Shown here: piece by piece, positions 1 through 64,000 of the stretch | Numbering within the stretch: position 1 is the first letter of the stretch | Layout of the letters: each line of letters begins with the position of its first letter | Assembly: GCA_045536365.1 (NCBI GenBank) | Contig: JAZSNL010000016.1 | Coordinates: 46,003 to 110,002 of the forward strand | DNA: 64,000 nucleotides | Source: Bacilli bacterium | Lineage (GTDB): Bacteria > Bacillota_I > Bacilli_A > ML615J-28 > CAG-313 | Direction: 5' to 3' | The notes under the pieces: model-generated | What the model was told of the DNA's origin: nothing | The model's database searches: none | Seen by the model: the letters and a program-made list of their open reading frames with translations, nothing else | Position numbers and translations under genes: made by a program

Positions 1-3000
1 AACAGTAATACCGTTTAACATGCTTACTCTTGAGAATACTTTTTCTACTAATTCTTGTTCATGTCCTTCGATAATTGCAAGACCGAATGCAGCTTCAACA
101 AGTGATGCAATTGCATATTCATCGTTTGCATTCTTATTATCAAGTTTTCCATATACGCTACCAGCACCGAAATAATCTAATGCGATAATGTCAGAAATCA
201 TTGATACACCAACTTTATAATCAGCTACAAAGTCAGCATCTGTGTAATTAGCATCTGATAATAAGTCTTTAAGGATTTGGAATCTTCCGCCAAGAACTTT
301 ATTATATAATCTAATTGCAAGAGTTCTACCTAAAGTTTCTAATAAGTATGAATCTTCTAATTCAGCTAATGCTTTTTGAGCATAACCTAAGAATTCATTA
401 TTCTTTAATGTAGATAAATCATCTAATTTAACACCGCTAACATTTAATGCATATTTTAATTGAGATAAGAATGCATTACCTAAAGCAGCTTCGTGGTTCC
501 AGTTAATATTAGCTAATTTAGCTTCTAATTCTGGAGTAGACACGTTAAGTTTTCTTACTAAGTAAGTAACTACTGAAGTCAAGTTATCTTTAGAAAGTTC
601 AGATGTAACTAAGAAGTCTACAATACCCATTAATGGATCTGTATTCTTATAGCTTAATTTGCCTTCTAATAAGCCTAATTCAGCAGCATATTCGATTAAT
701 TCATAAACTTCAGGAAGATATTCATTAATTAATTTTTCATTGAATTCTTCAGTAGTTAAAGTTTCAAATAATTCGAATCCAGGAAGTGCAGTAGCTAACA
801 TACGAGCTGCGCCACGTGCAACTGGTAATAATAATTGTCCTAATACAGCTTGATCAGCAACTTGACTTACTAATGAAGTGAAGTCAGCTTGGAATTGATC
901 TGTATTAATAACTGTTAAGTTAGTTCTAGATAATTGTGGAACATATGTCTTAGCGAAGCCATAAGCAGCTTTTGCAAGAGCATATAAACTCTTAACTGTT
1001 TGTTTAGAGCTGATTCCTTCGTAATTTAATTCAAATTCACCAACTGCGTAAACACGGTTAATTGTCTTATCTAAGTATTCGTATAATTTAGCAGGTAAGT
1101 TAGTATTGTTCTTTAATACAGTAGAAAGTAATGTTAAACCATTAGCAGCATCTAAGTTGATAACAGCGTTAGCACCATTTCCGAAGAAGCCCATATTAAC
1201 GAATGCTTTTGCGATATTAGATAAATCAGCTAAGAATTCAACAGCTTTAGCTCTATCAGCATTTACTAATGGAGAATCTGCGTCAACTTTAGCAGCTAAA
1301 GGACCAACAAATTCACTTACTAACCAGTAACCAGCTTCTTCAGCTAATGTAGTTGTAACGAATGCATCATATAATCTAATTGTAGCTTCAACAACAGCTT
1401 CATTTCCTAAAATACCTAATGTACCTAAGTTACCTTTAACATCTAAGAATACTTCATTGAATAATGTTACGAATGCATCTGCATGAGCAGCGTATGCATA
1501 ACCATCAGCATCCCAGTTAACATTAGATAAATCTAATGATGTTAAATCTAAGCCTAAGTAAGAAGAGATGAATTCAACAGCATCTTGTGCTTTATCATCA
1601 ATAATATTTAATCCAAAGAAATCAATAATGATTTCAGCGATATAACTTTCTGCAGCAGCTGTTAATTCAGTACCTGTGCAGTATGCTTGGTAAGCATTAG
1701 AATCGAATAAGTTACGAGCGATTGCAGCAACACTATCTAAGTCTTCTGCTAATTCAGCATTAGTATAAGTACTTAAATCTAATAAGATTAATGCGTTACC
1801 TGATAATGATTTAGTTAATTCACGATAGATTGGTAATGCAACAACATCAACTAATTCAGATGCAGCTAAAGCTTCAAAGAATTCAACTGTTGTTTCATAA
1901 TTATCACGCATGAATAATCTATAAGCTTCTTTAACTAATTCAACTTTACCTAAGTCTTTTAAGCCTTTTAAGTAATAATAAGTTTCTCTAGCTTCATGTA
2001 AACCGTAAGTATTAGCAATTGTTAATGCAGCTTCTAACATACCAGAAACAGCATCTAATTCATTTGCCCAATCGATACTTCTTAATTCATATGCGCTAAT
2101 AGATACACCTAATTTACCACAAGCAGCTTCAACAACTTCAGCATGTTTACCTTGTGCTAAATGTAAATTCCATACAGTTTCTAATGCAAGGATTGCTTTT
2201 TCAACATTTTCAATTGAAATGTTCTTACCATCTCTTACATGTTGTCCTTCATTATACATGAAGTCTAATGTTGCTTGTGCAGCAACTAATAAACTATCGT
2301 AGTCTTCTGCTAATGCTTCAGTGCTTAATCCATTAGGAGCTAAGAAACGAGCACCAGGAATAGAACTATTAGAAAGTTTTTCTAATACGATAGGTAATGC
2401 TTCTGCTAATAATTGAGAACCGCTTAATTCTTGTAAACCTTCAACAGTTTGAGAACCTAATACATAATCAGATACTAAACGTTTCCAATTGAATGTTGAC
2501 ATTGAGAATGCGCGTAATTTAGCAATTGTATCTAAATCTAATTCATTAGCAACAACTGCTAATTTTTCATAAGCAGGAATAAAGTAGTTATTAGCTTCAT
2601 TTACTAAGTCAATATTACTATAATCGATATCTAGAATAGGTTTAGCTAATCTATTAGCAATTTCAGTTTGATATTGTGCAAAGTATTGAGTATTAACAAC
2701 TAATGAGATAACATTAGCGATTTCACTTCTAGTGTAATCAATAACGTAATTTTCTGTACCGTTTAAGTAATCAGAAATAATTGCAGGAGCTCCAAGTGAA
2801 TCTAATTCAGCAAGAACTTCTACTAATGTATCGAAATCAGCAAGTAATGATTCTTGATCTGCGTAGAAACTTAAATCAAATGCTTTAGAAGCTTTGCCAT
2901 CTAATAATGGAGCAACTACTAGATTATATAAATCATAAGCGTTATTTCTTAATACATCTAAGTTAACTAAGTTAGCAACTAATTCTTGAACTAAATCATA

Positions 3001-6000
3001 ATCAGCTTCATCAGCTAATAATTCTAATACAGCATCAAGGTTAACTTTGCTACTTAATTCTTGTAATGTTTGAACATCTAATGCTTCAAGAACATCAAAT
3101 AATTGAGGGATGATAACATCTCTTAAAGCTTTTAAGCTTCTGTCTAATTCAGCAGCAGTGAAATTAGAACCTTCAAAATTGAATTGGCCAAGAGTGAAAC
3201 CATTTACGAAGTCTCTTAATACTAATTCGCCTAAAGCTTCAAATTTACCAAAGAACATATTAGTGTTCATTACTAATTCTAATGCTTCAAGTAATTTAGC
3301 TTCAAGAACATCTAAATCAGCAGATTGAATATTTAATACACCAGAATCTCTAACTGCGATTGCAGCATTGAATAATGCATCAAAGTCTTCTACTAATTGT
3401 TCTTGAGATAAGTCAGCAATTAATAATTCATAATACTCAGGAAGAGCTTTTTCAGCTACAGGAAGTAATACAACTAATACTAAGAAACCAGTTTGTTCAT
3501 AGATAGTAGTATCCATGTAAGCACGAAGAATATCTTTAAGAGTTTCAATAACAGCATCTTTAGTAAATAATGCAGGGTTAAGTTTTGCAGTTGAGAAGTC
3601 CTCAAATGTATGATAAGGGAATTCATCTTGTGCAATAATGTGAGTTGCTGAGTGGTAAATATCACCTAATTTAGCTGCATCACCAGCGAAATCTAATGCG
3701 TTACCATCTACTAATTCAGCAAATCCTAAAGCTTCAACTAATGCAGCACCTCTGCCTACACCATTGAAGTATCTCATACCGAAGATTTCATTTAAGATTG
3801 TCTTAACTGCATGAATTTCAAACCATGGGATTTCAATTTGGTTTTCAAATACAGCTTCAAGATCTAATGAAATTAATACTTCAAGTGCATTTTGAATTCT
3901 AGTGATATCTTCGCCCATAACAGCGTATTTACCATAGATTTCATTTACGCCAGCAAGTGCATATAAATTAGCAGGCATATATTTATCTAAAAGAGGGAAT
4001 AAGATTTCAGATAATAATTTATCATTCTTAGCGTATTCTAATACATTGATAATATGACGTAATTGTTCTTCTTGGTGAGTGAAGTAAACAGATACATCTT
4101 TATAATTAACTTTCTTAATATCGTTAACTGTTTCTAAGTTCCAGTTTCTAGCGAATCCTTGAACTTCATTGATTAAACCAGAAATTGCAGCAACTTCTTC
4201 ATCCATTGTTACATCTGATAAATCAAATAAACCAGTAACTTCAATTCCTTCTAATAAAGCTTCTACAACTTTACCGAAGTTATCTTCAGCTAATACATGA
4301 GTATCAGCTAAGTATTCTAATGCTTCTACAACAGCGTCAAGTTCAGCGAATTGTAAATCAAATTCAGCAGGTACTTGTGCATAATGTAAAGCATTTGTAT
4401 CAACTAATAATACTTCAACGGCGTTAAGTACTTTAACAACGTCAGAAGCTAATTCTTCATTAGTAAATTGACCTTTGAAGAATGTTAAGTTAAAGCCTTT
4501 TTCAGAAGCAAGTTCTAGGCCTTTTTCAAGTAATGGATTTAATCCTAATTGAACTAATTCAAGTTTAACTAATGCTTCAACTACATCTAATGCTTCAATT
4601 AATGATTCAACAGTGTAGAATTGAATATTAGCATAATCTTTATTAACGATGAAGCTTGCGATTTCATCGTAACCGTTTAAGTTAGCTTCAAATAAGAATT
4701 CAGAAGCAGCAGTAATAACTTCTTGGAATAATGCATTTTCAGAAGTGAAATTAATGTGTTCTAATTCAGCAGCGCTAACAGTTAAATCTAATTTAGCAGC
4801 TTTAGCTACTTCATTGATTGCTAATGCGATCCAATCAGTTTCAACTAATGTTAATAATTGGATTTCTTGTAATAATTCGATTGCATTATTTACATAATTG
4901 AAATCAAAGTCATCAACAACAACGTTTTCTAAAATTTCTTTTAATCCAAATGCAACTAATTCATCAAAGATATTTTCGATTACATCTAAGTCAGCTTTTA
5001 ATACTGCTGCATTATATTCACCATCATAAGGTTTTGCAGAAGAACCATTATCAGCTAAAGCAGATAAGAATGAAATATCTAATCCTTTAGAAGATGCTAA
5101 TTCTATAGCATATTCTAATCCCCAACCAAGTGCAGGGTTAGCTAATTGTAAATCTAATACATGATCTACAATTTCAAATGCATGTTTAACATTTGCAAAT
5201 TCGTTTCTTGTCCAGAATTTAGTTTTTGCATATTCTTTAGAATTAATAAATCCAAAGATTGTAGCTAGACCATCAATACCATTTTCACTTAAGAATTGAC
5301 CTAATTCTGTAACAATAACTTGTAATTGTGCGTTTTCTTGACTCCAGTTAATTCCTTCTAATGCAGCTGCATTGAATTCATATGGAAGTTTAGAAGCCAC
5401 TAATTCTAATACGACATTTGCCCATTCACCAGCGAATTTATTTAATGCGTTGATTTCATCAACTTTTGCAATAATTTCATTGATACCAGCAAAATCAAAG
5501 TGTTCAATATCATTTGTATTGATATATTCATATAAACCGCAAGTACGTAATTGTCTTACGATTACTAATACAGTTTCAACATCTTGTACTAATTCTTCTT
5601 GAGATAATTCTCTTAAGAATTTAACATCTAATCCTTTAGACATGCCAGTTCCAGCATAAACAGCTAATTCATAGAATTCATGTAATGCTTCCATGTTAGA
5701 AACAGCTGTAAGGATATCGATTAAGTTGTCAACACATTCTTCATTATAGATATTTAAATCTAAGAAATCTTTATTTGTAAAGAAAGCAATTAATGAAGAT
5801 AATTGAGTTAATCCAAAGTCTTCAACAATAGTATCTAATTCAGAAACGATAGCGTATAATTGAGCAAATTCGTTTTCGATACTAACATTTTCAAAGTCTT
5901 TTTCATCATATCCGAATTGGTAACCTAATTCTAATTTATCAACTAAAATGTTACCAGCATATGCGAATAAGTCTTGAGCATTATCATAAACGATATTTAA

Positions 6001-9000
6001 TTCATATAAGTTACCAATAATATTTGCTGCATAATCTAAATCTAAATCAGCAATATCTTTAGTGAAGATGTATTCTAATGCACCTAAATCAACAGCGTTG
6101 ATTAAGATTTCAACTAGAGTATGAGCATCTTCTAATAATTTTTCTCTGTTGTATTCATATTCGAAATATTCTTCCATAAATACAGCAGGGTAACCCATTG
6201 CATCTAACTTAGCAAAGCCAAGAGCTAATGCGTATGGTAATAAGCTTTCAGTTAATTGTAATTCAAGAACACTTTCAACGATTTCAGCAACTTTATTAAC
6301 GTTAGCTTTATCATTTTCAGTCCAGAAATCAGCATCTTTATATTCATCGCCCTTGAAGAATTCTACAGCACCAGGATAAGAATTTGCTTCGTTTGCTGTT
6401 AAGAATGCACCAAGTTGTTTAACGATATCAACGATAGATTCTTTTTCTTGAGCCCAATCAAATGCGAAATCATCAGCCTCAACAGTTACATTTAATTTAA
6501 CTTTTTCAGCTAATTTGTTTAATCCGAATGCTGTTAATTCAGCTTCGTTGCCATTAATAATATTTAATGCAAGAACTTTATCAACGATAGTTGCTAATAA
6601 GTCTGTATCAATATTATTTAATTCTTTGTTTTTAATAAATTCTAATGCACCTAATGCTACTGCATCTTTAGCAATAGAAGTAATAGCTCTAACATCTTCA
6701 AGAAGTTCTTCACCAGTGTAAGCTAAGAAATCAACATTCATATTTGCATTGTCTGCGATGTCTTTTAAGAATACAACTGCTTCAGGAGCAAGAGATGCTA
6801 AAATTTGTGAATCAGCTAACATAGCTACTGCATCTAATGCATTATAAGCAACATCTTTATATGCAATATAGAATGCAAGATCAGTATAGTTACCAGTTTC
6901 GATAAATGTCATAACATCAGATAAACTGCTTAATTTTGCAGCATCTAATACTTTTTGTAATTGAAGAACAACATTTTGTAACATTGCCATTTCTTCAACA
7001 TAATTAATAGCTTCAGCTTCATCTAAAGTAACAACGAATTCGTTATCGAAATTGATTAAGCTTAATGCATAATTAACACCAAATTCTACTAATTCAGGTT
7101 CAATATCAGCAACTAAGTGTAATTGTTGTACTAATCCTAAAATGTTAGCAGCAGGAGCTAATGAAATTTCTTGAATATCTTTAGTAAAGATATATTCAAT
7201 TGCACCTAATTCAACTGCTTCTAAAGCGATATCTACGATTGTATTTAAATCTTCTGCTAAGCTTTCAGCAGTATATTCAACTTCAAGATAGTATCTTAAG
7301 AATGCAAGTGGTAAGCCAGTTTTGTCAATATATGGACGAATCATATCAGCTGCAACAGGCCATAAAACGCCGATAGTTTGAAGTTGAGTTGCAGGTCTTA
7401 ATACTCTTGCAATACCAGCAACTAATTCATCTGTCCATGATGAATATTCTTTATAAGTGTCTTCAAGGACGAAATTAATAACATCCTTTAAGTATCTAGC
7501 ATTTAATGCTTTAACTAAATCTTCAGATTCTCTAACAATTGATGCTAATAATGCGAATTCTTGTTCGAAGTCAACAGCTTTTATATCATCTAATGTAATA
7601 GTAAAGTCAAGTTTTGCAATGCCGCCAACATAGTTAAGAGCTTCAACATATAATTCATCAATACATTTACTTACTAAATTCAAATCATATAATCTTTCGA
7701 TTGCAGTTGCAACGATATTTAATGATTCAGCATTTAATACTAATTCTGTATTAACTTGATTTTCATAAATTTCAACTAAATCAAGTGGTAATACTAAATC
7801 AATAATTTGAGATAAAGTTAATAAGTCAGCTTGGAAATCTTCAGCTGCCAATTCTCTGAATGCTTTACTACTAATTTCAAATGTGCCTTTTTCATTAGTT
7901 GTTGTAACGATTGGATCTGGAATTAATGGAAGAATTGCTACAACTGCATTACCAACTAATTTAGAACCAGATAATACTGCTAATAAATCAGCTGCGATTG
8001 CGATGTTTTCATTCTTAATTAAAGCACCATCTAAGTATAATTTCTTATCAATAAATAATCTTACATCTTCAACAGTTAAGATATTATTTTCTTCTAAGAA
8101 ATCAGCTAACAATGGGAATAAACCTTGAATTGTTTCAGATTCTTTAGACCAATCTTCGATTGTTTCTAAAGCGAAATCTTCAACTTTAATCTTATCTTGT
8201 TTAGCTAATACGCTTGTTAAGATAGAACTAATTAAATTACTTTCGTAACCTTTTAATAAATTTAATTCAAATACTTTTGCAACGATTTGTTGTAATGCAG
8301 CAACTTTTTCATCACCGAAGTTTAAGTCACCTGTCCAATCGTTTGTTAAATAAGTAAGAATTTCAGTTTCATCAGTTACTAATTGAACGATACTTAATAA
8401 ACTTCTTACATCTTCTGCAAGTTGTTCACCAGTTAATTCAGCTTCTTTCCAGAATGTTAAATCAAAATTATTTTCAAATTTATTTAATAATACTGGGAAT
8501 GCTAATTCAAGAATAACTTCTAAAGTATCTAATTGTGTTAAGTTAGATAATACTGCAATGATTTCTCTTGCATTTTCTACATTTGCGAAATCAGCTTCTA
8601 AATAAGCTTTTTCTTTAATGAATCTATTGAAATCACTAACACTAATTAATCCATTAGCGTCTAATAAATCGCTAATTCCATGTAAAACTACTTTTAATTT
8701 ATCGCCTTCAGCTTTAAAATCGATTCCAGCTAAATCATCTAAAGTAATTTCAACATCAATGTTTTGTTTAGCTAATGTTTCTTTTAAGAAATTGTCATAT
8801 ACCCAAACAATAACTTCTGCGCCTTTACCATCAAACATTGTTACGTCTTTTAACGCATCAATAATGTTGTCGATAATAGCGTTGTCTAATTGTAATGCAC
8901 CATTAGACATAAATTCTTGTGCATTTAATTCGATAGCTTGATCAGCAACATAAACTAATGTTCTGATATCGCTTAATAAGTCTGCACCTGACATATTACT

Positions 9001-12000
9001 AATATCTAAAATATCAACGATACCTTGGAATTGATCAGGAATCATATTCTTTTCTACTACTAGTTTTTCATATAAATCAGGTAATAATAATTCTACTAAT
9101 TTAGAATAAGTTAAATAATTTGTACCTTCTGCTTCATATTGACCAACAATAACTTGTAAAGCATTTACTAAAATTCTGCTGTTTACTTGGTTAGTTAAAT
9201 ATTCTAAGTCAATATTGAATTGGTTTTCATTAAAGAACTTGTAATCATTTAAGATAGGTCTTAATGTTTCGATTGCTTCTAAGATTAATAATCTTTCTTC
9301 AGCAAAATTAATGCCGTCGAAGTAACCTTTTTCAACATCCATAACTTTAAGAACTTTTAATACGATACGTAATACTTGACCTTCATGACCTTCAAATAAA
9401 ACGTTACCTAATAAAACATCAACAATATTTAAGATTCTATCAACTTCATTTAATTTTAAAGTTTCAAGTGGAGCTTTATCGAATGCTACATCAAATACAC
9501 CAATGTACTTAGCATCTTTAACTACAGATAAGATTTCTTGTAAAGCTACTAAGATTTCTTGAGAAGTAACTTCTTCAAGAACGCCTGCTAATGCGCCTTC
9601 ATCTTCGATTGATTTTTCAATTAAAGGTAATACTTTAGTTTGAATAACATCTGGTAAGATTGCAAGAACAATATCAGATTCAATTAATTCATCAATTGCG
9701 TTAATAGCAATATCATAGAATGCATCGTTATTTAATAACTTGTTAACTTCAAATTTGAAATTATTAATATCAACGCCTTCTAATTTAACTAATTCTTTAT
9801 ATTGATCTAAAATTGCTTGTAAAACTTTAATTTCATTTTCCCATTCAACTTCTGAGAAATCTGGAGTTGCAGAAACAATATCAAATTTAACTAATGCTGC
9901 TGTTAATAGACCTTCTTTAGCATTATCATCACCAAGAATATTTAATGTTAATACAGTTTCAATCGCAGCTTTAAGAGTATCAATTGCTTTGTCACTTGTT
10001 AAATCCATTGAAGAAATTTGAAGTGATAAAACATTTAATTCATTTAAGTCTTTAGCTAATTCTAAAATATCTTCAATATCTTCTGTCCATTGTTCATTAG
10101 ATAAATTAGTTAGTTTAATATATCCATTGAATTCTGGTAAGCCATTAGTTTTAAATGTTTGATTTAATACACCATCTAAAACAGGAGCAACAACAACAGG
10201 AATTAAAGAAGAATCAAAAATAGTTGTTAAAGTATCTTTAGCAGTAACAAATTTATCATTATCTTCTAAGATATCAGTAACTAATTCCATACCACCTTTG
10301 AAATCATCTAAACTATCAAAGCCTAATAATTTAAACATATCATAAGCTTCAACTAAATTTAGTAAATCTTCTTTCCAAGCAATAGCATCAGTATTAATTT
10401 CAAAACTTAAGTTACCTGTTAATTTCTTAACAGCTTCTAAGTTAACAGCTACACATGTGCCAATGTTTAATACTAATTCAAAACTTTCCGCTTCAAATAA
10501 TTTTTCAACAACTTCTTTTAATACTTCAGTGTTAAGATCGAATAAATCAATCATTTGTTCTGCTTCAGGATCAAATAATTTTGATGCAGCTTTTAATACT
10601 TCAGTATATGCATCCATTTCTTGTTCCCAATCAACATCCATTAAAGCATTAAAGTTATCTGTTTGACCAGCAGCTTCTAACATTGTATGTAATGATTCAT
10701 TACCTGTTGCATAATTAAATGCAATTGGGATAAGTAATTGATCAAACAAATCTAAGTTAGCAACTTTAACTAGCATTTGAGCAACAGTTTCAAGTTTTTC
10801 TTCATTTCTTAATACTTCTCTGAAGAATTCATTTCCATTAAATCCGTTAAGAGTTTCAATACCTAAGTCTTGGAATGTATCATAGATACCAACTAATTTA
10901 ACTAAATCATTTTTCCAATTGATTCCAGTTAAATCTGGGTTTTTATCCATTGTTCCAATTAAATTTTCAACGGCTTCAATTCTTAATGCAGTATTAACAA
11001 GAACAGGTAATAAGTTATTGATTAATTCAGTATCACCTAAATGTTCAACAACATTAACTAATACATCTGGATTCATTGTTAAGTAATTAAATTCACTTGA
11101 GAAGATATCTAACTTATAAACTTCTTTAACTGCATCAAGGATAAGTTCAATATCTTGATCCCAGTTAATATAACGAAGTTCTAAGAAATCACCTTGTTGA
11201 TTTGCTTTTGTAAGTAAATCTTTTAAGCCAAGTTTTAACATTTCTTCATCTTCATAAAGGAATTCAACTGCAACAGGCATTAATTCAGGTAATAATTGAG
11301 AGTATTTTAATTCATCTAAAGCATTATTAACTTCTGCTTGAGACCATTTAAATAAATCTTCTTTTGCAAATTTACCTTCTAATGCGTTAACTGCATAAAC
11401 GAATGTGATTAATTCTTCACGAACCGGAATTCTTTGAGTTTCAGTTTCAATTACTAATAACGAATCAAAAGTAATTGTACTAAATGAATCACCAAAGAAA
11501 TATGCTGAACCTTCAACTACTTTACCAATACCACTTTCATAGTATGAGTCAACGAAGCCAAATAATAAATCAGCAACTGATTCACCTTCTTCAGATACGT
11601 TTGCTTTATCGCCATCAATCATTTCAGCGATCGCATCTCTTGTCTCAGGAGATGCTTCAGCAAGAACTGAGCAAATTCCAGCGATAGGTGCAAATAAAAT
11701 AATAATTACTGCTAAACCTTTTAACACACCGATAACTGCGCCCCATACATTAGAGCGATATTTCCATGGTTTTGGTGCATCATTAGCGGCAACAGAAACT
11801 ACTACGTCATCCATTCCTAAATCGCTTTCTGATACTACTACAGTTTCTTCAGCTGTTGAATCTTTTTGTTCTTCTGATTCTTCAGCTACTTCTTCTGTAG
11901 CATTTGCAGCTTTCTTTTTCTTAACAGCTCTAACAATTAACCATACAATATGAGTAATTAGGCGAATAATAGGAGTTACTAAGAATGTAACGACTGTGAT

Positions 12001-12381
12001 GGCCATTAATCCTACTCCTCTTACTAAGCCAGAAACCACATTGTAGAATAGGTCATAAGTAGCTTTGCCTTCAATTAATAAACTTTCACCATTAGGAATC
12101 ATTTCTTGTCCTAAAAGAACAACAACATCCCAAATAGTTTTACAGTTTGAGGCATCGCCTTGAACCATACCCTTAAGAAGTTCTACAGCGGCTCCTTTAG
12201 AGTTTAGTAAAGTAGCTGCATCACCGAATATTAGCCATGCAAGAATTAGCATTACTAATATTACAGCTGTCCACGTAAGTTCTCTTCTAGCTTTTGCGAA
12301 GAAGCCCCATACAGCGAACAAGATTACCATTAATAAGCATCCCAAACCTACTAATAGTAAAGCTGAGCTAATAAAATCCAT
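1..12381 (-). CDS. Giant membrane-anchored repeat protein, 5' portion only (start codon at 12379..12381; frame stays open to position 1, so at least 4,127 codons lie in the window and the stop is beyond the left edge). CvpA-like N-terminal membrane domain followed by a long acidic helical repeat region.
   Basis: ATG at 12379-12381 preceded by AAGAGGTG. The hand-translated N-terminus MDFISSALLLVGLGCLLMVILFAVWGFFAKARRELTW has a GF..RE..TW pattern like the first CvpA TM hairpin. The ORF track reports no minus-strand ORF in this frame between 1 and 12381, which can only happen if there is no in-frame stop. Hand translation at 11131-11172 (YINWDQDIELILDA), 10903-10950 (MDKNPDLTGINWKNDL) and 1-60 (EQELVEKVFSRVSMLNGITV) gives clean coding sequence. 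The small plus-strand ORFs in this region are antisense shadows. Confidence 0.85.
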   Translation of the reverse strand, partial: MDFISSALLLVGLGCLLMVILFAVWGFFAKARRELTWTAVILVMLILAWLIFGDAATLLNSKGAAVELLKGMVQGDASNCKTIWDVVVLLGQEMIPNGESLLIEGKATYDLFYNVVSGLVRGVGLMAITVVTFLVTPIIRLITHIVWLIVRAVKKKKAANATEEVAEESEEQKDSTAEETVVVSESDLGMDDVVVSVAANDAPKPWKYRSNVWGAVIGVLKGLAVIIILFAPIAGICSVLAEASPETRDAIAEMIDGDKANVSEEGESVADLLFGFVDSYYESGIGKVVEGSAYFFGDSFSTITFDSLLVIETETQRIPVREELITFVYAVNALEGKFAKEDLFKWSQAEVNNALDELKYSQLLPELMPVAVEFLYEDEEMLKLGLKDLLTKANQQGDFLELRYINWDQDIELILDAVKEVYKLDIFSSEFNYLTMNPDVLVNVVEHLGDTELINNLLPVLVNTALRIEAVENLIGTMDKNPDLTGINWKNDLVKLVGIYDTFQDLGIETLNGFNGNEFFREVLRNEEKLETVAQMLVKVANLDLFDQLLIPIAFNYATGNESLHTMLEAAGQTDNFNALMDVDWEQEMDAYTEVLKAASKLFDPEAEQMIDLFDLNTEVLKEVVEKLFEAESFELVLNIGTCVAVNLEAVKKLTGNLSFEINTDAIAWKEDLLNLVEAYDMFKLLGFDSLDDFKGGMELVTDILEDNDKFVTAKDTLTTIFDSSLIPVVVAPVLDGVLNQTFKTNGLPEFNGYIKLTNLSNEQWTEDIEDILELAKDLNELNVLSLQISSMDLTSDKAIDTLKAAIETVLTLNILGDDNAKEGLLTAALVKFDIVSATPDFSEVEWENEIKVLQAILDQYKELVKLEGVDINNFKFEVNKLLNNDAFYDIAINAIDELIESDIVLAILPDVIQTKVLPLIEKSIEDEGALAGVLEEVTSQEILVALQEILSVVKDAKYIGVFDVAFDKAPLETLKLNEVDRILNIVDVLLGNVLFEGHEGQVLRIVLKVLKVMDVEKGYFDGINFAEERLLILEAIETLRPILNDYKFFNENQFNIDLEYLTNQVNSRILVNALQVIVGQYEAEGTNYLTYSKLVELLLPDLYEKLVVEKNMIPDQFQGIVDILDISNMSGADLLSDIRTLVYVADQAIELNAQEFMSNGALQLDNAIIDNIIDALKDVTMFDGKGAEVIVWVYDNFLKETLAKQNIDVEITLDDLAGIDFKAEGDKLKVVLHGISDLLDANGLISVSDFNRFIKEKAYLEADFANVENAREIIAVLSNLTQLDTLEVILELAFPVLLNKFENNFDLTFWKEAELTGEQLAEDVRSLLSIVQLVTDETEILTYLTNDWTGDLNFGDEKVAALQQIVAKVFELNLLKGYESNLISSILTSVLAKQDKIKVEDFALETIEDWSKESETIQGLFPLLADFLEENNILTVEDVRLFIDKKLYLDGALIKNENIAIAADLLAVLSGSKLVGNAVVAILPLIPDPIVTTTNEKGTFEISSKAFRELAAEDFQADLLTLSQIIDLVLPLDLVEIYENQVNTELVLNAESLNIVATAIERLYDLNLVSKCIDELYVEALNYVGGIAKLDFTITLDDIKAVDFEQEFALLASIVRESEDLVKALNARYLKDVINFVLEDTYKEYSSWTDELVAGIARVLRPATQLQTIGVLWPVAADMIRPYIDKTGLPLAFLRYYLEVEYTAESLAEDLNTIVDIALEAVELGAIEYIFTKDIQEISLAPAANILGLVQQLHLVADIEPELVEFGVNYALSLINFDNEFVVTLDEAEAINYVEEMAMLQNVVLQLQKVLDAAKLSSLSDVMTFIETGNYTDLAFYIAYKDVAYNALDAVAMLADSQILASLAPEAVVFLKDIADNANMNVDFLAYTGEELLEDVRAITSIAKDAVALGALEFIKNKELNNIDTDLLATIVDKVLALNIINGNEAELTAFGLNKLAEKVKLNVTVEADDFAFDWAQEKESIVDIVKQLGAFLTANEANSYPGAVEFFKGDEYKDADFWTENDKANVNKVAEIVESVLELQLTESLLPYALALGFAKLDAMGYPAVFMEEYFEYEYNREKLLEDAHTLVEILINAVDLGALEYIFTKDIADLDLDYAANIIGNLYELNIVYDNAQDLFAYAGNILVDKLELGYQFGYDEKDFENVSIENEFAQLYAIVSELDTIVEDFGLTQLSSLIAFFTNKDFLDLNIYNEECVDNLIDILTAVSNMEALHEFYELAVYAGTGMSKGLDVKFLRELSQEELVQDVETVLVIVRQLRTCGLYEYINTNDIEHFDFAGINEIIAKVDEINALNKFAGEWANVVLELVASKLPYEFNAAALEGINWSQENAQLQVIVTELGQFLSENGIDGLATIFGFINSKEYAKTKFWTRNEFANVKHAFEIVDHVLDLQLANPALGWGLEYAIELASSKGLDISFLSALADNGSSAKPYDGEYNAAVLKADLDVIENIFDELVAFGLKEILENVVVDDFDFNYVNNAIELLQEIQLLTLVETDWIALAINEVAKAAKLDLTVSAAELEHINFTSENALFQEVITAASEFLFEANLNGYDEIASFIVNKDYANIQFYTVESLIEALDVVEALVKLELVQLGLNPLLEKGLELASEKGFNLTFFKGQFTNEELASDVVKVLNAVEVLLVDTNALHYAQVPAEFDLQFAELDAVVEALEYLADTHVLAEDNFGKVVEALLEGIEVTGLFDLSDVTMDEEVAAISGLINEVQGFARNWNLETVNDIKKVNYKDVSVYFTHQEEQLRHIINVLEYAKNDKLLSEILFPLLDKYMPANLYALAGVNEIYGKYAVMGEDITRIQNALEVLISLDLEAVFENQIEIPWFEIHAVKTILNEIFGMRYFNGVGRGAALVEALGFAELVDGNALDFAGDAAKLGDIYHSATHIIAQDEFPYHTFEDFSTAKLNPALFTKDAVIETLKDILRAYMDTTIYEQTGFLVLVVLLPVAEKALPEYYELLIADLSQEQLVEDFDALFNAAIAVRDSGVLNIQSADLDVLEAKLLEALELVMNTNMFFGKFEALGELVLRDFVNGFTLGQFNFEGSNFTAAELDRSLKALRDVIIPQLFDVLEALDVQTLQELSSKVNLDAVLELLADEADYDLVQELVANLVNLDVLRNNAYDLYNLVVAPLLDGKASKAFDLSFYADQESLLADFDTLVEVLAELDSLGAPAIISDYLNGTENYVIDYTRSEIANVISLVVNTQYFAQYQTEIANRLAKPILDIDYSNIDLVNEANNYFIPAYEKLAVVANELDLDTIAKLRAFSMSTFNWKRLVSDYVLGSQTVEGLQELSGSQLLAEALPIVLEKLSNSSIPGARFLAPNGLSTEALAEDYDSLLVAAQATLDFMYNEGQHVRDGKNISIENVEKAILALETVWNLHLAQGKHAEVVEAACGKLGVSISAYELRSIDWANELDAVSGMLEAALTIANTYGLHEARETYYYLKGLKDLGKVELVKEAYRLFMRDNYETTVEFFEALAASELVDVVALPIYRELTKSLSGNALILLDLSTYTNAELAEDLDSVAAIARNLFDSNAYQAYCTGTELTAAAESYIAEIIIDFFGLNIIDDKAQDAVEFISSYLGLDLTSLDLSNVNWDADGYAYAAHADAFVTLFNEVFLDVKGNLGTLGILGNEAVVEATIRLYDAFVTTTLAEEAGYWLVSEFVGPLAAKVDADSPLVNADRAKAVEFLADLSNIAKAFVNMGFFGNGANAVINLDAANGLTLLSTVLKNNTNLPAKLYEYLDKTINRVYAVGEFELNYEGISSKQTVKSLYALAKAAYGFAKTYVPQLSRTNLTVINTDQFQADFTSLVSQVADQAVLGQLLLPVARGAARMLATALPGFELFETLTTEEFNEKLINEYLPEVYELIEYAAELGLLEGKLSYKNTDPLMGIVDFLVTSELSKDNLTSVVTYLVRKLNVSTPELEAKLANINWNHEAALGNAFLSQLKYALNVSGVKLDDLSTLKNNEFLGYAQKALAELEDSYLLETLGRTLAIRLYNKVLGGRFQILKDLLSDANYTDADFVADYKVGVSMISDIIALDYFGAGSVYGKLDNKNANDEYAIASLVEAAFGLAIIEGHEQELVEKVFSRVSMLNGITV

Positions 12382-12416
12382 AATTTCACCTCTTTTATTT
12401 ATGACTTTACTCACTT

Positions 12417-12445
12417 ATTTTACCAAATTATTAAAAATTTTGCAA
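12417..12445 (-). promoter_or_regulatory. Candidate sigma-A promoter for the giant gene: TTGCAA, 17 nt spacer, TGGTAAAAT (extended -10)
   Basis: On the minus strand: ttgcaa (12440-12445), a 17-nt spacer, then tggtaaaat (-10 at 12417-12422 with TG extension). It lies about 35 nt upstream of the ATG at 12381. Confidence 0.35.
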
Positions 12446-12552
12446 GTGATTACTTATATTTTTCAGCAATTTTGATACCATTTTTTTACATTTGTTTTCT
12501 TCTTCTTTAAAACAATAATTTAAAATAAGCTAAAAAATAGGAAATTTTCAAT

Positions 12553-12599
12553 AAGATAAAAAAATAAAAAAGACTTATGCAATTATATGCATAAGTCTT
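12553..12599 (-). terminator. Rho-independent terminator downstream of the 1,041-aa paralog, separating it from the giant gene
   Basis: 12-bp perfect stem aagacttatgca / tgcataagtctt (12570-12581 and 12588-12599) with a 6-nt loop. On the minus strand it is followed by a T-rich tract (complement of 12553-12569). Confidence 0.6.
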
Positions 12600-12614
12600 T
12601 AAAAATATTCCTTT

Positions 12615-15600
12615 TTAAGCTAATCCTAACATCTCTAAAATAGATTTTGCAAGCGCAGATTCTTCAACTCTTTCTTTCAATTCAGTATTAGTTTCCAAGT
12701 TAAAATTATCTGGATCTGCATGATAAATTTCAAATACATCTTCTAAAATTACTGCTTCTTCCTCGAAATTTGCTTCACTTAAATCTATTTCACTACCTAA
12801 ATATTCAGAAGCAACTTCATTAATAACATCCTTTGCAAGTTCATTATTTTCAAGATTTTTCAATTCATCAACCAACTTTTGAACTGTTTCTTCTTCTGTC
12901 ATAGTTTCAGTTGTTAAATTAGTCATTGAATTAGCTAAATCAATTAAACCACCAATATTATCAGCTTGTTCATTTAACACATTTGGATCAGTAAAATCAT
13001 ATTTATATGTTCCGTCATCATTCTTAGGAAGTTTATCATATCCATTAACACCAAGAGTTTCAACTAAAACCGTTCCTAATACTTTACTTGCAATAACGCT
13101 TCCGCTAGCTTCTTTCATTATCGCGCTAACATCAGATCCTTTAATAGAAGATAAATCTTCTGCACCTAATAAGCTTTCACTTGCAATATCATAAACATTT
13201 AATGTTCTATTAATTTCGTTAGTCCAACCATTTGTTTTAATCAATTCTTTTTCAGCAGAATTAAATGTTAAATCAAATGATAAACTATCATCAATATTAG
13301 AAACTAATGTTCCGATTAAATCAAATATAATAGGCTCAAATATTTGAGATTCATTAAAGGCATCTAATACTTTACCTATTTGATTAATTGTTTCTTGATC
13401 TCTTTGACCTGTTTCAGGATCAACTTCTAATATTGTTGTAAAATCTAATGAGCTTAAATCTCCACCACATAAATTAGAAATTTCGATGATTACATTTGCT
13501 AATTTACCAGGTTCTGTTTCCCAATCAACATTTTCAATTTCAAGTGTAATTCCATATTCTTCTAACATTGAATTCAATTCAAACGTATCAATCAAGAAGT
13601 TCATTAATTCAGTTTCATTACCTTTAATTAATCCAATATCAAATATTCTTTCTAATAGGTTTTTAATAGCTTCAGGATTATTTAAATCAATATTTCCCTC
13701 TTCACCAAACAGAATATTTAAATCCTTTAATCCATAAATGATTTCTACAATATTAATCATTTCTGCTTTAAATTCTTCAGAAGTTGTATTTTTTAAAGCT
13801 TCAAAATTTAATATTCCTTGAAGCCCTTCAGGGATTACACTATCTTCTTTTCCTGCTTGTGAGTTATATAAACTTTCTAATAATAATACGCCAGCTTTTC
13901 TAAATAAATCTGATTCAGCTACTTTACTAACGATATCTAGAGTAAGATCTTTATTATCTATAAAGTATTCAAATGAAATATTTTCCGCATTAATAACAGG
14001 AATTACTGAAAGAATAATATCAGCGATTTTTTCCGGTTCAGTTTCCCAGTTAATTTGTAAGTCATCCATTACATTTTCAGGGACATATTCTTTAATTGCT
14101 TCAACGCTTAATAGTGTTTTGATTAGCCCTTCTTCATGTCCATCAATAACAGTTAAATTGAAAATATTTATTATACTTTCCTTAATTAAAACTTCTTCAT
14201 CTTCACTAATAGGATCTAGTTTTTGGCTAGTTCCGTTTATTAATTCTTTACCTACTCCATATATTTTTTGAACTGTATCAACTAACAACACACTATCGTC
14301 TTTTAAAATTTTAAGAAGGTTTTCTTCTGTTATTAATTCTTCTAAATATTGAGTATCAATTTTATCAATTTTAGCTACTAATTCAGACAGTTTTTCCACT
14401 GCAAAAGGTACACCTATCTTATTAATAATTTGTAATTTTAATAATGAATTAACAATATTACCAAAAGAATCTTTTAGTTTAGGGTCTTCAACAATACTTA
14501 ACGGATCATTGATATCTATTTTTAAATCAACTGCTGCTACTGCAACTTCTTGAATAACATCTATTAACGTATCCATTTCTTTATTAATATCTATTTCCTT
14601 AATGCCAGATAAATTAATTTCAACCCCTTCAAAGTCTCCATTATCAACCGCATAACATAAATATTCAAATCCAACAGGTAAAATTATTTTTACTGATTGA
14701 ATATTTTTTAATACATCACATATTTTAGTAACATCTTCTTCTGATACACCCGCAAAATCAAACATCACTTTTTCTTCAGTAACTTCTATTTTAGAAGTTA
14801 TAACTGGTATAATTTGTCTTAAATTAGCATATTCTTCTACAAAATCTAATTTACCGTGTTCTGTTTTAACTGTTAATAGGCTACCAATATATTTAGCATC
14901 TAAAGTTAAATCATTCTTTTTATCTCTTGTGATATTAAATATTTTTCTTGTAATACAAGAATCAAATTGATTATTAAATTCAGTAAATAATTCTTCTGTT
15001 GTTGAATTTGTTAAATCTTTATTAGGGGATTTTAAAAGCATTTCTAATAAGCTATTTAATCCACTCGTATCAGAACTAACAGTCACTTCTTCTGAATTTT
15101 CTGTGTTTTCAATAATTCCATATGTTTGTTCAAAATCATCAATTGCAAGTTTAGTAATTGATAATGTACCGAAAATTGGAATTAAAAACACAATAAAGAA
15201 AACTGCAAATTCTAAGAATCCCATCCCCATTCCTAATAAACGAGAAAATAATGTTTTTCTTTTCTTTACTTTCTTCCCTATTTTTTCATCAACTACTTTG
15301 TCATCAAAAATTAACATATTGAAAAAAGCGAGTATTAATCTTAGTATTGGTCCTATAATAGCAAATATTAAAATTGTACCTACTGTATAAATTACAAATT
15401 TTAAAATTCCTACAGCTACGCTTTCCGCAAAGACTAATAATTCACTATTTGGTACATCTACACTGCCGTTTGTATAAATGTTTTCTTGAATCAATGTCAC
15501 CGCATAGTCTTTAACTGAAGTGAATCCTTCAATAATATTGTATTTACTTATGTCTGTTTCTAATATTTTTACCGCGATACTGCCTAAAAAGATTGCGAGT

Positions 15601-15740
15601 AAAACAAAAGGAACAACTATTGATATTACTCTTCTTGTTGATTTATTAAACCCAATAATAAACCCTCTTAATAAACAAAAAACAAGAGCTATCAATACTA
15701 ATAAATCTAATCCTAAATTAATATATTGTAAAACTGACAT
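12615..15740 (-). CDS. CvpA-like membrane domain fused to an acidic helical repeat region. It is a shorter paralog of the giant protein (about 1,041 aa from the corrected start).
   Basis: ORF track 12615..15791. The internal Met at 15738-15740 has a GGAGG RBS 7 nt upstream and leaves a 34-nt gap to the murA stop, so it is the preferred start. The N-terminus LDLLVLIALVFCLLRGFIIGF... matches the CvpA LRGF motif, with four predicted TM helices. The C-terminal ~800 aa is rich in E/D/L/I/N with recurring motifs INWETEPEK and VDWETEPGK. Confidence 0.8.
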   Translation of the reverse strand: MSVLQYINLGLDLLVLIALVFCLLRGFIIGFNKSTRRVISIVVPFVLLAIFLGSIAVKILETDISKYNIIEGFTSVKDYAVTLIQENIYTNGSVDVPNSELLVFAESVAVGILKFVIYTVGTILIFAIIGPILRLILAFFNMLIFDDKVVDEKIGKKVKKRKTLFSRLLGMGMGFLEFAVFFIVFLIPIFGTLSITKLAIDDFEQTYGIIENTENSEEVTVSSDTSGLNSLLEMLLKSPNKDLTNSTTEELFTEFNNQFDSCITRKIFNITRDKKNDLTLDAKYIGSLLTVKTEHGKLDFVEEYANLRQIIPVITSKIEVTEEKVMFDFAGVSEEDVTKICDVLKNIQSVKIILPVGFEYLCYAVDNGDFEGVEINLSGIKEIDINKEMDTLIDVIQEVAVAAVDLKIDINDPLSIVEDPKLKDSFGNIVNSLLKLQIINKIGVPFAVEKLSELVAKIDKIDTQYLEELITEENLLKILKDDSVLLVDTVQKIYGVGKELINGTSQKLDPISEDEEVLIKESIINIFNLTVIDGHEEGLIKTLLSVEAIKEYVPENVMDDLQINWETEPEKIADIILSVIPVINAENISFEYFIDNKDLTLDIVSKVAESDLFRKAGVLLLESLYNSQAGKEDSVIPEGLQGILNFEALKNTTSEEFKAEMINIVEIIYGLKDLNILFGEEGNIDLNNPEAIKNLLERIFDIGLIKGNETELMNFLIDTFELNSMLEEYGITLEIENVDWETEPGKLANVIIEISNLCGGDLSSLDFTTILEVDPETGQRDQETINQIGKVLDAFNESQIFEPIIFDLIGTLVSNIDDSLSFDLTFNSAEKELIKTNGWTNEINRTLNVYDIASESLLGAEDLSSIKGSDVSAIMKEASGSVIASKVLGTVLVETLGVNGYDKLPKNDDGTYKYDFTDPNVLNEQADNIGGLIDLANSMTNLTTETMTEEETVQKLVDELKNLENNELAKDVINEVASEYLGSEIDLSEANFEEEAVILEDVFEIYHADPDNFNLETNTELKERVEESALAKSILEMLGLA

Positions 15741-15774
15741 GTTTCGCCTCCTAATTAGATTTATTATAGCACAC

Positions 15775-17025
15775 TTAATTTTCCTTTTCAATCATTATTT
15801 TCAATTTTTTTAATTTTTCTTCAATATCTTCATATCCCCTTTTGATAACTTCAAAATTGTTTATAGTTAGTTCTTTAGTTAATGCTGATAATAAAATTAA
15901 AGAAAAACCTCCTCTTAAATCTTTTGCGGTTGCAATGTTTATATTTAAAATACTTTCATCTATAACAATATCATTATTATGAATATAAATGTTTGCACCT
16001 GAAGAAACCAATTCTTCAATTTGTGAAGTTCTTTGTGGATATATTGTATCCGATATTTTTGATTTACCTTGTGCCTTTAACAATAATATTAATATTATTT
16101 GTTGTAAATCTGTTGGAAATTCGGGATATTCACCGGTTTTTATTGTTATAGGTTTTAATACATTAGGTGATTCTATAATAAGTTTTCTTTGTTCATATGT
16201 GATTCTAACATTCATTTTTCTTAATACTTCAATTACTTTTTCTAATTTACATGGATTAACATTTTCTAATATGACTTTACTTTTAGGTATTATCGATGAC
16301 AATATCATATAACTTCCAGCTTCAATTCTGTCAAATGGAATATCATATGTAGTTCCAAATAATTTTTTAACGCCATATATAACTAATTTATTTTCTTTAA
16401 ATAGAATATTAGAACCCATTTGATTTAACATTTCAATTACTGATAATACATCCGGTTCATGTGAATAGTTCTCTATTTCAACTATTTTATTTGAACAAAC
16501 TGTATTAAGTAAAATATTTATAGTTGTCCCTACACTAGGTTTAGGTAGTTTAATAGATATTCTTTTATTTTTTATTTTTCTTTTTTTAATTAATATATAT
16601 CCTTTTTTTAGTATTACTTTATATCCTAATTGTTTAAATGCTTCTAAATGATAATCAATAGGTCTAACTGAAAAATTACAACCTCCTGGTTGTTTTATTT
16701 TTATTTTTCCTTTTCTTGATAGAATTGATCCTATAAAATAATAGGATGCTCGAATGGAAGCTACTTTATCTGATAGGATATTTGTCGATATTTTTTTGAA
16801 ATTCAATCTTAATCTTTTATTTAGTTTGTTATAATCTAATTTCCCTTTTGCTTCTATCGCAATTTCCATCATATTTATTACATCCGTAATAAAAGGAACA
16901 TTATTTAATATCACATCTTCATTAGTTAAAATTGAAGCTGCTATGAGTGGTAAAGTTGTATTTTTAGAACCACTTATATTAATCGTTCCTTTTAAATAAT
17001 TTGGCATTTTTATTTTCATTTTCAT
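15775..17025 (-). CDS. murA: UDP-N-acetylglucosamine 1-carboxyvinyltransferase
   Basis: N-terminal ISGSKNTTLPLIAASIL and the active-site Cys context KQPGGCNFSVRPID are typical of MurA, at 416 aa. Confidence 0.85.
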   Translation of the reverse strand: MKMKIKMPNYLKGTINISGSKNTTLPLIAASILTNEDVILNNVPFITDVINMMEIAIEAKGKLDYNKLNKRLRLNFKKISTNILSDKVASIRASYYFIGSILSRKGKIKIKQPGGCNFSVRPIDYHLEAFKQLGYKVILKKGYILIKKRKIKNKRISIKLPKPSVGTTINILLNTVCSNKIVEIENYSHEPDVLSVIEMLNQMGSNILFKENKLVIYGVKKLFGTTYDIPFDRIEAGSYMILSSIIPKSKVILENVNPCKLEKVIEVLRKMNVRITYEQRKLIIESPNVLKPITIKTGEYPEFPTDLQQIILILLLKAQGKSKISDTIYPQRTSQIEELVSSGANIYIHNNDIVIDESILNINIATAKDLRGGFSLILLSALTKELTINNFEVIKRGYEDIEEKLKKLKIMIEKEN

Positions 17026-17077
17026 ATATATTACCTCGATACAATATATTCCAAGAAAATAAAATTATTATTAATAT

Positions 17078-17106
17078 TTGAAATTTTATCTGTTTTGTGT
17101 TATGAT
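17078..17106 (+). promoter_or_regulatory. Candidate promoter TTGAAA, 17 nt spacer, TGTTATGAT (extended -10) for the fumarase-like gene
   Basis: ttgaaa at 17078-17083, a 17-nt spacer, tatgat at 17101-17106 preceded by TG. The predicted TSS falls at or after 17112, which argues that the real start codon is the downstream ATG at 17136. Confidence 0.4.
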
Positions 17107-17135
17107 ATGTAATGTCGGAAAGTAAGGCGATGAAT

Positions 17136-18257
17136 ATGAAGTACAGAATCGAGAAAGATATTCTCGGAGAGAAGAAAATGCCAAGTGAAGTATATTATGG
17201 CATATATACTCTACGAGGCAAAGAAAATTTTCAAATCACTAAACGCGGTATATGTAGACAATTAATCAAATCAGTAACTATTGTTAAAAAAGCAGCAGCT
17301 AAAGCAAATTATGAAGCCGGTGCATTAGAAGAAAAAGTTGCTGATTCAATCATTTTAGCTTGTGATGAAATATTAAATGGAAGACTTCACGGACAATTTG
17401 TAACTGATTTAATTCAAGGTGGTGCTGGTGAAAGCATTAATATGAATGCAAATGAAGTTATTGCGAATAGAGCTAATGAAATGTTAGGTGGAGAAAAAGG
17501 AAAATATGAATTTGTTGATCCTATTAAACACGTTAACTACGGACAAGCTACTAATGATGTTATTCCTACTGCAGGTAAAATAGCAGTAATTAAACAATTA
17601 AAAAAATTAATTGTTGAATTAAAAAAATTAGAAAATTCTTTTAAAACTAAATCCAAAGAATTTGGGTTTACAAAAACAAGCGAAGAATTCGCTGCTATCG
17701 CAACATTATTATCAAGAGACATTAAACGTATCGAAGGATCTATTAATGATTTATCAGAAATAAACTTAGGCATTAATGCTTTAAAACAAAATACTCGTGG
17801 AGCTGATAAATATTTTAAAAAGATTATTATATATATTAATAAATACTCTGGAGAAACTTTAAGACATAGTAAAAACTTACTTGATTCTACTAGAAGTCTA
17901 GATAGTTTCTTATGGGCAAGCAGTTGTTTGAAAACTCTAGCTGTTGGATTATCAAAAGCCGCTAATGATATTAATATTTTATCTGATCCAGAACATCGTG
18001 AAATTGTCTTACCTATTGTTCAGATCGATAGCAGTAATAAAGAATATAATCCTGTTATAATTGAAATGGTTAACCAAGTAGCATTTTATGTTATGGGATT
18101 AGACGTTACTGTTACAAAAGCTATTGAAGCAGGACAATTATCAAATAATATCTTTTTACCAATTATCTTAACTTCTTTATTTGAATCTATTTCTGTTTTG
18201 AGAAGAGCTTCTAGAACTTTAAGAGAATTAGTAATCGATGACACTAAATTAGCATAA
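17136..18257 (+). CDS. Aspartase/fumarase class II family protein, divergent: degenerate SS loop and no C-terminal domain
   Basis: MKYRIEKDILGE matches the FumC/AspA N-terminus (MEYRIERDTMGE). GGAGESINMNANEVIANRA corresponds to the conserved TGSGTQSNMNVNEVIANRA and NYGQATNDVIP to SQSSNDTFP. The signature GSSIMPGKVNPTQCE is replaced by DSSNKEYNPVIIE. The protein is about 373 aa versus about 460 for FumC. Confidence 0.7.
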   Translation: MKYRIEKDILGEKKMPSEVYYGIYTLRGKENFQITKRGICRQLIKSVTIVKKAAAKANYEAGALEEKVADSIILACDEILNGRLHGQFVTDLIQGGAGESINMNANEVIANRANEMLGGEKGKYEFVDPIKHVNYGQATNDVIPTAGKIAVIKQLKKLIVELKKLENSFKTKSKEFGFTKTSEEFAAIATLLSRDIKRIEGSINDLSEINLGINALKQNTRGADKYFKKIIIYINKYSGETLRHSKNLLDSTRSLDSFLWASSCLKTLAVGLSKAANDINILSDPEHREIVLPIVQIDSSNKEYNPVIIEMVNQVAFYVMGLDVTVTKAIEAGQLSNNIFLPIILTSLFESISVLRRASRTLRELVIDDTKLA

Positions 18258-18259
18258 TA

Positions 18260-18283
18260 AAAGAGCATCAATTGATGCTCTTT
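18260..18283. terminator. Bidirectional intrinsic terminator between the convergent fumarase-like and GH5 genes
   Basis: Perfect 10-bp stem aaagagcatc / gatgctcttt with loop aatt, followed by a T-run on the plus strand and an A-run before it. Confidence 0.5.
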
Positions 18284-19732
18284 TTATTTTAATCCAGCTT
18301 TTGATCTTGTCCATTGCTTATACCAAATTCCCCATTCTTTTAAATGTTCATCTGAGAAATCTGTTAATGTATCATCACTATGTTTAATAATTGAAGCAGA
18401 ACCTGCACTATTAGAAATGTTCCACGCAACATAACTAATATTTCTTTGGTCTAATATTTTATACCAGTTTTGAATTGATGAATAGTTCATCGCTCCATCA
18501 CCTGATGATTCCATACCGCCGTGTTCACTTATAAATACAGGGAATCCTTTATCATAAGCATTTGAAACTTGATATGTATTTTTATGTCCTGCCGCATAGA
18601 AATGATATGTATACATAATATTTTCATATCCTACTAAAGGATCTGCCATTACCGCATTTAAATTAGCTGTCCAGTTTGGATTTCCAACTAGAATAATTCC
18701 ATCTGTGTTTTCTCTAATTTTAGGGATTACTAATTCTGCATATGTTTTACATTGTTTCCATGTAGTTGAACCGTTTGGTTCATTCATAATTTCATATAAA
18801 ACATTATCATAATCTTTAAATTCTTTACTTATTCTACTAAAGAAGTCCATTGCTTCATCTTTATAGTACAAAGGGTTTTTATCATTTGCATCTTCAGCAC
18901 CTACCATGTGCCAGTCAATGATAACGTATAATCCCGCTTCTGTTGCGTATTTAACACCTTGAACTACTAAATTATATAGTCTTTCTTTATTAGCTTCACT
19001 TGTACAATATCCATCTTCTGAAGTATACATTGCAAGTCGAATAACATTTATACCAAATGTATTTTTCAAACTTGAGATTGTTCCTTTGTTAACATATCTA
19101 CTAAACCATTGTAATCCATGTGTACTTAAGCCAATAAGTTGGAATTTTTCACCATTTTTATCAACTAAGTCTGGACCACTTACACTTATTTTACCATGAG
19201 TAAAATAGTCATTTGATAATTTAATAGGAGTTGGAGCTTCATCGTATTTTGCAATGATAGTCATATCTGAATCAAGAACGATAAATTCTTTTGAGTATGA
19301 TGAACCATTTATTCTCCATGAAGAAAAAGCGTATTCTTCAATTGGCAAAATGTAATCTTCTAATCTTAGTTCTGTCCATGGTAAAACTTCGTATTGTTCT
19401 TCAAACATGTCATTATAGTTAATTGTTAGTATAACTGTTCTTTGTTTTTCAAATTCAGCTACTAGCGTTAAATCTTTTGTGACACTAATTTGTGATGTAA
19501 ATAAATTACCTTGTTCATCTTTCCACCCTACAAAGTTGTGTAATTCTTTTTCAGCTTTTGGTAATGAAGATGCTTCTAATATTTGATCTTTTTCTAACTC
19601 AATTGTTTGAAATAATTCTCCATCTACTAATAAATTTACTTTATAGATTTTAGGTCCTTTATCTTTACAACCTATCATAAATAAAGAAATAATTAAAACA
19701 GAAATTATTGTTATAATTGTCTTACGCTTCAT
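18284..19732 (-). CDS. Lipoprotein glycoside hydrolase family 5 endoglucanase (cellulase) with N-terminal Listeria-Bacteroides-type (Flg_new) repeats, copy 1
   Basis: Signal peptide plus lipobox LFMIGC. GH5 catalytic motifs are present: LIGLSTHGLQWF, IMNEPNG (acid/base Glu) and FISEHGG (nucleophile Glu). The N-terminal region carries FVGWKDEQGNLF-type repeats. Confidence 0.8.
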   Translation of the reverse strand: MKRKTIITIISVLIISLFMIGCKDKGPKIYKVNLLVDGELFQTIELEKDQILEASSLPKAEKELHNFVGWKDEQGNLFTSQISVTKDLTLVAEFEKQRTVILTINYNDMFEEQYEVLPWTELRLEDYILPIEEYAFSSWRINGSSYSKEFIVLDSDMTIIAKYDEAPTPIKLSNDYFTHGKISVSGPDLVDKNGEKFQLIGLSTHGLQWFSRYVNKGTISSLKNTFGINVIRLAMYTSEDGYCTSEANKERLYNLVVQGVKYATEAGLYVIIDWHMVGAEDANDKNPLYYKDEAMDFFSRISKEFKDYDNVLYEIMNEPNGSTTWKQCKTYAELVIPKIRENTDGIILVGNPNWTANLNAVMADPLVGYENIMYTYHFYAAGHKNTYQVSNAYDKGFPVFISEHGGMESSGDGAMNYSSIQNWYKILDQRNISYVAWNISNSAGSASIIKHSDDTLTDFSDEHLKEWGIWYKQWTRSKAGLK

Positions 19733-19910
19733 TTGTCTTACCCTTTCTTAATAAATATGTTCCTAGTAAAAATATACCAGCACTTGAATAACTTGTTATT
19801 AATAAAATATATTTCATAAAATCTTTTTTAATTAAAATCATACATACTATTAATGATATAAAAAGTAATATTGAAAAAACTGTTAATAGATAACCTAATA
19901 TTTTATTCAT
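19722..19910 (-). CDS. Small two-TM membrane protein (62 aa), hypothetical
   Basis: Hydrophobic ORF that overlaps the neighbouring genes by a few nt on each side, consistent with translational coupling. Confidence 0.35.
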   Translation of the reverse strand: MNKILGYLLTVFSILLFISLIVCMILIKKDFMKYILLITSYSSAGIFLLGTYLLRKGKTNEA

Positions 19911-21934
19911 TATTCCACCTTAGTTATATTATTGCCTACTTCTACTAAAGCAGACATATTTCGTTCAATTTTAATTTCTTGGTTCGTTGACTCTGTATTG
20001 TAATATGCTAATTGTCCATCTTGCATTTTCACATAGTAATCATTACCATAAACATTTTCCATATCTATTATCGCATTATTTGTAATCATTGAAATAGTTT
20101 CAATTTTTGTATCTTTTAAAATAACAGAACCTTTTTCTTGACCAGTGACTGTTAGCGATTTAATACTTGATTGTAAGCCATATGGATTTTCATCATTAGG
20201 TAAATCATTTTCTACCGCAAATTTAGTTGATAATTTATTATAAACTGTAATCACTGGGTATAATTGTATTTTATTAAATTCTTTTTCAAATTCATTTAAT
20301 TCAACATCTTCTAATGGATTTCCTTTTTTATCAGGAATATTTTCTGAAAGATTGTATAAATATATATTTCCAGAGTTTCCTTCTAATTTAATATTATTAC
20401 TTTTTACATATTCACATATAAAATATGAACCGCTGACAAATGCATCTAATTTGTCTTTTATTATTGTTTTAGTAATAGTAAAAGATGAAGTAGCTTGAAC
20501 AGATACAGTACATAAACTCATATCACTTTCATACATTGTTGTTATTGTGCTTGTTGAGTAATAATTAAAGCTATAACAATTCATTCTGTTTATTGTCATT
20601 TTACCGGAATTGCTGGATAAGTTTACATTAGGAATGTTTTCATTTTTATCATTAAATAAAGGATTAGTAAATTCAATATTCTTAATATCAATATTAGCAG
20701 AACTATTAATTATATTTAATTTTTCACCTTTTGTATTATGAATATTAATATTTCCTTCTAATACATTAATTGAAATATTTTTTATATTATTTGATGTATT
20801 TTTATAAGCTTCTTCTTCTGTTGATGTAATAAGTGTACCTTTATTTGTATTAATTGTTAAAGATTCAATATTGGAATTATATATTTGATATCCACCAGTT
20901 GTAGTTGTTAGTGAAACATCGCCAAGGTTTGATGATAAAATATTAACATTTCCAATTGAAATTGCTAAATCTAAATCAATATAATTATATTTTGATGGTA
21001 ATTTAATAACAACTGTTTGTGTTGGTTCTTTTAATAAATCTAAGAAGTCATATGTTTTATTATCATCAAATTCAATAGTTAAAACATTGTTTTCTGTTTT
21101 TAAATTAAAGTTATGTTCTAATTCATGATAATAAGTGATTAGTATATTATCAATTGTATCATCTGTTGTAATAGTAAAATTTGCGGTAGAGCCTTTATAT
21201 ACTATTTTTTCTAAATTATTTTCAGTTACTTCATACTCTTCTGTAATACTATTGATATTATTATTACTACGATATAAGTATCCTTTTGTTGTAATATTTA
21301 ATACTGCTGAACCGATTAAAATAAAGAAAACGACTATTGCGATTTTCACTAATACTTTTTCTTTTTTAAAGAGTTTATTGATTGTTCCACTTATTGAGAA
21401 ATTTGCAATTTTTTCATTAATTTCTTTCTTTTTTAATTGTTGATATGATCCTGTTATAAAATACATAATTATTAAATAACATAAATCAACAAAATATATA
21501 AATATTACTAGTTCAACTATTAGTAATAATATTCCCGATATTATTAATGATATTTGATCTAATAGTTCAAATTTGTTTGTTTGTGTTAATAATTTAATTA
21601 AATTAACTGACATTGATCCAAAGATAAATGTTATATAAGCAAATATTGCAAGTATTATTAATGATACAACTATTGAAGTAATAAAGTTAACTATTGCTTG
21701 TCGTTTCATTGCTTTTTTTCTTAATTCAATATAAGCAACACCTTTTGTTTTATAAATATCTTCAGCTATTGCTTTAGGACTAGGAAATGAAGCGATAACT
21801 TTTTCTTCTTTTTCTCCATAATCAATAGCAGTATTTATTTTTTGTTGATAAAACTTAATTATTTCATTTTGATCTTTTGGTTTTAAATATTTAAGTTCTT
21901 CAGCTAATTGTGTTAAAAATTCTCTTTGATCCAT
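19910..21934 (-). CDS. DUF1700-like N-terminal domain, transmembrane segments and a C-terminal DUF4097-like (putative adhesin/LiaG-like beta-rich) repeat domain
   Basis: The N-terminus MDQREFLTQLAEELKYLKPKDQNEIIKFYQQKI...SPKAIAEDIYK matches the DUF1700 pattern. Several TM helices occupy residues ~90-210. The C-terminal half is Asn/Thr/Ser-rich with repeated GNVNI/ITTTTGG-type beta-strand repeats. Confidence 0.55.
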   Translation of the reverse strand: MDQREFLTQLAEELKYLKPKDQNEIIKFYQQKINTAIDYGEKEEKVIASFPSPKAIAEDIYKTKGVAYIELRKKAMKRQAIVNFITSIVVSLIILAIFAYITFIFGSMSVNLIKLLTQTNKFELLDQISLIISGILLLIVELVIFIYFVDLCYLIIMYFITGSYQQLKKKEINEKIANFSISGTINKLFKKEKVLVKIAIVVFFILIGSAVLNITTKGYLYRSNNNINSITEEYEVTENNLEKIVYKGSTANFTITTDDTIDNILITYYHELEHNFNLKTENNVLTIEFDDNKTYDFLDLLKEPTQTVVIKLPSKYNYIDLDLAISIGNVNILSSNLGDVSLTTTTGGYQIYNSNIESLTINTNKGTLITSTEEEAYKNTSNNIKNISINVLEGNINIHNTKGEKLNIINSSANIDIKNIEFTNPLFNDKNENIPNVNLSSNSGKMTINRMNCYSFNYYSTSTITTMYESDMSLCTVSVQATSSFTITKTIIKDKLDAFVSGSYFICEYVKSNNIKLEGNSGNIYLYNLSENIPDKKGNPLEDVELNEFEKEFNKIQLYPVITVYNKLSTKFAVENDLPNDENPYGLQSSIKSLTVTGQEKGSVILKDTKIETISMITNNAIIDMENVYGNDYYVKMQDGQLAYYNTESTNQEIKIERNMSALVEVGNNITKVE

Positions 21935-22011
21935 AATTTATATCTCCTATATTTATTTTACCAAAAAAGTGCTTCAAAGTCAATTAATAGAGTTTCGTTA
22001 TTATATAAAAT

Positions 22012-22038
22012 AAAACACTATGTTTAACATAGTGTTTT
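22012..22038 (-). terminator. Hairpin terminator downstream of GH5 copy 2
   Basis: 11-bp stem aaaacactatg / catagtgtttt with loop tttaa, 3 nt after the stop codon. Confidence 0.45.
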
Positions 22039-22040
22039 AA

Positions 22041-23486
22041 TTATTTCATTTGTGCTTTGTTTCTTGTCCATTGCTTATACCATTTTCCCCACTCAGTTAA
22101 ATGTTCATCTGAGAAGTCAGTTAAAGTATCATTTCCGTTCTTAATAATTGATGATGAGCATAAGCTATTAGATAAATTCCACGCAACATAACTAATATTT
22201 CTTTGGTCTAATATTTTATACCAGTTTTGAATTGATGAATAATCGATTGCACCATCACCTGATGATTCCATACCACCGTGTTCACTTATAAATACAGGGA
22301 AACCTTTAGAGTAAGCATTAGTTACTTGATATGTATTTTTATGATCTGCCGCATAGAAATGATATGTATACATAATATTTTCATATCCTGTTATTGGATC
22401 AGCCATTACCGCATTCAAATTTGAAGTCCAGTTTGGATTACCTAATAGAATAATACCATCTGTATTTTCTCTAATTTTAGGGATTACTAATTCTGCATAT
22501 GTTTTACATTGTTTCCATGTAGTTGAACCATTTGGTTCATTCATAATTTCATATAAAACATTATCATAATCTTTAAATTCTTTACTTATTCTACTAAAGA
22601 AATCCATTGCTTCATCTTTATAATATAATGGGTTTTTATCATTTACATCTTCAGCACCTACCATGTGCCAGTCAATAATAACATAAAGGCCCACTTCTGT
22701 TGCGTATTTAACACCTTGAACTACTAAGTTATATAGTCTTTCGCGATTATTAGGATTATCACAATAGCCATCCTCTGAGGTTGTTAAAGCTAGTCTAATA
22801 ACATTAATTCCATAAGTGTTTTTAATTGCCGCAAAAGTTCCTTTGTTAACATATCTACTAAACCATTGTAATCCATGTGTACTTAAACCAATAAGCTGGA
22901 ATTTTTCACCATTTTTATCGACTAAGTCTGGACCACTTACACTTATTTTACCATGAGTAAAATAGTCATTATCTAAATTAAGTGGTGTTGGTGAATCCAT
23001 ATATATAGCGTCTATTCTCATATCAGAATCTAATATGATAAATTCTTTTGAATATGAAGAACCATTGATTTTCCATGATGCAAAAGCATATTCTTCTATT
23101 GGTAAAATATATTGATCTAAATATATTTCTGTCCATGTTAAAACTTCATATTGTTCTTCGAACATATCGTTATAATTAATAGTTAAGATGGCGGTAGGTA
23201 GTTTTTGGAATTCAGCTGTTATTGTTTTATCACAAGTAATTACTATGTCAGTTGTTATTAAATTACCTAGTTCATCTTTCCATCCAATAAAACGATATAA
23301 ATCTTTATTTGCTGTAGGAAAAGAATTATATTGTAATATTTCATTTGAAATTATTTCTTTTGTTTCTACTGTTTTATTATCAATAATAAATTTTACTTCG
23401 TATGTTTCTTCTTTATTCTTACAGCCTAATAAAAATAGTGAACAAATAATAATAGAAAGAATTGATATCACAAATCTCTTTTTCAT
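22041..23486 (-). CDS. Lipoprotein GH5 endoglucanase with Flg_new-type repeats, copy 2 (paralog of 18284..19732)
   Basis: ORF track 22041..23528. The preferred start is the Met at 23484-23486 (MKKRFVISILSIIICSLFLLGC, signal peptide plus lipobox) with an AGGAGG RBS. The catalytic half is about 90% identical to copy 1 at nucleotide level, for example at 22660-22760 versus 18900-19000. Confidence 0.8.
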   Translation of the reverse strand: MKKRFVISILSIIICSLFLLGCKNKEETYEVKFIIDNKTVETKEIISNEILQYNSFPTANKDLYRFIGWKDELGNLITTDIVITCDKTITAEFQKLPTAILTINYNDMFEEQYEVLTWTEIYLDQYILPIEEYAFASWKINGSSYSKEFIILDSDMRIDAIYMDSPTPLNLDNDYFTHGKISVSGPDLVDKNGEKFQLIGLSTHGLQWFSRYVNKGTFAAIKNTYGINVIRLALTTSEDGYCDNPNNRERLYNLVVQGVKYATEVGLYVIIDWHMVGAEDVNDKNPLYYKDEAMDFFSRISKEFKDYDNVLYEIMNEPNGSTTWKQCKTYAELVIPKIRENTDGIILLGNPNWTSNLNAVMADPITGYENIMYTYHFYAADHKNTYQVTNAYSKGFPVFISEHGGMESSGDGAIDYSSIQNWYKILDQRNISYVAWNLSNSLCSSSIIKNGNDTLTDFSDEHLTEWGKWYKQWTRNKAQMK

Positions 23487-23511
23487 ACATTCCTCCTTTT
23501 TATAAAAAAAA

Positions 23512-23529
23512 TATGCTTTTAAAAGCATA
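23512..23529 (-). terminator. Hairpin after the tRNA pair
   Basis: Perfect palindrome tatgctttt / aaaagcata, followed on the minus strand by a T-run (complement of 23497-23511). Confidence 0.4.
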
Positions 23530-23542
23530 CAAATTTTAAAGA

Positions 23543-23618
23543 TGGTAGGGCTAAATGGATTCGAACCATTGAAATGACGGAGTCAAAGTCCGTTGCCTTA
23601 CCGCTTGGCTATAGCCCT
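23543..23618 (-). tRNA. tRNA-Gln (anticodon UUG), 76 nt with encoded CCA
   Basis: Reverse complement reads AGGGCUAUAGCCAAGCGGUAAGGCAACGGACUUUGACUCCGUCAUUUCAAUGGUUCGAAUCCAUUUAGCCCUACCA. It folds as a cloverleaf with anticodon loop CUUUGAC, T-loop TTCGAAT and a 7-bp acceptor stem, and is almost identical to B. subtilis tRNA-Gln. Confidence 0.9.
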
Positions 23619-23625
23619 ATAAAGA

Positions 23626-23710
23626 TGGTGGAAGGGGACGGATTCGAACCATCGAACTCGGAGAGAGCGGATTTACAGTCCGCCGCGTTTAGCCACTTCG
23701 CTACCCTTCC
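23626..23710 (-). tRNA. tRNA-Tyr (anticodon GUA), 85 nt with long variable arm and encoded CCA
   Basis: Reverse complement reads GGAAGGGUAGCGAAGUGGCUAAACGCGGCGGACUGUAAAUCCGCUCUCUCCGAGUUCGAUGGUUCGAAUCCGUCCCCUUCCACCA. The anticodon loop is CUGUAAA and it is near-identical to Bacillus tRNA-Tyr. Confidence 0.9.
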
Positions 23711-23758
23711 ATTTATTCTAACAGATGTGAACAAGGCGTACCATCACATCGCTAGAAT

Positions 23759-23788
23759 ATTATACTACATTTATTATTTTTTGTAAAT
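23759..23788 (-). promoter_or_regulatory. Promoter of the tRNA-Tyr/tRNA-Gln operon: TTTACA, 17 nt spacer, TATAAT
   Basis: Minus strand reads tttaca, then aaaaataataaatgtag (17 nt), then tataat. The -10 is at 23759-23764 and the -35 at about 23783-23788. Confidence 0.5.
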
Positions 23789-23803
23789 AGTTTTGATAAT
23801 TTT

Positions 23804-24529
23804 TTACACAATTTCTTCAATATAATTTACATAAGGCAATTCTGCTATGCCTTTTATGATTTCTTTATTGTTGTTTTTACGTTCAATTGCGATTTCAAAA
23901 TCAACTGTATAAACTGTTAAACCTGTTCCATCATATGCGTGATTAGGTTCAAGTGAAGAAATAATTAATTGATTTTCTCTTGTGTATTTTATAAAATCTT
24001 TTACGTGTTCAATATTATCAATTTCAATATAAATTCTAATATTCTTAGAACGATTTCTAAAAAAGTTTTCTACTCTAGGTAATAATGTTAAAGAAGCAAG
24101 AATTAATAATCCTGTTACAATTGCTGCTGTATAAAATCCTGCTCCTATTGCAAGACCTACACAGGCAGAAGCCCATAAACCGGCTGCAGTTGTTAATCCT
24201 CTTACTTGACTTCGAGATGTAATTAAAATAGATCCAGCACCTAAAAAACCTATTCCGCTAATTACTTGTGCACCAAGTCTTGTCGCATCACCTGAATCAA
24301 ATGTAACAACAGTGTATTGATTCACTAACATTGCAAGAGTAGCACCTACACATACTAATATATATGTTCTAAATCCCGCCGCATGTCTTTTAGTTGCTCT
24401 TTCTACACCGATTGCTCCACCAAATAGTACTGCTAATACTAATCTTAATAATATTGACCAAATATTAATATTAAATGACCAATCTCCTAATATTTGAGAA
24501 ATTGGATCAACTATTGCTGATAATAACAT
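23804..24529 (-). CDS. MgtC/SapB family membrane protein
   Basis: GGAIGVERATKRHAAGFRTY motif; N-terminal polytopic domain plus a soluble C-terminal domain; 241 aa. Confidence 0.75.
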   Translation of the reverse strand: MLLSAIVDPISQILGDWSFNINIWSILLRLVLAVLFGGAIGVERATKRHAAGFRTYILVCVGATLAMLVNQYTVVTFDSGDATRLGAQVISGIGFLGAGSILITSRSQVRGLTTAAGLWASACVGLAIGAGFYTAAIVTGLLILASLTLLPRVENFFRNRSKNIRIYIEIDNIEHVKDFIKYTRENQLIISSLEPNHAYDGTGLTVYTVDFEIAIERKNNNKEIIKGIAELPYVNYIEEIV

Positions 24530-24559
24530 AATAGGCCTCCTTGTCGTTTCTTTTTTTGA

Positions 24560-25066
24560 TTATAACATATTTTGTTCTAAATAGCAAATATTAACTATTT
24601 TTTCTAATTTTTTTACATAATTTATTCTTTTCAACATTCCTTCTTTTATTATAAATTTAAGACTATTGAATATATTAATAAGAATCTTTTTAAATAATGA
24701 ATATATAATCTGATCATAAAATAAATTAATTACAAATTTAGAAATATAGGGCTGGATTTTATTAATAAGAATTATTACTTTATCTAATAGTTTGTGTAAT
24801 ATATTCTGAATATAGCTAAAGTATATAAACCAACTGAATATAAAAAATAAGATAAAATAGATTGGAATATACCCATCTGATAATTTATAACTAAATACAT
24901 ATGTAATATATATTTGTATGCTTATAAAAATTATTTCACTTATTCTTTTTCTTTTAGATAGTTTATTATTTAAATATATAAAAACATCATATGATATTGA
25001 TAAATAAAAACCAAATATTATTAATCCTAATATAATTATTAGTTCTTCTTTTAATGGATGAATCAT
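24560..25066 (-). CDS. yabQ: Membrane protein, probable spore cortex protein YabQ homolog
   Basis: Hydrophobic 168-aa ORF whose stop overlaps the yabP start (ATGA overlap), the same arrangement as Bacillus yabP-yabQ. The assignment rests on context. Confidence 0.45.
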   Translation of the reverse strand: MIHPLKEELIIILGLIIFGFYLSISYDVFIYLNNKLSKRKRISEIIFISIQIYITYVFSYKLSDGYIPIYFILFFIFSWFIYFSYIQNILHKLLDKVIILINKIQPYISKFVINLFYDQIIYSLFKKILINIFNSLKFIIKEGMLKRINYVKKLEKIVNICYLEQNML

Positions 25067-25350
25067 TTAAATACTTTTCCAAAGAAATTTCCTTTTTCTT
25101 TTTTCTTTTCACTATTTAAATAAATCATTGAATCAATATTACCACTTATCCAAAGTATACCTTTTTCAATATCTAAATGTTGCATTTCTAAATTTGAACC
25201 TTTTACTGATAGTATTCCTAAATTAGTATTAATAACAAATTCTTCACTATTTAGACTTTCTATTTTTTTTACTCCTGTTACCTCTAAATTAGTTCTATTT
25301 TTTAATTTTAATTCTTGTTTGTTCATTTCGTTTTTCACATCATAATTCAT
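25063..25350 (-). CDS. yabP: Sporulation protein YabP
   Basis: The 95-aa protein LEVTGVKKIESLNSEEFVINTNLGILSVKGSNLEMQHLDIEKGILWISGNI matches the YabP family pattern (VxGV..VxSFD.EEF...T..G.L.I.G.NL....L). Confidence 0.8.
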   Translation of the reverse strand: MNYDVKNEMNKQELKLKNRTNLEVTGVKKIESLNSEEFVINTNLGILSVKGSNLEMQHLDIEKGILWISGNIDSMIYLNSEKKKEKGNFFGKVFK

Positions 25351-25461
25351 ATTACCACTCCTTATATAAATATATGAATATATTTATTTTTTAGAACTTT
25401 TTTATTTTTTACCATTTCAATACAAAATTTATTCAAAATATGATAAAATATAAAAAAATAA

Positions 25462-26973
<1,512 letters not shown>

Positions 26974-26977
26974 AAAT

Positions 26978-27007
26978 AAAACATTTCAGGATATCCTGAA
27001 ATGTTTT
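26978..27007. terminator. Bidirectional terminator between convergent lysS and the M42 peptidase gene
   Basis: Stem aaaacatttcagg / cctgaaatgtttt (13 bp) with loop atat, followed by tttttatttt. Confidence 0.6.
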
Positions 27008-27008
27008 T

Positions 27009-28019
27009 TTATTTTAATATATATTTCATAATTAATTTATATGTATTTTCTAAAGCATTATAATGTGTTCTTTCCATACCATGAGATGCGTGAATACCAG
27101 GTCCAATTAAAGCACATTTAACATCATTGCCTGCTTTTAAAGCAGCTGTTGCATCTGAAGAATAAAATGGATATACATCTACTGCATATAATAATTTTTC
27201 TTCTTTTGCAATATTTATTAATTTAGTAGTCATATCATAATCATATGGTCCACCAGCATCTTTTGCACAAATAGAAACCATTTCTTCATTACATTGTAAA
27301 TCAAGTCCGATACATCCCATATCTACTGCTAGTATTTCATTTATTTCAGGAATATTAGCTGCGCCATGCCCTGTTTCTTCATATGTTGAAAAAACGATTT
27401 TTAGATTATGATTTGGAATTATGTTTTCTTCTTTAATTGTTCTCAATACTTCTAGTAAAAGAAAAGCACCACCTTGATCATCTAGGAATCTTGTTTTAAT
27501 ATATTTAGATGTTGTATATTCAAATTTAGGATTTATTGATATGATATCTCCGTTTTGAATTCCTAAGTTTTCAACATCTTTTTTAGAATATACTAATTCA
27601 TCAATTCTTATTTCCATTGTTTCTTCACTTCGTTCTTTTGTTCTTGCGTCTTTATATACATGAACACTTGGACTTGTTGATAAAACTGTTCCAGAATATT
27701 CTTTGTTATCTCTTGTATGAATAGTGCAATATTCTCCATCATAAGTAGGTAGAATAGGACCACCTAATGTTGTAAATGCAAGTTTACCGTTTGGCTTAAT
27801 TGATCTTACCATTAATCCTAGCGTATCAATGTGTGCGAATAAGCCTAAATTATAATCATCTTTTCCTTTAACTTCTACTATTAGATTTCCTTTTTGGTTT
27901 TTTGATGTTGTATATCCTAATGTTTTAATGTATTTATCTAAGAATTCAATTTTTCTTTGTGTATATCCTGTTGGGCTTGGTATTTTTAATAATTCTTCTA
28001 ATAATTCAATTTTTAACAT
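27009..28019 (-). CDS. M42 family metallopeptidase (glutamyl aminopeptidase/CelM-like)
   Basis: 336 aa with metal-binding motifs of the FrvX/YsdC family (FAHIDTLG, DDQGG, ETGHGAA). Confidence 0.7.
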   Translation of the reverse strand: MLKIELLEELLKIPSPTGYTQRKIEFLDKYIKTLGYTTSKNQKGNLIVEVKGKDDYNLGLFAHIDTLGLMVRSIKPNGKLAFTTLGGPILPTYDGEYCTIHTRDNKEYSGTVLSTSPSVHVYKDARTKERSEETMEIRIDELVYSKKDVENLGIQNGDIISINPKFEYTTSKYIKTRFLDDQGGAFLLLEVLRTIKEENIIPNHNLKIVFSTYEETGHGAANIPEINEILAVDMGCIGLDLQCNEEMVSICAKDAGGPYDYDMTTKLINIAKEEKLLYAVDVYPFYSSDATAALKAGNDVKCALIGPGIHASHGMERTHYNALENTYKLIMKYILK

Positions 28020-28900
28020 TAGTTCACCTTCTTTGTATGTGATAAGATTTCAATTAATTCTTCTTTAGAGAAATAATATTTTTCTCCGCAGAAATGACAT
28101 GTTGTTTCAATATCTTTTTCAAAAGTATCAATCATGTCTTTTACTTCTTCATATCCTAGTGATAAAATACCGCGACTGAATTTATCTTTACTACAATTAC
28201 ATTTATATTCAACTGGTATTTCTTCTAGTATTCTTGCATCTTCTGCAACATTTTTAATTATTTGTTCAAGTGTTAAACCACTTGTTAACATTTCTGTCAT
28301 TGTAGGTAATAATTGTATTCTTTTTTCTAATTCAATAATTGTTTCTTCTGGAGTATTTGGTAATACTTGTACTATTAATCCTCCTGAAACAACAGCTTCT
28401 GAATCAGTATTTACTAATACACCTAATGATACTGCAGAAGGTACTTGTTCACTTACCATAAAATAGTAAGCAAAGTCTTCACCTAATTCACCGTTAATTA
28501 TTGGTGTAGAACCAATAAATGGTTCTTTTAATTTTAAGTCTTTGATTACATTAATAAATCCGCTATCTCCGATTGTTGCTTTAACGTTTAATCTTTCGTC
28601 TACATATTCGAAATGACAATGTGGGTTTTCACAATAAGCTCTTATATGTCCGTGCGCATCCGCATCTGCCATCATTCTTCCAATAGGGCCATTTCCTTCA
28701 ATTTTAATTGTAACAGTTTCTTCAAGTTTTAGCATTGCGCCCATCATTACCGTAACGCTCATTAGTCTTCCCATTGCGTCTAATGCGCTTGGTAAATAAT
28801 TTAATCTATTACCAATTTCATTTAATGCGTTTGTTGTTGTAGCACAATATATTCTTACACTATTATTACAGCCTAAAGCTTTTACAATTCTATCTTCCAT
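28019..28900 (-). CDS. hslO: 33 kDa redox-regulated chaperonin Hsp33
   Basis: C-terminal CxC...CxxC zinc redox switch (CNCSKDKF...CHFCGEKY); 293 aa. Confidence 0.9.
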   Translation of the reverse strand: MEDRIVKALGCNNSVRIYCATTTNALNEIGNRLNYLPSALDAMGRLMSVTVMMGAMLKLEETVTIKIEGNGPIGRMMADADAHGHIRAYCENPHCHFEYVDERLNVKATIGDSGFINVIKDLKLKEPFIGSTPIINGELGEDFAYYFMVSEQVPSAVSLGVLVNTDSEAVVSGGLIVQVLPNTPEETIIELEKRIQLLPTMTEMLTSGLTLEQIIKNVAEDARILEEIPVEYKCNCSKDKFSRGILSLGYEEVKDMIDTFEKDIETTCHFCGEKYYFSKEELIEILSHTKKVN

Positions 28901-29001
28901 AATATCACCTTCTCTAATATTAATTATATCATAATGAGATAATATTCTTGCAATAAATAATAAAATTTAGTAAAATTGATATATAAAAAGAGGTATTAAT
29001 T

Positions 29002-29541
29002 ATGAATGTTTATGAAGATTATAAAAGTTATATGAATGAATATGCATCTTTATTAAAAAAATTTAATGATGCTAATTCAAAAATATTAATATGTGTATCT
29101 GATGTTATTAAAGTAACTGATTATATTTATCAAAAATTTAATAATAATGAAACTATTACTGAAGAAGAAAAAGAAATATTTGACATAGGATATGGATATT
29201 TAAGTAATGTTTTAAGTGATATTAAAACTTTTTATTATGATTATTTCGATAAAGACTTAGAAGAATTTGAAAAAAGAGTTGATTTAATTATCCTTGCAAT
29301 ATATGTAGATGATTATGTATGTTATTTAGAAAATAATGATTATATGAATGATGAATTAAAAGAAGAGTTAAAAAATATTGCTTATAAACTAGATAATATG
29401 CTTGCAAGTAAATCTCAAGTTGATGAAAAAACTGTTAAAAATATTGAAGCTCACGTATTAAGCTTATCTAGTTATCATAGTAGTTTTAGACCTGTTTATT
29501 TAATTTTCTCTATGATGATTGAAGAATTAGTAATATATTAA
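29002..29541 (+). CDS. Hypothetical acidic protein (179 aa)
   Basis: ORF with an AAAGAGGT RBS and no recognisable domain. Confidence 0.45.
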   Translation: MNVYEDYKSYMNEYASLLKKFNDANSKILICVSDVIKVTDYIYQKFNNNETITEEEKEIFDIGYGYLSNVLSDIKTFYYDYFDKDLEEFEKRVDLIILAIYVDDYVCYLENNDYMNDELKEELKNIAYKLDNMLASKSQVDEKTVKNIEAHVLSLSSYHSSFRPVYLIFSMMIEELVIY

Positions 29542-29542
29542 A

Positions 29543-29569
29543 AAAGAAGCATTTTATAAATGCTTCTTT
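29543..29569. terminator. Bidirectional terminator hairpin that overlaps the maf stop codon
   Basis: aaagaagcattt / aaatgcttcttt inverted repeat followed by atttttg. Confidence 0.5.
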
Positions 29570-30108
29570 ATTTTTGTATATAGCTCACATATAGGAAGTC
29601 CCATTACATTATAATAATCACCATCTATTTTTTCTATATAACGACAAGACATTCCTTGTATTGCATAAGCACCTGCTTTATCATAAACATTTTCAAGTGT
29701 TATGTATTCTAATATATTTTCTTTTGTCAATTCTTTAAATGTAACATATGTTTCTACTGCAAATACTTCTTTTTCTTTTTTTGAATATATTGCAACACCT
29801 GTAATTACTTGATGAGTTCTATTTGATAAAGTTGATAACATTTCTATTGCTTCTTCTTTGTTTCTAGGCTTCCCTAATATTTTGTTATCTATTACTACAA
29901 TTGTATCTGCTCCTATAACAATATCATCTTGATGATTCTTATATATATCTAATGCTTTTTGAATTGCAAGGGATTGAACAGTTTCAGATGGAGTTAATGT
30001 AGGATCAATAGTTTCCTCACATGATGAAGGAATTACTTTATGTTCAATATGTGCAAGTGATAGAATTTCTGTTCTTCTTGGTGATGCTGATGCAAGGATA
30101 ATAGCCAT
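29554..30108 (-). CDS. maf: Maf-like nucleoside triphosphate pyrophosphatase
   Basis: MAIILASASPRRTEIL and the GADT motif of the Maf family; 184 aa. Confidence 0.85.
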   Translation of the reverse strand: MAIILASASPRRTEILSLAHIEHKVIPSSCEETIDPTLTPSETVQSLAIQKALDIYKNHQDDIVIGADTIVVIDNKILGKPRNKEEAIEMLSTLSNRTHQVITGVAIYSKKEKEVFAVETYVTFKELTKENILEYITLENVYDKAGAYAIQGMSCRYIEKIDGDYYNVMGLPICELYTKIKKHL

Positions 30109-30190
30109 AGTTAGTACCTCTCTTTTATATTATTATACTATAATTTAATCTTTTTTTCAGTAAAATAAAAAACATTCTTTCGAATGTTTT

Positions 30191-30919
30191 TTATATTCTT
30201 TTTAAAAATTCCTTTGTTCTTTCGTATTTAGCATTATTAAATATTTGATCTGGAGTTCCTTTTTCTAAAACTACACCTTGATCCATAAAAATTATTTCAT
30301 TTGCTGCTTCTTTTGCAAAAGTCATTTCATGTGTAACAATTATCATTGTCATACCAGACTTTGCAAGTTCTTTCATTACTTCTAATACTTCTCCGACCAT
30401 TTCTGGATCAAGAGCAGAAGTAGGTTCATCAAATAAGATAACTTCTGGATTCATTGTTAATGCTCTTGCGATAGCTACACGTTGTTTTTGACCACCTGAT
30501 AGGCTTCTTGTATCTGCATGAATAAAGTCTTGCATTCCTACTTGACATAAGTATTTTTCAGCAATTTCTCTTGCTTCTTGTTTTGGTCTTTTTAATACTT
30601 TCGTTTGTGCAATCATGCAGTTTTCAATTACATTCATATTTTCAAATAAATTGAATGATTGAAATACCATACCGATGTTTTGACGTATATTATCTATATT
30701 AACTGATTTATCGTTTATATTTATTCCTTTAAAATAAATTTCACCACTAGTTGGTTGTTCTAATAAATTAATACATCTTAATAATGTTGATTTACCACTG
30801 CCAGATGATCCGATGATTGCGGTAACAGATCCTTTATAGATATCTAGATTTACACCTTTTAATACTTCTAAAGAATCAAAGTTTTTATATAGATTTTTTA
30901 TTTCAATTATTTTTTCCAT
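30191..30919 (-). CDS. Polar amino acid ABC transporter ATP-binding protein
   Basis: Walker [10 protein letters not shown], signature [15 protein letters not shown] and Walker [12 protein letters not shown]; GlnQ/HisP-like. Confidence 0.9.
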
Positions 30920-30927
30920 ATTATCAC

Positions 30928-32025
30928 CTAATTAGAACTTGGTAATGGTTTTGAAACAAGGTTCATACGTTTTTCTAATAAACCAAGTAGTTTTGATATA
31001 CCTAAAGTTAAGCATAAATAAATTATTGCTGCGATAAAATAAGCATCTCCTGTTCCACCTTTACCATTTATCATACCTACTACATAGAATAAGTCGATTA
31101 CTGATACTACATTTAATACAGATGTATCTTTTATATTAATAATAAATTCATTACAAATAGCAGGTAAAGAATTTTTAATTCCTTGAGGTAAAATAACATG
31201 AGTCATTGCTTGAGTTCTTGTCATACCTAAACTTCTAGCCGCTTCCATTTGTCCTTTATTTAAAGATTCAATACCGCCTCGTAATACTTCTACTAAGTAT
31301 GCGGTAGTATTTAGACTTACTGTTATTAAACCTACTCTTGTTGCGGATAAGATTTCATTAACTGTTTGTTGATTTACTCCAAAGAAATTTACTATTATAA
31401 GAGGTAAAAAGTAATAAATTATTATTGCTTGTACCATCATTGGTGTACCTCTAAAAATAGTTACATATATTTTTACAAATCCTATCGCTATTTTTTTAAG
31501 GAATGCGGTAAATTCATTATCTTTTGGAGTAATTTCTTGTGTTCTAAATACTATAAACATTAAAGCAAGAATTAACCCAATTGCTGTACCAGCTAAACTT
31601 ATCCATATTGTTGTCCAAACACCCATTAATATCATTGGGTATTTATTTATACATATATATGCTAGTCTATAATGCAATGCTAATGCACTAATTTCTTCTA
31701 ATGTTGAATTTGCTGCAATTATAAATGTTCTTACTATTCCTAGTATTAAACAATCAATTACGACTAAAAGAAATATTACTATTGTTATTAAATATAGAAT
31801 TCTTTTAATTTTTTGATTTTTAAACACACATAAAATTAATATTTCTGCTATTAATAGAAGAATAGAAACTATTGTTAATATTAATCCAAGTGTGTTATTA
31901 AATATTCTAATTCCTCGAAGTGATGTATTAAAATAGATATATAATCCATATATACTAGTTATTAAAGTAAATAGTATATATAAACAATTTTCATATTTTC
32001 CTTTTTTATTAAAAAAATTAATCAT
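30928..32025 (-). CDS. Amino acid ABC transporter permease (HisM/GlnP family) with an extra ~130-aa N-terminal hydrophobic extension
   Basis: The C-terminal ~220 aa show the permease EAA-loop region ([21 protein letters not shown]). The N-terminal extension is made of TM segments. Confidence 0.8.
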
Positions 32026-32837
32026 TATTCAGCGTTTTTAGCGATAGCTTGATCCATTAGTTGCATTCTTTCTTCTTCTGAAATAGAGGCTAGAACTTGA
32101 CTAATTTTTTCATTTAGTTCGCTTTCTCCTTTTCTTATTGCAATTGCAACACTAACATCTTCTTCTGATACATTAAATCCAGATTCTAATTTAATATATG
32201 TTAATTTAGGATTTGTTTTAATGATTCCTTTTGCAACTGGTTCTTCTAAAATTGTAATATCTGCTCTTTTTGTTGAAATAGCTGTAATAATTGTAGTAAC
32301 ATCTGCAAGTGGTGTTAAATGGTTAACTCCTTCTAATTGATCAATTAAACTATCATATAAAGTTTCAATTTGACCTACTACATTTGCGCCTTCAAAATCA
32401 CTTAGTGTTTTACCATTAATATACTTTGAATCTTTTTCCATCACTAAAACGTGTGTAGAACGATAATATGGAGCAGTAAAATCAACACTTGCTCTTCTTT
32501 CTTCTGTATTACTCATACCTGCTATAATTGCATCAATTTTACCTGTTGATAATGCTGTTATTAATCCATCCCATTCAATTGCTTTAATAACTAGTCTATA
32601 TCCTAATTGATCAGCTATCTTTTTTGCTATTTGTACATCATATCCTTCTGCATATAATTTAGTTCCATCAATAGGATAGTTAGTATCTGTTTGAAACATT
32701 TCAGTCCAGTTAAATGGAGCATACGCACATTCCATACCTACTGTAAATGTTGGACGGTTATCTGGTTCTGGTTCCTTACAACTTGCTATGCTTAGTGTTG
32801 TTAATAAAATTGCGATTGTTAAAATTATTTTTTTCAT
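32025..32837 (-). CDS. Amino acid ABC transporter substrate-binding lipoprotein
   Basis: Track start 32873. The preferred start is MKKIILTIAILLTTLSIASC at 32837 with an AAGGAG RBS and a lipobox. Family 3 SBP fold motifs are present. Confidence 0.85.
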   Translation of the reverse strand: MKKIILTIAILLTTLSIASCKEPEPDNRPTFTVGMECAYAPFNWTEMFQTDTNYPIDGTKLYAEGYDVQIAKKIADQLGYRLVIKAIEWDGLITALSTGKIDAIIAGMSNTEERRASVDFTAPYYRSTHVLVMEKDSKYINGKTLSDFEGANVVGQIETLYDSLIDQLEGVNHLTPLADVTTIITAISTKRADITILEEPVAKGIIKTNPKLTYIKLESGFNVSEEDVSVAIAIRKGESELNEKISQVLASISEEERMQLMDQAIAKNAE

Positions 32838-32861
32838 ATTTTTCTCCTTTTCTAAAATGAA

Positions 32862-32887
32862 AAAAAGCGTCATTATGACGCTTTTTT
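32862..32887 (-). terminator. Attenuator/terminator hairpin immediately upstream of the ABC transporter RBS
   Basis: aaaaaagcgtca...tgacgctttttt inverted repeat with T-runs. It sits between a ~190-nt leader and the RBS at 32843-32849. Confidence 0.55.
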
Positions 32888-33074
32888 ATTACATATTAAT
32901 AATTACAGCGCCTCTACAAAATTCTGTAGGAGTGTTATAGGTATTTCCTATAACCCCACCAAATAATTATGCCTAATTATTCAGTTCGGCGATGGTTGCC
33001 TTTCAATACTTTCTTCGTATGCCTACTCCAGTATTTACTTTTCTGCATCGCTACCTCTATATATTTATTTTTAC
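32888..33074 (-). promoter_or_regulatory. About 190-nt structured 5' leader of the amino-acid ABC operon. It is a candidate riboswitch, possibly lysine (L-box) type, but the class is unconfirmed.
   Basis: The minus-strand leader carries AGAGGUAGCG, GGAGUAGGCAUACGAAG and CAUCGCCGAAC motifs in the same order as L-box GAGGCGC...GGAG...UCGCCGAAG. It also has an 8-bp hairpin (guuauagg / ccuauaac) and the terminator above. Its own promoter lies upstream. Confidence 0.3.
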
Positions 33075-33080
33075 GTTATT

Positions 33081-33109
33081 ATTATACCATTAATTAGAAT
33101 ATTTTTAAA
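33081..33109 (-). promoter_or_regulatory. Candidate promoter for the leader and ABC operon: TTTAAA, 17 nt spacer, TGGTATAAT (extended -10)
   Basis: Minus strand reads tggtataat (the -10 is the complement of 33081-33086, with the TG extension). A weak -35 tttaaa lies at 33104-33109. Confidence 0.35.
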
Positions 33110-33128
33110 CTAATATGCTCTATAATTT

Positions 33129-33386
33129 CTAATTTCTATCAGTTTCACTTACAAGTTCATACATAAGAGGAGCATCTACTTTTTTAGTAGAATCAATTAA
33201 TGATACAACCCTTACTACTATTGTTTTTTTACCATAATTAATTGTTATAACATCTCCAACTTTTACTTCTTTAGATGGTTTTGCTACAACACCATTTACT
33301 AAAACATGTTCTGCTGAACTTGCTTCTTTTGCAAGAGTTCTTCTTTTAATTAATCTTGAAACTTTTAAATATTTATCAAGACGCAT
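33129..33386 (-). CDS. yabO: S4-domain RNA-binding protein (YabO/Hsp15-like)
   Basis: The 85-aa protein [21 protein letters not shown] has an S4 fold signature. Its position downstream of ftsH matches Bacillus. Confidence 0.75.
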   Translation of the reverse strand: MRLDKYLKVSRLIKRRTLAKEASSAEHVLVNGVVAKPSKEVKVGDVITINYGKKTIVVRVVSLIDSTKKVDAPLMYELVSETDRN

Positions 33387-35446
33387 TATTCTTCCTCTTT
33401 TGGTTCTTCAATAACTTCTTCAGTTTCTTCTTTTGATTCTTCAATAACTTGGTCAGCTTTTTCTTCTTCAGTGTAATATACTACATCTGGTTCTTCAGGG
33501 GCTTCTGCTGCTTTTTGAGCTTCTTCAGCCATCTTAGCTTTTTTCTTTTCCCACCAAGTTAGTTGGCCAGTATTAACTAATTCATCAATATCTTCTTTAG
33601 TTAATGTTTCGATTTCAACTAGATGTTGAGCAATTAAGTCTAATAATTTACGATTTTCAATTAATGTTTCTTTACCTAATTCATAACATTCATTGATAAT
33701 CTTTCTAACTTCTTGGTCAATTTCTAAGGCAACTTGATCTGAGAAGTTCTTATCTTTCATATAATCTCTGCCTAGGAATACATTACCTCTATCTGTTTCA
33801 TATTGAATAGGACCTAATGAACTCATACCATATTCAGTAACCATTGATCTTGCAATAGCAGTAGCTCTACGAAAATCATCATAAGCTCCCGTTGTCATTT
33901 GATTAAATACTACTTCTTCAGCAATTCTACCAGCTAAATAACTTGTAATCATTGCCATTAATTCTTGTTTAGTATTTGTAAATGTTTCTTGTTCAGGAAC
34001 TAATAAATTATATCCTCCTGCTGTACCACGAGGTATAATAGTAACCTTTTGAACACGTGCTGCGTGTTTTAATTTGATACCTATTACAGCATGACCAGCT
34101 TCATGGTATGCAGTTAAAGCTTTTTCTGTTTCTGTATATTTCTTAGATTTCTTTGCAGGACCCATAATTACACGGTCAATTGCTTCAGAAATATGATAAA
34201 TTTTAATTTCACGACAATTTTCTCTTGCTGCAAGTAATGCTGCTTCATTAAGTAAATTTTCTAAATCTGCACCACTAAATCCTGGAGTTTGTTTTGCAAT
34301 TTCACCGAAATTAACTCTTGGTGAAATACGTTTATTTCTTGCATGAACTTTTAATATTTCTTCTCTTGCTTTAACATCAGGTAAACCAATTGTGATTTGT
34401 CTATCGAAACGACCAGGTCTTAATAAAGCAGGGTCTAAGATATCTGCTCTATTAGTTGCAGCCATAACAATAATACCGCTGTTACCTGCAAATCCATCCA
34501 TTTCAACTAGTAATTGATTTAGTGTTTGTTCTCTTTCATCATGTCCACCACCAAGACCAGCGCCTCTTTGACGACCTACTGCGTCAATTTCATCAATGAA
34601 AATGATACAAGGAGCATTTTGTTTAGCGATTTTAAACATATCTCTAACACGGCTCGCACCAACACCAACAAACATTTCAACAAAGTCTGAACCTGAAATA
34701 GTGTAGAATGGAACATTTGCTTCACCCGCAACAGCTCTCGCAAGTAAAGTTTTACCTGTACCAGGTCTACCTACTAATAAAATACCTTTTGGAATTCTAG
34801 CTCCCATATCAAAATATTTTTTAGGGCTCTTTAAGAAGTCAACGATTTCCACCATTTCTTCTTTTTCTTCATCTAATCCTGCTACATCTTTGAAAGTAAC
34901 ACCAGATTTTCTTGATACTCTTGCTCTGCTCTTACCAAAATCAAATGCTTGATTATTTCCTTTATTAGCTTTCATAACTGATGATACTACAAATATTGCA
35001 ATACCAATCATTACAATAATACTTAAAAGTGATAACCATGGGAATGAAGTTGGAATTGCAAGTTCAACAATTTTGAATCCTGCTCCTTCAACCTTTGATA
35101 ATTCACTTATCATTTGATATGTTTCCCAAGTAACTAATGAAGTAAATGTTGAATATCCACCTACCGCATTTTTAAATTCTTCTTTAAAAGTACCTGTTAC
35201 TTTAATCAATTCATTATGATTTGTTGTTTCAAAATATATTTCATTAATAACTATTGGATCTGATAAAACAATTTTACCATTAACATCATATGTATAAATG
35301 TATTGTTCAAATTGTGCTTGAGTTAATTCTTTGTTTTTCTTTGCTCCTGCTAAAGCATATACTACCATTGAAATCGCAATTGCAGCTAAAACAAAGATAA
35401 CAATTAAATTACCAGGTCCTAATTTTCTTCTTTTAATCTCTGACAT
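33386..35446 (-). CDS. ftsH: ATP-dependent zinc metalloprotease FtsH
   Basis: AAA Walker A GPPGTGKT-like (GRPGTGKT), SRH region and HEAGHA zinc motif; 686 aa. Confidence 0.95.
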
Positions 35447-35464
35447 TTTAATTCCTCTTCCTTT

Positions 35465-36733
35465 CTAATGTTTTATAACATATCCTAAAATTGCAGTAAC
35501 TATATCATTTTCACATAATAATAGAATATTTCTTCTTTCTAAGGAAGGAACTTTTTTATTTGTTAAGTAATCACTTACTGATATAGTACCGACTTTAGTC
35601 TTTATTTTATCACCGTTTTTTCTTGTTCGTATAATAATCGGTAAACCTTTTATATTATACCATAAATTACCTTTATTTGTATTAAAATAACAACAATTTT
35701 TATCGACTATTAACTTATTATTATCTAATAAATCATAAGTTCCTGCTTCAGTTATTTCTAAATAAAAATTTTTTTCGGAAATATCAAAATTAACAAATTG
35801 AATATATCCATATTCTTTAATCATTGTTAATTCTAAATTAATTTTAGATATGATTTTATTTTTATCACTTTTAATTTGTTTAATAATATCATCAATACAG
35901 GTTTTAGATAAATTAAATTTTCTTAAAATTCTAAATAAAATTTGAACTTGTAAATATTCAGTTAATTTTAAATATTCATCTATTTTAAATTGAATTAATA
36001 TTTCATTATTATTATTTTTTACTAAAACATGGTTTTTTATAAAGGAAACTTTTTCTTTTTCTAATAATTCATTTGCAGATAAAATTGTTTTATTATAATA
36101 ACTTATTGCTTCATATAAATTAGGGTTTTCTTCTAATAAGATTGGTGTTATATATTTTCTTATACGATTTCTTGTATAATCATCTGAATAATTAGAATCA
36201 TCTTGATAATAGAAAATATTATTTTTTACCGCATATTCCATTATTTCTTTTTTTGAATTTTCTAATAAAGGTCTAAAAATATAATAATTTTCTTTTTTAG
36301 TTAACTCTTCAATACCTGCATATCCTTTTAATGAAGATGATTTTAACAATCTCATTATAATAGTTTCTAAATTATCATCCGCATGATGAGCAGTGATTAA
36401 ATAATCTGCGTTTTCTTTCTCCATAATTTCATCAAAAAATTGATATCTTTGATCTCTTGCCCATTCTTGAAAATTACTTTCTTCATAATGTGGAAGAACT
36501 TTAACGTAACATTTTAATCCTTTTTCTAAACAATATTTTTTAATATATTCTTCTTCTAAAGTAGATTGAGTTCTTTTTTGATGATTAATGTGGGAAATAA
36601 TTATTTTACTATTTTTTGTATAGTTTAATAGTAAATTTAATAATACCATTGAATCAATGCCTGTTGAACACGCAAGAACAATAGTTTTATTATTTAGTTG
36701 TTCTTTAATTTTGTCAATTGCTTTTTTCAACAT
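35465..36733 (-). CDS. tilS: tRNA(Ile)-lysidine synthetase
   Basis: PP-loop motif ACSTGIDSMVL (an SGGxDS variant); conserved position upstream of ftsH. Confidence 0.85.
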   Translation of the reverse strand: MLKKAIDKIKEQLNNKTIVLACSTGIDSMVLLNLLLNYTKNSKIIISHINHQKRTQSTLEEEYIKKYCLEKGLKCYVKVLPHYEESNFQEWARDQRYQFFDEIMEKENADYLITAHHADDNLETIIMRLLKSSSLKGYAGIEELTKKENYYIFRPLLENSKKEIMEYAVKNNIFYYQDDSNYSDDYTRNRIRKYITPILLEENPNLYEAISYYNKTILSANELLEKEKVSFIKNHVLVKNNNNEILIQFKIDEYLKLTEYLQVQILFRILRKFNLSKTCIDDIIKQIKSDKNKIISKINLELTMIKEYGYIQFVNFDISEKNFYLEITEAGTYDLLDNNKLIVDKNCCYFNTNKGNLWYNIKGLPIIIRTRKNGDKIKTKVGTISVSDYLTNKKVPSLERRNILLLCENDIVTAILGYVIKH

Positions 36734-36760
36734 ATTATTTATTCCCTTTCATTATTATGT

Positions 36761-36789
36761 ATTATACTATTTTTTTTACTTTTTGTAAA
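36761..36789 (-). promoter_or_regulatory. Promoter for tilS-ftsH-yabO: TTTACA, 17 nt spacer, TATAAT
   Basis: Minus strand reads tttaca, aaaagtaaaaaaaatag, tataat. The -10 is the complement of 36761-36766 and the -35 the complement of 36784-36789. Confidence 0.5.
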
Positions 36790-36831
36790 GGTTTAAGTGA
36801 TATATTTCAGTTTTTTCACACATTAAAATAA

Positions 36832-36854
36832 AAAAGTGTAGAAACTACACTTTT
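36832..36854 (-). terminator. Terminator of the murF-ddl operon
   Basis: aaaagtgtag / ctacactttt stem with a 3-nt loop, followed by a T-run on the minus strand. It abuts the ddl stop codon. Confidence 0.55.
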
Positions 36855-37977
36855 ATTTTTTTAGTTTTTCTCCTTTATTAAAAAGGACATTTGAATTAAA
36901 TGTTTTAATATATTTTAATTTTTGTTTTTGTTCATACAAAGCATTTTTAATTTGTTTATCTATTAATTCAGTAAATGATATTTCATATAAATAATACGCA
37001 AGAGATCCAGGAATTGTGTTTATTTCATTAACGTATATTTTATTATTTAAATTATCATATAAATAATCTATTCTTATAATTCCTTTAAATGATAATGAAC
37101 TATATATTTTTTTAGTATATTCAGATATTTGTTCTTTTAATTCGTTAGAAATATCTGCAGGAATAATTCTAGAACTTTGATTTTGTTGTTTATTTATATA
37201 TTTATCTGTAAAAGTTAATAATTCATTATTTGTTGATACTTCTTCAATTTGTGATATTTGGTATTTGGATATTTCTCTATAAATTGATTGATTAAACTCT
37301 CGATATTGTTCTAAAGCTGGTTCAATTAATAACTTTTCAGAATATTTGAAGGATTCCATTATAAATTGATACGCTTCTTCTAAAGTATGAGCAATTTTAA
37401 TTCCAATGCTGGAGCCCAAATTATAAGGTTTTATAATAATAGGTAATGTTATTTCATCTAATTTTTTTGATAATTGATTGTGATTATATGTATGTTTATT
37501 TAATGTAACATATGGTAGAGTTGGTATTTTTAACGATTCTAAAACGTATTTAGTTACTATTTTGTCTTGAGCAATAGAACTAGACAAGATATCTGATGAT
37601 GTATATGGCACATTTAAGAAATCTAAATATCCTGATAGTGTTCCATCTTCTATATTAGCACCATGAACTGTTGGAATGAATATATCTATGTAGTCTATTT
37701 TTCTTCTTTTAGATATATCTAAATAATATAATAAATGGTTTTCATTGTAAAAGGTTACTACTTTACATTTATTAAAATTTCCTTTTTTATATGTTTCAAG
37801 ATCAAATAATGATTTATGAGTTAATATTTCATTATTTTTAGTAATGTAAAAAGGTATAACTTGATATTTTTCTTTATCTATTTCATGATAAACTTGTAAT
37901 GCGGTGAGAATGGATATATCATGTTCTACACTTTGACCTCCAAAAATAATGCCTACTTTTAGTTTTTCATTTAACAT
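36853..37977 (-). CDS. ddl: D-alanine--D-alanine ligase
   Basis: N-terminal KVGIIFGGQSVEHDISILTA and the ATP-grasp C-terminal region; 374 aa. Confidence 0.85.
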   Translation of the reverse strand: MLNEKLKVGIIFGGQSVEHDISILTALQVYHEIDKEKYQVIPFYITKNNEILTHKSLFDLETYKKGNFNKCKVVTFYNENHLLYYLDISKRRKIDYIDIFIPTVHGANIEDGTLSGYLDFLNVPYTSSDILSSSIAQDKIVTKYVLESLKIPTLPYVTLNKHTYNHNQLSKKLDEITLPIIIKPYNLGSSIGIKIAHTLEEAYQFIMESFKYSEKLLIEPALEQYREFNQSIYREISKYQISQIEEVSTNNELLTFTDKYINKQQNQSSRIIPADISNELKEQISEYTKKIYSSLSFKGIIRIDYLYDNLNNKIYVNEINTIPGSLAYYLYEISFTELIDKQIKNALYEQKQKLKYIKTFNSNVLFNKGEKLKK

Positions 37978-39547
37978 TTTTATTCCTTTCTAAAAAATTA
38001 TCTGGTAAGTCATTTTCTATTAAAATACTCACTTCATAATTTTGATTTAAATGTTTTGATAGGATATGTTGATAAGCTTCTTTAAAGCTTTCATATATAT
38101 ATACATTATTAGTTTTATTTATTTCTTGTAAATAATTATATATATATTTTGATGATTGATTATTTATTAAATATATTTCATCAAATACAAATAATTCTTT
38201 TGAAATGTTTTCATTATATTGTTTTTGTGAAGTATTTAGATCAACAAGTCCTGGTGTGATGATTATTTTATATGTATTCATTTGACTTAATACTTTTATT
38301 GCGTTGGAAAAGCCTTTTATATTTGAATTATAGCTGTCATCAAAAAGATATATATTTTGTTCTTTTGATAATGATAATCGATGAGGAATGGATTCCATAT
38401 TGTAAATAGATTCAGCGAATTCTTCATCTGTTATAAATATATTAAATCTTTCTAAGGCTTTAATTACACCATAAGACAAGAGAATATTATATATATTATG
38501 GTAACCTAATAGTAATGTATCAATGTTTATTTTTTTATTATTATAATTAATATTAAAATTAGTTGTTAATTTATTATTTGTATTATTAAACTTTATATCT
38601 GTTGATGTAATATCTGTTTCCTTATTATCTATTCCTATTTTTATAATATTTTTATTTTTAATATTTCTTTTTTTAATATATTCATTATCATAGTTTAATA
38701 TTGGAATTGCTGAAGAATAATCGACTATTTCGAATTTTGAATTAATGATGTTATTTATATTTTTAAATGTTTCTAGATGTTGTTCTCCTATATCAGTTAT
38801 AACAACAATATCAGGGTTGATTAATTTTGTCATTTCTTTTATTTCATTTGGTCTAAATGCACCCATTTCACAAATAAAAATTTCAATATTATTATTTAAT
38901 TGTTCGTTAATTGTTTTTGTTATTCCTTGTAAAGTATTATAAGATTTAGGTGTTGTGAGGGTAAAGAAATGATCAGATAAAATATTGTTTATAATATTTT
39001 TTGTTGATGTTTTTCCATAACTTCCTGTTACCGCAATTTTTATTAATTTTTTGTTATGTTTTAATTTCTTTTCTGCATTATTTACATAGTATCTTGTTAT
39101 CATTTTTTCTAAAGGTTGATTAATAATATTTGTTATGATAATTAAATATGGTATTAATAATAAGTTTAATGAATAAATGAATAGAGTTATTTTATTATAG
39201 AATAGTGTTGTTATTATTAGAATTGTTGATATTAATAAAATATTTGTAATTATTAATCTTATTATTCTTTTTGTTATTTTTAATTTAATTATAAATTCAT
39301 CTTTAAAATGTAATGATATTATAGAAAATAATATTATTATTAACTGAATATACCAATACTTAATTGTTGTAGATATGATAATAAAATATGAAAGAATTAT
39401 ATATGGTTTAAGATAATAATTTGATAAGTGTTTTAAGAGTTTTTTATTATCATAGTGTTCTTGTTGATATATATTTAGGGTATAATAATATGTTTTCGTT
39501 ATTAAAAGGGTTAAAGATAAATATTTAAGTATTTGAAATATGATCAT
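37967..39547 (-). CDS. murF: UDP-N-acetylmuramoyl-tripeptide--D-alanyl-D-alanine ligase with an atypical hydrophobic N-terminal ~150 aa
   Basis: Mur ligase P-loop IAVTGSYGKTSTKN at about residue 175. It is adjacent to ddl and overlaps it by 11 nt. The N-terminal region is strongly hydrophobic (predicted TM helices) rather than the usual soluble N-domain. Confidence 0.75.
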   Translation of the reverse strand: MIIFQILKYLSLTLLITKTYYYTLNIYQQEHYDNKKLLKHLSNYYLKPYIILSYFIIISTTIKYWYIQLIIILFSIISLHFKDEFIIKLKITKRIIRLIITNILLISTILIITTLFYNKITLFIYSLNLLLIPYLIIITNIINQPLEKMITRYYVNNAEKKLKHNKKLIKIAVTGSYGKTSTKNIINNILSDHFFTLTTPKSYNTLQGITKTINEQLNNNIEIFICEMGAFRPNEIKEMTKLINPDIVVITDIGEQHLETFKNINNIINSKFEIVDYSSAIPILNYDNEYIKKRNIKNKNIIKIGIDNKETDITSTDIKFNNTNNKLTTNFNINYNNKKINIDTLLLGYHNIYNILLSYGVIKALERFNIFITDEEFAESIYNMESIPHRLSLSKEQNIYLFDDSYNSNIKGFSNAIKVLSQMNTYKIIITPGLVDLNTSQKQYNENISKELFVFDEIYLINNQSSKYIYNYLQEINKTNNVYIYESFKEAYQHILSKHLNQNYEVSILIENDLPDNFLERNKNVK

Positions 39548-40315
39548 TTATTCACCTATGAATTCTTTTATATCTTTTATAATTTCTTTTTCTTTATTAA
39601 TATATGAAAAATGGTCTGTTTCATATGCTTTTAAAATACTGTTTTCTATATATTTATACATTTTCACCGCATCTTTATAAGGTGTTATTGTATCATTTAT
39701 TCCCCAAATAATAAGTGTTTTTGTGTTTATTTGTTTTAGGTTTTTTGTTAAATCTTCTTTTACTATTTTAGATAGGGTTTGTTTCATTATAATAGAAGAA
39801 GATTGATAATCTTTACTTCCTGATGTGTTTATTAGTTGATTGTATTTAATGATGTTTTTTGTTAGTTTATAATATTTCTTTTTTATTTTATATTTTAAGG
39901 TCAAAAGAGAGCGTTTTACGGACTTTTTCCTTAATCCAGCACTATTTATTAGGATTAATGATTTAATGTTATTATTTATAGATGCGTATTTAACCGCAAT
40001 TCTTCCACCGAATGAGTGTCCTATTATAATAGGGTTATGAATATTTAAATCACTAATGAATTGATTTAAAAATAACACATAATCATTTAAATCAAATGGA
40101 ATATATGGTTCTGTACTATTTCCAAATCCTATTAAGTCTATTAAATAACATTTATAGTTTAATAATTGATTTGCTATATCATAAAATGTTTCTTTTGACT
40201 GACCCCATCCATGTAGAAATATTATAGGTGGTCCTTCACCTTTTATTTCATAGTTTATATATATATCTTGATAATAATAATCGATAGTATCACCTTCCTT
40301 TAAAATTATATTCAT
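39548..40315 (-). CDS. Alpha/beta hydrolase fold protein (esterase/lipase-like)
   Basis: Nucleophile elbow IIGHSFGG and an HGWGQS oxyanion region; 255 aa. Confidence 0.7.
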   Translation of the reverse strand: MNIILKEGDTIDYYYQDIYINYEIKGEGPPIIFLHGWGQSKETFYDIANQLLNYKCYLIDLIGFGNSTEPYIPFDLNDYVLFLNQFISDLNIHNPIIIGHSFGGRIAVKYASINNNIKSLILINSAGLRKKSVKRSLLTLKYKIKKKYYKLTKNIIKYNQLINTSGSKDYQSSSIIMKQTLSKIVKEDLTKNLKQINTKTLIIWGINDTITPYKDAVKMYKYIENSILKAYETDHFSYINKEKEIIKDIKEFIGE

Positions 40316-40356
40316 TTATTGTTTATTTTATTAATATAATTATATAGGAGGTTTTT

Positions 40357-40995
40357 ATGTATATTAATGATCATTACCCTTTTGATGTTTTACCATTAAA
40401 TTTTAATCCTGGGCTTATGAAGGATTTTTGTAATTGTGGCGTTTTGTATTTTCATCATGATGAGTTATATCGTAAAAGTGTTGAAATGTTAAATTATTTA
40501 TTATGTAATTATCCTGATTTTCATAGTTGGAGTTTAGAAGAGTTAATTTTCAACGATAAGTATTTACCTGAACAAATAAGGTTAGATATTGTTTATTATG
40601 CGGGAAAGGTATATAATCATCAAATATATTTTAATAGTTTATGTAATAATTCTATTTATGATGAATCATTGGATGTTGTAAAACAATTGTGTAAAACATA
40701 TGGAAGTATTGATGAATTTAAAAAGTTGTTTATTGAAATTGTTAATAATTATAAGTATTCGGGATATATATGGGTAGTATGTAATAATCAAAAAGAAGTT
40801 TTTATTTATTCTAGTGATAATGAAGATACTTTAGTAAAAGATAATTTATATCAATTGTTTGGTATTGATTTATGGGAGCATAGTTATATATGTTGTATGA
40901 ATAAAAATGAATATGTTTGTAGTTTTTTAAATCATCTTAATTGGCAATATATTAATTATGAGTATTTAGAAGCCATAAAAAAACTAACCTATTAG
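40357..40995 (+). CDS. Fe/Mn superoxide dismutase family protein, divergent and Cys-rich
   Basis: DVLPLNFNPGL...YFHH corresponds to the SOD N-terminal LPxLPY...HH ligand region. NHQIYFNSL matches NHSIFWTNL and GIDLWEHSYI matches DVWEHAYY (Asp and His metal ligands). The HHxKHH motif is altered to HHDELY. Confidence 0.5.
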   Translation: MYINDHYPFDVLPLNFNPGLMKDFCNCGVLYFHHDELYRKSVEMLNYLLCNYPDFHSWSLEELIFNDKYLPEQIRLDIVYYAGKVYNHQIYFNSLCNNSIYDESLDVVKQLCKTYGSIDEFKKLFIEIVNNYKYSGYIWVVCNNQKEVFIYSSDNEDTLVKDNLYQLFGIDLWEHSYICCMNKNEYVCSFLNHLNWQYINYEYLEAIKKLTY

Positions 40996-41006
40996 GTTAG
41001 TTTTTC

Positions 41007-42419
41007 TTATCCGATAGAATCTTTCATTTCTAATTTAATTAATTGATTTAATTCTACTGCATATTCCATTGGTAATTCTTTTGCAAAAGGTTCGATGAAG
41101 CCCATTACTATCATTTCTGTTGCTTGTTCTTCAGTTAATCCTCTACTCATTAAATAGAATAATTGTTCTTCACTTACTTTTGAAACTGTTGCTTCATGTT
41201 CAATGTATGATGAGTCATTTTCTACTATATTTGTAGGAATAGTATCACTAGTAGATATATCATCAAGAATGATAGTATCACATTCTACGTGTGATTTAGC
41301 TCCTATTGCTTTTTTACCATGTCTTACAAGGCCTCGGTAATTTACTTTACCTCCTCCTCTACAAATTGATTTAGAAATAATTTGACTTGTTGTATTAGGT
41401 GCTAAATGAATCATTTTTGCGCCTGTATCTTGATATTGTCCTTTACCTGCAAATGCTATTGAAATAGTTGTTCCTTTTGCTCCTTCACCAGCAAGGACAC
41501 ATGCAGGATATTTCATATTAATACTTGATCCTATATTACCATCAATCCATTCCATATGTCCTCCTGCTTGAACAAGAGTTCTTTTTGTAACTAAATTAAT
41601 AATATTATTAGACCAGTTTTGTACTGTTGAATAACGACAATATGCATTTTCTTTAACATATATTTCAACTACAGCTGCGTGTAATGAATAAGCTGAATAT
41701 TGAGGTGCTGTACATCCTTCTACGTAATGTACGCTTGCACCTTCATCTACTATTATTAATGTTCTTTCAAATTGTCCCATATTCTCAGTATTAATTCTAA
41801 AGTATGATTGTAATGGTTTTTCTAATTTAACACCTTTAGGTACATATATAAATGAACCACCACTCCATACAGCTGTATTTAATGAAGCAAACATGTTATC
41901 TGTAGTTGGAACTATTTTTGCAAAATATTCTTTAACGATATCAGGATATAATCTAACTGCTGTATCTGTATCACAGAAAAGTACCCCTAATTCTTCTAAT
42001 TCTTTTAAAGTATTATGGTATACAACTTCTGATTCAAATTGTGTAGAAACACCAGCTAAGTATTTTTGTTCTGCTTCACGAATACCTAATTTATCAAATG
42101 TATCTTTAATAGCTTGAGGAACTTTATCCCAATCATTTTCTGTTTTTTTACTTGATTTAATGTAATATATATATTCATCAAAATCTATACTATCTAAACT
42201 AGGTCCAAATGTTGGCCATTTCTTTTCCATGAATGCATGATATGCTTTTAGTCTTATATCTAACATCCAATCAGGTTCATTTTTCATTTTTGAGATTAAT
42301 CGAACTGTATCTTCATTTAATCCTTTACCTGTATCAAAAACATTTTCAACATCAGTGGACCAACCATGTTTATAATCACCAACTATTGTTGATGCATTTG
42401 GTTTATTGTCTTTACTCAT
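41007..42419 (-). CDS. sufB: Fe-S cluster assembly protein SufB
   Basis: 470 aa with strong SufB similarity throughout, including the C-terminal [13 protein letters not shown]. Confidence 0.9.
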
Positions 42420-42855
42420 CGCTCTTTTCTCCTAGTTCACCATGTAATAACGCGTCTAATGCACGCCAACTAAGTGTTGCGCATTTTGCACGAGGAGGGA
42501 AGTTATGTATATTTATATATACAATAGCTTCTTCTAATTTATCCTCATCTTCTGGAAGATTTCCTTTTATTAATTCATAGAAATCAGTTATAATTTCTTC
42601 TGCTTCTTTTACTGTTTTACCAATTAATGTTTCGCTCATAACTGATGCTGATGAACAACAGATTGCGCATCCTGATCCTTCATGTCTGATATCAGTTATT
42701 ATTCCATTTTCTAATTTTGCTTGAACTGTTATATCATCACCACAAGAAGGATTTTTAAATCTTAATGTAGCATATCCTTCTTTTAATCCTTTGTTACGAG
42801 GATATTTACTATGTTCTTTTATTACTTGTCCGTATAATTCTGATATTTGGCTCAT
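42412..42855 (-). CDS. sufU: Fe-S cluster assembly scaffold SufU (IscU/NifU-like)
   Basis: Conserved Cys triad (CGD, GCAIC context); 147 aa. Confidence 0.85.
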
Positions 42856-42856
42856 A

Positions 42857-44068
42857 TTACCACTCCTTGAAATATTCTGCAGCTTCTTTGCAGATACTTA
42901 CAAATTTATCGATATCTTCTTTTGTATTATATACATATACACATGCACGTAATGTACCTAGTTGTTCTAACCATTTAGTTATTAATTGTGCACAATGATG
43001 TCCAGCTCTTAAAGCTACATTAGCTTGATCAAAGAATGTTGCAGCATCATGAGGATGTGCATCATATATATTAAAACTAATTACTCCTGTATCAGCATAA
43101 GGATTAAATATTTTAATTCCTTCAATCTTGCTTAATTGTTCTAAACAATATTCATGTAATAATTTTTCGTGTTCTTGAATAGTTTCATATCCTATTGAAT
43201 CAATGTATCTAATTGCTTCTTTAAATGCAATTGCTTCTGCAATAGGAGGTGTACCTGTTTCAAATTTATAAGGTGCATCTTTATATTCTGAATCATATTT
43301 TTCAACAAAATCATTCATGTCACCACCGAATTCAATCGGATTCATTTTTTGTAGTAATTTATATTTACCATAAAGAATACCAAATCCAGTAGGACCAAAC
43401 ATTTTATGAGCAGAGAATGCAAGGAAATCGGCATCGATTTTCTTGACATCTATTTTCATATGAGGTACAGCTTGTGCCGCATCAACTATTACTACTGCAT
43501 TTTTTTCATGAGCCAATTTAATTATTTCTTCAATAGGAGTAATATAACCCATTACATTTGATACATATGTTACTGCAACAACTTTTGTTTTATCAGTTAA
43601 TACTTTTTTAAATGCATCAACTGTAATTCTGCCTGTACTATCTAATTCTATATATTTTAATACTGCTTTTTTAACTTTTGCAATATGTTGCCAAGGTAAT
43701 AGATTACTATGGTGTTCAAGTTCTGAAACGATTATTTCATCACCTTCATTAATATTATCCATTCCGTAGCTCATCGCAACTAAATTTAATCCGTTACTTG
43801 CGCCTTTTGTATAAACTACTTCGTTTGTTTTTGCGTTTATGAATTTAGCTACTATTTCTCTTGTTTCTTCATATTCTTCTGTTGCGTGATAGCTTAATCC
43901 ATAAACTCCACGGTTTACATTTACACCATATTTTTGATAATATTCATTTAATTTATCTATTACGCATTGTGGTTTTAAAGAAGTAGCACATGTATCTAGA
44001 TATACTAGTGATGGATTATTAATTAAAACTGGAAAATCTTTTTTAAGATTTAAATCATATTTTTTCAT
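42857..44068 (-). CDS. sufS: Cysteine desulfurase SufS
   Basis: PLP-lysine context SAHKMFGPTGFGILYGK and the catalytic RAGHHCAQ loop; 403 aa. Confidence 0.9.
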   Translation of the reverse strand: MKKYDLNLKKDFPVLINNPSLVYLDTCATSLKPQCVIDKLNEYYQKYGVNVNRGVYGLSYHATEEYEETREIVAKFINAKTNEVVYTKGASNGLNLVAMSYGMDNINEGDEIIVSELEHHSNLLPWQHIAKVKKAVLKYIELDSTGRITVDAFKKVLTDKTKVVAVTYVSNVMGYITPIEEIIKLAHEKNAVVIVDAAQAVPHMKIDVKKIDADFLAFSAHKMFGPTGFGILYGKYKLLQKMNPIEFGGDMNDFVEKYDSEYKDAPYKFETGTPPIAEAIAFKEAIRYIDSIGYETIQEHEKLLHEYCLEQLSKIEGIKIFNPYADTGVISFNIYDAHPHDAATFFDQANVALRAGHHCAQLITKWLEQLGTLRACVYVYNTKEDIDKFVSICKEAAEYFKEW

Positions 44069-44086
44069 ATGCTCCTCCTTTTTATT

Positions 44087-44860
44087 TTATAGTGCTTTTA
44101 AAATTGAATTTGTAATTTGTTCTTTGATTTGTTCATCTTTAATACAATCAAGTAAAGGTTGAATATAGCTCATTGTCATCATTTTAGATGCTTCTGATTC
44201 ACTTATACCTCTACTCATTAAATAGAACATATCTTCTTGATTTAATGAACCGATAGCTGCACTATGGCTTGCGGTTACATCATATTCGTCAATAAATAGA
44301 TTTGGTTGTGCTTTAATTGCTGCATTTTTACCAATCGTTAATCCCTTTGACATTTGTCTCGCATCAGATCCTGATGCTTTTTGTTTTATTGTTCCATTGT
44401 TATCTAAATTGATTTTGCTTTCATCTTCTGCTATTGCGTAGTTTTCAATTAAACTTGTTGTATGTTTAACGGGATGATATATTTCTACTTTATTATTAAT
44501 AATACCTTTTTCTCTACTAATAATAACATTAACTATATGACAATTAGAACCTATGCCTTCTAATATTATTTCTTGATTAAAATTAATTGTTTGATTTGAT
44601 AATATAACGTTATATATATTTAATGTTGCGTTTGTATTAAGATATGCTTTTATAATACAATTGGTATTGGCAAAATCATTAAATGTTAATAAATTTGTTA
44701 CTGAATTTTCATTTAATTCAAGGTTATATAAACTTTCTTTTTGATTTAATATTTTATATATATTTGTATTTATATTATCTTTTACATTAATAGTTAATTG
44801 ATTATTATCGATATGAAGATATTGTTCACTACTTTTATTAATCTCCATTTTATTAATCAT
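44087..44860 (-). CDS. sufD: Fe-S cluster assembly protein SufD (short form)
   Basis: C-terminal FYLMSRGISESEA SufB/D signature, between sufC and sufS; 257 aa. Confidence 0.7.
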   Translation of the reverse strand: MINKMEINKSSEQYLHIDNNQLTINVKDNINTNIYKILNQKESLYNLELNENSVTNLLTFNDFANTNCIIKAYLNTNATLNIYNVILSNQTINFNQEIILEGIGSNCHIVNVIISREKGIINNKVEIYHPVKHTTSLIENYAIAEDESKINLDNNGTIKQKASGSDARQMSKGLTIGKNAAIKAQPNLFIDEYDVTASHSAAIGSLNQEDMFYLMSRGISESEASKMMTMSYIQPLLDCIKDEQIKEQITNSILKAL

Positions 44861-44862
44861 AA

Positions 44863-45681
44863 CTATTTAATCTCTTCCTTAACTGCACAAGTGCCTAATA
44901 TTCTTGCTTTAGAAGGTTCTTCATCTTCTTCAATGCCTAGTTCTTCTTTAATCCAGTCATAGCCTAGTTCATCTACTTTTTGAATTAACTCTAAACCACC
45001 ACTTTTTACGACTTGTCCGTTCATTAAAATATGTACTTTATCTACACTTAAATAATCTAATAATCTTTCGTAGTGAGTAATTATTAATGCTCCAAAGTCT
45101 TCTGATTTCATTGCGTTAACATTTTCTCCTACTATTCTTAAAGCGTCAACGTCTAAGCCTGAATCAATTTCATCTAGTAAAGCAAATTTTGGTTTTAATA
45201 GTTTCATTTGAAGAATTTCGTTTCTTTTCTTTTCTCCTCCTGAAAAACCTTCGTTAACATAACGATGTGGAAGATCTGGATTCATTTTTAATTCAGATAC
45301 TGCTTTATCTAATGATTTAATAAATTTAAATAATGATATTCTTTCTCCTTCAGCTAATCTTGCTTGAAGAGCTGTTTTAATAAAATCTGAATTTGTTACT
45401 CCACTTATTTCACTTGGATATTGCATCGCAAGGAATAATCCTTTTCTGCTTCTTTCATCAACTGACATTTTTAATACATCTTCACCATCAAGTAAAATTT
45501 GTCCTTCAGTTACTTGATATTTATAATGTCCCATAATTGTAGAAGCAAGTGTAGATTTTCCTGTTCCATTTGGACCCATAATTACATGGAATTCGCCTGT
45601 ATTTAGTTCTAAATTTACGCCTTTTAATATTTCTTTTCCTTCAACACTTACGTGTAAATTAATAATTTGTAATTTTGACAT
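44863..45681 (-). CDS. sufC: Fe-S cluster assembly ATPase SufC
   Basis: Walker A GPNGTGKST, ABC signature FSGGEKKR; 272 aa. Confidence 0.9.
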   Translation of the reverse strand: MSKLQIINLHVSVEGKEILKGVNLELNTGEFHVIMGPNGTGKSTLASTIMGHYKYQVTEGQILLDGEDVLKMSVDERSRKGLFLAMQYPSEISGVTNSDFIKTALQARLAEGERISLFKFIKSLDKAVSELKMNPDLPHRYVNEGFSGGEKKRNEILQMKLLKPKFALLDEIDSGLDVDALRIVGENVNAMKSEDFGALIITHYERLLDYLSVDKVHILMNGQVVKSGGLELIQKVDELGYDWIKEELGIEEDEEPSKARILGTCAVKEEIK

Positions 45682-45692
45682 ATATACCTCTT

Positions 45693-46508
45693 CTAAGCTA
45701 ATTGTATATTTTTACCTACTTCTAAGAATAAAGCTACTGCTTCACCATCTCTTAGAACGATTATTGCGCCTTCAGCAAATTCGATTGCCTCATCTAAGCT
45801 TGTTTGTTTTCTTTCACCTATACATATCCAACCTTGTTTTGAATCGTAATATGTATCTGCTCTTTTTAAGATTTGGATTATTTCTTTTTTATTTGGTTTA
45901 TGATCTCCTAAATCAACAGTTAAATTTCCTTTTATTGTGTTAGGTAATTTAAATTTTTTAGGATACCATATTGAGCACGGAAATACACCTGATGGGTATA
46001 GTACTTCAAGTGTATCAAAATCTACTTCTACACCACCAAATGTTATTCCAAATGAAATTAATAAATTTTGTAATTCATGTTCTTTTATCATACATTTATC
46101 ATAATTAAATGTTACTTTTTGATCAAGTTGATTACATGGTTCATAATTAAACCTAACCTTAACATCTAATTCTGATACGGGATGAAAGTTTTTATATCTA
46201 GCTGTATATTTAACTATAATATCAGTTTCTTTTTGATAATTATAGATTTGTTTAACATTTCTTTTTTTAGAAAAATAACTCATATACCAACTACTTAGAG
46301 GAAACATGATTAGAATGAATATTGATAAAGCTGTATATGCGGGAGAAAATGATTTATTTATAGTAAATATAATAACAAATACTAATAGTATTACAGAAAA
46401 TATTGTATTTATTATTGGCATTACTATTCTTGGTTTATTTTCTTTTAGTGTTTTATCAAAGTCTTTTGGGCTATTATATTTATTCATTTTACAGTCCTCC
46501 TTTTTCAA
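45693..46508 (-). CDS. Hypothetical membrane protein (271 aa)
   Basis: ORF with two N-terminal TM helices and no recognisable domain. Confidence 0.45.
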   Translation of the reverse strand: MKKEDCKMNKYNSPKDFDKTLKENKPRIVMPIINTIFSVILLVFVIIFTINKSFSPAYTALSIFILIMFPLSSWYMSYFSKKRNVKQIYNYQKETDIIVKYTARYKNFHPVSELDVKVRFNYEPCNQLDQKVTFNYDKCMIKEHELQNLLISFGITFGGVEVDFDTLEVLYPSGVFPCSIWYPKKFKLPNTIKGNLTVDLGDHKPNKKEIIQILKRADTYYDSKQGWICIGERKQTSLDEAIEFAEGAIIVLRDGEAVALFLEVGKNIQLA

Positions 46509-46546
46509 TTACTTATTATACCACTTTTTGCCTATTTAATCAAATA

Positions 46547-46576
46547 AAAAGTCATAACATAATTGTTATGACTTTT
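46547..46576 (-). terminator. Terminator downstream of the small lipoprotein gene
   Basis: 13-bp stem aaaagtcataaca / tgttatgactttt with loop taat. Confidence 0.5.
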
Positions 46577-46580
46577 TTTG

Positions 46581-46907
46581 TTATTCTTCTTCGATTTCGT
46601 ATTCTTTATATGAAGCAGATTTTGCAACTCCATCCTCAATTAGAATTGTTAATATTTTTTTAACATTACCTTTTTCTTCTGTTAAAGTAATAAATCCACC
46701 TCTATGGCCAAATGCTTCTATAGTAGCATCTTCAGCTTCATCGCCTAAATCTTTCATTACTTTTTCGTAAGTAACCCATTTCTTTTGTTCAGCTTTTTCG
46801 TTGATTTTGTCAGCGTATTTTTGATTACATTTGCTGCAACCAGTTAAGAAAGTAACGCTTAAAACAACTACTAATACTAAAGATAAAACTTTAATAAATT
46901 TTTTCAT
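46581..46907 (-). CDS. Small secreted lipoprotein (108 aa)
   Basis: Signal peptide with lipobox LTGCSKC. Shares the motif YEKVMKDLGDEAED with the next gene. Confidence 0.6.
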   Translation of the reverse strand: MKKFIKVLSLVLVVVLSVTFLTGCSKCNQKYADKINEKAEQKKWVTYEKVMKDLGDEAEDATIEAFGHRGGFITLTEEKGNVKKILTILIEDGVAKSASYKEYEIEEE

Positions 46908-46988
46908 TTTAAATTTCCTCCCTTGTTAAAGTATTACTATTATAATACTTTTATGTTTTTTTTGCAAGATAATAATCTTTGAAAAAAT

Positions 46989-47011
46989 AAAAAGGCTGAG
47001 TAATCAGCCTT
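46989..47011. terminator. Bidirectional hairpin terminator
   Basis: aaaaaggctga gtaa tcagccttttt with T- and A-runs on either side. Confidence 0.55.
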
Positions 47012-47014
47012 TTT

Positions 47015-47398
47015 TTATTTTTCCTGAGGATTTCTAAAATCATACCAATAACCATCATTACGATTTATCATATTATCTCCAACGAAGCTAATTCTAATAT
47101 AATAGATTTCTTTACCTTTTTCTATTTTCTTATCTGCATCTTCGATATTTTTTGCGCCTTTAAACCAATAGTAATCTATACCACCTGCTAATTTTTTCAT
47201 ATCATCAGGTTCACCTAATAGTTTAACAACTTCTTCGTATGACATTGTTTTTTTAATAGTATCAAAATTTTTAGGATTAACTTTTGTATTAGTTACTATT
47301 ATTCCAACTACAACACCTACAAGTAGTAAGGCTATTATTGTTTCAAATATAATGAAGGTTTTATTAGATTTTTTATTTTGATTTTTATTTTGTTTCAT
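47015..47398 (-). CDS. Membrane-anchored small protein (127 aa), paralog of 46581..46907
   Basis: N-terminal TM anchor. SYEEVVKLLGEPDD is homologous to the neighbouring lipoprotein. Confidence 0.55.
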   Translation of the reverse strand: MKQNKNQNKKSNKTFIIFETIIALLLVGVVVGIIVTNTKVNPKNFDTIKKTMSYEEVVKLLGEPDDMKKLAGGIDYYWFKGAKNIEDADKKIEKGKEIYYIRISFVGDNMINRNDGYWYDFRNPQEK

Positions 47399-47413
47399 TA
47401 TCTTCCCTATAGA

Positions 47414-50400
47414 TTATAAAGAGTAATCCATTGATAAGTATCTCTTATACATCTTATAACGTCTTTGAGCTTCTTCTTTATTTTTCTTTAATAATTCTTC
47501 AGCAGCTGCAGGGTTGATATTCTTTAATTGAGCGTAACGTGTTTCACTCATTAAGTATTCATCATATAAGTCCCAATTTGGTTCTTTAGAATCGATTTGT
47601 AATGGATTTTGACCAACTTCAGCAAGACGAGGGTCGAATCTTAATAATGTCCAGTAACCACATTCAACAGCAAGTTTAGCTTGTTCTTGAGATTTACCCA
47701 TACCACGTCTTAAACCATGGTTAATACATGGAGAGTAAGCGATAACGATAGATGGTCCTGGATATGCTTCTGCTTCACGCATAGCTTTTAATAATTGTAA
47801 TTGGCTAGCACCGTGTGAAACATATGCAACATATACATGTCCATAACTCATAGCGATTGCAGCTAAGTCTTTCTTCTTACCGTTTTTACCAGCAGCTGTA
47901 AATTTAGCAATTGAAGCTGTTGGACTTGATTTAGAAGATTGACCACCTGTATTTGAGTAAACTTCTGTATCTAATACTAAGATATTAATATCTTCTTGGT
48001 TTGCGATAACATGGTCTAAGCCTCCGTAACCGATGTCATATGCCCATCCGTCACCACCAAGAATCCATTGAGAACGTTTAACTAAATGATCTTTTAATCC
48101 TAATAATTTTTGTGCTCTTTCGCTTCCGCATTTTTCTAATAATGGTAATAATTCATCACGTACTTCTTTAGTAGCTTGATAATCATTTCTGTTTTCTAAC
48201 CATTTTGTGAATAAGCCAGCAACTTGTTCAGAACAGCATCCTTCAGCTAATGCTTCTTCCATGATAGTAGCGATTTGATCTCTTAATGCAAGAGAAGCAA
48301 CTTTCATACCGAAACCGAATTCTGCGTTATCTTCGAATAAAGAGTTAGCCCAAGCTGGACCTTTACCTTCATTATTAGTTGTATAAGGAGTAGCAGGATA
48401 ACTACCACCATAGATTGAAGAACAACCTGTAGCGTTAGCAACTACCATATGATCACCGAATAATTGAGTGATTAATTTAACATAAGGAGTTTCTCCACAT
48501 CCACCGCATGCACCAGAGAATTCAAATAAAGGTTGTGCAAATTGGCTGTTTTTAGGATTTGCCATCTTATCAACTAAGAAGTCTTTATAAGATACTCCGT
48601 TAAAGAAGTATTTAGCAATTTTTTCTTGTTTATTATCAAGAGCTTCAGCGATAGGAACCATCTTAAGTGCTTTTTCGCCTTTCTTACCAGGACAAGTATT
48701 AACACAAACTTCACAACCAGTACAGTCTAATGTAGAAATTTGGATTGAATATTTTAATCCTTCGAAGCCTTTACCAATAGGGTTAATAACTACTGTGCCT
48801 TCAGGAGCGTTAGCCATTTCTTCTTCTGTTGCAAGGAATGGTCTAATTACAGCATGAGGACATACGAATGAACATTGGTTACATTGAATACAGTTTTCAC
48901 TAATCCATGTAGGAACGAAGTTAGCAGTTCCACGTTTTTCATGAGCTGCAGCACCATTAGGCATAGTACCATCTTCATAACCATTGAATGCAGAAACAGG
49001 TAAATCATAACCTTTAATTGCGTTAATAGGATCAGCGATTGTCTTAACGAAATGAGGACGAGATTCATCAACAGCTTTAACTTCTGCTTCTAAGTTAGCC
49101 CATTCAGCTTTAACTTCAACTTCTTGTAAACCTTCAGCACCTTTATCGATTGCATTGTAGTTTAATTGAACGATATGTTCACCTTTTTTACCATAAGTTT
49201 TAGCAGCATATTTCTTCATTAAATCTTGAGCTTCTGAATAAGGCATAATTTGTTCATTTAATTTGAAGAATGCAGATTGTAAAATAGTATTAGTACGTCC
49301 GCCTAATCCGATTTCACGTGCTAAGCTTACTGCATCGATAATATAGAATTTAGCATGTTTTTCAGCTAATTGTTTTTTGAATGAATTTGGTAAATGTTCT
49401 TCTAATTCTTCTGCTGATCTAACAGTATTTAGTAAGAATACACCACCATCTTTTAAACAACTTAACATATCATATTTTTCAACATATGATTCTAAACTAC
49501 AGCTTACGAAGTCAGCTTGGTTAACTAAATAAGGAGCGTTAATTGGTTTAGGACCAAAACGTAAGTGAGAACGAGTTACGCCACCACTCTTCTTAGAGTC
49601 ATAAGCGAAATATGCTTGTGCATATTGATCAGTATTATCACCAATGATTTTAATAGTGTTTTTGTTTGCACCAACAGTACCATCACTACCTAAACCATAG
49701 AATACTAATTCAGATGTACCTTCTAATAATTTGATTTCTTTTCCAACAGGAATACTTAAATGAGTAACATCATCTTCGATACCTACTGTGAATGAATCAA
49801 ATGCAGCACCTACTAAATGATCAAATACAGCAATCATTTGAGCTGGTGTAGTATCTTTACTAGAAAGACCATATCTACCACCGATAATTAATGGAGCATT
49901 TTCTTTTCCATAGTATGCACTCTTAACATCTAAGTATAGAGGTTCACCGATTGAACCAGGTTCTTTAGTACGGTCTAATACAGCAATTTTTTGAACTGTA
50001 GAAGGCATTACTTTGAATAAATATTCAGTTGAGAATGGACGATATAAGTGAACAGTAACACAACCAACTTTGCGTCCATTAGCGTTTAAATAATCAACAA
50101 CTTGTTTAATAGTTTCAGTAACAGAACCCATAGCGATAACAACTTCTGTTGCATCTTCAGCACCATAGTATACAAATGGAGCATAATTTCTTCCTGTAAC
50201 TTCACTAATTTTAGCCATATAATCTGCAACTACTGCAGGTACAGCGTCGTAATATTTATTTTGAGCTTCTCTAGTTTGGAAATAAACGTCATCATTTTGA
50301 GCAGAACCACGAGTAACAGGGTGTTCAAATGATAAAGCACGTTTTCTAAAGTTTTCAACAGCTTCACGATCTAATAATTTATCAAATACTTCGTAATCCA

Positions 50401-50959
50401 TAACTTCTACTTTTTGGATTTCATGAGAAGTTCTGAAACCATCAAAGAAATGTAAGAAAGGAACACTAGTTTTGATTGCAGATAAGTGTGCAACACCTGC
50501 TAAGTCCATAACTTCTTGAACACTTGATGTAGCTAACATCGCAAAACCAGTTTGACGACAAGCCATAACGTCTTGGTGGTCACCAAAAATTGATAAAGCT
50601 TGTGCAGCAAGAGCTCTTGCAGAAACATGGATAACACCTGGTAATAATTCACCTGCGATTTTATACATGTTAGGTACTTTTAATAGTAAACCTTGGCTGG
50701 CAGTAAATGTAGTAGTTAAAGCACCAGCTTGTAGAGAACCGTGAACTGAACCAGCAGCACCAGCTTCAGATTGCATTTCTACAATTTTAACAGGCATACC
50801 AAATAAATTCTTTTTACCTTTAGAAGCCCATTCTTCAGCATATTCAGCCATTGGAGAAGATGGAGTGATAGGATAAATTCCAGCTACTTCAGTAAAGGCA
50901 TACGCAGCATGTGCAGCCGCTTGATTTCCATCCATTGATTGGAAAACTTTTTTTGACAT
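47414..50959 (-). CDS. nifJ: Pyruvate:ferredoxin (flavodoxin) oxidoreductase, single-polypeptide PFOR
   Basis: 1181 aa with the canonical PFOR N-terminus (GNQAAAHAAYAFTEVAGIYPITPSSPMAE), two 4Fe-4S ferredoxin CxxCxxCxxxCP motifs and a TPP-binding domain. Confidence 0.95.
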   Translation of the reverse strand: MSKKVFQSMDGNQAAAHAAYAFTEVAGIYPITPSSPMAEYAEEWASKGKKNLFGMPVKIVEMQSEAGAAGSVHGSLQAGALTTTFTASQGLLLKVPNMYKIAGELLPGVIHVSARALAAQALSIFGDHQDVMACRQTGFAMLATSSVQEVMDLAGVAHLSAIKTSVPFLHFFDGFRTSHEIQKVEVMDYEVFDKLLDREAVENFRKRALSFEHPVTRGSAQNDDVYFQTREAQNKYYDAVPAVVADYMAKISEVTGRNYAPFVYYGAEDATEVVIAMGSVTETIKQVVDYLNANGRKVGCVTVHLYRPFSTEYLFKVMPSTVQKIAVLDRTKEPGSIGEPLYLDVKSAYYGKENAPLIIGGRYGLSSKDTTPAQMIAVFDHLVGAAFDSFTVGIEDDVTHLSIPVGKEIKLLEGTSELVFYGLGSDGTVGANKNTIKIIGDNTDQYAQAYFAYDSKKSGGVTRSHLRFGPKPINAPYLVNQADFVSCSLESYVEKYDMLSCLKDGGVFLLNTVRSAEELEEHLPNSFKKQLAEKHAKFYIIDAVSLAREIGLGGRTNTILQSAFFKLNEQIMPYSEAQDLMKKYAAKTYGKKGEHIVQLNYNAIDKGAEGLQEVEVKAEWANLEAEVKAVDESRPHFVKTIADPINAIKGYDLPVSAFNGYEDGTMPNGAAAHEKRGTANFVPTWISENCIQCNQCSFVCPHAVIRPFLATEEEMANAPEGTVVINPIGKGFEGLKYSIQISTLDCTGCEVCVNTCPGKKGEKALKMVPIAEALDNKQEKIAKYFFNGVSYKDFLVDKMANPKNSQFAQPLFEFSGACGGCGETPYVKLITQLFGDHMVVANATGCSSIYGGSYPATPYTTNNEGKGPAWANSLFEDNAEFGFGMKVASLALRDQIATIMEEALAEGCCSEQVAGLFTKWLENRNDYQATKEVRDELLPLLEKCGSERAQKLLGLKDHLVKRSQWILGGDGWAYDIGYGGLDHVIANQEDINILVLDTEVYSNTGGQSSKSSPTASIAKFTAAGKNGKKKDLAAIAMSYGHVYVAYVSHGASQLQLLKAMREAEAYPGPSIVIAYSPCINHGLRRGMGKSQEQAKLAVECGYWTLLRFDPRLAEVGQNPLQIDSKEPNWDLYDEYLMSETRYAQLKNINPAAAEELLKKNKEEAQRRYKMYKRYLSMDYSL

Positions 50960-50992
50960 AATTTTATTCCTCCTAGGTTTTATTTCGTTCTT

Positions 50993-51022
50993 ATTATAAC
51001 ATAAACCCCATTTTTTTTCAAA
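50993..51022 (-). promoter_or_regulatory. PFOR promoter: TTGAAA, 17 nt spacer, TATAAT
   Basis: Minus strand reads ttgaaa, aaaaatggggtttatgt, tataat; an AGGAGG RBS lies before the ATG. Confidence 0.45.
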
Positions 51023-51039
51023 TATATTATCTTATAAGT

Positions 51040-51081
51040 TTTTTTTATAAAAAAAGTGAAACTAAACCATATTAGTTTCAC
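51040..51081 (-). terminator. Terminator after the hypothetical membrane protein gene
   Basis: 10-bp stem gtgaaactaa / ttagtttcac with a 6-nt loop, followed by a T-run on the minus strand. Confidence 0.5.
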
Positions 51082-51089
51082 TAATTTAT

Positions 51090-51755
51090 CTATGCCTTTT
51101 TCAAAGATGTATCTGAGAACACTTTCTGCATCAACGCAACCCATAAACTAAACACTATTGACCAAAAAAGAATAGTTAACGCATTTGAATTTTGTGAATT
51201 CAACAACATTGTCAATATCCCTTTTGTGCCTATATTCCCCGCATTATTAATAAAATTAATAGGTATTAAATTTCCAATATTAATTAAACATATCACAAAA
51301 AACGCTGATTCAATTAATCCTAAAAATATTTTTGGTTGATATGTTGTTAAATTACCAAAAATCGATTTAATAAAAATAACAAACAATGTAATAATAAGTA
51401 TTAAATATACTAACAAAATTAAAAATAAAGATAAAGGATTAATCCACAAAGTAAATAATTCATTCATTTTACCGACAAATGTTTTAGATTCTAAAGTTCT
51501 ATATATATCATAATCATATTTTACATAACTGACAAACATTTTCATTAAATCTGTTAAATATATATCGTTTGAAATTTCATAGTCGTTATTTTCTAAATAT
51601 CCACATTCATTTAATGTTTCAATAAATGAACCTTCTGTTAATATTTCTTCACTTTTAATTCGATATACAGGATAAACGAAAACACTTACTAAAGAAATTG
51701 TCATAATAATCAAAATAATAAAACTACAAATTTTTTTAAACATAATTACCTCCAA
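51090..51755 (-). CDS. Hypothetical polytopic membrane protein (221 aa)
   Basis: Hydrophobic ORF with no recognisable domain. Confidence 0.45.
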   Translation of the reverse strand: MEVIMFKKICSFIILIIMTISLVSVFVYPVYRIKSEEILTEGSFIETLNECGYLENNDYEISNDIYLTDLMKMFVSYVKYDYDIYRTLESKTFVGKMNELFTLWINPLSLFLILLVYLILIITLFVIFIKSIFGNLTTYQPKIFLGLIESAFFVICLINIGNLIPINFINNAGNIGTKGILTMLLNSQNSNALTILFWSIVFSLWVALMQKVFSDTSLKKA

Positions 51756-51818
51756 TTTATAATTAGTATTACCATTATTTTTATTTTTATGATATAATTA
51801 TCAAAAAGAGGTGTTGTT

Positions 51819-53462
51819 ATGAAAGCTTTATTAATCGGCATCAACGCAAAATATATACATCCAACAATGTCAATATATCAACTTAAATACAATACTAATT
51901 ATGAGTGTGACATTAAAGAATTTACGATTAAAGAAGGAATTGATAAAATATATTTATCAATTAAAAACTTATTATTAACTAACAATTACGATCTTATCGG
52001 TTTTTCTTGTTACCTTTGGAATATCGAATTAATATGCTCTTTATCAAAAGTTATTAAACAAAATTTTCCTAACATTAAAATACTTTTAGGCGGACCAGAA
52101 GTCTGTTATGAAGCTGATTATTTCTTTAATATTCTTCCTATTGATTACATTATTTTTTCTGAAGGGGAAGAATCTTTCGAATGTTTATTAAAATATTTAG
52201 ACAACTTAATCAGCATTGATAAAGTTCCAAATTTATATTATTTAAGTAATGAAAAAGAATTAAGATATACCTATTCATCTCTTCCTGATTTATCAAAAAT
52301 CAACCTTGCAACACTCCATGTAGAAGATAAAGTTAACCGAATTATATATGTAGAATCTAGTAGAGGATGTCCTTATAATTGTAGTTATTGTGTTGCATCA
52401 TTAGAAAAAAGAGTTCGCTTTTTTAATAAAGAAGAAGTATTTAAAATACTATATGAATTAATGGTATCAAAAGTTAAAACAATAAAATTTTTAGATAGAA
52501 CTTTTAACGCAAATGAAAAATATATGTTAGACATATTAGATTTTATTGAGAAACACAATATCTGTAGTGTATTTCAATTTGAAATTGTTATTGAGAAAAT
52601 GTCTGATGAAACGATAAACAGAATTTTAAATCTAAAAAATTCTCATTTAAGATTTGAAATTGGTATTCAGTCAACAAACAATTTAACTAATGAAACAGTT
52701 GGAAGACATCAAAACTTTGATAAATTACGTGAAAAAACTTTTAAATTAAATCATTGTAATCATGTAGACTTACATCTTGATTTGATTGCTGGATTACCAT
52801 ATGAAGATATATCTTCTTTTAAAAGAAGTTTTAATGAAGCTTTTTTACTTGAAGGAAAAGAATTGCAATTAGGATTCTTAAAATTCTTACGAGGAACAAA
52901 AATGATGGATTACATTAATGAACATAAGTATATTTATGATAAGAAACCTCCTTATGAAATTATTCAAAATAAATATTTATCAAAAGAAGATTTATCTTTA
53001 ACTCACATCATCGAGGATAGTTTAAATTATTATTATAACAATTCAACAAAAGATAATCGACAACGTTTAAAAAAGAGTTTTACTTATTTATTTAACAACA
53101 AACTTATTGACAACCCTTGGAATTTCTTTTTTGAACTATCTAATTATATTCCTAAATCAAAACAATTAAATGATTTATTTATTTCTTTTGATAATTATTT
53201 TAAAGATAAGGATTATTATAATGAAATTCATTATTTTATAATTCAAGACTATCTAGAAAATTATTTAGTTAAACCTACAATATGGTGGGGTAAAAATAAT
53301 TTAATTTCAACGTATCAAGAATTAATATTAAATAATATACCTAGTTTAAATCAACACATTTTATTTAATTATTGTGTTGTTGTGGAAGGTAACAATGAAA
53401 TATATGTTATAAAATATTATAATTATAAACATGATATATATATAATAAAAAAGAGTTCGTAA
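51819..53462 (+). CDS. B12-binding domain radical SAM protein (DUF4080-type)
   Basis: The N-terminal region resembles a B12-binding domain. Radical SAM CxxxCxxC motif SRGCPYNCSYCVAS; 547 aa. Confidence 0.75.
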   Translation: MKALLIGINAKYIHPTMSIYQLKYNTNYECDIKEFTIKEGIDKIYLSIKNLLLTNNYDLIGFSCYLWNIELICSLSKVIKQNFPNIKILLGGPEVCYEADYFFNILPIDYIIFSEGEESFECLLKYLDNLISIDKVPNLYYLSNEKELRYTYSSLPDLSKINLATLHVEDKVNRIIYVESSRGCPYNCSYCVASLEKRVRFFNKEEVFKILYELMVSKVKTIKFLDRTFNANEKYMLDILDFIEKHNICSVFQFEIVIEKMSDETINRILNLKNSHLRFEIGIQSTNNLTNETVGRHQNFDKLREKTFKLNHCNHVDLHLDLIAGLPYEDISSFKRSFNEAFLLEGKELQLGFLKFLRGTKMMDYINEHKYIYDKKPPYEIIQNKYLSKEDLSLTHIIEDSLNYYYNNSTKDNRQRLKKSFTYLFNNKLIDNPWNFFFELSNYIPKSKQLNDLFISFDNYFKDKDYYNEIHYFIIQDYLENYLVKPTIWWGKNNLISTYQELILNNIPSLNQHILFNYCVVVEGNNEIYVIKYYNYKHDIYIIKKSS

Positions 53463-53470
53463 GAACTCTT

Positions 53471-54325
53471 TTATTTTTTTATAAATATTTCTTGATAAAC
53501 ATCCGCTTTTTTAATGTTTCTATCTAATGCAACTTTTTTCATCGCATCTTTAGAATTAAATCCTTGATCAATATAAAATTGATAATGTTCTTTAATGGTT
53601 TTTGAATTTAATTCTTCTTGTATATCAGTAGAAGTAGCTCCTTCAATTATTAAAACCATTTCACCTTTTAATTCATCTACCACTTCTAATATTTCAGAAA
53701 CATGTCCTCTTAAATACTCTTCGTATTTTTTTGTTAATTCACGACATAATACCATATATCTATTTTCAAAAACTTCTAAAATAAATTCTAATGTTTCTTT
53801 TATTCGGTGAGGAGATTCATAGATAATTAAAGTTTCTGTTTTATATTTTAGTTCTTCTAACATTTGTTTTCTTTTTCCAGATCTTGAATTTAAAAAACCA
53901 TGATAATAAAAACTATTAGTAGTTATACCAGAACCAACTAGCGCAGTTATTGAAGCTGATGGACCAGGAACTACAACAACATCAATATCGTTTTCGATCG
54001 CAGAACGAGACGCAAGAAAGCCAGGATCACTTATTAACGGCATCCCTGCATCGCTTACTACCGCAATATTTTTTCCGCTTTTAATTTCCTCTATTAATGG
54101 ATTTGTAAGTTCATTTTCATTAAAAACATGATAGCTCTTAAGCGGTGTCTTTATATTAAAATGAGCTAATAATAATGCGGTAACACGAGTATCTTCACAA
54201 TATATGCTATCAACCATTTTTAAAGTGTCAACTGCTCTAAATGTCATATCATCAAAGTTGCCTATAGGAGTACCTACTAAGTATAATTTAGCTGAATTAT
54301 TTAAGTTCGTCTTTTGTCTTTTCAT
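53471..54325 (-). CDS. rsmI: 16S rRNA (cytidine1402-2'-O)-methyltransferase
   Basis: LYLVGTPIGNFDDMTFRAVDTLKMVDSIYCEDTRVT (tetrapyrrole-methylase-like RsmI); conserved position. Confidence 0.85.
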   Translation of the reverse strand: MKRQKTNLNNSAKLYLVGTPIGNFDDMTFRAVDTLKMVDSIYCEDTRVTALLLAHFNIKTPLKSYHVFNENELTNPLIEEIKSGKNIAVVSDAGMPLISDPGFLASRSAIENDIDVVVVPGPSASITALVGSGITTNSFYYHGFLNSRSGKRKQMLEELKYKTETLIIYESPHRIKETLEFILEVFENRYMVLCRELTKKYEEYLRGHVSEILEVVDELKGEMVLIIEGATSTDIQEELNSKTIKEHYQFYIDQGFNSKDAMKKVALDRNIKKADVYQEIFIKK

Positions 54326-55058
54326 TAGTTTCTCCTTTGAAATTATATACTTTTAATAGTTCTTCGGTAGATTGATTATTTTCATCAGTTATATATAATG
54401 GTTGTAATATTTTTAATTGATTTGGTTTTCCGTTCTTTCGTGTTTCAATTAAAACCAGTTCTGCTTCATCTTTATTAATTGTTGAATATACATATCTAAT
54501 TCTTGTTGGTTCAAGATTATTCTTTTTAAGTATTTCAACTAGTTCAAATAATCTTTCAGGGATATGTACAAATGAAAATGTTCCTCCATCTTTTAGAAGA
54601 TACTTTGCGATTGCAGCAATTTCTTCGAATGTTATTTTTATTTCATGTCTTGCAATAGACTTGTATTCATTATTATTTATATTAAGTTGTTCTTTAAAAT
54701 AAGGAGGATTTGTTAAAACAACATCAAATGATGATGGTAAAAAATGTTTTTTAATATTTTTCATATCATCATGTATCGGTATTATTTGTTCTTCTAAATT
54801 GTTTAATTTAACACTTTCAACAAACATATCATATATATCTTTTTGAATTTCAATTCCATATATTTTTGTATTTGTTCTTAAAGTTAAATATAGAGGTATA
54901 TATCCAGTACCTGTGCCTAAGTCTATAATGTTTTTATCTTTTTGTTTGATAGTAACAAAATCTGCTAATATTGTCGAATCAGTTGAAAAGTTTAAAATAG
55001 AAGGATCAATTATAATTTTTAATCCTTCATATCCTAATAAATTAACTATTTTTTTCAT
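54297..55058 (-). CDS. Methyltransferase small-domain protein (YabB/tRNA m6A37 MTase-like)
   Basis: SAM motif DLGTGTGYIP and the N6-adenine MTase motif TNPPYF. It sits in the yabB position of the tmk-holB-yaaT cluster. Confidence 0.75.
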   Translation of the reverse strand: MKKIVNLLGYEGLKIIIDPSILNFSTDSTILADFVTIKQKDKNIIDLGTGTGYIPLYLTLRTNTKIYGIEIQKDIYDMFVESVKLNNLEEQIIPIHDDMKNIKKHFLPSSFDVVLTNPPYFKEQLNINNNEYKSIARHEIKITFEEIAAIAKYLLKDGGTFSFVHIPERLFELVEILKKNNLEPTRIRYVYSTINKDEAELVLIETRKNGKPNQLKILQPLYITDENNQSTEELLKVYNFKGETNEKTKDELK

Positions 55059-56094
55059 GTTGTTTTGCTTTTTTATGTTTGAAGTGTTTATTTTTATTAT
55101 AAGGTTTTTTCTTATGTTTCTTTTCTTCTGAACGATTTACTTCAACAACATTTGTTTTTGTTTCGATTACTACATTTTCTTCTTCGTTTAAAGGTTCAAC
55201 AATTTGATTTTCTTCTTCTTTAACTTCTTCTGTATTATCTATTATTTCTACTGTAGTTACAACTTCAGTAGTTTCTTTGCCTTTTTTAAGATTTACGACT
55301 TCTACTTTTGAAGCTTCATGAGCTGTTGGCATACCATTAGGATTTTCTTGTGTTCTAACGATTTTCTTAATATAATCAACGCCTACTACTTTACAGCAAT
55401 CACATGTTGGTGTTTTTACATATGTTCCTACACCAGGAATTTCTTTTCTTAATTCCTTATATAATTCGCTTTCATATGCGATACAACACATTAGTTTTCC
55501 ACAAGCTCCGCTGATTTTAGCGTTATTCAAGCTCATAGATTGTTCTTTTGCCATTTTCATAGTTACAAAATCGAATTCTCTTAAATATTTTTGACAACAT
55601 AATACTTGTCCACATGTTCCTATTCCGCCAATAATACGAGCAGCTTCTCTAGGACCAATTTGACGAAGTTCAATTCTTGTTTTGAATTCAGAAGCAAGAA
55701 GTTTTAATAATTCTCTAAAGTCTACGCGATCATCAGATGAATAGTAGAATATAAGTTTAGAATGATCTAATGTGTATTCACAATATAGAGGTTTCATATC
55801 TAAACTTAATTGATTAACATATTTTTTAAAAATAACAAAGTTTTTTTCTGCTTGCTCATTATTTCTTTTTTCATCTTCTAAATCTTTTTTAGTAGCTTTA
55901 CGTAGAATAGGTTTTAATTCGTATTCTATTTGTTCTTCTTCGACATCTCTGTTTCCGATAATAACAAGGCCTAATTCAACACCTCTTACAGTTTCTACTA
56001 CTACGTAGTCACCTTTTTCAAAAGTTGTATTAAGAGGATCAAAATAATATATTCGACCCATTCCTTTAAATTGTATTCCGACTATTGTAATCAT
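55042..56094 (-). CDS. ricT: PSP1 domain regulatory protein RicT/YaaT with a C-terminal Lys-rich tail
   Basis: PSP1 domain with its Cys cluster (CGQVLCCQKY, CGKLMCCIAYE) and a ~90-aa acidic then K/H-rich extension; 350 aa. Confidence 0.8.
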   Translation of the reverse strand: MITIVGIQFKGMGRIYYFDPLNTTFEKGDYVVVETVRGVELGLVIIGNRDVEEEQIEYELKPILRKATKKDLEDEKRNNEQAEKNFVIFKKYVNQLSLDMKPLYCEYTLDHSKLIFYYSSDDRVDFRELLKLLASEFKTRIELRQIGPREAARIIGGIGTCGQVLCCQKYLREFDFVTMKMAKEQSMSLNNAKISGACGKLMCCIAYESELYKELRKEIPGVGTYVKTPTCDCCKVVGVDYIKKIVRTQENPNGMPTAHEASKVEVVNLKKGKETTEVVTTVEIIDNTEEVKEEENQIVEPLNEEENVVIETKTNVVEVNRSEEKKHKKKPYNKNKHFKHKKAKQHEKNS

Positions 56095-56107
56095 AGTCTT
56101 ATACCTC

Positions 56108-57073
56108 CTATAATTCTATAAATAAACTTGTATAGAATAAATCTAAATTAACATTGTAATTAAGACGTTCTTGATATTTATTTATTAATTCTAATTTTCT
56201 TACTATTTCCTGTTGATCAATAGAAGATGTTTTCACATGTGCTAATATATCTTCAAAATAACCATAACTTTGATTAGTTGTTTTCTTATATATTTCTTGA
56301 TATATTAAAATTAATATGTCTAAAAAAGCACGGTGATAAAATTTTTCTGATTGATTTAATAGTAATTCTTTTGATTCAAAGTATTTAACAAAAGGATTTT
56401 TTTCCTGAATATCTTCTTTTACTATTTTTTTAGCTAAATTAAGAATATCAGCTATAATTCCTTCTTCTAAATGTTTATTTATTTCTTTTTCATCAGTTGT
56501 TATAGTTGATAAAACATAAGACATATCAAGACTAATTCCTTTATCTACAAGATTTGTGATAATATATCTTGAAGAAATAGGTTTGAAATGAATTAATTGA
56601 CAACGAGATATTATAGTATCCAACACTTTTCCCTTATTTGTTGTAAGTAAAAAAGTATAGTGATTGTCAATTGGTTCTTCTAAAAACTTTAATAAGGCAT
56701 TACCACCCGAATTATTAAGTTTATCTACATCTTTTACTATTGCGATTTTAGGTCCTGATTCTAAACTTGTCATAGAGAATTCAGTTATTAATTCTTCTAT
56801 TTGTTCTTTTCTTATCATATCGTCAATTGGTTCAATTACTAAAACATTCAAATGACTGTTTGCGGTAACGCGATTACAAGTATTGCAACGCATACAAGGA
56901 CCATTATCTTCATGGCATAATAATTTCATCGCCATATATAAAGCCATTTCATAAGTTCCGCTACCTGTATTTCCTTCAAAAAGATAGGCGTGAACTAATT
57001 TATTCTTTTTATAACTATTTTCTAAAATAGTTAAAATATCTTTTTGATATACTGATAGTTCTGATATTTTCAT
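56108..57073 (-). CDS. holB: DNA polymerase III delta' subunit
   Basis: AAA-like GNTGSGTYEMAL and the zinc module CHEDNGPCMRCNTCNRV; follows tmk. Confidence 0.8.
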   Translation of the reverse strand: MKISELSVYQKDILTILENSYKKNKLVHAYLFEGNTGSGTYEMALYMAMKLLCHEDNGPCMRCNTCNRVTANSHLNVLVIEPIDDMIRKEQIEELITEFSMTSLESGPKIAIVKDVDKLNNSGGNALLKFLEEPIDNHYTFLLTTNKGKVLDTIISRCQLIHFKPISSRYIITNLVDKGISLDMSYVLSTITTDEKEINKHLEEGIIADILNLAKKIVKEDIQEKNPFVKYFESKELLLNQSEKFYHRAFLDILILIYQEIYKKTTNQSYGYFEDILAHVKTSSIDQQEIVRKLELINKYQERLNYNVNLDLFYTSLFIEL

Positions 57074-57075
57074 AT

Positions 57076-57705
57076 TTATTGTTCCTTTACAAAATTCATT
57101 ATTATTTCAACAGCTTGATTACAAACTTCTTCTTTAGAACATTCTCCATTAATAACTTTAATTCTTTGAGGAAATTGTTGTGCAAGATATTGATATCCAC
57201 GATATACTTTTTCTTGGAATGATAATCCTTCTAATTCTAAGCGGTCTAATTCACGGTTATCTAATGATATTCTTGATAGTCCTACCTCAGGTCTAACTTG
57301 AACAAATAAAGTTAAATCAGGAAGTTTTCCTTCTACTGCAAACATATTTAAATTATAAATTTCTTCTATTCCAATATTACGCGCAAGACCTTGATATACA
57401 AGTGAACTATCTAAAAATCTATCACATAATACAATATTTCCTTTTTCAAGAGCAGGTAAAACTGTTTTAATTAAATGTTCTCTTCTACTTGCGGCATATA
57501 ATAAAGCTTCAGTACGGTCATCCATTCCTAGATTTTTAGGATCTAATATTAATGTTCTTATTTTTTCAGCGATTGTACTTCCACCTGGTTCTCTAGTCAA
57601 AGTAACTGTATATCCTGCTTCTTCTAAAATTTGTTTTGCTTTTGCAATAACGCTTGATTTTCCAGATCCATCATTTCCTTCAAATGTTATAAATAAACCT
57701 TTCAT
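57076..57705 (-). CDS. tmk: Thymidylate kinase
   Basis: P-loop FITFEGNDGSGKSS, DRF motif (CDRFLDSSLVYQG) and the LID region. Confidence 0.9.
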   Translation of the reverse strand: MKGLFITFEGNDGSGKSSVIAKAKQILEEAGYTVTLTREPGGSTIAEKIRTLILDPKNLGMDDRTEALLYAASRREHLIKTVLPALEKGNIVLCDRFLDSSLVYQGLARNIGIEEIYNLNMFAVEGKLPDLTLFVQVRPEVGLSRISLDNRELDRLELEGLSFQEKVYRGYQYLAQQFPQRIKVINGECSKEEVCNQAVEIIMNFVKEQ

Positions 57706-57838
57706 AACAAATACCTCTTCTTATGTTTTTATCATTATATATATTATAACACGAATTACTCGTTTCTTAAAGTAAAACGTTATGAAAATTTTTTAATATT
57801 TTTAAAAAAATATACAAATAATATAATGAGGTGATAAA

Positions 57839-58039
57839 ATGAATAAATATTTTAAAAACGGCATTTTTAATAATCTAGGAAAAAAATATTATGAAGATGT
57901 AGAAATAAGTAAAGAATTAGATGAAGAAAAAGAAACGAAGCAAGATAAATTAGATGACGCTGCTTCTTCAGCTTATAACAAAGCTCAACGAAAAAGAAAG
58001 AATAAAGAAAAACAAGTTCAAAATAAAAAAGTAAGATAA
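57839..58039 (+). CDS. Small lysine/glutamate-rich hypothetical protein (66 aa)
   Basis: ORF with a GAGGTGA RBS and an upstream TATAAT, divergent from tmk. The composition is low-complexity, so the call is tentative. Confidence 0.3.
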   Translation: MNKYFKNGIFNNLGKKYYEDVEISKELDEEKETKQDKLDDAASSAYNKAQRKRKNKEKQVQNKKVR

Positions 58040-58052
58040 TATCTTACTTTTT

Positions 58053-58775
58053 TTAATACCATATATTATATAAATATAAGCCTTGTGCAGGAGCAGTCCA
58101 TGGAACAAGCTTTCTATTCTTAGATTCAATAATATTAATAACTTCTTTAGGCTCTATTTTACCTGAACCTACTTTAATCATTAACGCAACAATAATTCTT
58201 ACCATATTATGTAAGAAACCATCACCTATTATCGAGAAAGTTAAAATATTGTTTTCTATTGATAAGTCAAATGATTCAATTGTTCTAATCATATTATCTT
58301 CTTTTTTCTTAGAAAAACTAGTAAAATCATGTGTTCCTATTATATATGTCATAGCTTCCTTTATTTTAGATATATCTAATTTATATGGATAAAAATATTG
58401 ATAATTCGCTTTTAAAGGATCATATTCATTTAGGGATACAATATAGCGATATTCTTTTTTCTTTGCTGAAAGTCTTGCGTGAAAAGTTTCATCTGTAATT
58501 TCCACTTCTTTTATATATATATAAGGAGAAACCCTTTTATTTAGAATTTTCTTTAAAGATTGTGGAGGTATATATATATCTGTATCAAAATGAGCGTATT
58601 GATTTACCGCATGCACTAACGCATCAGTTCTTCCTGCGCCTTTTATCAACACTTCTTTTTTAAATATTAATTTTAAAGCTTCTTCAATAGTACCTTGTAT
58701 TGATACTAATTTAGTCTGTCTTTGAAATCCGTGGAATGTAGTTCCATCATAACTTATTACTAATTTATATCTCAT
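58053..58775 (-). CDS. truA: tRNA pseudouridine(38-40) synthase
   Basis: Catalytic motif GAGRTDALVHA; conserved position after ecfT. Confidence 0.9.
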   Translation of the reverse strand: MRYKLVISYDGTTFHGFQRQTKLVSIQGTIEEALKLIFKKEVLIKGAGRTDALVHAVNQYAHFDTDIYIPPQSLKKILNKRVSPYIYIKEVEITDETFHARLSAKKKEYRYIVSLNEYDPLKANYQYFYPYKLDISKIKEAMTYIIGTHDFTSFSKKKEDNMIRTIESFDLSIENNILTFSIIGDGFLHNMVRIIVALMIKVGSGKIEPKEVINIIESKNRKLVPWTAPAQGLYLYNIWY

Positions 58776-59794
58776 TATAATATACCTCTATTTAGCAAAA
58801 CAGTTACTGTTATTACAGATATCATAATTAGTAATCCAAATGAAATCATCAATATATCTTTAACTGTCATTTTTGAAACATTTATTTTTGTTCTTGGAGC
58901 GCCAGGTATATATCCTCTTGCTTCCATCGCATCGGCAAGGTCAGTTGCACGTTTAATTGAGATAACAAACATTGGAATTAATAATGATATTATTTGTCTA
59001 ATTTGATTACCTAGCTTACCTTCATTAAAATCAGCGCCTCTTGATGCTTGAGCTTTTAAAATTTTATCTGTTTCATTAAATAATGTAGGAATAAATCTTA
59101 ATGATATTGACATCATCATTGCGAAAATGGAAGTTTTTATTTTTAATTTTTCTAAAGGTTTTAATAATCCTTCTATTCCGTTTGCAAGATCAGTAGGCTT
59201 AGTTGTTAATGATAGAATTGTTGATGTTAATATTACTATTAATAGTCTTATTATTAATAGTATTGCCATATATAGACCACTTTGATAAAACTTAATATTG
59301 TACGTAACTAAAGTGTTATCAATAATTGAATATTGTAATATATATATACATGTTATTAATATTATTATGAAAAAGAAAGTTTTAAAAGGTAAATATTTTC
59401 TGATTGAGAAAAATAATATTAATATTCCTATAACAATAATAATATTTAAATATGAGAAATTCATTGTTAATTGATAATATATATCCGGATTGTCTCTATT
59501 TATCAATAATTGAATTACCCCCGCAAATACTGCTATGAAAACCATTTGTTTTAAGCTTTTTAAAAAATTAATAATAGGAACTTTGGTTAATATTATTAAA
59601 GTTAAAACTATTAATCCCATTACGCCTAATATTATATAGCTATATAATATTAAATCTCCTTTAGTAGGAACAACAAATGCTGCTATCATCATTAGTAATG
59701 TAAATACAATTTTTGTTTTAGGATCTAATTTATGTATTATACTATTACCATGATAATATTGACCGAATACCATTTTATCATTCATATCGGTCAC
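58775..59794 (-). CDS. ecfT: Energy-coupling factor transporter transmembrane component
   Basis: CbiQ family: N-terminus FGQYYHGNSIIHKLDPKTK and the C-terminal coupling helices AMEARGY; 339 aa. Confidence 0.8.
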   Translation of the reverse strand: MTDMNDKMVFGQYYHGNSIIHKLDPKTKIVFTLLMMIAAFVVPTKGDLILYSYIILGVMGLIVLTLIILTKVPIINFLKSLKQMVFIAVFAGVIQLLINRDNPDIYYQLTMNFSYLNIIIVIGILILFFSIRKYLPFKTFFFIIILITCIYILQYSIIDNTLVTYNIKFYQSGLYMAILLIIRLLIVILTSTILSLTTKPTDLANGIEGLLKPLEKLKIKTSIFAMMMSISLRFIPTLFNETDKILKAQASRGADFNEGKLGNQIRQIISLLIPMFVISIKRATDLADAMEARGYIPGAPRTKINVSKMTVKDILMISFGLLIMISVITVTVLLNRGIL

Positions 59795-60626
59795 CTTTTT
59801 TAATTAACTCTAGAAGTTCCTCTTTTGATAGAGGTATTGATTCATAGTCAATTAATCCTTTTAATTTCAATTCTGAGGCTAATTTAGCCGCATTTGGCAA
59901 GTCTAAAGAATATTTGTTAATAAGTGTAGGGTTATTAAATAATTCTTTTGTTGAACCATCAAAAACAATATTACCCTCACTTAATACTATTACTCTTGTT
60001 GCGTGTTTTGCGACAATGTTCATATCATGAGATATTACTATTATTGTTTTATTTGTTTCTTTTCTAATATCTTCCAATAATTGTAATAGTTCAAGTTTCC
60101 CTTTTGGATCTAATCCTACAGTAGGTTCATCTAATACTAATATATCAGGATTACTTGCAAGAACTCCTGCTATTGCAACTCTTCTCATTTGACCACCGGA
60201 TAAAGCAAATGGAGATTTTTCATATATTTCTTTTGGTAAACGAACTAACTCACATGATTTTATTGCTGCTTCTTTTGCTTCTTCTGAAGTTTTACCAAAG
60301 TTTTTTGGTCCAAACATTACATCTTTAATAACAGTTTCTTCAAATAATTGATATTCAGGAAATTGAAATACTAATCCAACTTGACTTCTAATATGTTTAA
60401 CTGATTTACCTTTTTTAACTAATTCGTTATTAAAATATAATTTACCATCTGTAGGATATAATAAAGCGTTTAAATGTTGAACTAATGTTGTTTTCCCACT
60501 TCCTGTATGTCCTACTATAAATATAAATTCATTTTTTTCATTAATATTTAAATTAATATTCGATAATGTTGATTTGGAAGCTTTTTTAGAATATTTAAAA
60601 CTTACATCTTGAAAGTTAATTCCCAT
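59778..60626 (-). CDS. ecfA2: Energy-coupling factor transporter ATPase
   Basis: Walker A GHTGSGKTT, signature LSGGQMRRVAIAGVLA; the second of a tandem pair. Confidence 0.85.
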   Translation of the reverse strand: MGINFQDVSFKYSKKASKSTLSNINLNINEKNEFIFIVGHTGSGKTTLVQHLNALLYPTDGKLYFNNELVKKGKSVKHIRSQVGLVFQFPEYQLFEETVIKDVMFGPKNFGKTSEEAKEAAIKSCELVRLPKEIYEKSPFALSGGQMRRVAIAGVLASNPDILVLDEPTVGLDPKGKLELLQLLEDIRKETNKTIIVISHDMNIVAKHATRVIVLSEGNIVFDGSTKELFNNPTLINKYSLDLPNAAKLASELKLKGLIDYESIPLSKEELLELIKKGDRYE

Positions 60627-61411
60627 AAAGCCTCACATATTTTATCTCTATTTTTAATATTTTCATTTTTTAAAGAATCTATAATTTCTATTCCTTCTAA
60701 TGTAACTAACCCACAAGCTTCCAATAATTGAGTGTTTTTAAATACATTATTAGGAGTATCAGATAAAACTACTTTTCCTTCGTTAATAACCATTACTTTA
60801 TCAGCAAAAACAGCTTCTTCTAAATTATGAGTTATAACTATAATAGTTTTATTTTGTTTTTCCTTTAGTTCTTTAATTGTATTAATTACTTCTTTAGTAC
60901 CTAACGGGTCTAACATTGATGTTGATTCATCGAATATTATTAATTCATTTTCCATTGCAAGGGCACCTGCTAAAGCAACTCTTTGCTTTTGCCCTCCAGA
61001 TAAAAGTTCAGGATTACTATCTAAATATTTTTCCATATTTAACATTTTAATGTACTTATTTATTTGACAGTTCATCTCATCAATAGACATACATCTGTTT
61101 TCTAATCCAAAAGCTATATCATCTTTAACAGTAACTCCTACAAATTGATTATCCGGATTTTGAAATATGATGCCCATTTTTAATCTTAGTTCATCTATTG
61201 TTTCTTCCGATACTAAAGTATCATTAATATATATATTTCCAGAATTAGGAGTTAATAAACCCATAATCAGTTTTGCAATAGTGCTTTTACCACTACCGTT
61301 ATGGCCAAGTATTGCAATCATTTCATTATTATTAATAGTAAACGATACGTTTTTTAATACATTTTCTTCATCTTCATAATTAAATGAAACGTTTTTAAAT
61401 TCTACTTTCAT
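60602..61411 (-). CDS. ecfA1: Energy-coupling factor transporter ATPase
   Basis: Walker A GHNGSGKST, signature [16 protein letters not shown]. Confidence 0.85.
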   Translation of the reverse strand: MKVEFKNVSFNYEDEENVLKNVSFTINNNEMIAILGHNGSGKSTIAKLIMGLLTPNSGNIYINDTLVSEETIDELRLKMGIIFQNPDNQFVGVTVKDDIAFGLENRCMSIDEMNCQINKYIKMLNMEKYLDSNPELLSGGQKQRVALAGALAMENELIIFDESTSMLDPLGTKEVINTIKELKEKQNKTIIVITHNLEEAVFADKVMVINEGKVVLSDTPNNVFKNTQLLEACGLVTLEGIEIIDSLKNENIKNRDKICEALWELTFKM

Positions 61412-61530
61412 ATTTAACTCCTTTCTTTATATATATATTATACCACTTTTTAGCTTCTTTTTCAATTGTTAAACAAAAAAAGGAATATTGAATTCATTTG
61501 TTTTTAAACAAATTCAATGTTCCTTTTCTA

Positions 61531-62211
61531 TTATATAATAATATCTATTAAATTCATTAATCCTATTACTATTTTTTCAACTACAAAAATTAATAAAGAA
61601 CCTGTTCCAAGTGCACTTCCGATAATATTACTTACAATAATAATACCGAATATAATTATCATTCCATATTTTTGATATGACATATATTTATAATACGATT
61701 CATTAGGTAAAAATATTCCTACTATTTTAGATCCATCCAGTGGAGGTACAGGTATTAAGTTGAATATTCCTAAACTTACATTTATTCTTGCAAGATACAA
61801 AAAGAAAGTATATAAAATTAAACATATAATATTATTAAACTTACTTGTTATTACTACTATTATTAATGATAAAAAAGCTATAATAAAATTAGTTAATGGT
61901 CCTGCAAGTGCAACTAAAGCCATTCCTTGTTTAGGTTTTCTATAATATAAAGGATTGACTCTTACTGGTTTTGCCCATCCAAATCTAAAAAATATTAAAC
62001 ATAGAAGTCCTACTAAATCAAAATGTTTCATTGGATCTAATGTTAATCTTCCTTCATCTTTAGGAGTAGGATCTCCTAATAAATATGATACATATCCGTG
62101 TGCTAATTCGTGTAATACTATTGCAATAAAAGCACAAGGTACTGTTATTAATAACCCTATTAATTGCATATCCTTTTTAATCCCTTTCTTTAATTTAATA
62201 TTATTATACAC
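61531..62211 (-). CDS. M50 (site-2 protease) family zinc metalloprotease, short form
   Basis: HELAHG zinc motif in a TM helix and NLIPVPPLDGSK (LDG motif); 226 aa. Confidence 0.7.
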   Translation of the reverse strand: MYNNIKLKKGIKKDMQLIGLLITVPCAFIAIVLHELAHGYVSYLLGDPTPKDEGRLTLDPMKHFDLVGLLCLIFFRFGWAKPVRVNPLYYRKPKQGMALVALAGPLTNFIIAFLSLIIVVITSKFNNIICLILYTFFLYLARINVSLGIFNLIPVPPLDGSKIVGIFLPNESYYKYMSYQKYGMIIIFGIIIVSNIIGSALGTGSLLIFVVEKIVIGLMNLIDIII

Positions 62212-62277
62212 AAATTCATTTACTTTTACAATTATAAAGATAGAAAAAATCAGGTTCGTTAGAACCTGATTGTTTTA

Positions 62278-62640
62278 TTAAATAAATTCAATGATTGCCA
62301 TTTCAGCAGCGTCACCGCGTCTAGGACCAAGTTTTAAAACTCTTGTATATCCACCGTTACGGTCAGCATATTTAGGAGCAATTTCATTAAATAATTTTTG
62401 TAAAGCATATTGACCTTGTTCATCAGTTTCAAAACGGATGAATGAAGCTGCTTGACGGCGAGAAGCAAGAGTATTTTTCTTACCTAAAGTAACCATTTTA
62501 TCAGCAACACGTTGCAAGTCTTTAGCTTTTTCAAGAGTAGTTTCAATTCTACCATTTAAAATTAAATCTGTAATTAAGTCGCGGAATAAAGCTTTTCTTT
62601 GACTAGCTTTACGACCAAATGTACGATATCCTAATGCCAT
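62278..62640 (-). CDS. rplQ: 50S ribosomal protein L17
   Basis: [22 protein letters not shown]...[11 protein letters not shown], canonical L17. Confidence 0.95.
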
Positions 62641-62655
62641 AGTTTTGTTCTCCTT

Positions 62656-63756
62656 TTATTCTTCATCATCATCTTCATCGTCATCATCAAATGAAGAAGT
62701 GCTATTTTTTAAATCTAATCCAATTTCTCTAAGTTTTTGAACAACTTCTTTTAATGATTTACGTCCTAGATTACGAACTTTCATCATTTCTTCTTCTGTC
62801 TTTTGAGTTAATTCTCCAACTGTATTAATATTAGCGCGTTTTAAACAGTTATATGAACGAACTGATAAATCTAAATCTTCGATCTTCATATCTAATTTGC
62901 TATTAGTTACTTTTTCTTCTTTTTGAATCATGTATTCACGCTCTTGAATATATTCATTAAGATTTTGAATAACCATAAAATGAGATACTAAGAATTTAGA
63001 TGCTAACGCTAAAGCGTTAGTTGCAGTAATACTACCATTAGTCCAAACTTCCATTGTTAATAAATCACAATCGAAGTTATCTTCATAACGTGTTTTAACT
63101 ACATCATACTTACATCTTAAAACTGGAGTAAAAATTGAATCTATTGGAAGACGATCAATAACACGAGCATTACCTTCTTTACAGAAGCGTTTATTTTCTT
63201 CTGCACTTACATATCCTACACCGTTTCTAACAAATAAGTTCATATGAACTTTAGCTCCAGGAGCTAATGTTAAAATTGGTTGTTCAGGATTTACTACTTG
63301 AATATCTTCAGTAGATGCTGTATTAATATCACCTGCAGTGATAACTTTTTCATATACTAAACTTCCATCTTTATTTAATTTCTTTTGTGCTTCTAAAGAT
63401 GGTAATTCAACATCTAATTCTAAACGATATTGATCTTCTGGTTGTCCATAGTCACCATGAAGATTTTTATCAGCATTAATAGTAAAGATAATGTTCTTTA
63501 AATTTAAGATAATTTCAGTAACATCTTCTCTTACACCTTCAACTGCACAGAATTCATGATGAACTCCGTCCATTTCAATCGCGAAAATGGCTGCACCAGG
63601 AAGGCTTGATAACATTACACGACGAAGTGAGTTACCGATTGTCATACCATAACCACGTTCAAGTGGTGAAATTTTTAATTTACAGTAATTACTATCATCA
63701 ACACAATTGTCTTTTACAATTTCAAGTGTTGGTGTAATAAATTCAGGTCTTCTCAT
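62656..63756 (-). CDS. rpoA: DNA-directed RNA polymerase alpha subunit, with a poly-acidic C-terminal tail
   Basis: PLERGYGMTIGNSLRRVMLSSLPGAA in the N-terminal domain. The alpha-CTD is present and the protein ends SSFDDDDEDDDEE. Confidence 0.95.
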   Translation of the reverse strand: MRRPEFITPTLEIVKDNCVDDSNYCKLKISPLERGYGMTIGNSLRRVMLSSLPGAAIFAIEMDGVHHEFCAVEGVREDVTEIILNLKNIIFTINADKNLHGDYGQPEDQYRLELDVELPSLEAQKKLNKDGSLVYEKVITAGDINTASTEDIQVVNPEQPILTLAPGAKVHMNLFVRNGVGYVSAEENKRFCKEGNARVIDRLPIDSIFTPVLRCKYDVVKTRYEDNFDCDLLTMEVWTNGSITATNALALASKFLVSHFMVIQNLNEYIQEREYMIQKEEKVTNSKLDMKIEDLDLSVRSYNCLKRANINTVGELTQKTEEEMMKVRNLGRKSLKEVVQKLREIGLDLKNSTSSFDDDDEDDDEE

Positions 63757-63820
63757 TTATTTCCTCCTTGATTATAAATGATTTTTAATGTTTAAACTTC
63801 CCAACAAAAATAAATATTTA

Positions 63821-64000
63821 TTATCCGCGAGGAGCTTTAGGTGCACGGCAACCATTATGAGGAACTGGAGTAACGTCTTGAATAGAAACGATATCTAAAC
63901 CAGCTACTTGTAAAGAACGGATTGCAGCTTCACGACCAGGTCCTGGACCTTTAACAACTACTTCAACTTTTGACATACCATTATCGATAGCCACTTTAGC
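63821..64000 (-). CDS. rpsK: 30S ribosomal protein S11, 3' portion only (5' end beyond the window)
   Basis: The reverse-complement translation ends ...[26 protein letters not shown], the conserved S11 C-terminus. Its position upstream of rpoA fits. Confidence 0.85.

Follow-up and report, generated by a model that had tools for sequence, protein, structure and literature searches.

A 14.6-kb gene of uncultured gut Bacilli encodes a giant helical-repeat protein with a predicted membrane anchor

The left end of the window (by which we mean the whole 64,000-nucleotide stretch of DNA analysed) is occupied by the minus-strand reading frame of a giant gene. Upstream of it lie a short paralogue on the same strand, aroA and a divergent gene of the Lyase_1 family. 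The features of this locus are as follows.

1..12381, minus strand: codons 1-4127 of the giant gene, with 0 stops; the translation matches protein P0143, and the ORF is complete on L003-L005.
31..11418, minus strand: about 21 tandem, divergent repeats of ~185 aa, predicted to be all-alpha (aa 322-4117; repeat HMM); the array continues beyond the window.
11647..12381, minus strand: predicted N-terminal membrane anchor, aa 1-245 (hydropathy scan, AlphaFold model and positive-inside statistics).
12387..12394, minus strand: RBS of the giant gene, AAGAGGTG, 5 nt before the ATG, read from the sequence.
12417..12445, minus strand: promoter-like TTGCAA-17 nt-TAAAAT (TG-extended) ahead of the giant gene; a consensus match only.
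12569..12600, minus strand: intrinsic-terminator-like hairpin (13-bp stem and T-run), directly 3' of the short paralogue.
12615..15740, minus strand: short paralogue of 1,041 aa with repeat HMM matches; start ATG at 15740, AGGAGG at 15747-15752.
15763..15791, minus strand: promoter-like TTGAAA-17 nt-TATAAT, TG-extended (11/12 matches), before the short paralogue; a consensus match only.
15775..17025, minus strand: aroA (EPSP synthase; Pfam PF00275, E = 7e-61), upstream of the gene pair.
17112..18257, plus strand: divergent Lyase_1-family gene (Pfam PF00206, E = 7e-43).

The original prediction claimed that a minus-strand frame starting at the ATG at 12379-12381 runs stop-free off the left edge. 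Translation of the reverse complement of 1..12381 bore this out, yielding 4,127 codons with 0 in-frame stops up to the window edge. The five other frames of this stretch (30.9% GC) carry 150, 337, 555, 448 and 638 stops, and GC by codon position in the giant gene is 48.5/28.9/15.1%, so the frame lies far beyond chance, as had been argued. The RBS that had been called reads AAGAGGTG at 12387-12394, and an in-frame TAA is found 12 codons upstream of the ATG. The program-made ORF list holds only ORFs of 61-107 aa across 1..12381, in keeping with the earlier observation of short ORFs only; the giant gene is missing there because open-ended ORFs are not listed.

We found that the NCBI protein P0143 is identical to the giant product over all 4,127 residues in the window and is 4,861 aa long (536 kDa, pI 4.1, encoded by a 14.6-kb gene). 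This indicates that the giant gene should run ~2.2 kb (734 codons and a stop) past the left window edge, an extension based on this identical protein and on 99%-identical contigs. On these near-identical contigs the stop codon of the ORF is TAA, with a terminator (hairpin plus T-run) behind it, 167 nt before rpmE. The prediction of a single gene that exceeds 4,100 codons and is cut by the window edge was thus correct, and the true length that it left to be found is 4,861 aa. Genes of 4-7 thousand codons are uncommon in bacteria, though there are precedents.

An open frame in AT-rich DNA might still be non-functional (i.e., an assembly artefact, a pseudogene in decay or an accident of composition), and general caution applies to sequence from an uncultured organism. 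Several results argue against such a reading. The window region matched three assemblies from other samples (L003-L005) at 99.2-99.4% nucleotide identity with no gap. DNA repeats in the giant gene region reach 25-47 nt at most (63-84% identity), and alignment of the protein repeats gives 14-34% identity between units; the absence of long DNA repeats and the gapless match to other assemblies rule out the collapsed-repeat artefact raised as a possible refutation. Relative to one 0.6%-diverged allele, the giant gene has a pN/pS of 0.235 and no indels, which indicates purifying selection. All 11 full-length alleles in its 90% cluster encode exactly 4,861 aa despite up to 217 substitutions. Orthologous frames are open in all 24 GTDB species in which the family is present (to the end of the sequenced DNA in 24/24 loci), their N-terminal domain is conserved with invariant residues, and the 0 stops of the giant frame stand against 150-638 in the other frames. 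An RBS, a promoter-like site and a terminator are also found at the gene. Together, these data indicate that the giant frame is a genuine, vertically inherited protein-coding gene; a non-functional frame is hardly credible and, for practical purposes, already refuted.

The short paralogue (97% identical to the 1,041-aa protein P0032) has a four-helix N-terminal anchor like that of the giant and 4-5 copies of the giant's repeat. A paralogue lies upstream of the giant gene on the same strand in 18 of the 21 loci with enough upstream DNA. In most related loci aroA (about 40-44% identical) also precedes the pair, and the Lyase_1-family gene is about 53-62% identical in related loci. The order lyase/aroA/short paralogue/giant is conserved synteny that was kept while aroA diverged to about 41% identity, and the neighbourhood as a whole consists of conserved housekeeping genes with synteny across 24 species. 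The terminator-like hairpin would split the short paralogue and the giant into two transcription units; two terminator-like sites were found, against 0.8 expected from shuffles. The number of promoter-like sites in the region is not above shuffle expectation, and the one before the short paralogue lies within the 3' end of aroA. The window also encodes Ddl and a Mur ligase, so the host makes peptidoglycan. GH5 cellulases are encoded near the giant gene in this gut-dwelling organism.

The first 245 residues of the giant protein contain four hydrophobic helices (about aa 1-31, 33-60, 115-150 and 210-244 in a hydropathy scan), with an acidic disordered loop at about aa 164-203 between helices 3 and 4. 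An AlphaFold model of this anchor had a pLDDT of 75, with residues 164-203 below 50. Four N-terminal hydrophobic helices are found in nearly every full-length family member, and a G-F-x-x-G-x-K-R/K motif after helix 1 is nearly invariant in the family. Behind the anchor, self-BLAST found no internal repeats; these were brought out by motif spacing and an iterated HMM, which maps contiguous units. The whole protein contains about 20-24 divergent repeats of ~185 aa in an uninterrupted array, of which the first four or so are partial or degenerate. A model of three units is all-alpha, with roughly ten helices per unit (pLDDT 72.7, pTM 0.63), and neither model contains more than traces of beta structure. 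Confidence in both models is only moderate (pLDDT 73-75), and the alignments beneath them are shallow, with 7 and 13 rows. The positions conserved across 835 repeat units comprise hydrophobic residues of the core together with two acidic residues and one aromatic, a structural signature. The repeat HMM matches the last ~730 residues of the giant poorly (E = 1.6e-7 for one unit, 0.07 or worse for the others), and the C-terminal regions of giants keep W-x-x-E type helical motifs of the repeats.

Database comparisons gave the giant protein no name. Neither the full 4,861-aa nor the 4,127-aa sequence matched a Pfam family; the full protein and the C-termini of five other giants had no match in Pfam, NCBIfam, PHROGs or PADLOC; and no relative was found in the PDB. 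Searches for a catalytic or known binding domain, and for a cell-wall-binding, sortase or ligand-binding module, were likewise negative. We rejected an NRPS/PKS megasynthase or polymorphic toxin because no Pfam, NCBIfam or PADLOC match was found, including in the C-termini of the five other giants, and a phage, mobile-element or defence protein because there was no PHROGs or PADLOC match and the neighbourhood is one of conserved housekeeping genes. An Ig-like, RTX or Bap-type adhesin was set aside given the all-alpha model, the lack of Pfam matches, repeats only 14-34% identical and the absence of long DNA repeats.

An exhaustive search with the repeat profile recovered 130 cluster representatives, about 24 of which are giants (3,857-6,731 aa with 17-33 repeat stretches); the short forms of the family are about 1 kaa. 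As judged from these matches, the repeat family is restricted to uncultured gut Bacilli/Mollicutes-type MAGs from humans and other animals. No source named the family for any of the 10 clusters looked up, and we found no description of this repeat family in the literature. The ~185-aa repeat defines an unnamed, new family. Other searches returned little: the N-terminal 1,000 aa gave two fragmentary homologue matches in a word index, the C-terminal 500 aa gave none against genome contigs, and a profile of the anchor gave no return from a 5.8-billion-protein database, probably because it was swamped by hydrophobic words.

We next consider on which side of the membrane the array lies, using a hand-made hydropathy and charge analysis. 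Across 61 family proteins, K+R per protein averaged 2.67 in loop 1 and 6.59 in the loop-3 flanks, versus 0.39 at the N-terminus and 1.75 in the loop-2 flanks, and the 30 aa after helix 4 held 1.75 K+R and 6.5 D+E. These family statistics would assign loops 1 and 3 to the cytoplasmic side and the repeat array to the outer side of the membrane. The giant protein is also poor in Cys (0.2%), His (0.6%) and Met (1.3%) relative to the other proteins of the window (1.2%, 1.7% and 2.5%), a composition that is typical of exported proteins. An array on the inside would instead make the protein a membrane-tethered cytoplasmic scaffold, cortical or cytoskeleton-like, with a role in, for example, cell shape or division in a reduced-genome lineage. 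All-alpha arrays of this size are typical of cytoplasmic scaffolds, the protein lacks a cleavable signal peptide as well as any domain for binding or wall anchoring, and the top Foldseek matches were ARM/HEAT solenoids, although these were weak and none was significant. (ARM/HEAT proteins and the giant repeats are alike in being all-alpha tandem units predicted to stack into an elongated array.) Helix 3 spans about 36 residues (about 115-150) and might be two helices, in which case the C-terminus would come to lie in the cytoplasm. In the AlphaFold anchor model, residues 107-169 form one continuous helix and not a hairpin, which argues against a cytoplasmic array, as do the placement of loops 1 and 3 inside and of the post-helix-4 region outside by the family charges and the 2- to 6-fold depletion of Cys, His and Met versus the cytoplasmic proteins of the window. 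We thus regard a cytoplasmic array as unlikely.

We hypothesize that the giant protein is a long, acidic, membrane-rooted extracytoplasmic fibre with a structural role in the envelope or at the surface, a proposal for which we judge the case to be evenly balanced. In this model, the anchor would adopt an N-out/C-out topology: helix 4 would serve as a signal-anchor that is not cleaved, and the complete array of acidic repeats would pass through Sec while staying rooted in the membrane. To export 4,600 acidic residues in this way, with the signal-anchor in an internal position, is plausible yet demanding. Once outside, the array would form a long, fairly stiff, alpha-solenoid-like fibre, which may traverse the host's peptidoglycan and serve as an envelope or surface scaffold, a spacer or a polyanionic coat. 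The short paralogue may work as its low-copy-number partner or be a short-range version of this device. A structural rather than enzymatic role would agree with the lack of family matches, the weak ARM/HEAT solenoid matches in Foldseek, the extracellular helical rods of another species of Bacilli with a small genome (PMC12863079) and the host's peptidoglycan synthesis. The scaffold and coat roles are suggested by the lack of alternative modules and by analogy.

The same predicted extracytoplasmic topology would also suit an adhesin, in which the array is only a stalk that presents a C-terminal binding tip (aa ~4130-4861) beyond the wall for attachment to host mucus, plant fibre or other microbes, in the manner of Ebh/Embp, RTX adhesins or the Apilactobacillus kunkeei Giants. 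The poor fit of the last ~730 residues to the repeat HMM is consistent with a tip that differs from the stalk, the organism lives in the gut with GH5 cellulases encoded nearby, and stalk-plus-tip adhesins are the commonest known giant bacterial surface proteins (PMC12863079, PMC5550230). Yet no known binding domain was found in the full protein or in the C-termini of five other giants, and these C-terminal regions still carry W-x-x-E type helical motifs. The repeats are old, divergent and not homogenised, unlike those of typical repeat-variable adhesins, and the giant is a syntenic core gene and not part of an island. Length is invariant within species (4,861 aa in 11 alleles, 4,654 aa in 8 alleles of another species); being the same within species and different between species, it behaves as a constrained trait as far as the alleles indicate, which would fit a scaffold or ruler better than a phase-variable adhesin. 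We therefore consider an adhesive tip improbable.

Giant membrane- or wall-tethered repeat proteins are a known component of bacterial surfaces, and the giant family matches none that has been described. The staphylococcal cell-wall-associated proteins Ebh and Embp are megadalton-class, largely alpha-helical tandem-repeat proteins of Gram-positive envelopes that probably extend through and past the wall as a long rod. Their modules are three-helix bundles of the FIVAR/GA type, each about 126 aa; a YSIRK-type signal peptide stands at the N-terminus and the membrane anchor at the C-terminus. The giant protein resembles them in being a huge helical repeat protein with a transmembrane tether, but differs in its four-helix N-terminal anchor, its ~185-aa repeat of about ten helices and its lack of a FIVAR/GA domain. 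An Ebh/Embp-type identity was rejected since no FIVAR/GA or any other Pfam match was found in the 4,127- or 4,861-aa sequence.

Giant1-3 of Apilactobacillus kunkeei are extracellular giant alpha-helical repeat rods of small-genome Bacilli (PMC12863079). Both these proteins and the giant family are 3,000-8,000 aa long, occur in small-genome Bacilli with an animal host, owe most of their length to imperfect alpha-helical repeats for which a stiff, elongated rod is predicted, and are encoded by adjacent paralogous genes. Only the A. kunkeei Giants have a cleavable Sec signal peptide, an N-terminal beta-solenoid binding domain, 62-aa repeats and C-terminal DUF5776 domains and are found in culture supernatant, whereas the giant here has the four-helix anchor and ~185-aa repeats and lacks both the beta-solenoid and DUF5776. 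The two showed no detected relationship in sequence or in Pfam. An A. kunkeei Giant identity was rejected on the grounds of the four-helix N-terminus, the lack of DUF5776 and the absence of beta structure in the models.

For the anchor, MarP (Rv3671c) might offer an architectural precedent: its N-terminus holds four TM helices, and its C-terminal domain is periplasmic (PMC4992679). CvpA/MarP and the giant family have in common the four TM helices at the N-terminus and, behind helix 1, a basic G-F-x-K/R-G motif; what follows is a protease in MarP versus a 4,600-aa repeat array in the giant. The giant N-terminus had no match to Colicin_V (PF02674) even at E up to 10. The short paralogue scored 19.1-24.9 bits against PF02674, below the gathering score of 29.3, and 10 of 28 family N-termini gave sub-threshold matches at E up to 0.01 (best 4e-6). 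These matches led us to consider CvpA homology, which we downgraded after hhalign aligned the anchor alignment to an E. coli-type CvpA (a sequence that itself scores 130 bits to PF02674) with a probability of 5.9% over 33 columns covering helix 1 only, the single-sequence template making this a weak test. Because homology between the anchor and CvpA is not established, neither is the relevance of the MarP precedent.

The ~185-aa repeat, the four-helix anchor and the short-plus-giant pair are without a Pfam, NCBIfam or PDB counterpart. A bolder proposal, which we regard as a long shot, is that the gene pair encodes a new envelope organelle peculiar to this gut lineage, in which a membrane-rooted, fixed-length and strongly polyanionic fibre of about 24 position-specific alpha-solenoid units (pI 4.1) would do work that normally falls to non-protein envelope polymers such as teichoic acids or S-layers and the repeat number would act as a species-specific molecular ruler. 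If this were true, the fibre could have jobs such as buffering cations, setting envelope thickness or spacing the cell from host surfaces. More broadly, the giant/short pair is a conserved syntenic core feature of a whole uncultured gut lineage, and keeping a 14.6-kb gene intact under purifying selection, at a length that does not vary within species, is expensive for the cell, which implies that the protein is important to the envelope or to contact with the host. The definition of this family provides a handle for annotating MAGs of the lineage as well as a marker gene, and the giant protein is a concrete target for metaproteomics and cryo-ET in a lineage whose cell biology is almost undescribed.

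The apparent gene desert at the start of the window is an appearance only, and the original prediction of one giant minus-strand gene was correct in both observation and interpretation. Translation of the reverse complement of 1..12381, in the frame set by 12381, gives 0 stops in 4,127 codons from an ATG at 12379-12381 (-) to the window edge, and each of the five remaining frames contains 150-638 stops. The predicted ribosome-binding site, AAGAGGTG, lies 5 nt 5' of this ATG; 12 codons 5' of the ATG there is an in-frame TAA. GC content is 30.9% across the region and 48.5/28.9/15.1% at the three codon positions of the gene, which is a strong coding signature. The mechanical ORF list over 1..12381 holds only 61-107-aa ORFs because ORFs leaving the window go unlisted, hence the seeming desert.

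The product had been expected to exceed 4,100 aa and to be incomplete at the edge, and its full length is now known to be 4,861 aa. An exhaustive profile search recovered the 4,861-aa database protein P0003, which is 99.2% identical to the window protein across all 4,127 residues. Its 90%-identity cluster contains 11 distinct full-length alleles, all exactly 4,861 aa, and one of these 11, P0143 (NCBI, from a 188-kb contig), shows zero differences from the window protein. On related contigs the ORF spans 14,586 nt and terminates in TAA; a GC-rich hairpin with a T-run comes next, and rpmE lies 167 nt after the ORF. The gene is thus expected to extend ~2.2 kb beyond the left edge of the window in the source genome. 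The full product is computed at 536 kDa with a pI of 4.1, and is evenly acidic end to end.

We considered whether the ORF could be an assembly artefact such as a collapsed repeat. Tandem Repeats Finder and a repeat finder detected no repeats above 25-47 nt (63-84% identity) in window 1..16000. The first 20 kb of the window aligned to three contigs from other samples (Logan SRR17418337, ENA ERZ28594444 and ENA ERZ27316402) at 99.2-99.4% identity with zero gaps. Compared with the allele on those contigs, the ORF carries 39.5 synonymous and 34.5 non-synonymous differences (pN/pS = 0.235) and no indel. Together, these results rule out an artefact, and the gene is almost certainly real.

The protein begins with four hydrophobic helices (aa 1-245), with an acidic disordered loop joining helices 3 and 4. 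Ten of 28 family N-termini gave sub-threshold matches to Colicin_V (CvpA), with a best E of 4e-6. However, hhalign of the family anchor against a canonical CvpA (checked at 130 bits to PF02674) returned a probability of 5.9%, restricted to helix 1, so "CvpA-like" describes a resemblance and not membership. From aa ~320 to at least 4,270 runs one contiguous array of ~185-aa repeats, which BLAST misses because the units are just 14-34% identical. Motif spacing and an iterated HMM resolved ~20 clear units along with several that are degenerate. In an AlphaFold model of three units (pLDDT 72.7, pTM 0.63) the fold is all-alpha and each unit has ~ten helices. Conservation over 835 units drawn from the entire family falls on core hydrophobics, two acidic residues (D 78%, E 66%) and one aromatic, which is a structural rather than a catalytic signature.

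Searches of Pfam, NCBIfam, PHROGs and PADLOC gave no match for the window fragment, the 4,861-aa protein, the short paralogue described below or the C-termini of five other giants. PDB sequence profiles yielded nothing better than E = 0.029, and the best Foldseek match was to ARM/HEAT solenoids (E = 0.68, TM ~0.18). With no family or structure match, FIVAR/GA (Ebh-type), DUF5776 (A. kunkeei Giants), Ig/RTX adhesin, NRPS/PKS, toxin and phage-protein assignments are excluded.

Besides the giant gene, the window holds a paralogue and, in the housekeeping region, three ORFs that match no Pfam family at E up to 1e-5:
12615-15740 (-), short paralogue gene, directly upstream of the giant gene, 1,041 aa
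29002-29541 (+), 179-aa ORF
45693-46508 (-), 271-aa ORF
51090-51755 (-), 221-aa ORF

The short paralogue, itself without a Pfam match, combines the giant's four-helix N-terminus with 4-5 copies of its repeat; it scores 19-25 bits against Colicin_V (cutoff 29.3). A terminator (13-bp stem) directly 3' of its gene and a TG-extended promoter-like site ahead of the giant gene make the two look like separate transcription units. The remainder of the window holds core housekeeping genes, among them Ddl and a Mur ligase, which means that the host is able to make peptidoglycan. Its lineage is usually described as Mollicutes-like. A 168-aa ORF at 24560-25066 (-) reaches 27.0 bits against the spore-cortex protein YabQ, precisely the gathering score, and this borderline match hints at genes for sporulation. 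In window 18284-23528, a 674-aa HAAS/DUF4097 ("toastrack") gene is flanked by two GH5 cellulase paralogues of 482 and 495 aa, both of which have ~190-200 unannotated residues at the N-terminus. The amino-acid ABC transporter operon at 30191-32873 (SBP_bac_3, permease and ATPase) has a lysine riboswitch (95 bits; 32898-33067, -) immediately upstream, an arrangement that suggests lysine-regulated uptake.

A repeat-profile search of 1.84 billion representatives returned 130 proteins with E no higher than 1e-3, of which about 24 are 3,857-6,731 aa long with 17-33 repeat stretches and many of the rest are 0.9-1.7 kaa. The four-helix N-terminus and the acidic composition recur in nearly all full-length members. 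None of 10 family clusters looked up had a named entry in any source. An N-terminal alignment scan of GTDB species representatives located 24 family loci, all in uncultured gut Bacilli/Mollicutes-type MAGs, including human, goat and water deer MAGs and Staphylococcus sp. CAG:324, an Anaeroplasma bactoclasticum MAG and Acholeplasmatales UBA11505. At all 24 the giant ORF is open to the end of the available sequence. A same-strand short paralogue lies upstream in 18 of the 21 loci with sufficient upstream DNA. The lyase(-)/aroA/short/giant order is kept, while sequence identity falls to ~41% for aroA and to ~25-30% for the giant's repeats. The pairing is frequent and not obligatory: loci L019, L023 and L029 have no detected paralogue between aroA and the giant (aroA, apparently split into two ORFs in L023, is directly upstream in L019 and L023), and the paralogue-giant gap reaches ~5.8 kb in L020 and ~1.8 kb in L014. 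In contigs L001 and L002 an amino-acid ABC transporter operon precedes the giant-family gene in place of aroA, and synteny in that species is therefore different. The 624-aa P0002 (L002 1805-3679) essentially matches the giant homologue P0001 (L001) over its first ~385 residues, then diverges completely and ends at a stop within its contig. It comes from a truncated or rearranged allele or, alternatively, from a chimeric assembly. L011 (JAMPDF010000003.1), titled "MAG: Prevotella sp.", shares its lyase/aroA/1,001-aa paralogue/giant arrangement with L007 (JAMPAL010000001.1), the A. bactoclasticum MAG from the same study. The two loci have nearly equal gene lengths and nearly equal identities to the window, and the Prevotella label probably reflects mis-binning or mis-labelling.

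Per-protein K+R across 61 family members amounts to 0.39 at the N-terminus, 2.67 in loop 1, 1.75 in the loop-2 flanks, 6.59 in the loop-3 flanks and 1.75 in the region following helix 4, which has a D+E of 6.5. By the positive-inside rule, we infer an N-out/C-out topology, which would place the repeat array outside the membrane. MarP offers a precedent, with a periplasmic C-terminal domain carried on a four-helix N-terminal anchor (PMC4992679). Relative to the window's other proteins, the giant is enriched in Ala (10.8% vs 5.5%) and depleted in Lys (4.7% vs 8.4%), Cys (0.2% vs 1.2%), His (0.6% vs 1.7%) and Met; the Cys/His/Met depletion fits an exported protein. A cytoplasmic scaffold, which would not have the array outside the membrane, is still a live alternative.

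Length does not vary within a species (all 11 alleles are 4,861 aa; in another species 8 alleles are 4,654 aa), and between species a stringent count gives 13 to 31 units, with units 1-7 collinear, the C-terminal region roughly so and the centre ambiguous. Among published proteins the A. kunkeei Giants, with their rods of alpha-helical repeats, come closest, yet every module is different (PMC12863079). An adhesin built of a stalk plus a tip is a second live alternative to a structural fibre. What is new here is the family, a lineage-specific and so far unnamed pair of helical-repeat membrane proteins, one short and one giant, for which no relative could be detected among characterised proteins. 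Charge topology, composition, fixed within-species length and repeat order point to a function for the giant as a long, acidic fibre rooted in the membrane, which may serve structurally in the envelope or on the cell surface, a mechanism that could equally well prove right or wrong.

Follow-up and report, generated by a model that had tools for sequence, protein, structure and literature searches.

Two adjacent genes on the minus strand of the 64,000-nucleotide stretch of DNA analyzed here (the window), which we call S and G, encode paralogous proteins that combine an N-terminal four-helix membrane domain with an array of acidic modules of ~185 residues. Judged from profile comparisons, the N-terminal domains of both are divergent CvpA/Colicin_V domains, homologous at the level of the family, and the modules are modeled as an all-alpha fold. 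The combination of CvpA-type domain and module array carries no annotation, although it is found again in hundreds of clusters of metagenomic proteins. With moderate confidence, we favor a reading in which S and G are membrane-anchored, elongated, acidic structural proteins of the envelope or surface, with their repeats exported on CvpA-type anchors.

Both open reading frames lie where the original prediction had placed them (S at 12615-15740, G from 12381 to base 1), and the terminator and separate promoter that it described between the two genes can also be found, as consensus matches only:

15775..17025, minus strand: murA (UDP-N-acetylglucosamine 1-carboxyvinyltransferase), the conserved upstream neighbor (NCBIfam NF006873, 354 bits against a cut-off of 297)
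15747..15791, minus strand: promoter-like site of S, TTGAAA, 17 nt and a TG-extended TATAAT (11/12 matches), plus an AGGAGG ribosome-binding site; consensus match only, overlapping the end of murA
12615..15740, minus strand: gene S, complete, 1,041 codons plus stop (ATG at 15740, AGGAGG 6 nt upstream)
12559..12600, minus strand: intrinsic-terminator-like hairpin downstream of S, with a 13-bp stem, a 6-nt loop and a T run (sequence/consensus match)
12417..12445, minus strand: promoter-like site upstream of G, TTGCAA, 17 nt and a TG-extended TAAAAT (consensus scan and sequence; consensus match only)
~12387-12392, minus strand: ribosome-binding site of G, GAGGTG (sequence)
1..12381, minus strand: 5′ part of gene G, codons 1-4127 of ~4,861 (open to base 1, no stop)

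The region holds four terminator-like sites, against 0.6 expected from shuffles. G contributes 4,127 residues to the window and its 3′ end lies past the window edge. A database protein of 4,861 residues, P0011, is 99% identical to G over those 4,127 residues, from which we judge the full length of G to be 4,861; this version has a mass of 536 kDa and a pI of 4.1, and exactly this length is found in 11 of the 14 members of the P0011 cluster, and these 11 were independently assembled from different samples. Eight orthologs of S have the same length and are 58-97% identical (mean column identity in the S-family alignment, 80%). The composition of the post-membrane parts is as had been claimed: 17-20% D+E, 7% K+R, a pI of 4.1 and 0.15-0.5% Cys.

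The membrane domains were placed as follows:

15147..15740, minus strand: S residues 1-198, divergent CvpA-like four-TM domain (Pfam Colicin_V, E 5.8e-4, 20.3 bits)
11647..12381, minus strand: G residues 1-245, divergent CvpA-like four-TM domain (hydropathy, alignment with S, hhalign)
11767..11907, minus strand: G residues 159-205, acidic insertion within the loop between TM3 and TM4, predicted to be cytoplasmic, motif VVV..x..DDVVV (alignment)

Hydropathy gives four hydrophobic segments at the N-terminus of each protein, as expected from the original prediction (in G, TM1 at ~5-27, TM2 at ~37-58, TM3 at ~115-153 and TM4 at ~212-240). The Lys-rich stretch, however, which had been placed after the membrane domain, is actually the loop between TM3 and TM4. 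The acidic insertion in this loop occurs in giant-type sequences only and is kept in the G-type consensus. That S and G are paralogs is borne out by their N-terminal domains, which align colinearly and match in both directions when profiles are built without the target: the S-type profile finds G at E 3e-31 and the G-type profile finds S at 1e-7, while hhalign of the two profiles against each other gives 99.9%. Conserved columns in the N-terminal domain of S are D12, G26, G30, K33, the G170/G174 GxxxG motif, P188 and G191.

The N-terminal motifs quoted in support of a CvpA relationship are present in S and G, and the E. coli CvpA string given alongside them is the real b2313 sequence. The relationship itself stands at the level of the family but not for either protein singly, as both fall below the gathering cut-off of Pfam Colicin_V (PF02674), 29.3 bits. 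In the HMM comparison that had been proposed, the N-terminal 200 residues of S gave a marginal match (E 5.8e-4, 20.3 bits; 15.9 bits for the full-length protein and 23.8 bits with the loop deleted), and G was negative, without any Pfam match in its N-terminal domain. With the loop deleted, Colicin_V is the top Pfam match both of the G-type consensus (20.9 bits) and of the G ortholog P0010 (23.2 bits). Two sequences exceed the cut-off: the S-type consensus, at 32.0 bits, and a family member, P0060, at 35.6 bits. Among 39 relatives of ~1,000 residues, 13 match Colicin_V at E<=0.01 (best 3.4e-8) and any other family is matched by at most one; the alignments are colinear over positions 1-124 of the 144 in the profile. 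In the other direction, the family profiles give E. coli CvpA 21.6 and 23.6 bits, over two colinear pieces. Of 2,000 block shuffles of this protein, which kept its hydrophobic layout, not one reached the real score (maximum 17.0), the reversed sequence scored below 0, and the other membrane proteins of the window gave at most 4.4 bits. Against the G-type profile, E. coli CvpA scores only 4.7 bits. A mixed-family consensus matched unrelated TM families at E-values similar to that for Colicin_V, so hydrophobic bias is a real concern for single matches. The AlphaFold2 model of this domain, from an 8-sequence alignment, is poor (pLDDT 54), and a PDB profile search with the N-terminal domain came back empty.

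Beyond the membrane domains, the sequences divide into the following regions:

11209..11646, minus strand: G residues 246-391, conserved region after TM4 and before the repeat array (aligned with P0009 and P0010)
1..11208, minus strand: G residues 392-4127, a ~185-residue all-alpha module in 20 or more successive copies (BLASTP, HMM, AlphaFold2)
13287..14894, minus strand: S residues 283-818, three copies of the module, 283-464, 479-635 and 641-818 (iterated HMM)
12618..13286, minus strand: S residues 819-1041, C-terminal region with strong conservation (many invariant columns in the alignment of the S family)

The helical repeat region of the original prediction thus turns out to be more than a biased composition: it is a true protein repeat of ~185 residues. 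An HMM of the module tiles along G from 392-570 through to 4033-4126 and weakly covers only the last part of the conserved region at 246-391. Copies within G are only ~22-32% identical at the protein level (BLASTP of one copy against G), and an HMM made from G copies alone detects residues 641-773 of S (E 1e-10); in a BLASTP comparison, S matches G with an E-value of 3e-4. S 913-1037 matches the repeat HMM weakly, and the C-terminal region of S is possibly a degenerate fourth copy. An AlphaFold2 model of two G copies (residues 1691-2065) is all-alpha and confident (pLDDT 87.5, pTM 0.82), with ~10 helices per copy and a 185-residue period. This period, together with the ~10 short helices per unit and the high-confidence fold, rules out a coiled coil or low-complexity sequence. 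Recent expansion of a DNA repeat was ruled out as well, since TRF finds no relevant tandem repeats in G at the DNA level.

As had been anticipated, the repeat region matches no characterized family in any library searched (Pfam, NCBIfam, PHROGs, PADLOC and PDB). There is no credible match for the helical region in the first four, the PADLOC models giving none at all and PHROGs giving a single marginal one for S, to which that resource assigns no function (E 0.002), and none for G. Isolated weak matches (DUF7683, Phage_int_SAM_6, alpha-hel2, KRAB and others) were rejected as noise because each occurred once, far below cut-off. In the PDB, the module finds no significant match by sequence or by fold, the profile search again being empty, and the known alpha-solenoid repeats (HEAT, ARM, TPR, Sel1 and similar) are not matched by sequence or fold. 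Since this confidently folding helical domain has neither a family assignment nor a structural relative in the PDB, we consider it a candidate for a new domain family.

An exhaustive search with the N-terminal domain retrieved 330 clusters of metagenomic proteins, mostly of 800-6,731 residues. Orthologs of G, 3,857-6,731 residues long, fall into more than 20 clusters at 50% identity, and the number of module copies varies between lineages from 17 to 31. A word-indexed protein search with G residues 1-1200 found two partial orthologs only, and peptide-pattern scans of GTDB representative genomes, from S and from the S-family alignment, found no relative with patterns too narrow to show absence. 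The order murA, short gene, giant gene recurs in three further lineages (L001-L004, L005 and L007/L008), where the short proteins share only 17-20% (and 69%) identity with S. This neighborhood is kept in the present clade only; more distant members of the family stand alone in unrelated contexts. Two GH5 cellulase genes lie 2.5-8 kb away. Searches of the literature that paired CvpA with giant proteins, or Colicin V production with Acholeplasma, returned nothing, and papers on giant genes make no mention of the S/G family.

Which side of the membrane the arrays occupy can be approached from several directions. Over 39 members, the net charge is +3.1 in loop 1, −4.6 in loop 2, +3.4 in loop 3 and −7.3 after TM4, a distribution that by the positive-inside rule fits both termini outside. 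For CvpA, the prediction is four membrane passes and a periplasmic C-terminus whose length varies (bioRxiv 10.1101/2020.09.25.314492), and MarP has four N-terminal TM helices followed by a periplasmic protease domain (PMC6628586). By this charge pattern and by analogy with both, the repeats are probably outside the membrane. The G repeats contain 0.15% Cys, against 1.17% in the 43 other ORFs of the window, an eightfold depletion; according to a review, giant bacterial surface proteins are marked by few Cys and Arg and by an excess of Asp/Glu (PMC10756260). Pfam and NCBIfam reveal no signal peptide, cell-wall anchor, SLH, LysM or other wall-binding domain in S or G, no hydrophobic segment occurs past residue 1,484 of P0011, and the C-terminus of that protein has no LPXTG-type end. 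Were the topology reversed, with the C-terminus inside, the arrays would be membrane-tethered cytoplasmic scaffolds, cytoskeleton-like or organizing, an arrangement that we consider unlikely in the face of the loop charges, the periplasmic C-terminal parts described for CvpA and MarP, and the scarcity of Cys.

If the repeats are exported, S and G could still be adhesins for host mucus, plant fiber or other cells instead of structural elements of the envelope. Adhesin function is common among giant, repetitive, acidic surface proteins, the GH5 cellulase genes are close by, and variation in module number between lineages is typical of surface-exposed proteins; on the other hand, Pfam and NCBIfam searches turned up no adhesin, lectin, cohesin/dockerin or carbohydrate-binding domain of a known kind, the S family is rather well conserved, and the pair is syntenic with murA and not with variable surface loci, so that we regard this role as quite unlikely. 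It is very unlikely, in our estimation, that a generic four-helix anchor forms the N-terminal domain, with a likeness to CvpA that comes from hydrophobic composition and not from common descent. The sub-threshold scores of S and G, the unrelated TM families matched by the mixed-family consensus and the 4.7 bits for E. coli CvpA with the G-type profile would all suit such an anchor; they are set against the preference of a third of the divergent members for Colicin_V over every other family, the colinear alignments, the passing of the curated cut-off by P0060 and the S-type consensus, and the failure of layout-keeping shuffles and of other membrane proteins of the window to reach the real score. 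Misassembly is a risk for repetitive giant genes in metagenomes, but the notion that the giant ORF is an assembly or annotation artifact (a collapsed repeat or a chimeric contig) has a negligible probability given divergent protein copies with no tandem repeats in the DNA, an identical length in 11 cluster members from different samples, and orthologs of comparable size in more than 20 clusters.

We therefore return to the reading of S and G as exported structural proteins, which can be elaborated as follows. Each protein would sit in the cytoplasmic membrane through its divergent CvpA/Colicin_V-type four-helix domain. Both of its termini would be outside and its two Lys/Arg-rich loops inside; TM4 would serve as a signal anchor, and everything downstream of it would be exported. 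The exported part would begin with a conserved region of ~80-150 residues and continue into head-to-tail acidic modules (~185 residues and ~10 helices each), 3-4 of them in S and ~21-25 in full-length G. The two modeled copies have a defined packing, which makes an elongated helical rod or solenoid, continuous along the array, the most likely shape. On its outer face the membrane would thus carry short (~94 kDa, S) and very long (~510 kDa, G) polyanionic projections, and the pair may form a structural element of the envelope or surface (a spacer, coat or fiber), possibly assembled through the CvpA-like domains. The envelope-associated, fibrous or scaffold system suggested by the original prediction would agree both with the prediction that the repeats lie outside and with the conserved place of the pair beside murA.

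CvpA is widespread, and its molecular function has been unclear for decades. S and G share with E. coli CvpA (b2313), whose four-helix domain lies in the inner membrane, a colinear series of TM1, an L-x-G-F-x-x-G loop, TM2, then TM3, a basic loop and a GxxxG-containing TM4. CvpA itself is predicted to have both termini outside and an outside C-terminal segment of variable length. Whereas CvpA is a small single-domain protein (~160-250 aa in general, 162 aa in E. coli, with a tail of ~40 residues), S has 1,041 residues and G ~4,861, with tails of 840 to ~4,600 residues made of repeats; relative to CvpA they also contain a ~40-residue loop 2, predicted to be outside, a ~45-residue TM3 region and, in G, the acidic loop-3 insertion. 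A conserved Asp in TM1 and conserved glycines, including a GxxxG motif, have been described for CvpA (bioRxiv 10.1101/2020.09.25.314492). S-type proteins keep D12, G26, G30, G170-x3-G174 and G191, and G-type proteins keep D2, G26 and W-G-x3-G, in neither case implying a residue-by-residue correspondence with CvpA.

MarP (Rv3671c of Mycobacterium tuberculosis), whose TM domain is classified as CvpA-type, offers a parallel in architecture: a four-TM N-terminal anchor holds its functional domain outside the membrane, as predicted for the repeats of S and G. MarP is linked to cell-wall homeostasis (PMC6628586). Its passenger is a chymotrypsin-like protease of ~220 residues, whereas that of S and G is a helical repeat array, and neither Pfam nor NCBIfam finds a protease family in S or in any part of G. 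The S/G family, in which the CvpA fold is predicted to serve as the base of very large outward-facing arrays, would extend this single known precedent and suggests that the variable outside C-terminal segment is the working part of CvpA proteins.

With respect to the arrays, the talin rod and other helical-bundle chains count among the closest known systems, as does Ebh, the ECM-binding protein homologue of Staphylococcus aureus, a megadalton-class, acidic, membrane-anchored envelope protein whose dozens of helical-bundle repeats form a long rod. The modules of Ebh are of the FIVAR/GA type, ~126 residues long, and the protein starts with a signal peptide and has its anchor at the C-terminus. 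S and G resemble it as giant acidic proteins of helical repeats, predicted to belong to the envelope, and differ from it in their N-terminal, CvpA-type anchor and in a module of ~185 residues and ~10 helices; the FIVAR/GA families were not detected in them with Pfam. Searches of Pfam and NCBIfam also found no S-layer, adhesin or wall-anchored families (SLH, LPXTG, Ig-like or cadherin-like), and the model is all-alpha.

A more speculative extension, which we think rather improbable, is that the CvpA-type domains are the dedicated membrane base, perhaps oligomeric and perhaps exporting, of a class of surface appendage not seen before: S and G would co-assemble through these domains into polyanionic helical fibers of ~100 nm that cover uncultured Acholeplasmatales-like and other Bacilli, and the small E. 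coli CvpA would be a minimal relic of such a scaffold base. If true, this would give a handle on the function of CvpA. The giant proteins rank with the largest that these small-genome, uncultured, gut-associated Bacilli encode and therefore represent a major biosynthetic investment, one that may bear on envelope, cell shape or host contact. Given the Acholeplasmatales-like affinity, genetic code 4 was also considered; read with table 11, the 12.4-kb ORF is free of in-frame TGA, which argues for the standard bacterial code.

The short gene S and the giant gene G lie in the same orientation on the minus strand, with these features:

15740 (ATG) to 12615-12617 (stop), minus strand: S, 1,041 aa, with AGGAGG 6 nt before the start
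overlapping the last codons of the gene upstream of S, minus strand: promoter-like site of S, a very good match (11 of 12, extended -10), by consensus only
12600-12569, minus strand: terminator-like hairpin (13-bp stem and T run) between S and G, by consensus only
12445-12417, minus strand: promoter-like site of G, also between the genes, by consensus only
12381 (ATG) to window base 1, minus strand: G, open for 4,127 aa without a stop, with GAGGTG before the start
11767-11907, minus strand: acidic insertion of ~45 residues in the TM3-TM4 loop (G residues 159-205), found in G-type (giant) proteins and absent from S-type (short) ones

The complete G product is predicted to be about 4,861 aa long, because a G ortholog of that length, P0011, found by an exhaustive HMMER search, is 99% identical to G across all 4,127 residues, and 11 of the 14 members of its 90% cluster, which come from several independent assemblies and include one NCBI record, have exactly that length. 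The computed values for the full-length product are 536 kDa, pI 4.1 and a net charge of about -495.

Hydropathy reveals four hydrophobic segments in each protein, and the N-terminal ~200 residues of S align colinearly with the N-terminal ~245 of G. The shared order is TM1, a basic L-x-G-F-x-x-G-x-x-K/R loop, TM2, an acidic loop of ~40 residues, a long TM3 region, a Lys/Arg-rich loop, and a TM4 that contains R-x-x-G-x-x-x-G and ends with P-x-x-G-x-x-S. G matches a profile of 76 S-type sequences, from which G itself was left out, with an E-value of 3e-31; S matches the G-type profile at 1e-7, and hhalign aligns the two profiles over 255 columns (99.9%, E 2e-33). Judged by these comparisons, the paralogy is robust, bearing out the original prediction of tandem paralogs. 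The conserved G-type insertion, in a loop predicted to be cytoplasmic, carries two short Val-rich stretches (VVV ... DDVVV); S has a shorter loop at this place, in which AlphaFold2 predicts a pair of short strands.

The N-termini had also been predicted to be CvpA-like, and here the answer differs between single proteins and the family. Against Pfam Colicin_V (144 positions, curated cut-off 29.3 bits), the first 200 aa of S score 20.3 bits (E 5.8e-4), below the cut-off, and G gives no match; with their inserted loops deleted, S and the G ortholog P0010 reach 23.8 and 23.2 bits, respectively, both over profile positions 1-124. For S and G taken singly, the link thus looks marginal. At the family level, several lines of sequence evidence argue that it is solid. 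Among 39 full-length relatives of ~1,000 aa, 13 match Colicin_V at E<=0.01 (best 3.4e-8), and any other Pfam family is matched by at most one of the 39. The S-type domain consensus (32.0 bits, E 1.4e-7) and the family member P0060 (35.6 bits) both exceed the cut-off. In the other direction, E. coli CvpA (b2313, MG1655) matches the family profiles at 21.6 and 23.6 bits; the match falls into two colinear parts, one over TM1-TM2 and one over TM3-TM4 with its GxxxG. None of 2,000 block-shuffled versions that keep its hydrophobic layout reach the real score (maximum 17.0 bits), reversing the sequence brings the score below zero, and 4.4 bits is the most that any other window ORF attains. Since the G-type profile alone barely detects E. 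coli CvpA (4.7 bits), and a mixed S-plus-G consensus matches unrelated TM families at E-values like those for Colicin_V, it is the S-type domain that connects G to CvpA. We place the anchor in the CvpA/Colicin_V superfamily, as a divergent member. P0060 (201 aa; gene 36-641 on a 667-bp contig) is the only family member clearly above the cut-off; its gene ends at a stop codon while another reading frame goes on with family-typical acidic sequence, and it may be what is left of a long protein, truncated or frameshifted, and not a small stand-alone form.

Beyond the anchor, BLASTP matched one ~190-residue stretch of G to at least 10 others in G at 22-32% identity, and an HMM built from eight copies tiles G and also matches S (E 1e-10). 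After iteration, it resolves G residues 392-4126 into 20 consecutive units of ~185 residues each, with a gap at ~3700-3864 that is probably a degenerate copy, and S into three units and a weak fourth. On these matches, the helical region is more than biased composition: the predicted repeats stand, as a true ~185-residue protein unit, and a merely compositional reading falls. No tandem repeat was found in the array at the DNA level, which argues that the array is old rather than an assembly artefact. Given two adjoining units (G 1691-2065) and a 16-row ortholog alignment, AlphaFold2 returned an all-helical model (pLDDT 87.5, pTM 0.82) with ~ten helices per unit in a pattern that recurs with a 185-residue period. 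The high pTM suggests that neighbouring units pack in a defined way, as a continuous rod or solenoid and not as beads on a string.

Which side of the membrane the arrays occupy can be approached through the positive-inside rule. Over 39 members, the net charge is +3.1 for loop 1, -4.6 for loop 2, +3.4 for loop 3 and -7.3 for the 46 residues after TM4, which points to an N-out/C-out topology. This agrees with CvpA, predicted to span the membrane four times and to end in the periplasm with a C-terminus that varies in length and is apparently needed for function (bioRxiv 10.1101/2020.09.25.314492), and with MarP, whose four N-terminal TM helices put a protease in the periplasm (PMC6628586). Cys makes up 0.15% of the repeats vs 1.17% of 43 other window ORFs, an eightfold depletion, and Arg and His are also scarce; this makeup resembles a compositional signature that has been reported for giant surface proteins (PMC10756260). 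From the loop charges, the agreement with CvpA and MarP, and the repeat composition, we infer that TM4 would act as a signal anchor and that the acidic arrays would be exported. A cytoplasmic scaffold, in which the arrays would stay inside, has to be set against these same observations and seems less likely to us. If exported, S and G would project from the outside of the membrane as short and very long polyanionic helical structures. Their role would be structural (a spacer, coat or fibre of the envelope) or possibly adhesive, and the two might assemble through their CvpA-like domains.

Across 1.84 billion representatives, an exhaustive search with the N-terminal domain yielded 330 clusters at E<=1e-3, of which 101 reach E<=1e-10. 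Architecture and family size are on firm ground; the function is proposed. The best 150 clusters comprise 23 of 3,800-6,731 aa, 4 of 2,500-3,800 aa, 77 of 800-2,500 aa and 46 below 800 aa, the last mostly fragments on short contigs. Within these 150, 84 of the 104 long proteins have a module match, weak or better. The number of recognisable modules is 15-31 in giant proteins, with 17-31 in most of them, and 2-7 in those of ~1,000-1,500 aa. The long relatives examined share an acidic, Leu/Ile-rich, Cys- and Arg-poor composition. Almost none of the relatives has a name; the one that does comes from an Acholeplasmataceae MAG and is called a 'hypothetical protein'. MAGs labelled 'Bacilli bacterium' and 'Acholeplasmatales bacterium' encode proteins with 77-79% identity to the window's lysyl-tRNA synthetase; together with murA, yabQ and a lysine riboswitch in the window, this indicates an uncultured low-GC (~28%) lineage within the Bacilli that still makes peptidoglycan precursors.

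The gene order aspA-like lyase (opposite strand), murA, short gene, giant gene recurs in four places: the window, loci L001-L004 (S 69% identical), L005 (GCA_964507405.1; 1,306 and 6,731 aa) and L007/L008 (GCA_964368275.1; 1,031 and 4,489 aa). In the last two, both proteins have the N-terminal domain and modules, and the short ones are only ~17-20% identical to S, so the pairing must be old in this clade. Members further away in the family occur singly, next to gerA genes, a PAP2 phosphatase, or spo0A and capsule genes; because these neighbourhoods are unrelated, the murA link is clade-specific and weak as functional evidence. The lyase gene (17112-18257, plus strand; 381 aa, aspartate ammonia-lyase/fumarase-like) matches model positions 2-392 of 474 and so lacks the C-terminal (FumaraseC_C) part; its orthologs are equally short in L001 (374 aa) and L007 (389 aa), and that of L005 (467 aa) has the C-terminal domain.

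For a CvpA-type anchor with an outside passenger, MarP is the one characterised precedent. Ebh of Staphylococcus is likewise a giant membrane-anchored chain of helical modules, but its modules are of another kind, and it carries a signal peptide and is anchored at the C-terminus. Neither the module nor its combination with a CvpA-type anchor is described in the libraries and literature searched, and the module is probably a new domain family.

Elsewhere in the window, two paralogous GH5 cellulase genes (18284-19732, 482 aa; 22041-23528, 495 aa; both minus strand), each encoding ~190-200 N-terminal residues outside the Pfam domain, flank a gene for a 674-aa HAAS and DUF4097 (LiaG-like 'toastrack') protein (19910-21934). 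Adjacent tRNA-Gln(TTG) and tRNA-Tyr(GTA) genes (23543-23710, minus strand) have a GH5 gene on one side and an MgtC-family gene on the other; next comes a gene for a YabQ-like spore cortex protein (24560-25066), which points to an organism that forms spores or descends from one that did. The lysine riboswitch (32898-33067, minus strand; Rfam RF00168, 95 bits) is directly upstream of ORFs 32025-32873 and 30928-32025, which presumably function in the biosynthesis or transport of lysine. From 36000 to 40000, G+C falls to 0.20-0.22 vs ~0.28 and GC skew is reversed; this block, whose ORFs (36853-37977, 37967-39547 and 39548-40315) are all Cys- and Arg-poor, may be horizontally acquired or of surface-polysaccharide type.

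Follow-up and report, generated by a model that had tools for sequence, protein, structure and literature searches.

Giant surface proteins of the Ebh/Embp type are exported by way of an N-terminal signal and anchored C-terminally in the membrane or wall; the anchor of Ebh itself is a membrane segment at the C-terminus. According to the published account, Ebh and Embp are staphylococcal surface proteins of megadalton scale whose F and FG repeats each comprise two alpha-helical bundles (PMC7587433). The Giant1-5 proteins of Apilactobacillus kunkeei are encoded by adjacent genes and are surface proteins of 3,000-8,000 aa (PMC12863079). Among membrane anchors, CvpA (PF02674, ~160 aa) is predicted in published work to span the membrane four times with its C-terminus outside, and the C-terminal extensions of CvpA-type anchors are placed outside the membrane in published accounts. 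In MarP, four N-terminal membrane helices precede the protease responsible for activating the peptidoglycan hydrolase RipA (PMC12183614). Other near known systems are the helical-bundle repeats of the talin rod, of spectrin-type proteins and of designed proteins.

The stretch of 64,000 nucleotides analysed here (the window) contains a giant gene on the minus strand (12381..1), and the reading that we favour, with a probability of about 0.6, is that ~90-aa four-helix modules, each opened by the turn that the motif marks, build nearly the whole of a giant, very acidic membrane-anchored protein whose array stands outside the cell as a fibre or brush. The reading frame stays open all the way from position 12414 down to 1 (12.4 kb) and the 3' end of the gene is cut by the window edge, so that aa 1-4127 of a ~4,861-aa protein are encoded in the window and ~734 C-terminal residues are absent from the window protein. 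The database protein P0004 (4,861 aa) exhibits 99.2% identity to the window protein, ungapped over all 4,127 aa, and the full-length gene is ~14.6 kb in size. A pseudogene or assembly artefact was rejected, given the 12.4-kb open frame and the near-identical full-length copies on many independent contigs. A promoter-like and a terminator-like signal both sit within the minus-strand intergenic interval 12417..12600, and terminator-like sites in the region number four against 0.7 expected in the pattern scan. The features of the locus are collected in Table 1.

Table 1. Features of the giant gene and its neighbourhood, with window coordinates and the basis of each assignment.
Feature	Protein position	Nucleotides	Strand	Basis or remarks
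Small paralog	1,041 aa	12615..15740	(-)	CvpA-like anchor as in the giant, and three unit copies (nt 13263-14753)
Terminator-like hairpin		12600-12569	(-)	Downstream of the small gene; 13-bp stem then T run; pattern scan only
Promoter-like site		12445-12417	(-)	Upstream of the giant gene; TTGCAA-17-TAAAAT with TG; pattern scan only
Giant gene start		ATG 12381	(-)	AAAGAGGTG ahead of it
CvpA-like four-helix membrane anchor	aa 1-241	11659..12381	(-)	Hydropathy scan; alignment with paralog and homologs
Membrane-adjoining conserved segment	aa 242-329	11395..11658	(-)	GDSFSTITFDSL...TQRIPVREELITF; dense invariant alignment columns
N-terminal run of four single modules	aa 330-759	10105..11394	(-)	HMM domains; half-module map
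Sixteen A-B double-module units	aa 760-3724	1210..10104	(-)	Unit alignment; each 174-197 aa
Degenerate C-terminal modules	aa 3725-4127	1..1209	(-)	Weaker HMM domains aa 3869-4002 and 4046-4119

A preliminary description of the region had pointed to a recurrent (I/V)(N/D)W-x-x-(D/E) motif, and shuffling placed this motif well above chance. The strict pattern [IVL][ND]W..[DE] occurs seven times against 0.19 expected, and W-x-x-[DE] accounts for 17 of the 28 Trp residues after the anchor against 4.7 expected; neither count was reached in any of 5,000 shuffles. The two giant-protein peptides quoted in that description are present on the minus strand: YINWDQDIELILDA constitutes aa 405-418 (nt 11128-11169, originally placed at 11131-11172), and LTGINWKNDL constitutes aa 484-493 (nt 10903-10932). 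The two peptides ascribed to a smaller paralog both lie in that paralog's open reading frame. Spacing of the motif is periodic rather than random, with Trp residues at aa 407, 489, 585, 669, 765, and 847 separated by 82, 96, 84, 96, and 82 residues. The first four of these, at nt 11163, 10917, 10629, and 10377, belong to the run of single modules, where the HMM places domain starts at aa 328, 409, 509, and 612; both quoted peptides also fall in this run. Column statistics drawn from 256 units reveal that Trp is poorly conserved at the motif position, which is occupied in B modules by W (37%), F (20%), Y (16%), or L (15%) and in A modules by L (63%), F (10%), or W (8%), and that 91% retain the acidic residue at +3. 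In this repeat family a module opens with an aromatic or hydrophobic residue, carries D/E at +3, and is hydrophobic at +7, +10, and +11, and all these positions are found here.

The giant protein was compared with itself in 200-aa chunks using BLAST, which returned E-values down to 4e-18 at multiples of ~187 aa; across BLAST and autocorrelation, every offset between self-hits is a multiple of 178-197 aa, and an offset of about 90 does not occur. Two module types, A (85±4 aa) and B (102±5 aa), alternate strictly in the half-module map of the window protein's 16 units, and in 242 units taken from 19 proteins the start-to-start distance alternates between 85.3±4.3 and 102.0±5.1 aa. Approximately 40 modules are recognisable in the window. 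The repeat of roughly 85-95 aa estimated in the preliminary description is thus retained at the deepest level, that of the modules, but the duplicated unit visible to BLAST is the ~187-aa A-B pair. It is improbable, although compatible with the missing 90-aa offset and the unequal halves, that the 187-aa unit is the sole true repeat and that its halves resemble each other by convergence on look-alike amphipathic helix starts, with no ancient 90-aa duplication. An hhalign comparison of A and B built from the window's 16 units alone is weak (P 0.004, probability 8%), as that explanation would have it, whereas the halves of 256 pooled units align colinearly over 74 columns with a score of 25.0 (P 3.6e-5, probability 71%), compared with 10.9 for reversed columns and 10.9±1.7 for 40 block permutations (maximum 15.8). 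Convergence also sits poorly with the presence of Trp in all modules of the N-terminal region, the weak cross-matching of A and B models to each other's modules, and the predicted helix order, which is alike in both halves (long, short, medium, medium). Homology between A and B modules is therefore supported at the level of sequence profiles, the signal being significant but weak.

The repeats had also been described as old and diverged, and this view is borne out. Tandem Repeats Finder identified no 270- or 555-nt DNA repeat in the region, only 6-27-nt periods of ~2-3 copies; unit-to-unit amino-acid identity is 11-36%; and the units at aa 760-1316 and 2817 possess positional orthologs in other species. 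The repeats are considered old because of the absence of a DNA tandem repeat together with the positional orthologs of flanking units. A recent tandem expansion of the contingency-locus type was ruled out, as there are no high-identity head-to-tail DNA copies and amino-acid identity is so low.

To model the fold of the repeat, AlphaFold2 was run on two units and yielded an all-alpha structure (pLDDT 83.2, pTM 0.78), consistent with the helical-bundle repeat originally proposed. Each module is predicted to comprise four main helices, and the longest helix of each module starts at the W/F/Y/L aromatic position: the long helices of the model begin at residues 92 and 274, which correspond to the motif aromatics Y1794 and W1976, with D/N just before the aromatic and D/E three residues after it. 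The motif marks the first turn of the long helix that opens each module. A model of aa 330-770, built from three sequences, reached a pLDDT of only 37.6 and gives a weak hint in the same direction, with helix starts at the four Trp or no more than three residues away. Fold searches returned generic helical bundles only. As a probable surface protein of megadalton scale, the giant resembles Ebh and Embp, which likewise belong to Bacilli and consist of dozens of diverged repeats with two helical sub-modules apiece; however, there is no sequence relationship, no FIVAR, GA, or other Pfam family matches the giant (E≤0.1), and the modules here are of 85 and 102 aa with four main helices each. While the interpretation given in the preliminary description held, it had overlooked the strand, the pairing of modules, the weak conservation of Trp, and the membrane anchor.

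The anchor comprises all four membrane helices of the giant (approximately aa 6-24, 35-53, 124-150, and 214-241), and the loop linking helices 3 and 4 is rich in K/R at its ends and acidic in between. It shares with CvpA and MarP the N-terminal four-pass domain, a GF-x-x-G-x-(K/R) motif after helix 1, and an extension of variable length past helix 4, but MarP bears a protease, whereas the giant bears ~4,600 aa of helical repeats. Pfam Colicin_V matches 12 of 20 homologous anchor domains (best E 8.9e-8), whereas both window proteins lie below its cut-off, the paralog scoring 16.2 bits against 29.3 and the giant giving no match. The N-terminal position of the anchor also distinguishes the giant from Ebh, since the C-terminus of P0004 carries none. 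Among 20 aligned anchors, mean K+R reaches 2.9 in loop 1 and, in loop 3, 3.0 at one end and 4.2 at the other; the N-terminus averages 0.4, loop 2 averages 0.9, and the segment after helix 4 averages 1.4, with D+E at 3.9. All 20 display a positive-inside pattern that predicts an internal position for loops 1 and 3 and an external one for the tail, in agreement with the published prediction for CvpA. The array has a pI of 4.14. The K/R bias of the anchor, together with the analogy to CvpA and MarP, suggests that the acidic array lies outside the cell.

An array that is instead cytoplasmic, serving cells with thin or absent walls as an internal scaffold or cytoskeleton-like element tethered to the membrane, is unlikely. 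Such a location would fit the lack of a cleavable signal peptide, the cost of exporting ~4,600 acidic residues, the lack of any wall-anchoring motif (the C-terminus of P0004 has neither LPXTG nor a hydrophobic segment or membrane helix), and a lineage predicted to be thin-walled or wall-less (PMC10868615), but it conflicts with the charge pattern that puts the segment after helix 4 outside in every aligned anchor, with the published placement of CvpA-type extensions, and with the basic KPWKYR-type residues ahead of helix 4, which are as in a signal-anchor. Under the external fibre or brush reading, the fourth membrane helix would serve as an uncleaved signal-anchor, and the whole array would therefore be threaded outside the cell. 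The layout runs from the CvpA-like anchor through the conserved segment of ~90 aa, the four single modules, and the 16 A-B units to the degenerate modules. Outside the cell, the modules would stack as a long fibre or brush, negatively charged and standing off the thin envelope of these gut Bacilli. The membrane-near part would carry the conserved function, the central units would be a spacer with a copy number that differs from species to species, and the small paralog, sharing the anchor type, probably lies beside the giant. The giant is probably a surface fibre or spacer.

A more specific and quite improbable version is that the array forms a polyanionic protein surface brush of ~100-300 nm, with a net charge of approximately -400 per molecule, that replaces teichoic acids, capsules, or S-layers in a wall-losing lineage. 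If so, it would bind cations, space the envelope, and exclude phage or bile, its assembly would proceed via oligomerised CvpA-type anchors common to the small paralog, and the poorly understood CvpA domain would be a platform for surface structures.

Conservation along the protein was compared with six complete homologs. The segment at aa 242-329 is the most conserved part of the giant (39-46% identity), and identity, at 41-47% over aa 1-500, is down to 19-32% in the central part (aa 1501-3500). The last ~600 aa of P0004 have no counterpart in these homologs, as might be anticipated for a variable tip, and giant Gram-positive surface proteins are often adhesins (PMC7587433, PMC12863079). It is nonetheless distinctly unlikely that the repeats are the stalk of a specific adhesin or contact-dependent effector carrier with a functional C-terminal tip beyond the window, given that the most conserved part lies near the membrane and that Pfam finds no family in full-length P0004 or in the C-termini of three homologs (E≤0.05). 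The array also extends past the window: INWNHE occurs at aa 3961 in the degenerate part, and W-x-x-E motifs in P0004 continue to aa 4843, starting up to within 20 residues of the C-terminus, so that the tail looks like further modules. The lack of any enzymatic or binding domain across the full-length protein is in keeping with the proposed fibre or brush, whereas the lack of a wall-anchoring or ligand-binding domain in the giant counts against a specific role at the surface. The giant resembles Giant1-5 in that adjacent genes encode giant surface proteins in host-associated Bacilli with small genomes (PMC12863079), but Giant1-4 possess N-terminal beta-solenoid binding domains, none of which was detected here, and their anchor and repeat family are unlike those of this locus.

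The module lies outside every described protein family. Pfam contains no family matching the 4,127-aa window protein (E≤0.1), NCBIfam has no match to the giant, and a PDB sequence profile search gave zero matches at E≤1. A heptad coiled coil and a toxin or enzyme tip were rejected on the lack of a profile match in Pfam, NCBIfam, or PDB, and a known solenoid repeat (HEAT, ARM, TPR, Sel1, ankyrin) on the lack of Pfam and NCBIfam matches and of PDB matches at E≤1. No description of this family was found in literature on RF39, Acholeplasmatales, or CvpA with giant proteins. Giant helical-repeat surface proteins are already a known kind, and nothing is overturned; the definitions of the module, the A-B unit, and the CvpA-like anchor provide a usable family model for a completely unannotated gene that is named in no source, add one example of the cargo of CvpA-type anchors, and give experimenters a clear target for learning how the surface of such bacteria looks.

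Human and animal guts commonly harbour RF39, Acholeplasmatales-like, and related uncultured Bacilli, whose genomes are so small that a ~14.6-kb gene must be a sizeable share. The giant family is confined to a small group of uncultured gut bacteria, with 119 matches among 1.84 billion representative proteins. Eleven of the 14 members of the near-identical cluster are full length at 4,861 aa, and giants of 4,052-4,803 aa with 16-21 units are present in 18 species-level genomes; given full-length copies in 11 of 14 near-identical sequences and in at least 18 species-level genomes, the gene is very probably important to its hosts. Elsewhere in the family, proteins are as long as 6,731 aa, with 31 stretches matched.

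The smaller protein is a paralog of the giant, as claimed in the preliminary description, since it shares the anchor and possesses three unit copies according to the anchor alignment and unit HMM. Its homologs are 1,041-1,047 aa in length, and its start was therefore assigned to the ATG at 15740. Its motif Trp codons begin at nt 14048 (INWETE), 13523 (VDWETE), and 13226 (GWTNE), and the order murA, small paralog, giant is found again in related gut and rumen MAGs.

The preliminary description had proposed that a recurrent tryptophan motif, (I/V)(N/D)W-x-x-(D/E), marks old, diverged helical-bundle repeats of 85-95 aa in the giant protein. Both peptides quoted from the giant were found on the minus strand, starting no more than 3 nt from where they had been placed, and both from the small paralog, a neighbouring protein with the same membrane anchor, were found in its ORF. 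The motif is enriched: 17/28 Trp residues after the anchor are followed by D/E at +3 (shuffle mean 4.7; 0/5,000 shuffles reach 17), and the strict form [IVL][ND]W..[DE] occurs 7 times in the giant against 0.19 expected. Spacing is regular in the N-terminal part, where Trp at aa 407, 489, 585, 669, 765 and 847 are separated by 82, 96, 84, 96 and 82 aa.

Periodicity was present in self-comparison of the giant protein: autocorrelation was strongest at lags of 178-189 aa and at twice these values, with lesser maxima at 93 and 96 aa. BLAST of 200-aa chunks against each other returned 71 off-diagonal matches (best E 4e-18); every offset was a multiple of 178-197 aa, and there was none near 90 aa. 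An iterated HMM identified 23 domains over aa 328-4119, with a spacing of ~90-100 aa near the N-terminus and of ~185 aa from residue 760 on, and 16 well-formed units of 174-197 aa occupy aa 760-3724. When units from the window giant and 18 homologs were pooled (n=256), each possessed two alike openings with 86 columns between them: the first has L (63%), F (10%) or W (8%) at column 6 and D in 91% at column 9, the second has W (37%), F (20%), Y (16%) or L (15%) at column 92 and E/D in 91% at column 95, and both are hydrophobic at +7, +10 and +11. The corresponding half-modules, A and B, measure 85.3±4.3 and 102.0±5.1 aa (n=242 units), and their profile-profile alignment spans 74 colinear columns with a score of 25.0 (P 3.6e-5), compared with 10.9 for reversed columns and 10.9±1.7 (maximum 15.8) for 40 block permutations. 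Separate A and B models alternate strictly along the giant, 16 times, and each weakly matches the other's modules. The profile alignment and cross-matches indicate that the ~90-aa module is real at the deepest level, and it is quite unlikely that the likeness of A and B is convergent rather than homologous; the unit actually copied, however, is the 187-aa A-B pair and not the single module first proposed. The array centre (~nt 4500-7600; aa 1600-2600) also displays higher-order periodicity, with two units (374 aa) as the period; lag 374 has an autocorrelation z-score of 10.4, and the top internal BLAST pair has an offset of 374 and 35% identity.

An AlphaFold2 model of two units (aa 1703-2076), built on an alignment of 7 in-register rows from the same protein, is wholly helical (pLDDT 83.2, pTM 0.78), with four main helices per module, a long one followed by a short and two medium ones, in line with the helical bundle proposed from the motif. 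The longest helices start exactly at the motif aromatics, positions 92 and 274 (Y1794, W1976), with D/N just before. The model of aa 330-770 reached a pLDDT of only 37.6. Foldseek with the two-unit model gave no match at E≤0.001 and a sequence-profile search of the PDB none at E≤1; no solved structure is closely like the module.

The repeats are also old, as had been suggested: Tandem Repeats Finder detected no array of 270 or 555 nt period in the giant-gene DNA, and units share only 11-36% amino-acid identity. The original observation is confirmed and its interpretation supported, with refinements. Units at aa 760, 938, 1130, 1316 and 2817 are matched best by the equivalently placed units of other species, whereas those of the centre (aa 1703-2638) resemble their own neighbours as closely as they do any unit of another species; the array ends are therefore older than the split of these species, and the centre has turned over. 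Such turnover fits the copy numbers, 16-21 units in the loci and 18-31 matched stretches in database giants.

The giant protein runs for 4,127 residues inside the window, all of which align without gaps and at 99.2% identity to the 4,861-aa database protein P0004, and therefore ~734 C-terminal residues lie past the window edge. The 90% cluster of P0004 contains 11/14 members at the full 4,861 aa, so the gene is genuine and maintained. Pattern scans suggest a separate promoter for each of the giant and small genes and a terminator between them. Against six complete homologs, the identity of the giant is 41-47% at aa 1-500, drops to 19-32% across the central residues 1501-3500 and is 23-31%, still colinear, at ~aa 3500-4250. 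The last ~600 residues of P0004 (aa 4251-4861) have no counterpart in these six and appear to be a lineage-specific extension; it is rather unlikely that the repeats are a stalk carrying a tip domain at the C-terminus. W-x-x-E helix-start motifs are still present in this segment.

Residues 1-241 of the giant contain four hydrophobic helices, an anchor domain alignable over its full length between giant and small proteins. Pfam Colicin_V (CvpA) was matched by 12/20 such domains (best E 8.9e-8), those of the window giant and small paralog falling below the cut-off. Basic residues are concentrated in loop 1 and both ends of loop 3, whereas K/R are sparse at the N-terminus, in loop 2 and in the stretch following helix 4, the last of which is also acidic. 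Under the positive-inside rule, this distribution would place the array outside the cell, and a cytoplasmic scaffold is unlikely. Published work is consistent with an external array: in MarP (PMC12183614), four N-terminal membrane helices are joined to the protease responsible for activating RipA, a peptidoglycan hydrolase.

The giant would thus be a membrane-anchored extracellular chain of four-helix modules, strongly acidic (pI 4.1), whose membrane-near part is conserved and whose central part may act as a variable-length spacer; a surface fibre or brush is the best reading of its putative function. Ebh and Embp of staphylococci are anchored at the end opposite to the N-terminal anchor of the giant, which also lacks a FIVAR or GA profile match, and membership of the Ebh/Embp family is therefore ruled out. 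The giant is nevertheless like them in kind, and their repeats are likewise pairs of helical bundles (PMC7587433). Giant and small proteins have no Pfam or NCBIfam family and no source-given name, and literature searches found no description of this repeat-protein family; the family itself is undescribed, although giant helical-repeat surface proteins are already known.

A search of 1.84 billion representative proteins with the unit profile gave only 119 matches at E≤0.001, ~25 of them giants of 3,857-6,731 aa with 18-31 matched stretches each and the remainder small-paralog-class proteins or fragments. A genome scan located 18 loci, nearly all labelled as uncultured Mollicutes, Bacilli, Acholeplasmatales or Anaeroplasma, together with 'Staphylococcus sp. 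CAG:324', an uncultured Staphylococcaceae MAG and a 'Prevotella sp.' MAG. The 'Prevotella sp.' contig (locus L008) is identical in gene lengths and in unit spacing to the contig of the Anaeroplasma bactoclasticum MAG (L009), and is probably mis-binned. The small gene lies directly upstream of the giant gene in 13/18 loci, and murA and aspA homologs adjoin these genes in 16/18. In two loci from rabbit-gut MAGs (L004, L006), no small-paralog ORF of ≥500 aa, and none matching the window paralog, was found upstream of the giant; the giant gene directly follows the murA homolog in L004 and lies just downstream of it in L006. The window also holds murA, ddl and a Mur ligase gene, which fit the prediction that members of these orders are thin-walled (PMC10868615).

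Coordinates of the giant gene, its small paralog and other window features
Feature	Position	Strand	Remarks
Giant gene ORF	12414 to 1	minus	single open frame, continues past window edge
Giant gene start	ATG 12381	minus	likely start; ribosome-binding site AAAGAGGTG ahead
Small paralog	12615-15740	minus	1,041 aa; start set by homologs of 1,041-1,047 aa
Aspartate ammonia-lyase-like ORF	17112-18257	plus	381 aa; matches positions 2-392 of 474-position profile
GH5 cellulase gene	18284-19732	minus	paralogous to the other GH5 gene
HAAS/DUF4097 membrane protein gene	19910-21934	minus	flanked by the GH5 genes
GH5 cellulase gene	22041-23528	minus	paralogous to the other GH5 gene
Lysine riboswitch	32898-33067	minus	95 bits; upstream of ORF 32025-32873 and ABC-transporter permease gene 30928-32025

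In other genomes, the homologs of the aspartate ammonia-lyase-like ORF that adjoin the giant gene are mostly ~470 aa long, and the window copy looks shortened at its 3' end, where a GH5 cellulase gene abuts. The surroundings of the GH5 and HAAS genes are otherwise housekeeping, in a low-GC genome. The riboswitch and its downstream genes suggest lysine-regulated uptake. At 36001-40000, which contains ddl, Mur ligase and hydrolase genes, GC falls to 20-22% and GC skew is positive, unlike the rest of the window.

Follow-up and report, generated by a model that had tools for sequence, protein, structure and literature searches.

A probable pseudoenzyme derived from aspartate ammonia-lyase at the aspA locus of an uncultured Bacilli genome

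The window analysed here (the whole 64-kb stretch of DNA) contains a truncated member of the aspartase/fumarase superfamily that is nearest to aspartate ammonia-lyase. The gene is an in-place descendant of the aspartate ammonia-lyase gene of its lineage. The product is best explained as a pseudoenzyme, and it is probable that the helical scaffold of domains 1 and 2 has been kept for a non-enzymatic role, the catalytic parts having been deleted. Going by the sequence, aspartase activity has probably been lost. The resident aspA itself appears to have been converted, with exactly the catalytic modules excised and the rest more conserved than the neighbouring housekeeping genes, and the same conversion apparently recurred in related lineages.

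The aspartase/fumarase superfamily is a textbook conserved tetrameric enzyme scaffold. Domain 2 is a five-helix domain, and domains 1 and 2 form the helical-bundle core of the tetramer. An earlier note, made from the sequence alone, had assigned the protein to this superfamily, and the assignment is borne out. The protein matches Pfam Lyase_1 (PF00206) over the full length of the model, which corresponds to domains 1 and 2 (positions 1-312 of the 312; E = 7.4e-43; score 147.6 bits, cut-off 27). The closest solved structure is Bacillus AspB (1j3u/3r6y, E ~1e-87). The alignment to profile models proposed in the note also includes the NCBIfam aspA models, which match with scores of 348-386 bits, under their cut-offs of 510-681 bits (348.3 vs 681.2 bits for the aspA equivalog model TIGR00839, 386.1 vs 510 bits for NF008909). 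A dedicated NCBIfam family was not found; only generic aspA/fumC models match, and all do so under cut-off. Full-text literature searches returned nothing relevant on aspartase as a pseudoenzyme, in truncated form, or in Acholeplasma.

The match ends at position 386-392 of models that are 468-474 positions long, so approximately 85-95 residues, corresponding to domain 3 (PF10415), are absent. The note had put the missing domain at about 80 residues. No PF10415 (FumaraseC_C) match was found in the window protein with Pfam. A six-frame search of the 64-kb window with canonical domain 3 found none, the best match (E = 0.029) being inside an ABC-transporter ATPase gene. Domain 3 is thus not encoded downstream or in another frame. 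The convergent GH5 gene ends at 18284, which leaves no room for domain 3 after the stop codon. A frameshifted or split aspA was rejected, since six-frame searches of the window and the orthologous loci, with canonical AspA and with its domain 3 alone, give a single Lyase_1 locus and domain 3 nowhere. In one orthologous locus (L007) the gene seems to be longer by 15 codons, but the extension is spurious, as it reads through the stop codon and terminator. A six-frame search of the window with canonical AspA found no second Lyase_1 gene, canonical aspA or fumC. Every lesion is common to proteins whose contigs derive from seven or more samples or assemblies with separate accessions, and the lesions are therefore not a sequencing artefact.

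The whole ORF spans 17112-18257 (+) and encodes 381 aa. ATG 17136 is the likely start because aligned orthologs and canonical AspA sequences have the N-terminus M[KR]YRIE and because this ATG is conserved across orthologous loci, while the in-frame upstream ATGs at 17112 and 17130 are not. The corresponding intergenic regions of the orthologous loci L001, L005 and L007 keep TTTG and TGTTAT[GT]AT elements. GGAAAG and AGG are kept in all four orthologous loci compared, ending 8 nucleotides upstream of ATG 17136. The features of the locus are listed in Table 1.

Table 1. Features of the truncated aspA locus, in window positions.
Feature	Position	Strand	Basis and remarks
Truncated aspartase homolog CDS, 373 aa, domains 1 and 2 only	17136-18257	+	ORF, Pfam Lyase_1, orthologs P0001-P0005; stop TAA 18255-18257
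Promoter-like site, TTGAAA, 17-nt spacer, TATGAT with TG extension	17078-17106	+	Predicted; consensus scan, 10/12 matches and extended -10
Putative ribosome-binding region GGAAAGTAAGG	17117-17127	+	Sequence inference only
Terminator-like hairpin and T run, directly 3' of the stop, common to the convergent GH5 gene	18259-18284	+	11-pair stem
murA (UDP-GlcNAc 1-carboxyvinyltransferase), divergent neighbour marking the aspA position	15775-17025	-	Pfam and NCBIfam
Remnant of conserved region C1, QGGAGESIN	17415-17441	+	AspB Thr101 replaced by Glu99 at 17430-17432
Remnant of conserved region C2, HVNYGQATNDVIP	17529-17567	+	AspB Ser140 replaced by Ala (NYGQATND); Thr141 varies (T/A) among orthologs
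Deletion junction FGFTKT	17661-17678	+	Alignments; site of the missing 14-residue loop, AspB 183-196
Degenerate SS loop QIDSSNKEYNP replacing QPGSSIMPGKFNP	18021-18053	+	Alignments; two residues shorter than canonical

The origin of the gene can be read from its position. A divergent murA-aspA pair holds a canonical AspA of 466-476 aa in six loci (L008-L012 and L014), and the equivalent divergent murA pair holds truncated forms in ten others (L001-L007, L086, L088 and L097). At the matching position, divergent from murA, Anaeroplasma-like MAGs have a canonical aspA of 470 aa, whose product is 63-66% identical to the window protein. This shared position beside murA shows the window gene to be the positional ortholog of aspA. 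A close ortholog was not found in the GTDB representative genomes, where the best matches are canonical AspA with 61-62% identity. As a specific functional partner, murA was rejected. Both murA and the upstream 1000-aa and giant genes also adjoin canonical aspA in related MAGs, so the synteny is inherited and is no evidence of a new link.

The N-terminal and central conserved regions had been described as clearly present, and all four strings quoted in support (MKYRIEKDILGE, GGAGESINMNANEVIANRA, NYGQATNDVIP and DSSNKEYNP) occur in the translation. The homology of these regions holds, but the central region is not intact. The 14-residue stretch that carries Thr187/His188 in AspB (IKxGRTHLQEAVP / GRTHLQDAVP) is deleted, and in the AF2 model a tight turn links helix 139-176 to helix 180-206 at the junction. 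Two substitutions had also been overlooked, at C1 Thr101 and at Ser140 in NYGQATND. All 28 canonical AspA sequences compared have Thr at position 101 (100%), where every member of the window clade has E or D. The replacement of GSSxMPxKxNP by DSSNKEYNP was confirmed by alignment. The window reads QIDSS--NKEYNP, with Gly317, Met321, Pro322, Gly323 and Lys324 replaced, and no alignment restores the signature. Neither of the two outcomes that the note had named as refuting it, a restored signature or a domain 3 encoded downstream in another frame, was therefore found.

We take Thr101, Ser140 and Thr141 of AspB to be substrate-binding residues. AspB Asn142, Thr187, His188, Ser318, Ser319, Met321, Lys324 and Asn326 have substrate-binding or catalytic roles, and superfamily active sites are assembled from three subunits (PMC11744663). 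At the ten AspB positions compared, Asn142 and Ser319 are kept, Thr187 and His188 are deleted, Thr101 and Ser140 are replaced, and Thr141, Ser318, Lys324 and Asn326 are variable. Among orthologs that are 80-91% identical, Ser318 is S, C or A, Lys324 is E, S, K or T, and Asn326 is N or H. The pattern supports the suggestion of a non-canonical or non-catalytic member. The window clade deviates at approximately 23 of the 131 columns that are at least 90% conserved in 28 canonical AspA. Most of these columns lie in or beside active-site elements (T101, S140, 183-197, 317-323 and 357-358). Two further clusters are found at 233-238 and 295-298, for which we know of no role. The former active site is relaxed among close orthologs, with 47% of sites in its segments varying vs 22% elsewhere (p = 4e-5).

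The AF2 monomer model has a pLDDT of 76.9 and a pTM of 0.79. Its best structural match is the domain-3-less AspB 3r6y (Foldseek E = 1.5e-21, TM 0.79/0.76). The domain 2 helices are predicted with high confidence, and the N-terminal 37 residues have a pLDDT below 50. A strongly degenerate member of the group (P0188) is also predicted to fold, with a pLDDT of 83.9. The models argue for retention of the helical fold of domains 1 and 2, and the tetramer built on the domain 2 helical bundle is probably retained as well.

Truncated forms recur in related bacteria. Neighbour-joining trees contain three truncated-only clades of 4, 28 and 94 sequences, each beside full-length relatives. Apart from the window clade, these are two clades of truncated, motif-less forms found in Acholeplasmatales and uncultured Bacilli. 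Bootstrapping sets the window clade apart in 92/100 and 199/200 replicates, and three or more truncated clades are present in 95/100. The lineage signatures KQLKK, RQTKK and RL[TV]KK agree with separate clades. Since the three clades lie apart, each with its own full-length relatives, aspA appears, by neighbour-joining, to have been truncated at least three independent times in related gut bacteria. A single origin of all truncated forms was rejected (monophyly in 3/200 bootstraps, a single truncated-only clade in 1/100), as was a grouping of the window clade with that of P0219 (2/200). The deletion boundaries of these two clades are nearly identical, which could reflect common descent or recombination and not convergence. 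At the 50% identity level, a profile search of 1.84 billion representatives gave fewer than 10 truncated forms (~360-392 aa) ahead of the canonical AspA sequences that then dominate. The truncation phenomenon is lineage-restricted.

A malic-enzyme gene overlaps the truncated form in three other lineages (L089, L091 and L093), where it is co-oriented and translationally coupled. The coupling suggests stoichiometric co-production, which would suit a regulatory, prozyme-type subunit that forms hetero-oligomers and modulates an active partner, either an AspA or FumC encoded elsewhere in the genome or malic enzyme. Three subunits contribute to each active site (PMC11744663), so activity would be altered in mixed tetramers. 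The N-terminal ~38 residues, which are highly conserved among orthologs yet poorly placed in monomer models, are also what is expected of an interface element. A regulatory subunit is nonetheless unlikely. The 64-kb window holds neither a second Lyase_1 gene nor a malic-enzyme gene, and the window clade is without a malic-enzyme neighbour. Malic enzyme also adjoins canonical aspA in other Firmicutes; the pairing is ancestral and may simply have been inherited. In addition, the gene sits in the aspA locus itself, so the canonical copy was replaced, not duplicated. Malic enzyme was rejected as the partner of the window protein; it is the one lead that the gene context offers, and a lead only, given its absence from the window and its place beside canonical aspA elsewhere.

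The same pairing would also suit a protein that is still an enzyme, with a remodelled cleft and non-canonical residues acting on another reaction or substrate in C4-dicarboxylate metabolism. In the window clade, Asn142/Asp143 and the HVN motif are kept, as is most of GGAGxSINMNANEV, and decarboxylases and nitrosuccinate lyases have evolved within the superfamily. We consider continued catalysis quite unlikely, as Thr187/His188 is deleted, even close orthologs have different residues at the Ser318, Lys324 and Asn326 positions, and the old cleft holds no conserved polar constellation across the three truncated clades. To our knowledge, no characterised superfamily enzyme is without both domain 3 and the SS loop, which also counts against an enzyme here.

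The gene is under strong purifying selection. Among orthologs, dN/dS (NG86) is 0.04-0.16 at dS 0.85-1.0, values that are approximate with dS near saturation, and that of murA is 0.18-0.26. The neutral expectation at the same divergence is approximately 56 stop-creating changes, and the probability of no stop is about 1e-25 to 3e-25. Its identity of 90.9% exceeds that of every neighbour in the locus (69-83%). The frame is intact and of equal length in independent assemblies and in lineages that are 20% diverged in protein sequence. These results agree with the view in the note that this intact ORF is not an obvious pseudogene. A gene in decay would look like this, with every signature motif and an entire domain gone, and the genome is AT-rich (28% GC) and from a group known for reductive evolution (PMC10868615). 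A decaying pseudogene, or a normal aspA distorted by assembly or a frameshift, is nevertheless very improbable and is refuted by the dN/dS values, the persistence of the frame and a conservation above that of murA, together with the conserved promoter and ribosome-binding elements and the lack of domain 3 in any frame of the window. Compared with its canonical relatives, the window clade has lost a further 9-12 points of identity to every outgroup, which fits a burst of change followed by constraint.

Loss of catalytic residues combined with purifying selection is the operational definition of a pseudoenzyme, and the window protein fits it. Three elements that close over the substrate have been removed, namely domain 3, the loop with Thr187/His188, and the SS loop with the catalytic Ser318 and Lys324. 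With these modules gone and Thr101 and Ser140 replaced, the known aspartase/fumarase beta-elimination would be impossible. The protein would still fold, would probably still oligomerise, and would act as a non-enzymatic binding or scaffold protein. Strong selection together with repeated loss points to a probable non-enzymatic job. This second role probably pre-existed in the canonical AspA of the lineage. Aspartase activity may then have become dispensable in reduced-genome gut Bacilli, leading to deletion of the parts needed only for catalysis.

A wider proposal is plausible but tentative. The AspA of Anaeroplasma/Acholeplasmatales-related gut Bacilli may have a second function that is important and not catalytic, for instance in oligomers with another protein such as malic enzyme. 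The same three catalytic modules would have been stripped at least three independent times once activity was dispensable. What is left would be a pure moonlighter, more strongly constrained than MurA and other essential neighbours. The motifs ITK[RH]GxxRQxIK, CDEILNGRLHGQFxTD and KKLxxExKKL are common to canonical and truncated forms. They partially overlap superfamily-wide structural conservation and are therefore a lead only as a moonlighting surface; they may be structural rather than a binding surface.

The window protein can be compared with three known systems and with several database entries. It shares homology of domains 1 and 2 (42-45% identity) and the predicted helical fold with AspB of Bacillus sp. 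YM55-1 (1J3U/3R6V), and differs from it in lacking domain 3, GSSxMPxKxNP and the Thr187/His188 loop and in carrying T101E and S140A. Chymotrypsin-treated AspB (3R6Y), an artificial domain-3-less aspartase, has nearly the same C-terminal boundary. It was cut from an active enzyme by proteolysis and retains every catalytic motif, unlike the window protein, which is genetically truncated and motif-less. Delta-crystallin is the one classic non-catalytic member of the superfamily. Delta-1 crystallin is an inactive argininosuccinate-lyase paralog with a structural role in bird lenses. Delta-crystallin is likewise a member kept for a non-catalytic role, but it is a duplicated paralog that retains three domains and most catalytic residues, whereas in the present case conversion affected the only copy at the locus, with physical loss of the catalytic parts. 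If the pseudoenzyme reading is true, nature would here have produced pseudoenzymes convergently, through the deletion of domains and loops as genomes were reduced. A hidden second function of AspA would also be implied, and experiments could identify it, since in the truncated proteins it is separated from catalysis.

Proteins of 358-394 aa with Lyase_1 only are present in MAGs of uncultured Bacilli, Acholeplasmataceae and Tenericutes (for example P0131, P0169, P0170, P0188 and P0385), where they are named lyase family protein or aspartate ammonia-lyase. They share with the window protein the same domain 2/3 end, the lack of the GRTHLQ loop and SS loop, and the same chromosomal neighbourhood. 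They differ in being only 43-59% identical to it and in falling into clades of their own, beside other full-length relatives. Degeneration has gone much further in many of them (for example QDGYGYGMN for QGGAGTSMN), and some are translationally coupled to malic enzyme. On the pseudoenzyme reading, the public naming of several truncated proteins as aspartate ammonia-lyase would be an annotation error, one that would mislead metabolic reconstructions of uncultured gut Bacilli.

The gene at window positions 17136 to 18257 encodes a strongly constrained descendant of the aspartase gene aspA in which the residues for the known chemistry have been lost or randomised. Its open reading frame contains in-frame ATG codons at 17112, 17130, and 17136, and only the last is kept across orthologous loci. 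The aligned orthologs and canonical (full-length) AspA sequences begin with M[KR]YRIE, and the conserved elements of the predicted promoter would put the transcription start beyond 17112. For these three reasons the start is most likely ATG 17136, as the earlier note had it, giving a predicted protein of 373 residues; the peptide strings quoted there are all found in the translation. The gene ends in TAA TAA.

Features of the window around and beyond the truncated aspartase gene
Feature	Position	Strand	Remarks
Giant ORF, >4126 aa	1-12381	-	Runs off window start
p1058, 1058-aa membrane protein	12615-15791	-	No Pfam match
murA	15775-17025	-	
Sigma-70-like promoter, predicted	17078-17106	+	TTGAAA, 17 nt, TATGAT with TG extension
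ORF, truncated aspartase homolog	17112-18257	+	ORF reading
Terminator-like hairpin, 11-bp stem	18259-18284		Directly after TAA TAA; abuts 3' end of convergent GH5 cellulase gene
GH5 cellulase	18284-19732	-	
HAAS/DUF4097 'toastrack' protein	19910-21934	-	
GH5 cellulase	22041-23528	-	
tRNA-Gln(TTG) and tRNA-Tyr(GTA), adjacent	23543-23710	-	
Lysine riboswitch (Rfam RF00168, 95 bits)	32898-33067	-	Upstream of ABC-transporter permease-type genes 30928-32873
D-Ala-D-Ala ligase and Mur ligase	36853-39547	-	

Judged by its sequence, the protein is a member of the aspartase/fumarase superfamily. Pfam Lyase_1 matches it end to end (E = 7e-43). The top NCBIfam models are those of aspartate ammonia-lyase, with scores about half of the cut-offs (386 versus 510 and 348 versus 681 bits), and the class II fumarase model scores below them. 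The best solved relative is AspB of Bacillus sp. YM55-1 (E about 1e-87), used here for residue numbering.

Lesions were read from an alignment to AspB and 28 canonical AspA sequences. The protein ends at the domain 2/3 boundary, with about 85-95 residues (PF10415) absent. A 14-residue loop, AspB 183-196 (IKxGRTHLQEAVP, including Thr187 and His188), is deleted, and the SS loop is changed from QPGSSIMPGKFNP to QIDSS--NKEYNP. Thr101 is replaced by Glu, Ser140 by Ala, and the Glu-Leu of QLELN by Ser-Asn. The earlier note had recognized the altered SS loop and the missing domain 3, but not the internal deletion or the replacements T101E and S140A. The window clade (the protein and its close orthologs) deviates at about 23 of the 131 columns whose conservation in canonical AspA is 90% or more (AspB 1-385), most of them in or beside active-site elements. 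Two more deviant clusters lie at AspB 233-238 and 295-298, for which we know of no role. The protein thus falls short of an aspartate ammonia-lyase in curated score, signature loop, catalytic residues, and domain 3. In AspB, the catalytic residue is Ser318, another conserved serine (Ser319) has a part in catalysis, and the alpha-carboxylate pocket is composed of Thr187, Met321, Lys324, and Asn326 (PMC11744663). His188 and Asn142 lie in the carboxylate-binding pocket and also touch the amine group, and closure of the SS loop is controlled by the C-terminal domain (PMC11744663).

A search of 5.8 billion proteins identified three orthologs of the same length, P0001 (374 aa, 91% identity), P0002 (377 aa, 82%), and P0003 (375 aa, 80%), and two further fragments. 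The lesions are common to all of them. Synteny is conserved among their contigs, which belong to seven or more samples or assemblies with separate accessions. The dN/dS of the gene is 0.04-0.16 at dS 0.85-1.0 (Nei-Gojobori); by the same method the neighbouring murA has 0.18-0.26 and a GH5 gene 0.14. Stops arise from 5.9% of single-base changes in this gene (29% GC). About 56 stop-creating changes would be expected under neutrality at 0.85 divergence per site, and the probability of no stop is therefore about 3e-25. Among six genes shared with locus L001, from another assembly, this one is the most conserved (90.9% versus 69-83%); in locus L005 the protein has 80.4% identity versus 60-63% for three full-length shared neighbours. 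The earlier description of the gene as not an obvious pseudogene is borne out by these data. Six-frame searches of the window found neither domain 3 nor another Lyase_1 gene.

Among close orthologs, the former active-site segments, which were picked after the alignment was seen, vary at 47% of sites versus 22% elsewhere (Fisher p = 4e-5). The window clade is 9-12 identity points more distant from every outgroup than canonical relatives are, which indicates that change came in a burst along the stem and that tight constraint followed.

The nearest full-length proteins (63-66% identical) are canonical aspartases of 470-475 aa from Acholeplasmatales and Bacilli MAGs. No close ortholog was found in GTDB representative genomes, where the best matches (61-62%) are the canonical AspA of an Anaeroplasma bactoclasticum MAG and its relatives. 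In these relatives aspA and murA are transcribed divergently, and after murA come a gene of ~1000-1200 aa and then a giant gene. Because canonical aspA holds this same position beside murA, the window gene is an in-place descendant of aspA and not a paralog. The first 17 nt of p1058 lie within the end of murA, so these two genes and the giant gene appear to be transcribed together. This trio is upstream of aspA or a truncated lyase in L001, L005, L008, L009, L011, L012, and L088; the giant gene is annotated as 4861-6723 aa long in L001, L005, and L088.

Truncation is not confined to the window clade. A rabbit-gut Bacilli MAG matched in GTDB (L086) has a 367-aa, far more degenerate homolog beside murA. 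In this locus (3227-4860) the truncated-lyase stop (4330) lies within the start of an inorganic-pyrophosphatase-like gene. With this homolog and P0219 as queries, about 95 clusters of Lyase_1-only proteins (353-394 aa) and a further 28-member truncated group (376-389 aa) were identified. All stop at the domain 2/3 boundary, and the intact GRTHLQ loop and SS loop are absent from all. In public records they are named 'lyase family protein', 'hypothetical protein', or 'aspartate ammonia-lyase', and their common neighbourhood is SHMT, murA, in some cases malic enzyme, lyase, peptidase M55, RluA, DUF2207, LemA, L31, and TK. Clustering at 50% identity leaves fewer than 10 representatives of the truncated forms, and the phenomenon is therefore lineage-restricted.

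Only distance trees were constructed. Neighbour-joining gave three clades made up of truncated forms only (94, 28, and 4 sequences), and each lay next to full-length relatives. The window clade and the large family were separate in 199 of 200 bootstraps, and all truncated forms were monophyletic in 3 of 200. Of 100 replicates with a 190-sequence set, 95 had three or more truncated-only clades and 92 had the window clade standing alone. Discrete signatures agree with this picture: KQLKK is shared by the window clade and Anaeroplasma-like canonical forms, RQTKK by the truncated P0219 group and full-length P0216/P0217, and RL[TV]KK by the large family and full-length P0210/P0220/P0225. The window clade and the P0219 clade have almost identical deletion boundaries. 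This match can be accounted for by convergence on a discrete loop, but is no proof of it. Altered motifs, such as SKTHL for GRTHL and GSTTNPGKDNPV or GSTIIPGKINPV for GSSIMPGKFNPV, also occur in full-length (454-482 aa) AspA relatives (P0210, P0220, P0225, P0226, P0229, P0232, P0206-P0208, P0224, and P0228), some of them sister to the large family; these may represent intermediate stages or enzymes whose specificity has changed.

An AF2 model of the protein, built with a 23-sequence alignment, has pLDDT 76.9 and pTM 0.79. Confidence is high for the long domain 2 helices, and a tight turn at residues 177-179 takes the place of the deleted loop. The top PDB match is 3r6y, the chymotrypsin-treated AspB (TM 0.79/0.76); this artificial domain-3-less form is the closest structural analogue. 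Domains 1 and 2 of the strongly degenerate homolog P0188 were also modelled confidently (pLDDT 83.9, pTM 0.85). The ~38 N-terminal residues are highly conserved, yet score below 50 in both models, which would fit an element requiring a neighbouring subunit or partner. Also among the structural matches is 9a75_B, an integrative crosslinking model of an EF-Ts/AspA complex, which hints that canonical AspA has protein partners.

The best reading of the protein is as a putative pseudoenzyme. We infer that it would have lost aspartate deamination, that it has kept the helical-bundle scaffold and probably the oligomeric state, and that its role is non-catalytic, in binding or as a scaffold. It would resemble delta-1 crystallin as a non-catalytic superfamily member; unlike delta-1 crystallin, it arose when the single copy at the locus was converted, and its catalytic modules were physically deleted. 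No NCBIfam model scores above its cut-off for these truncated proteins, and full-text literature searches found nothing on them. The same three modules appear to have been lost repeatedly from the resident gene with the remainder conserved, so the simplest account would be that AspA of this group already had a second function. Aspartase activity may have become dispensable during genome reduction as the second function persisted, and deletion bias would then have stripped the catalysis-only parts. Three motifs, ITK[RH]GxxRQxIK, CDEILNGRLHGQFxTD, and KKLxxExKKL (AspB 35-46, 78-93, and 157-167), are almost invariant in canonical and truncated forms of this group. In AspA of Bacillales, Clostridia, and Lachnospiraceae these stretches are different. 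They may form an interaction surface particular to the lineage, or have a purely structural role.

The sole contextual lead to a candidate partner is malic enzyme. Its gene (386-392 aa) is directly upstream of the truncated lyase gene in three other truncated lineages, L089 (6841-9092), L091 (4841-7116), and L093 (4811-7131), overlapping it by 1 bp, overlapping by 4 bp, and lying 11 bp apart, respectively, a spacing that suggests translational coupling. Several Lachnospiraceae and Paenibacillus loci (L018, L026, L029, L032, and L060) likewise have malic enzyme beside canonical aspA, and the window has no malic-enzyme gene. That the protein is a regulatory subunit, of malic enzyme or of an active paralog, is considered unlikely. 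An enzyme with altered chemistry, set beside the lesions and the variable former active-site segments, is rather improbable. A pseudogene or artefact was rejected as very improbable, given the lesions shared by independent assemblies, the low dN/dS, and the stop-free frame.

The window also encodes ddl (the D-Ala-D-Ala ligase) and a Mur ligase, and its MurA is apparently intact, with equivalents of Cys115, Arg120, and Asp305. From these genes, the organism (28% GC) probably still makes peptidoglycan. This agrees with the account in PMC10868615 of thin-walled Bacilli orders with reduced genomes. The two GH5 cellulase genes that flank the toastrack protein are paralogous and have lipoprotein-like N-termini; in L001 both cellulases are in tandem instead.
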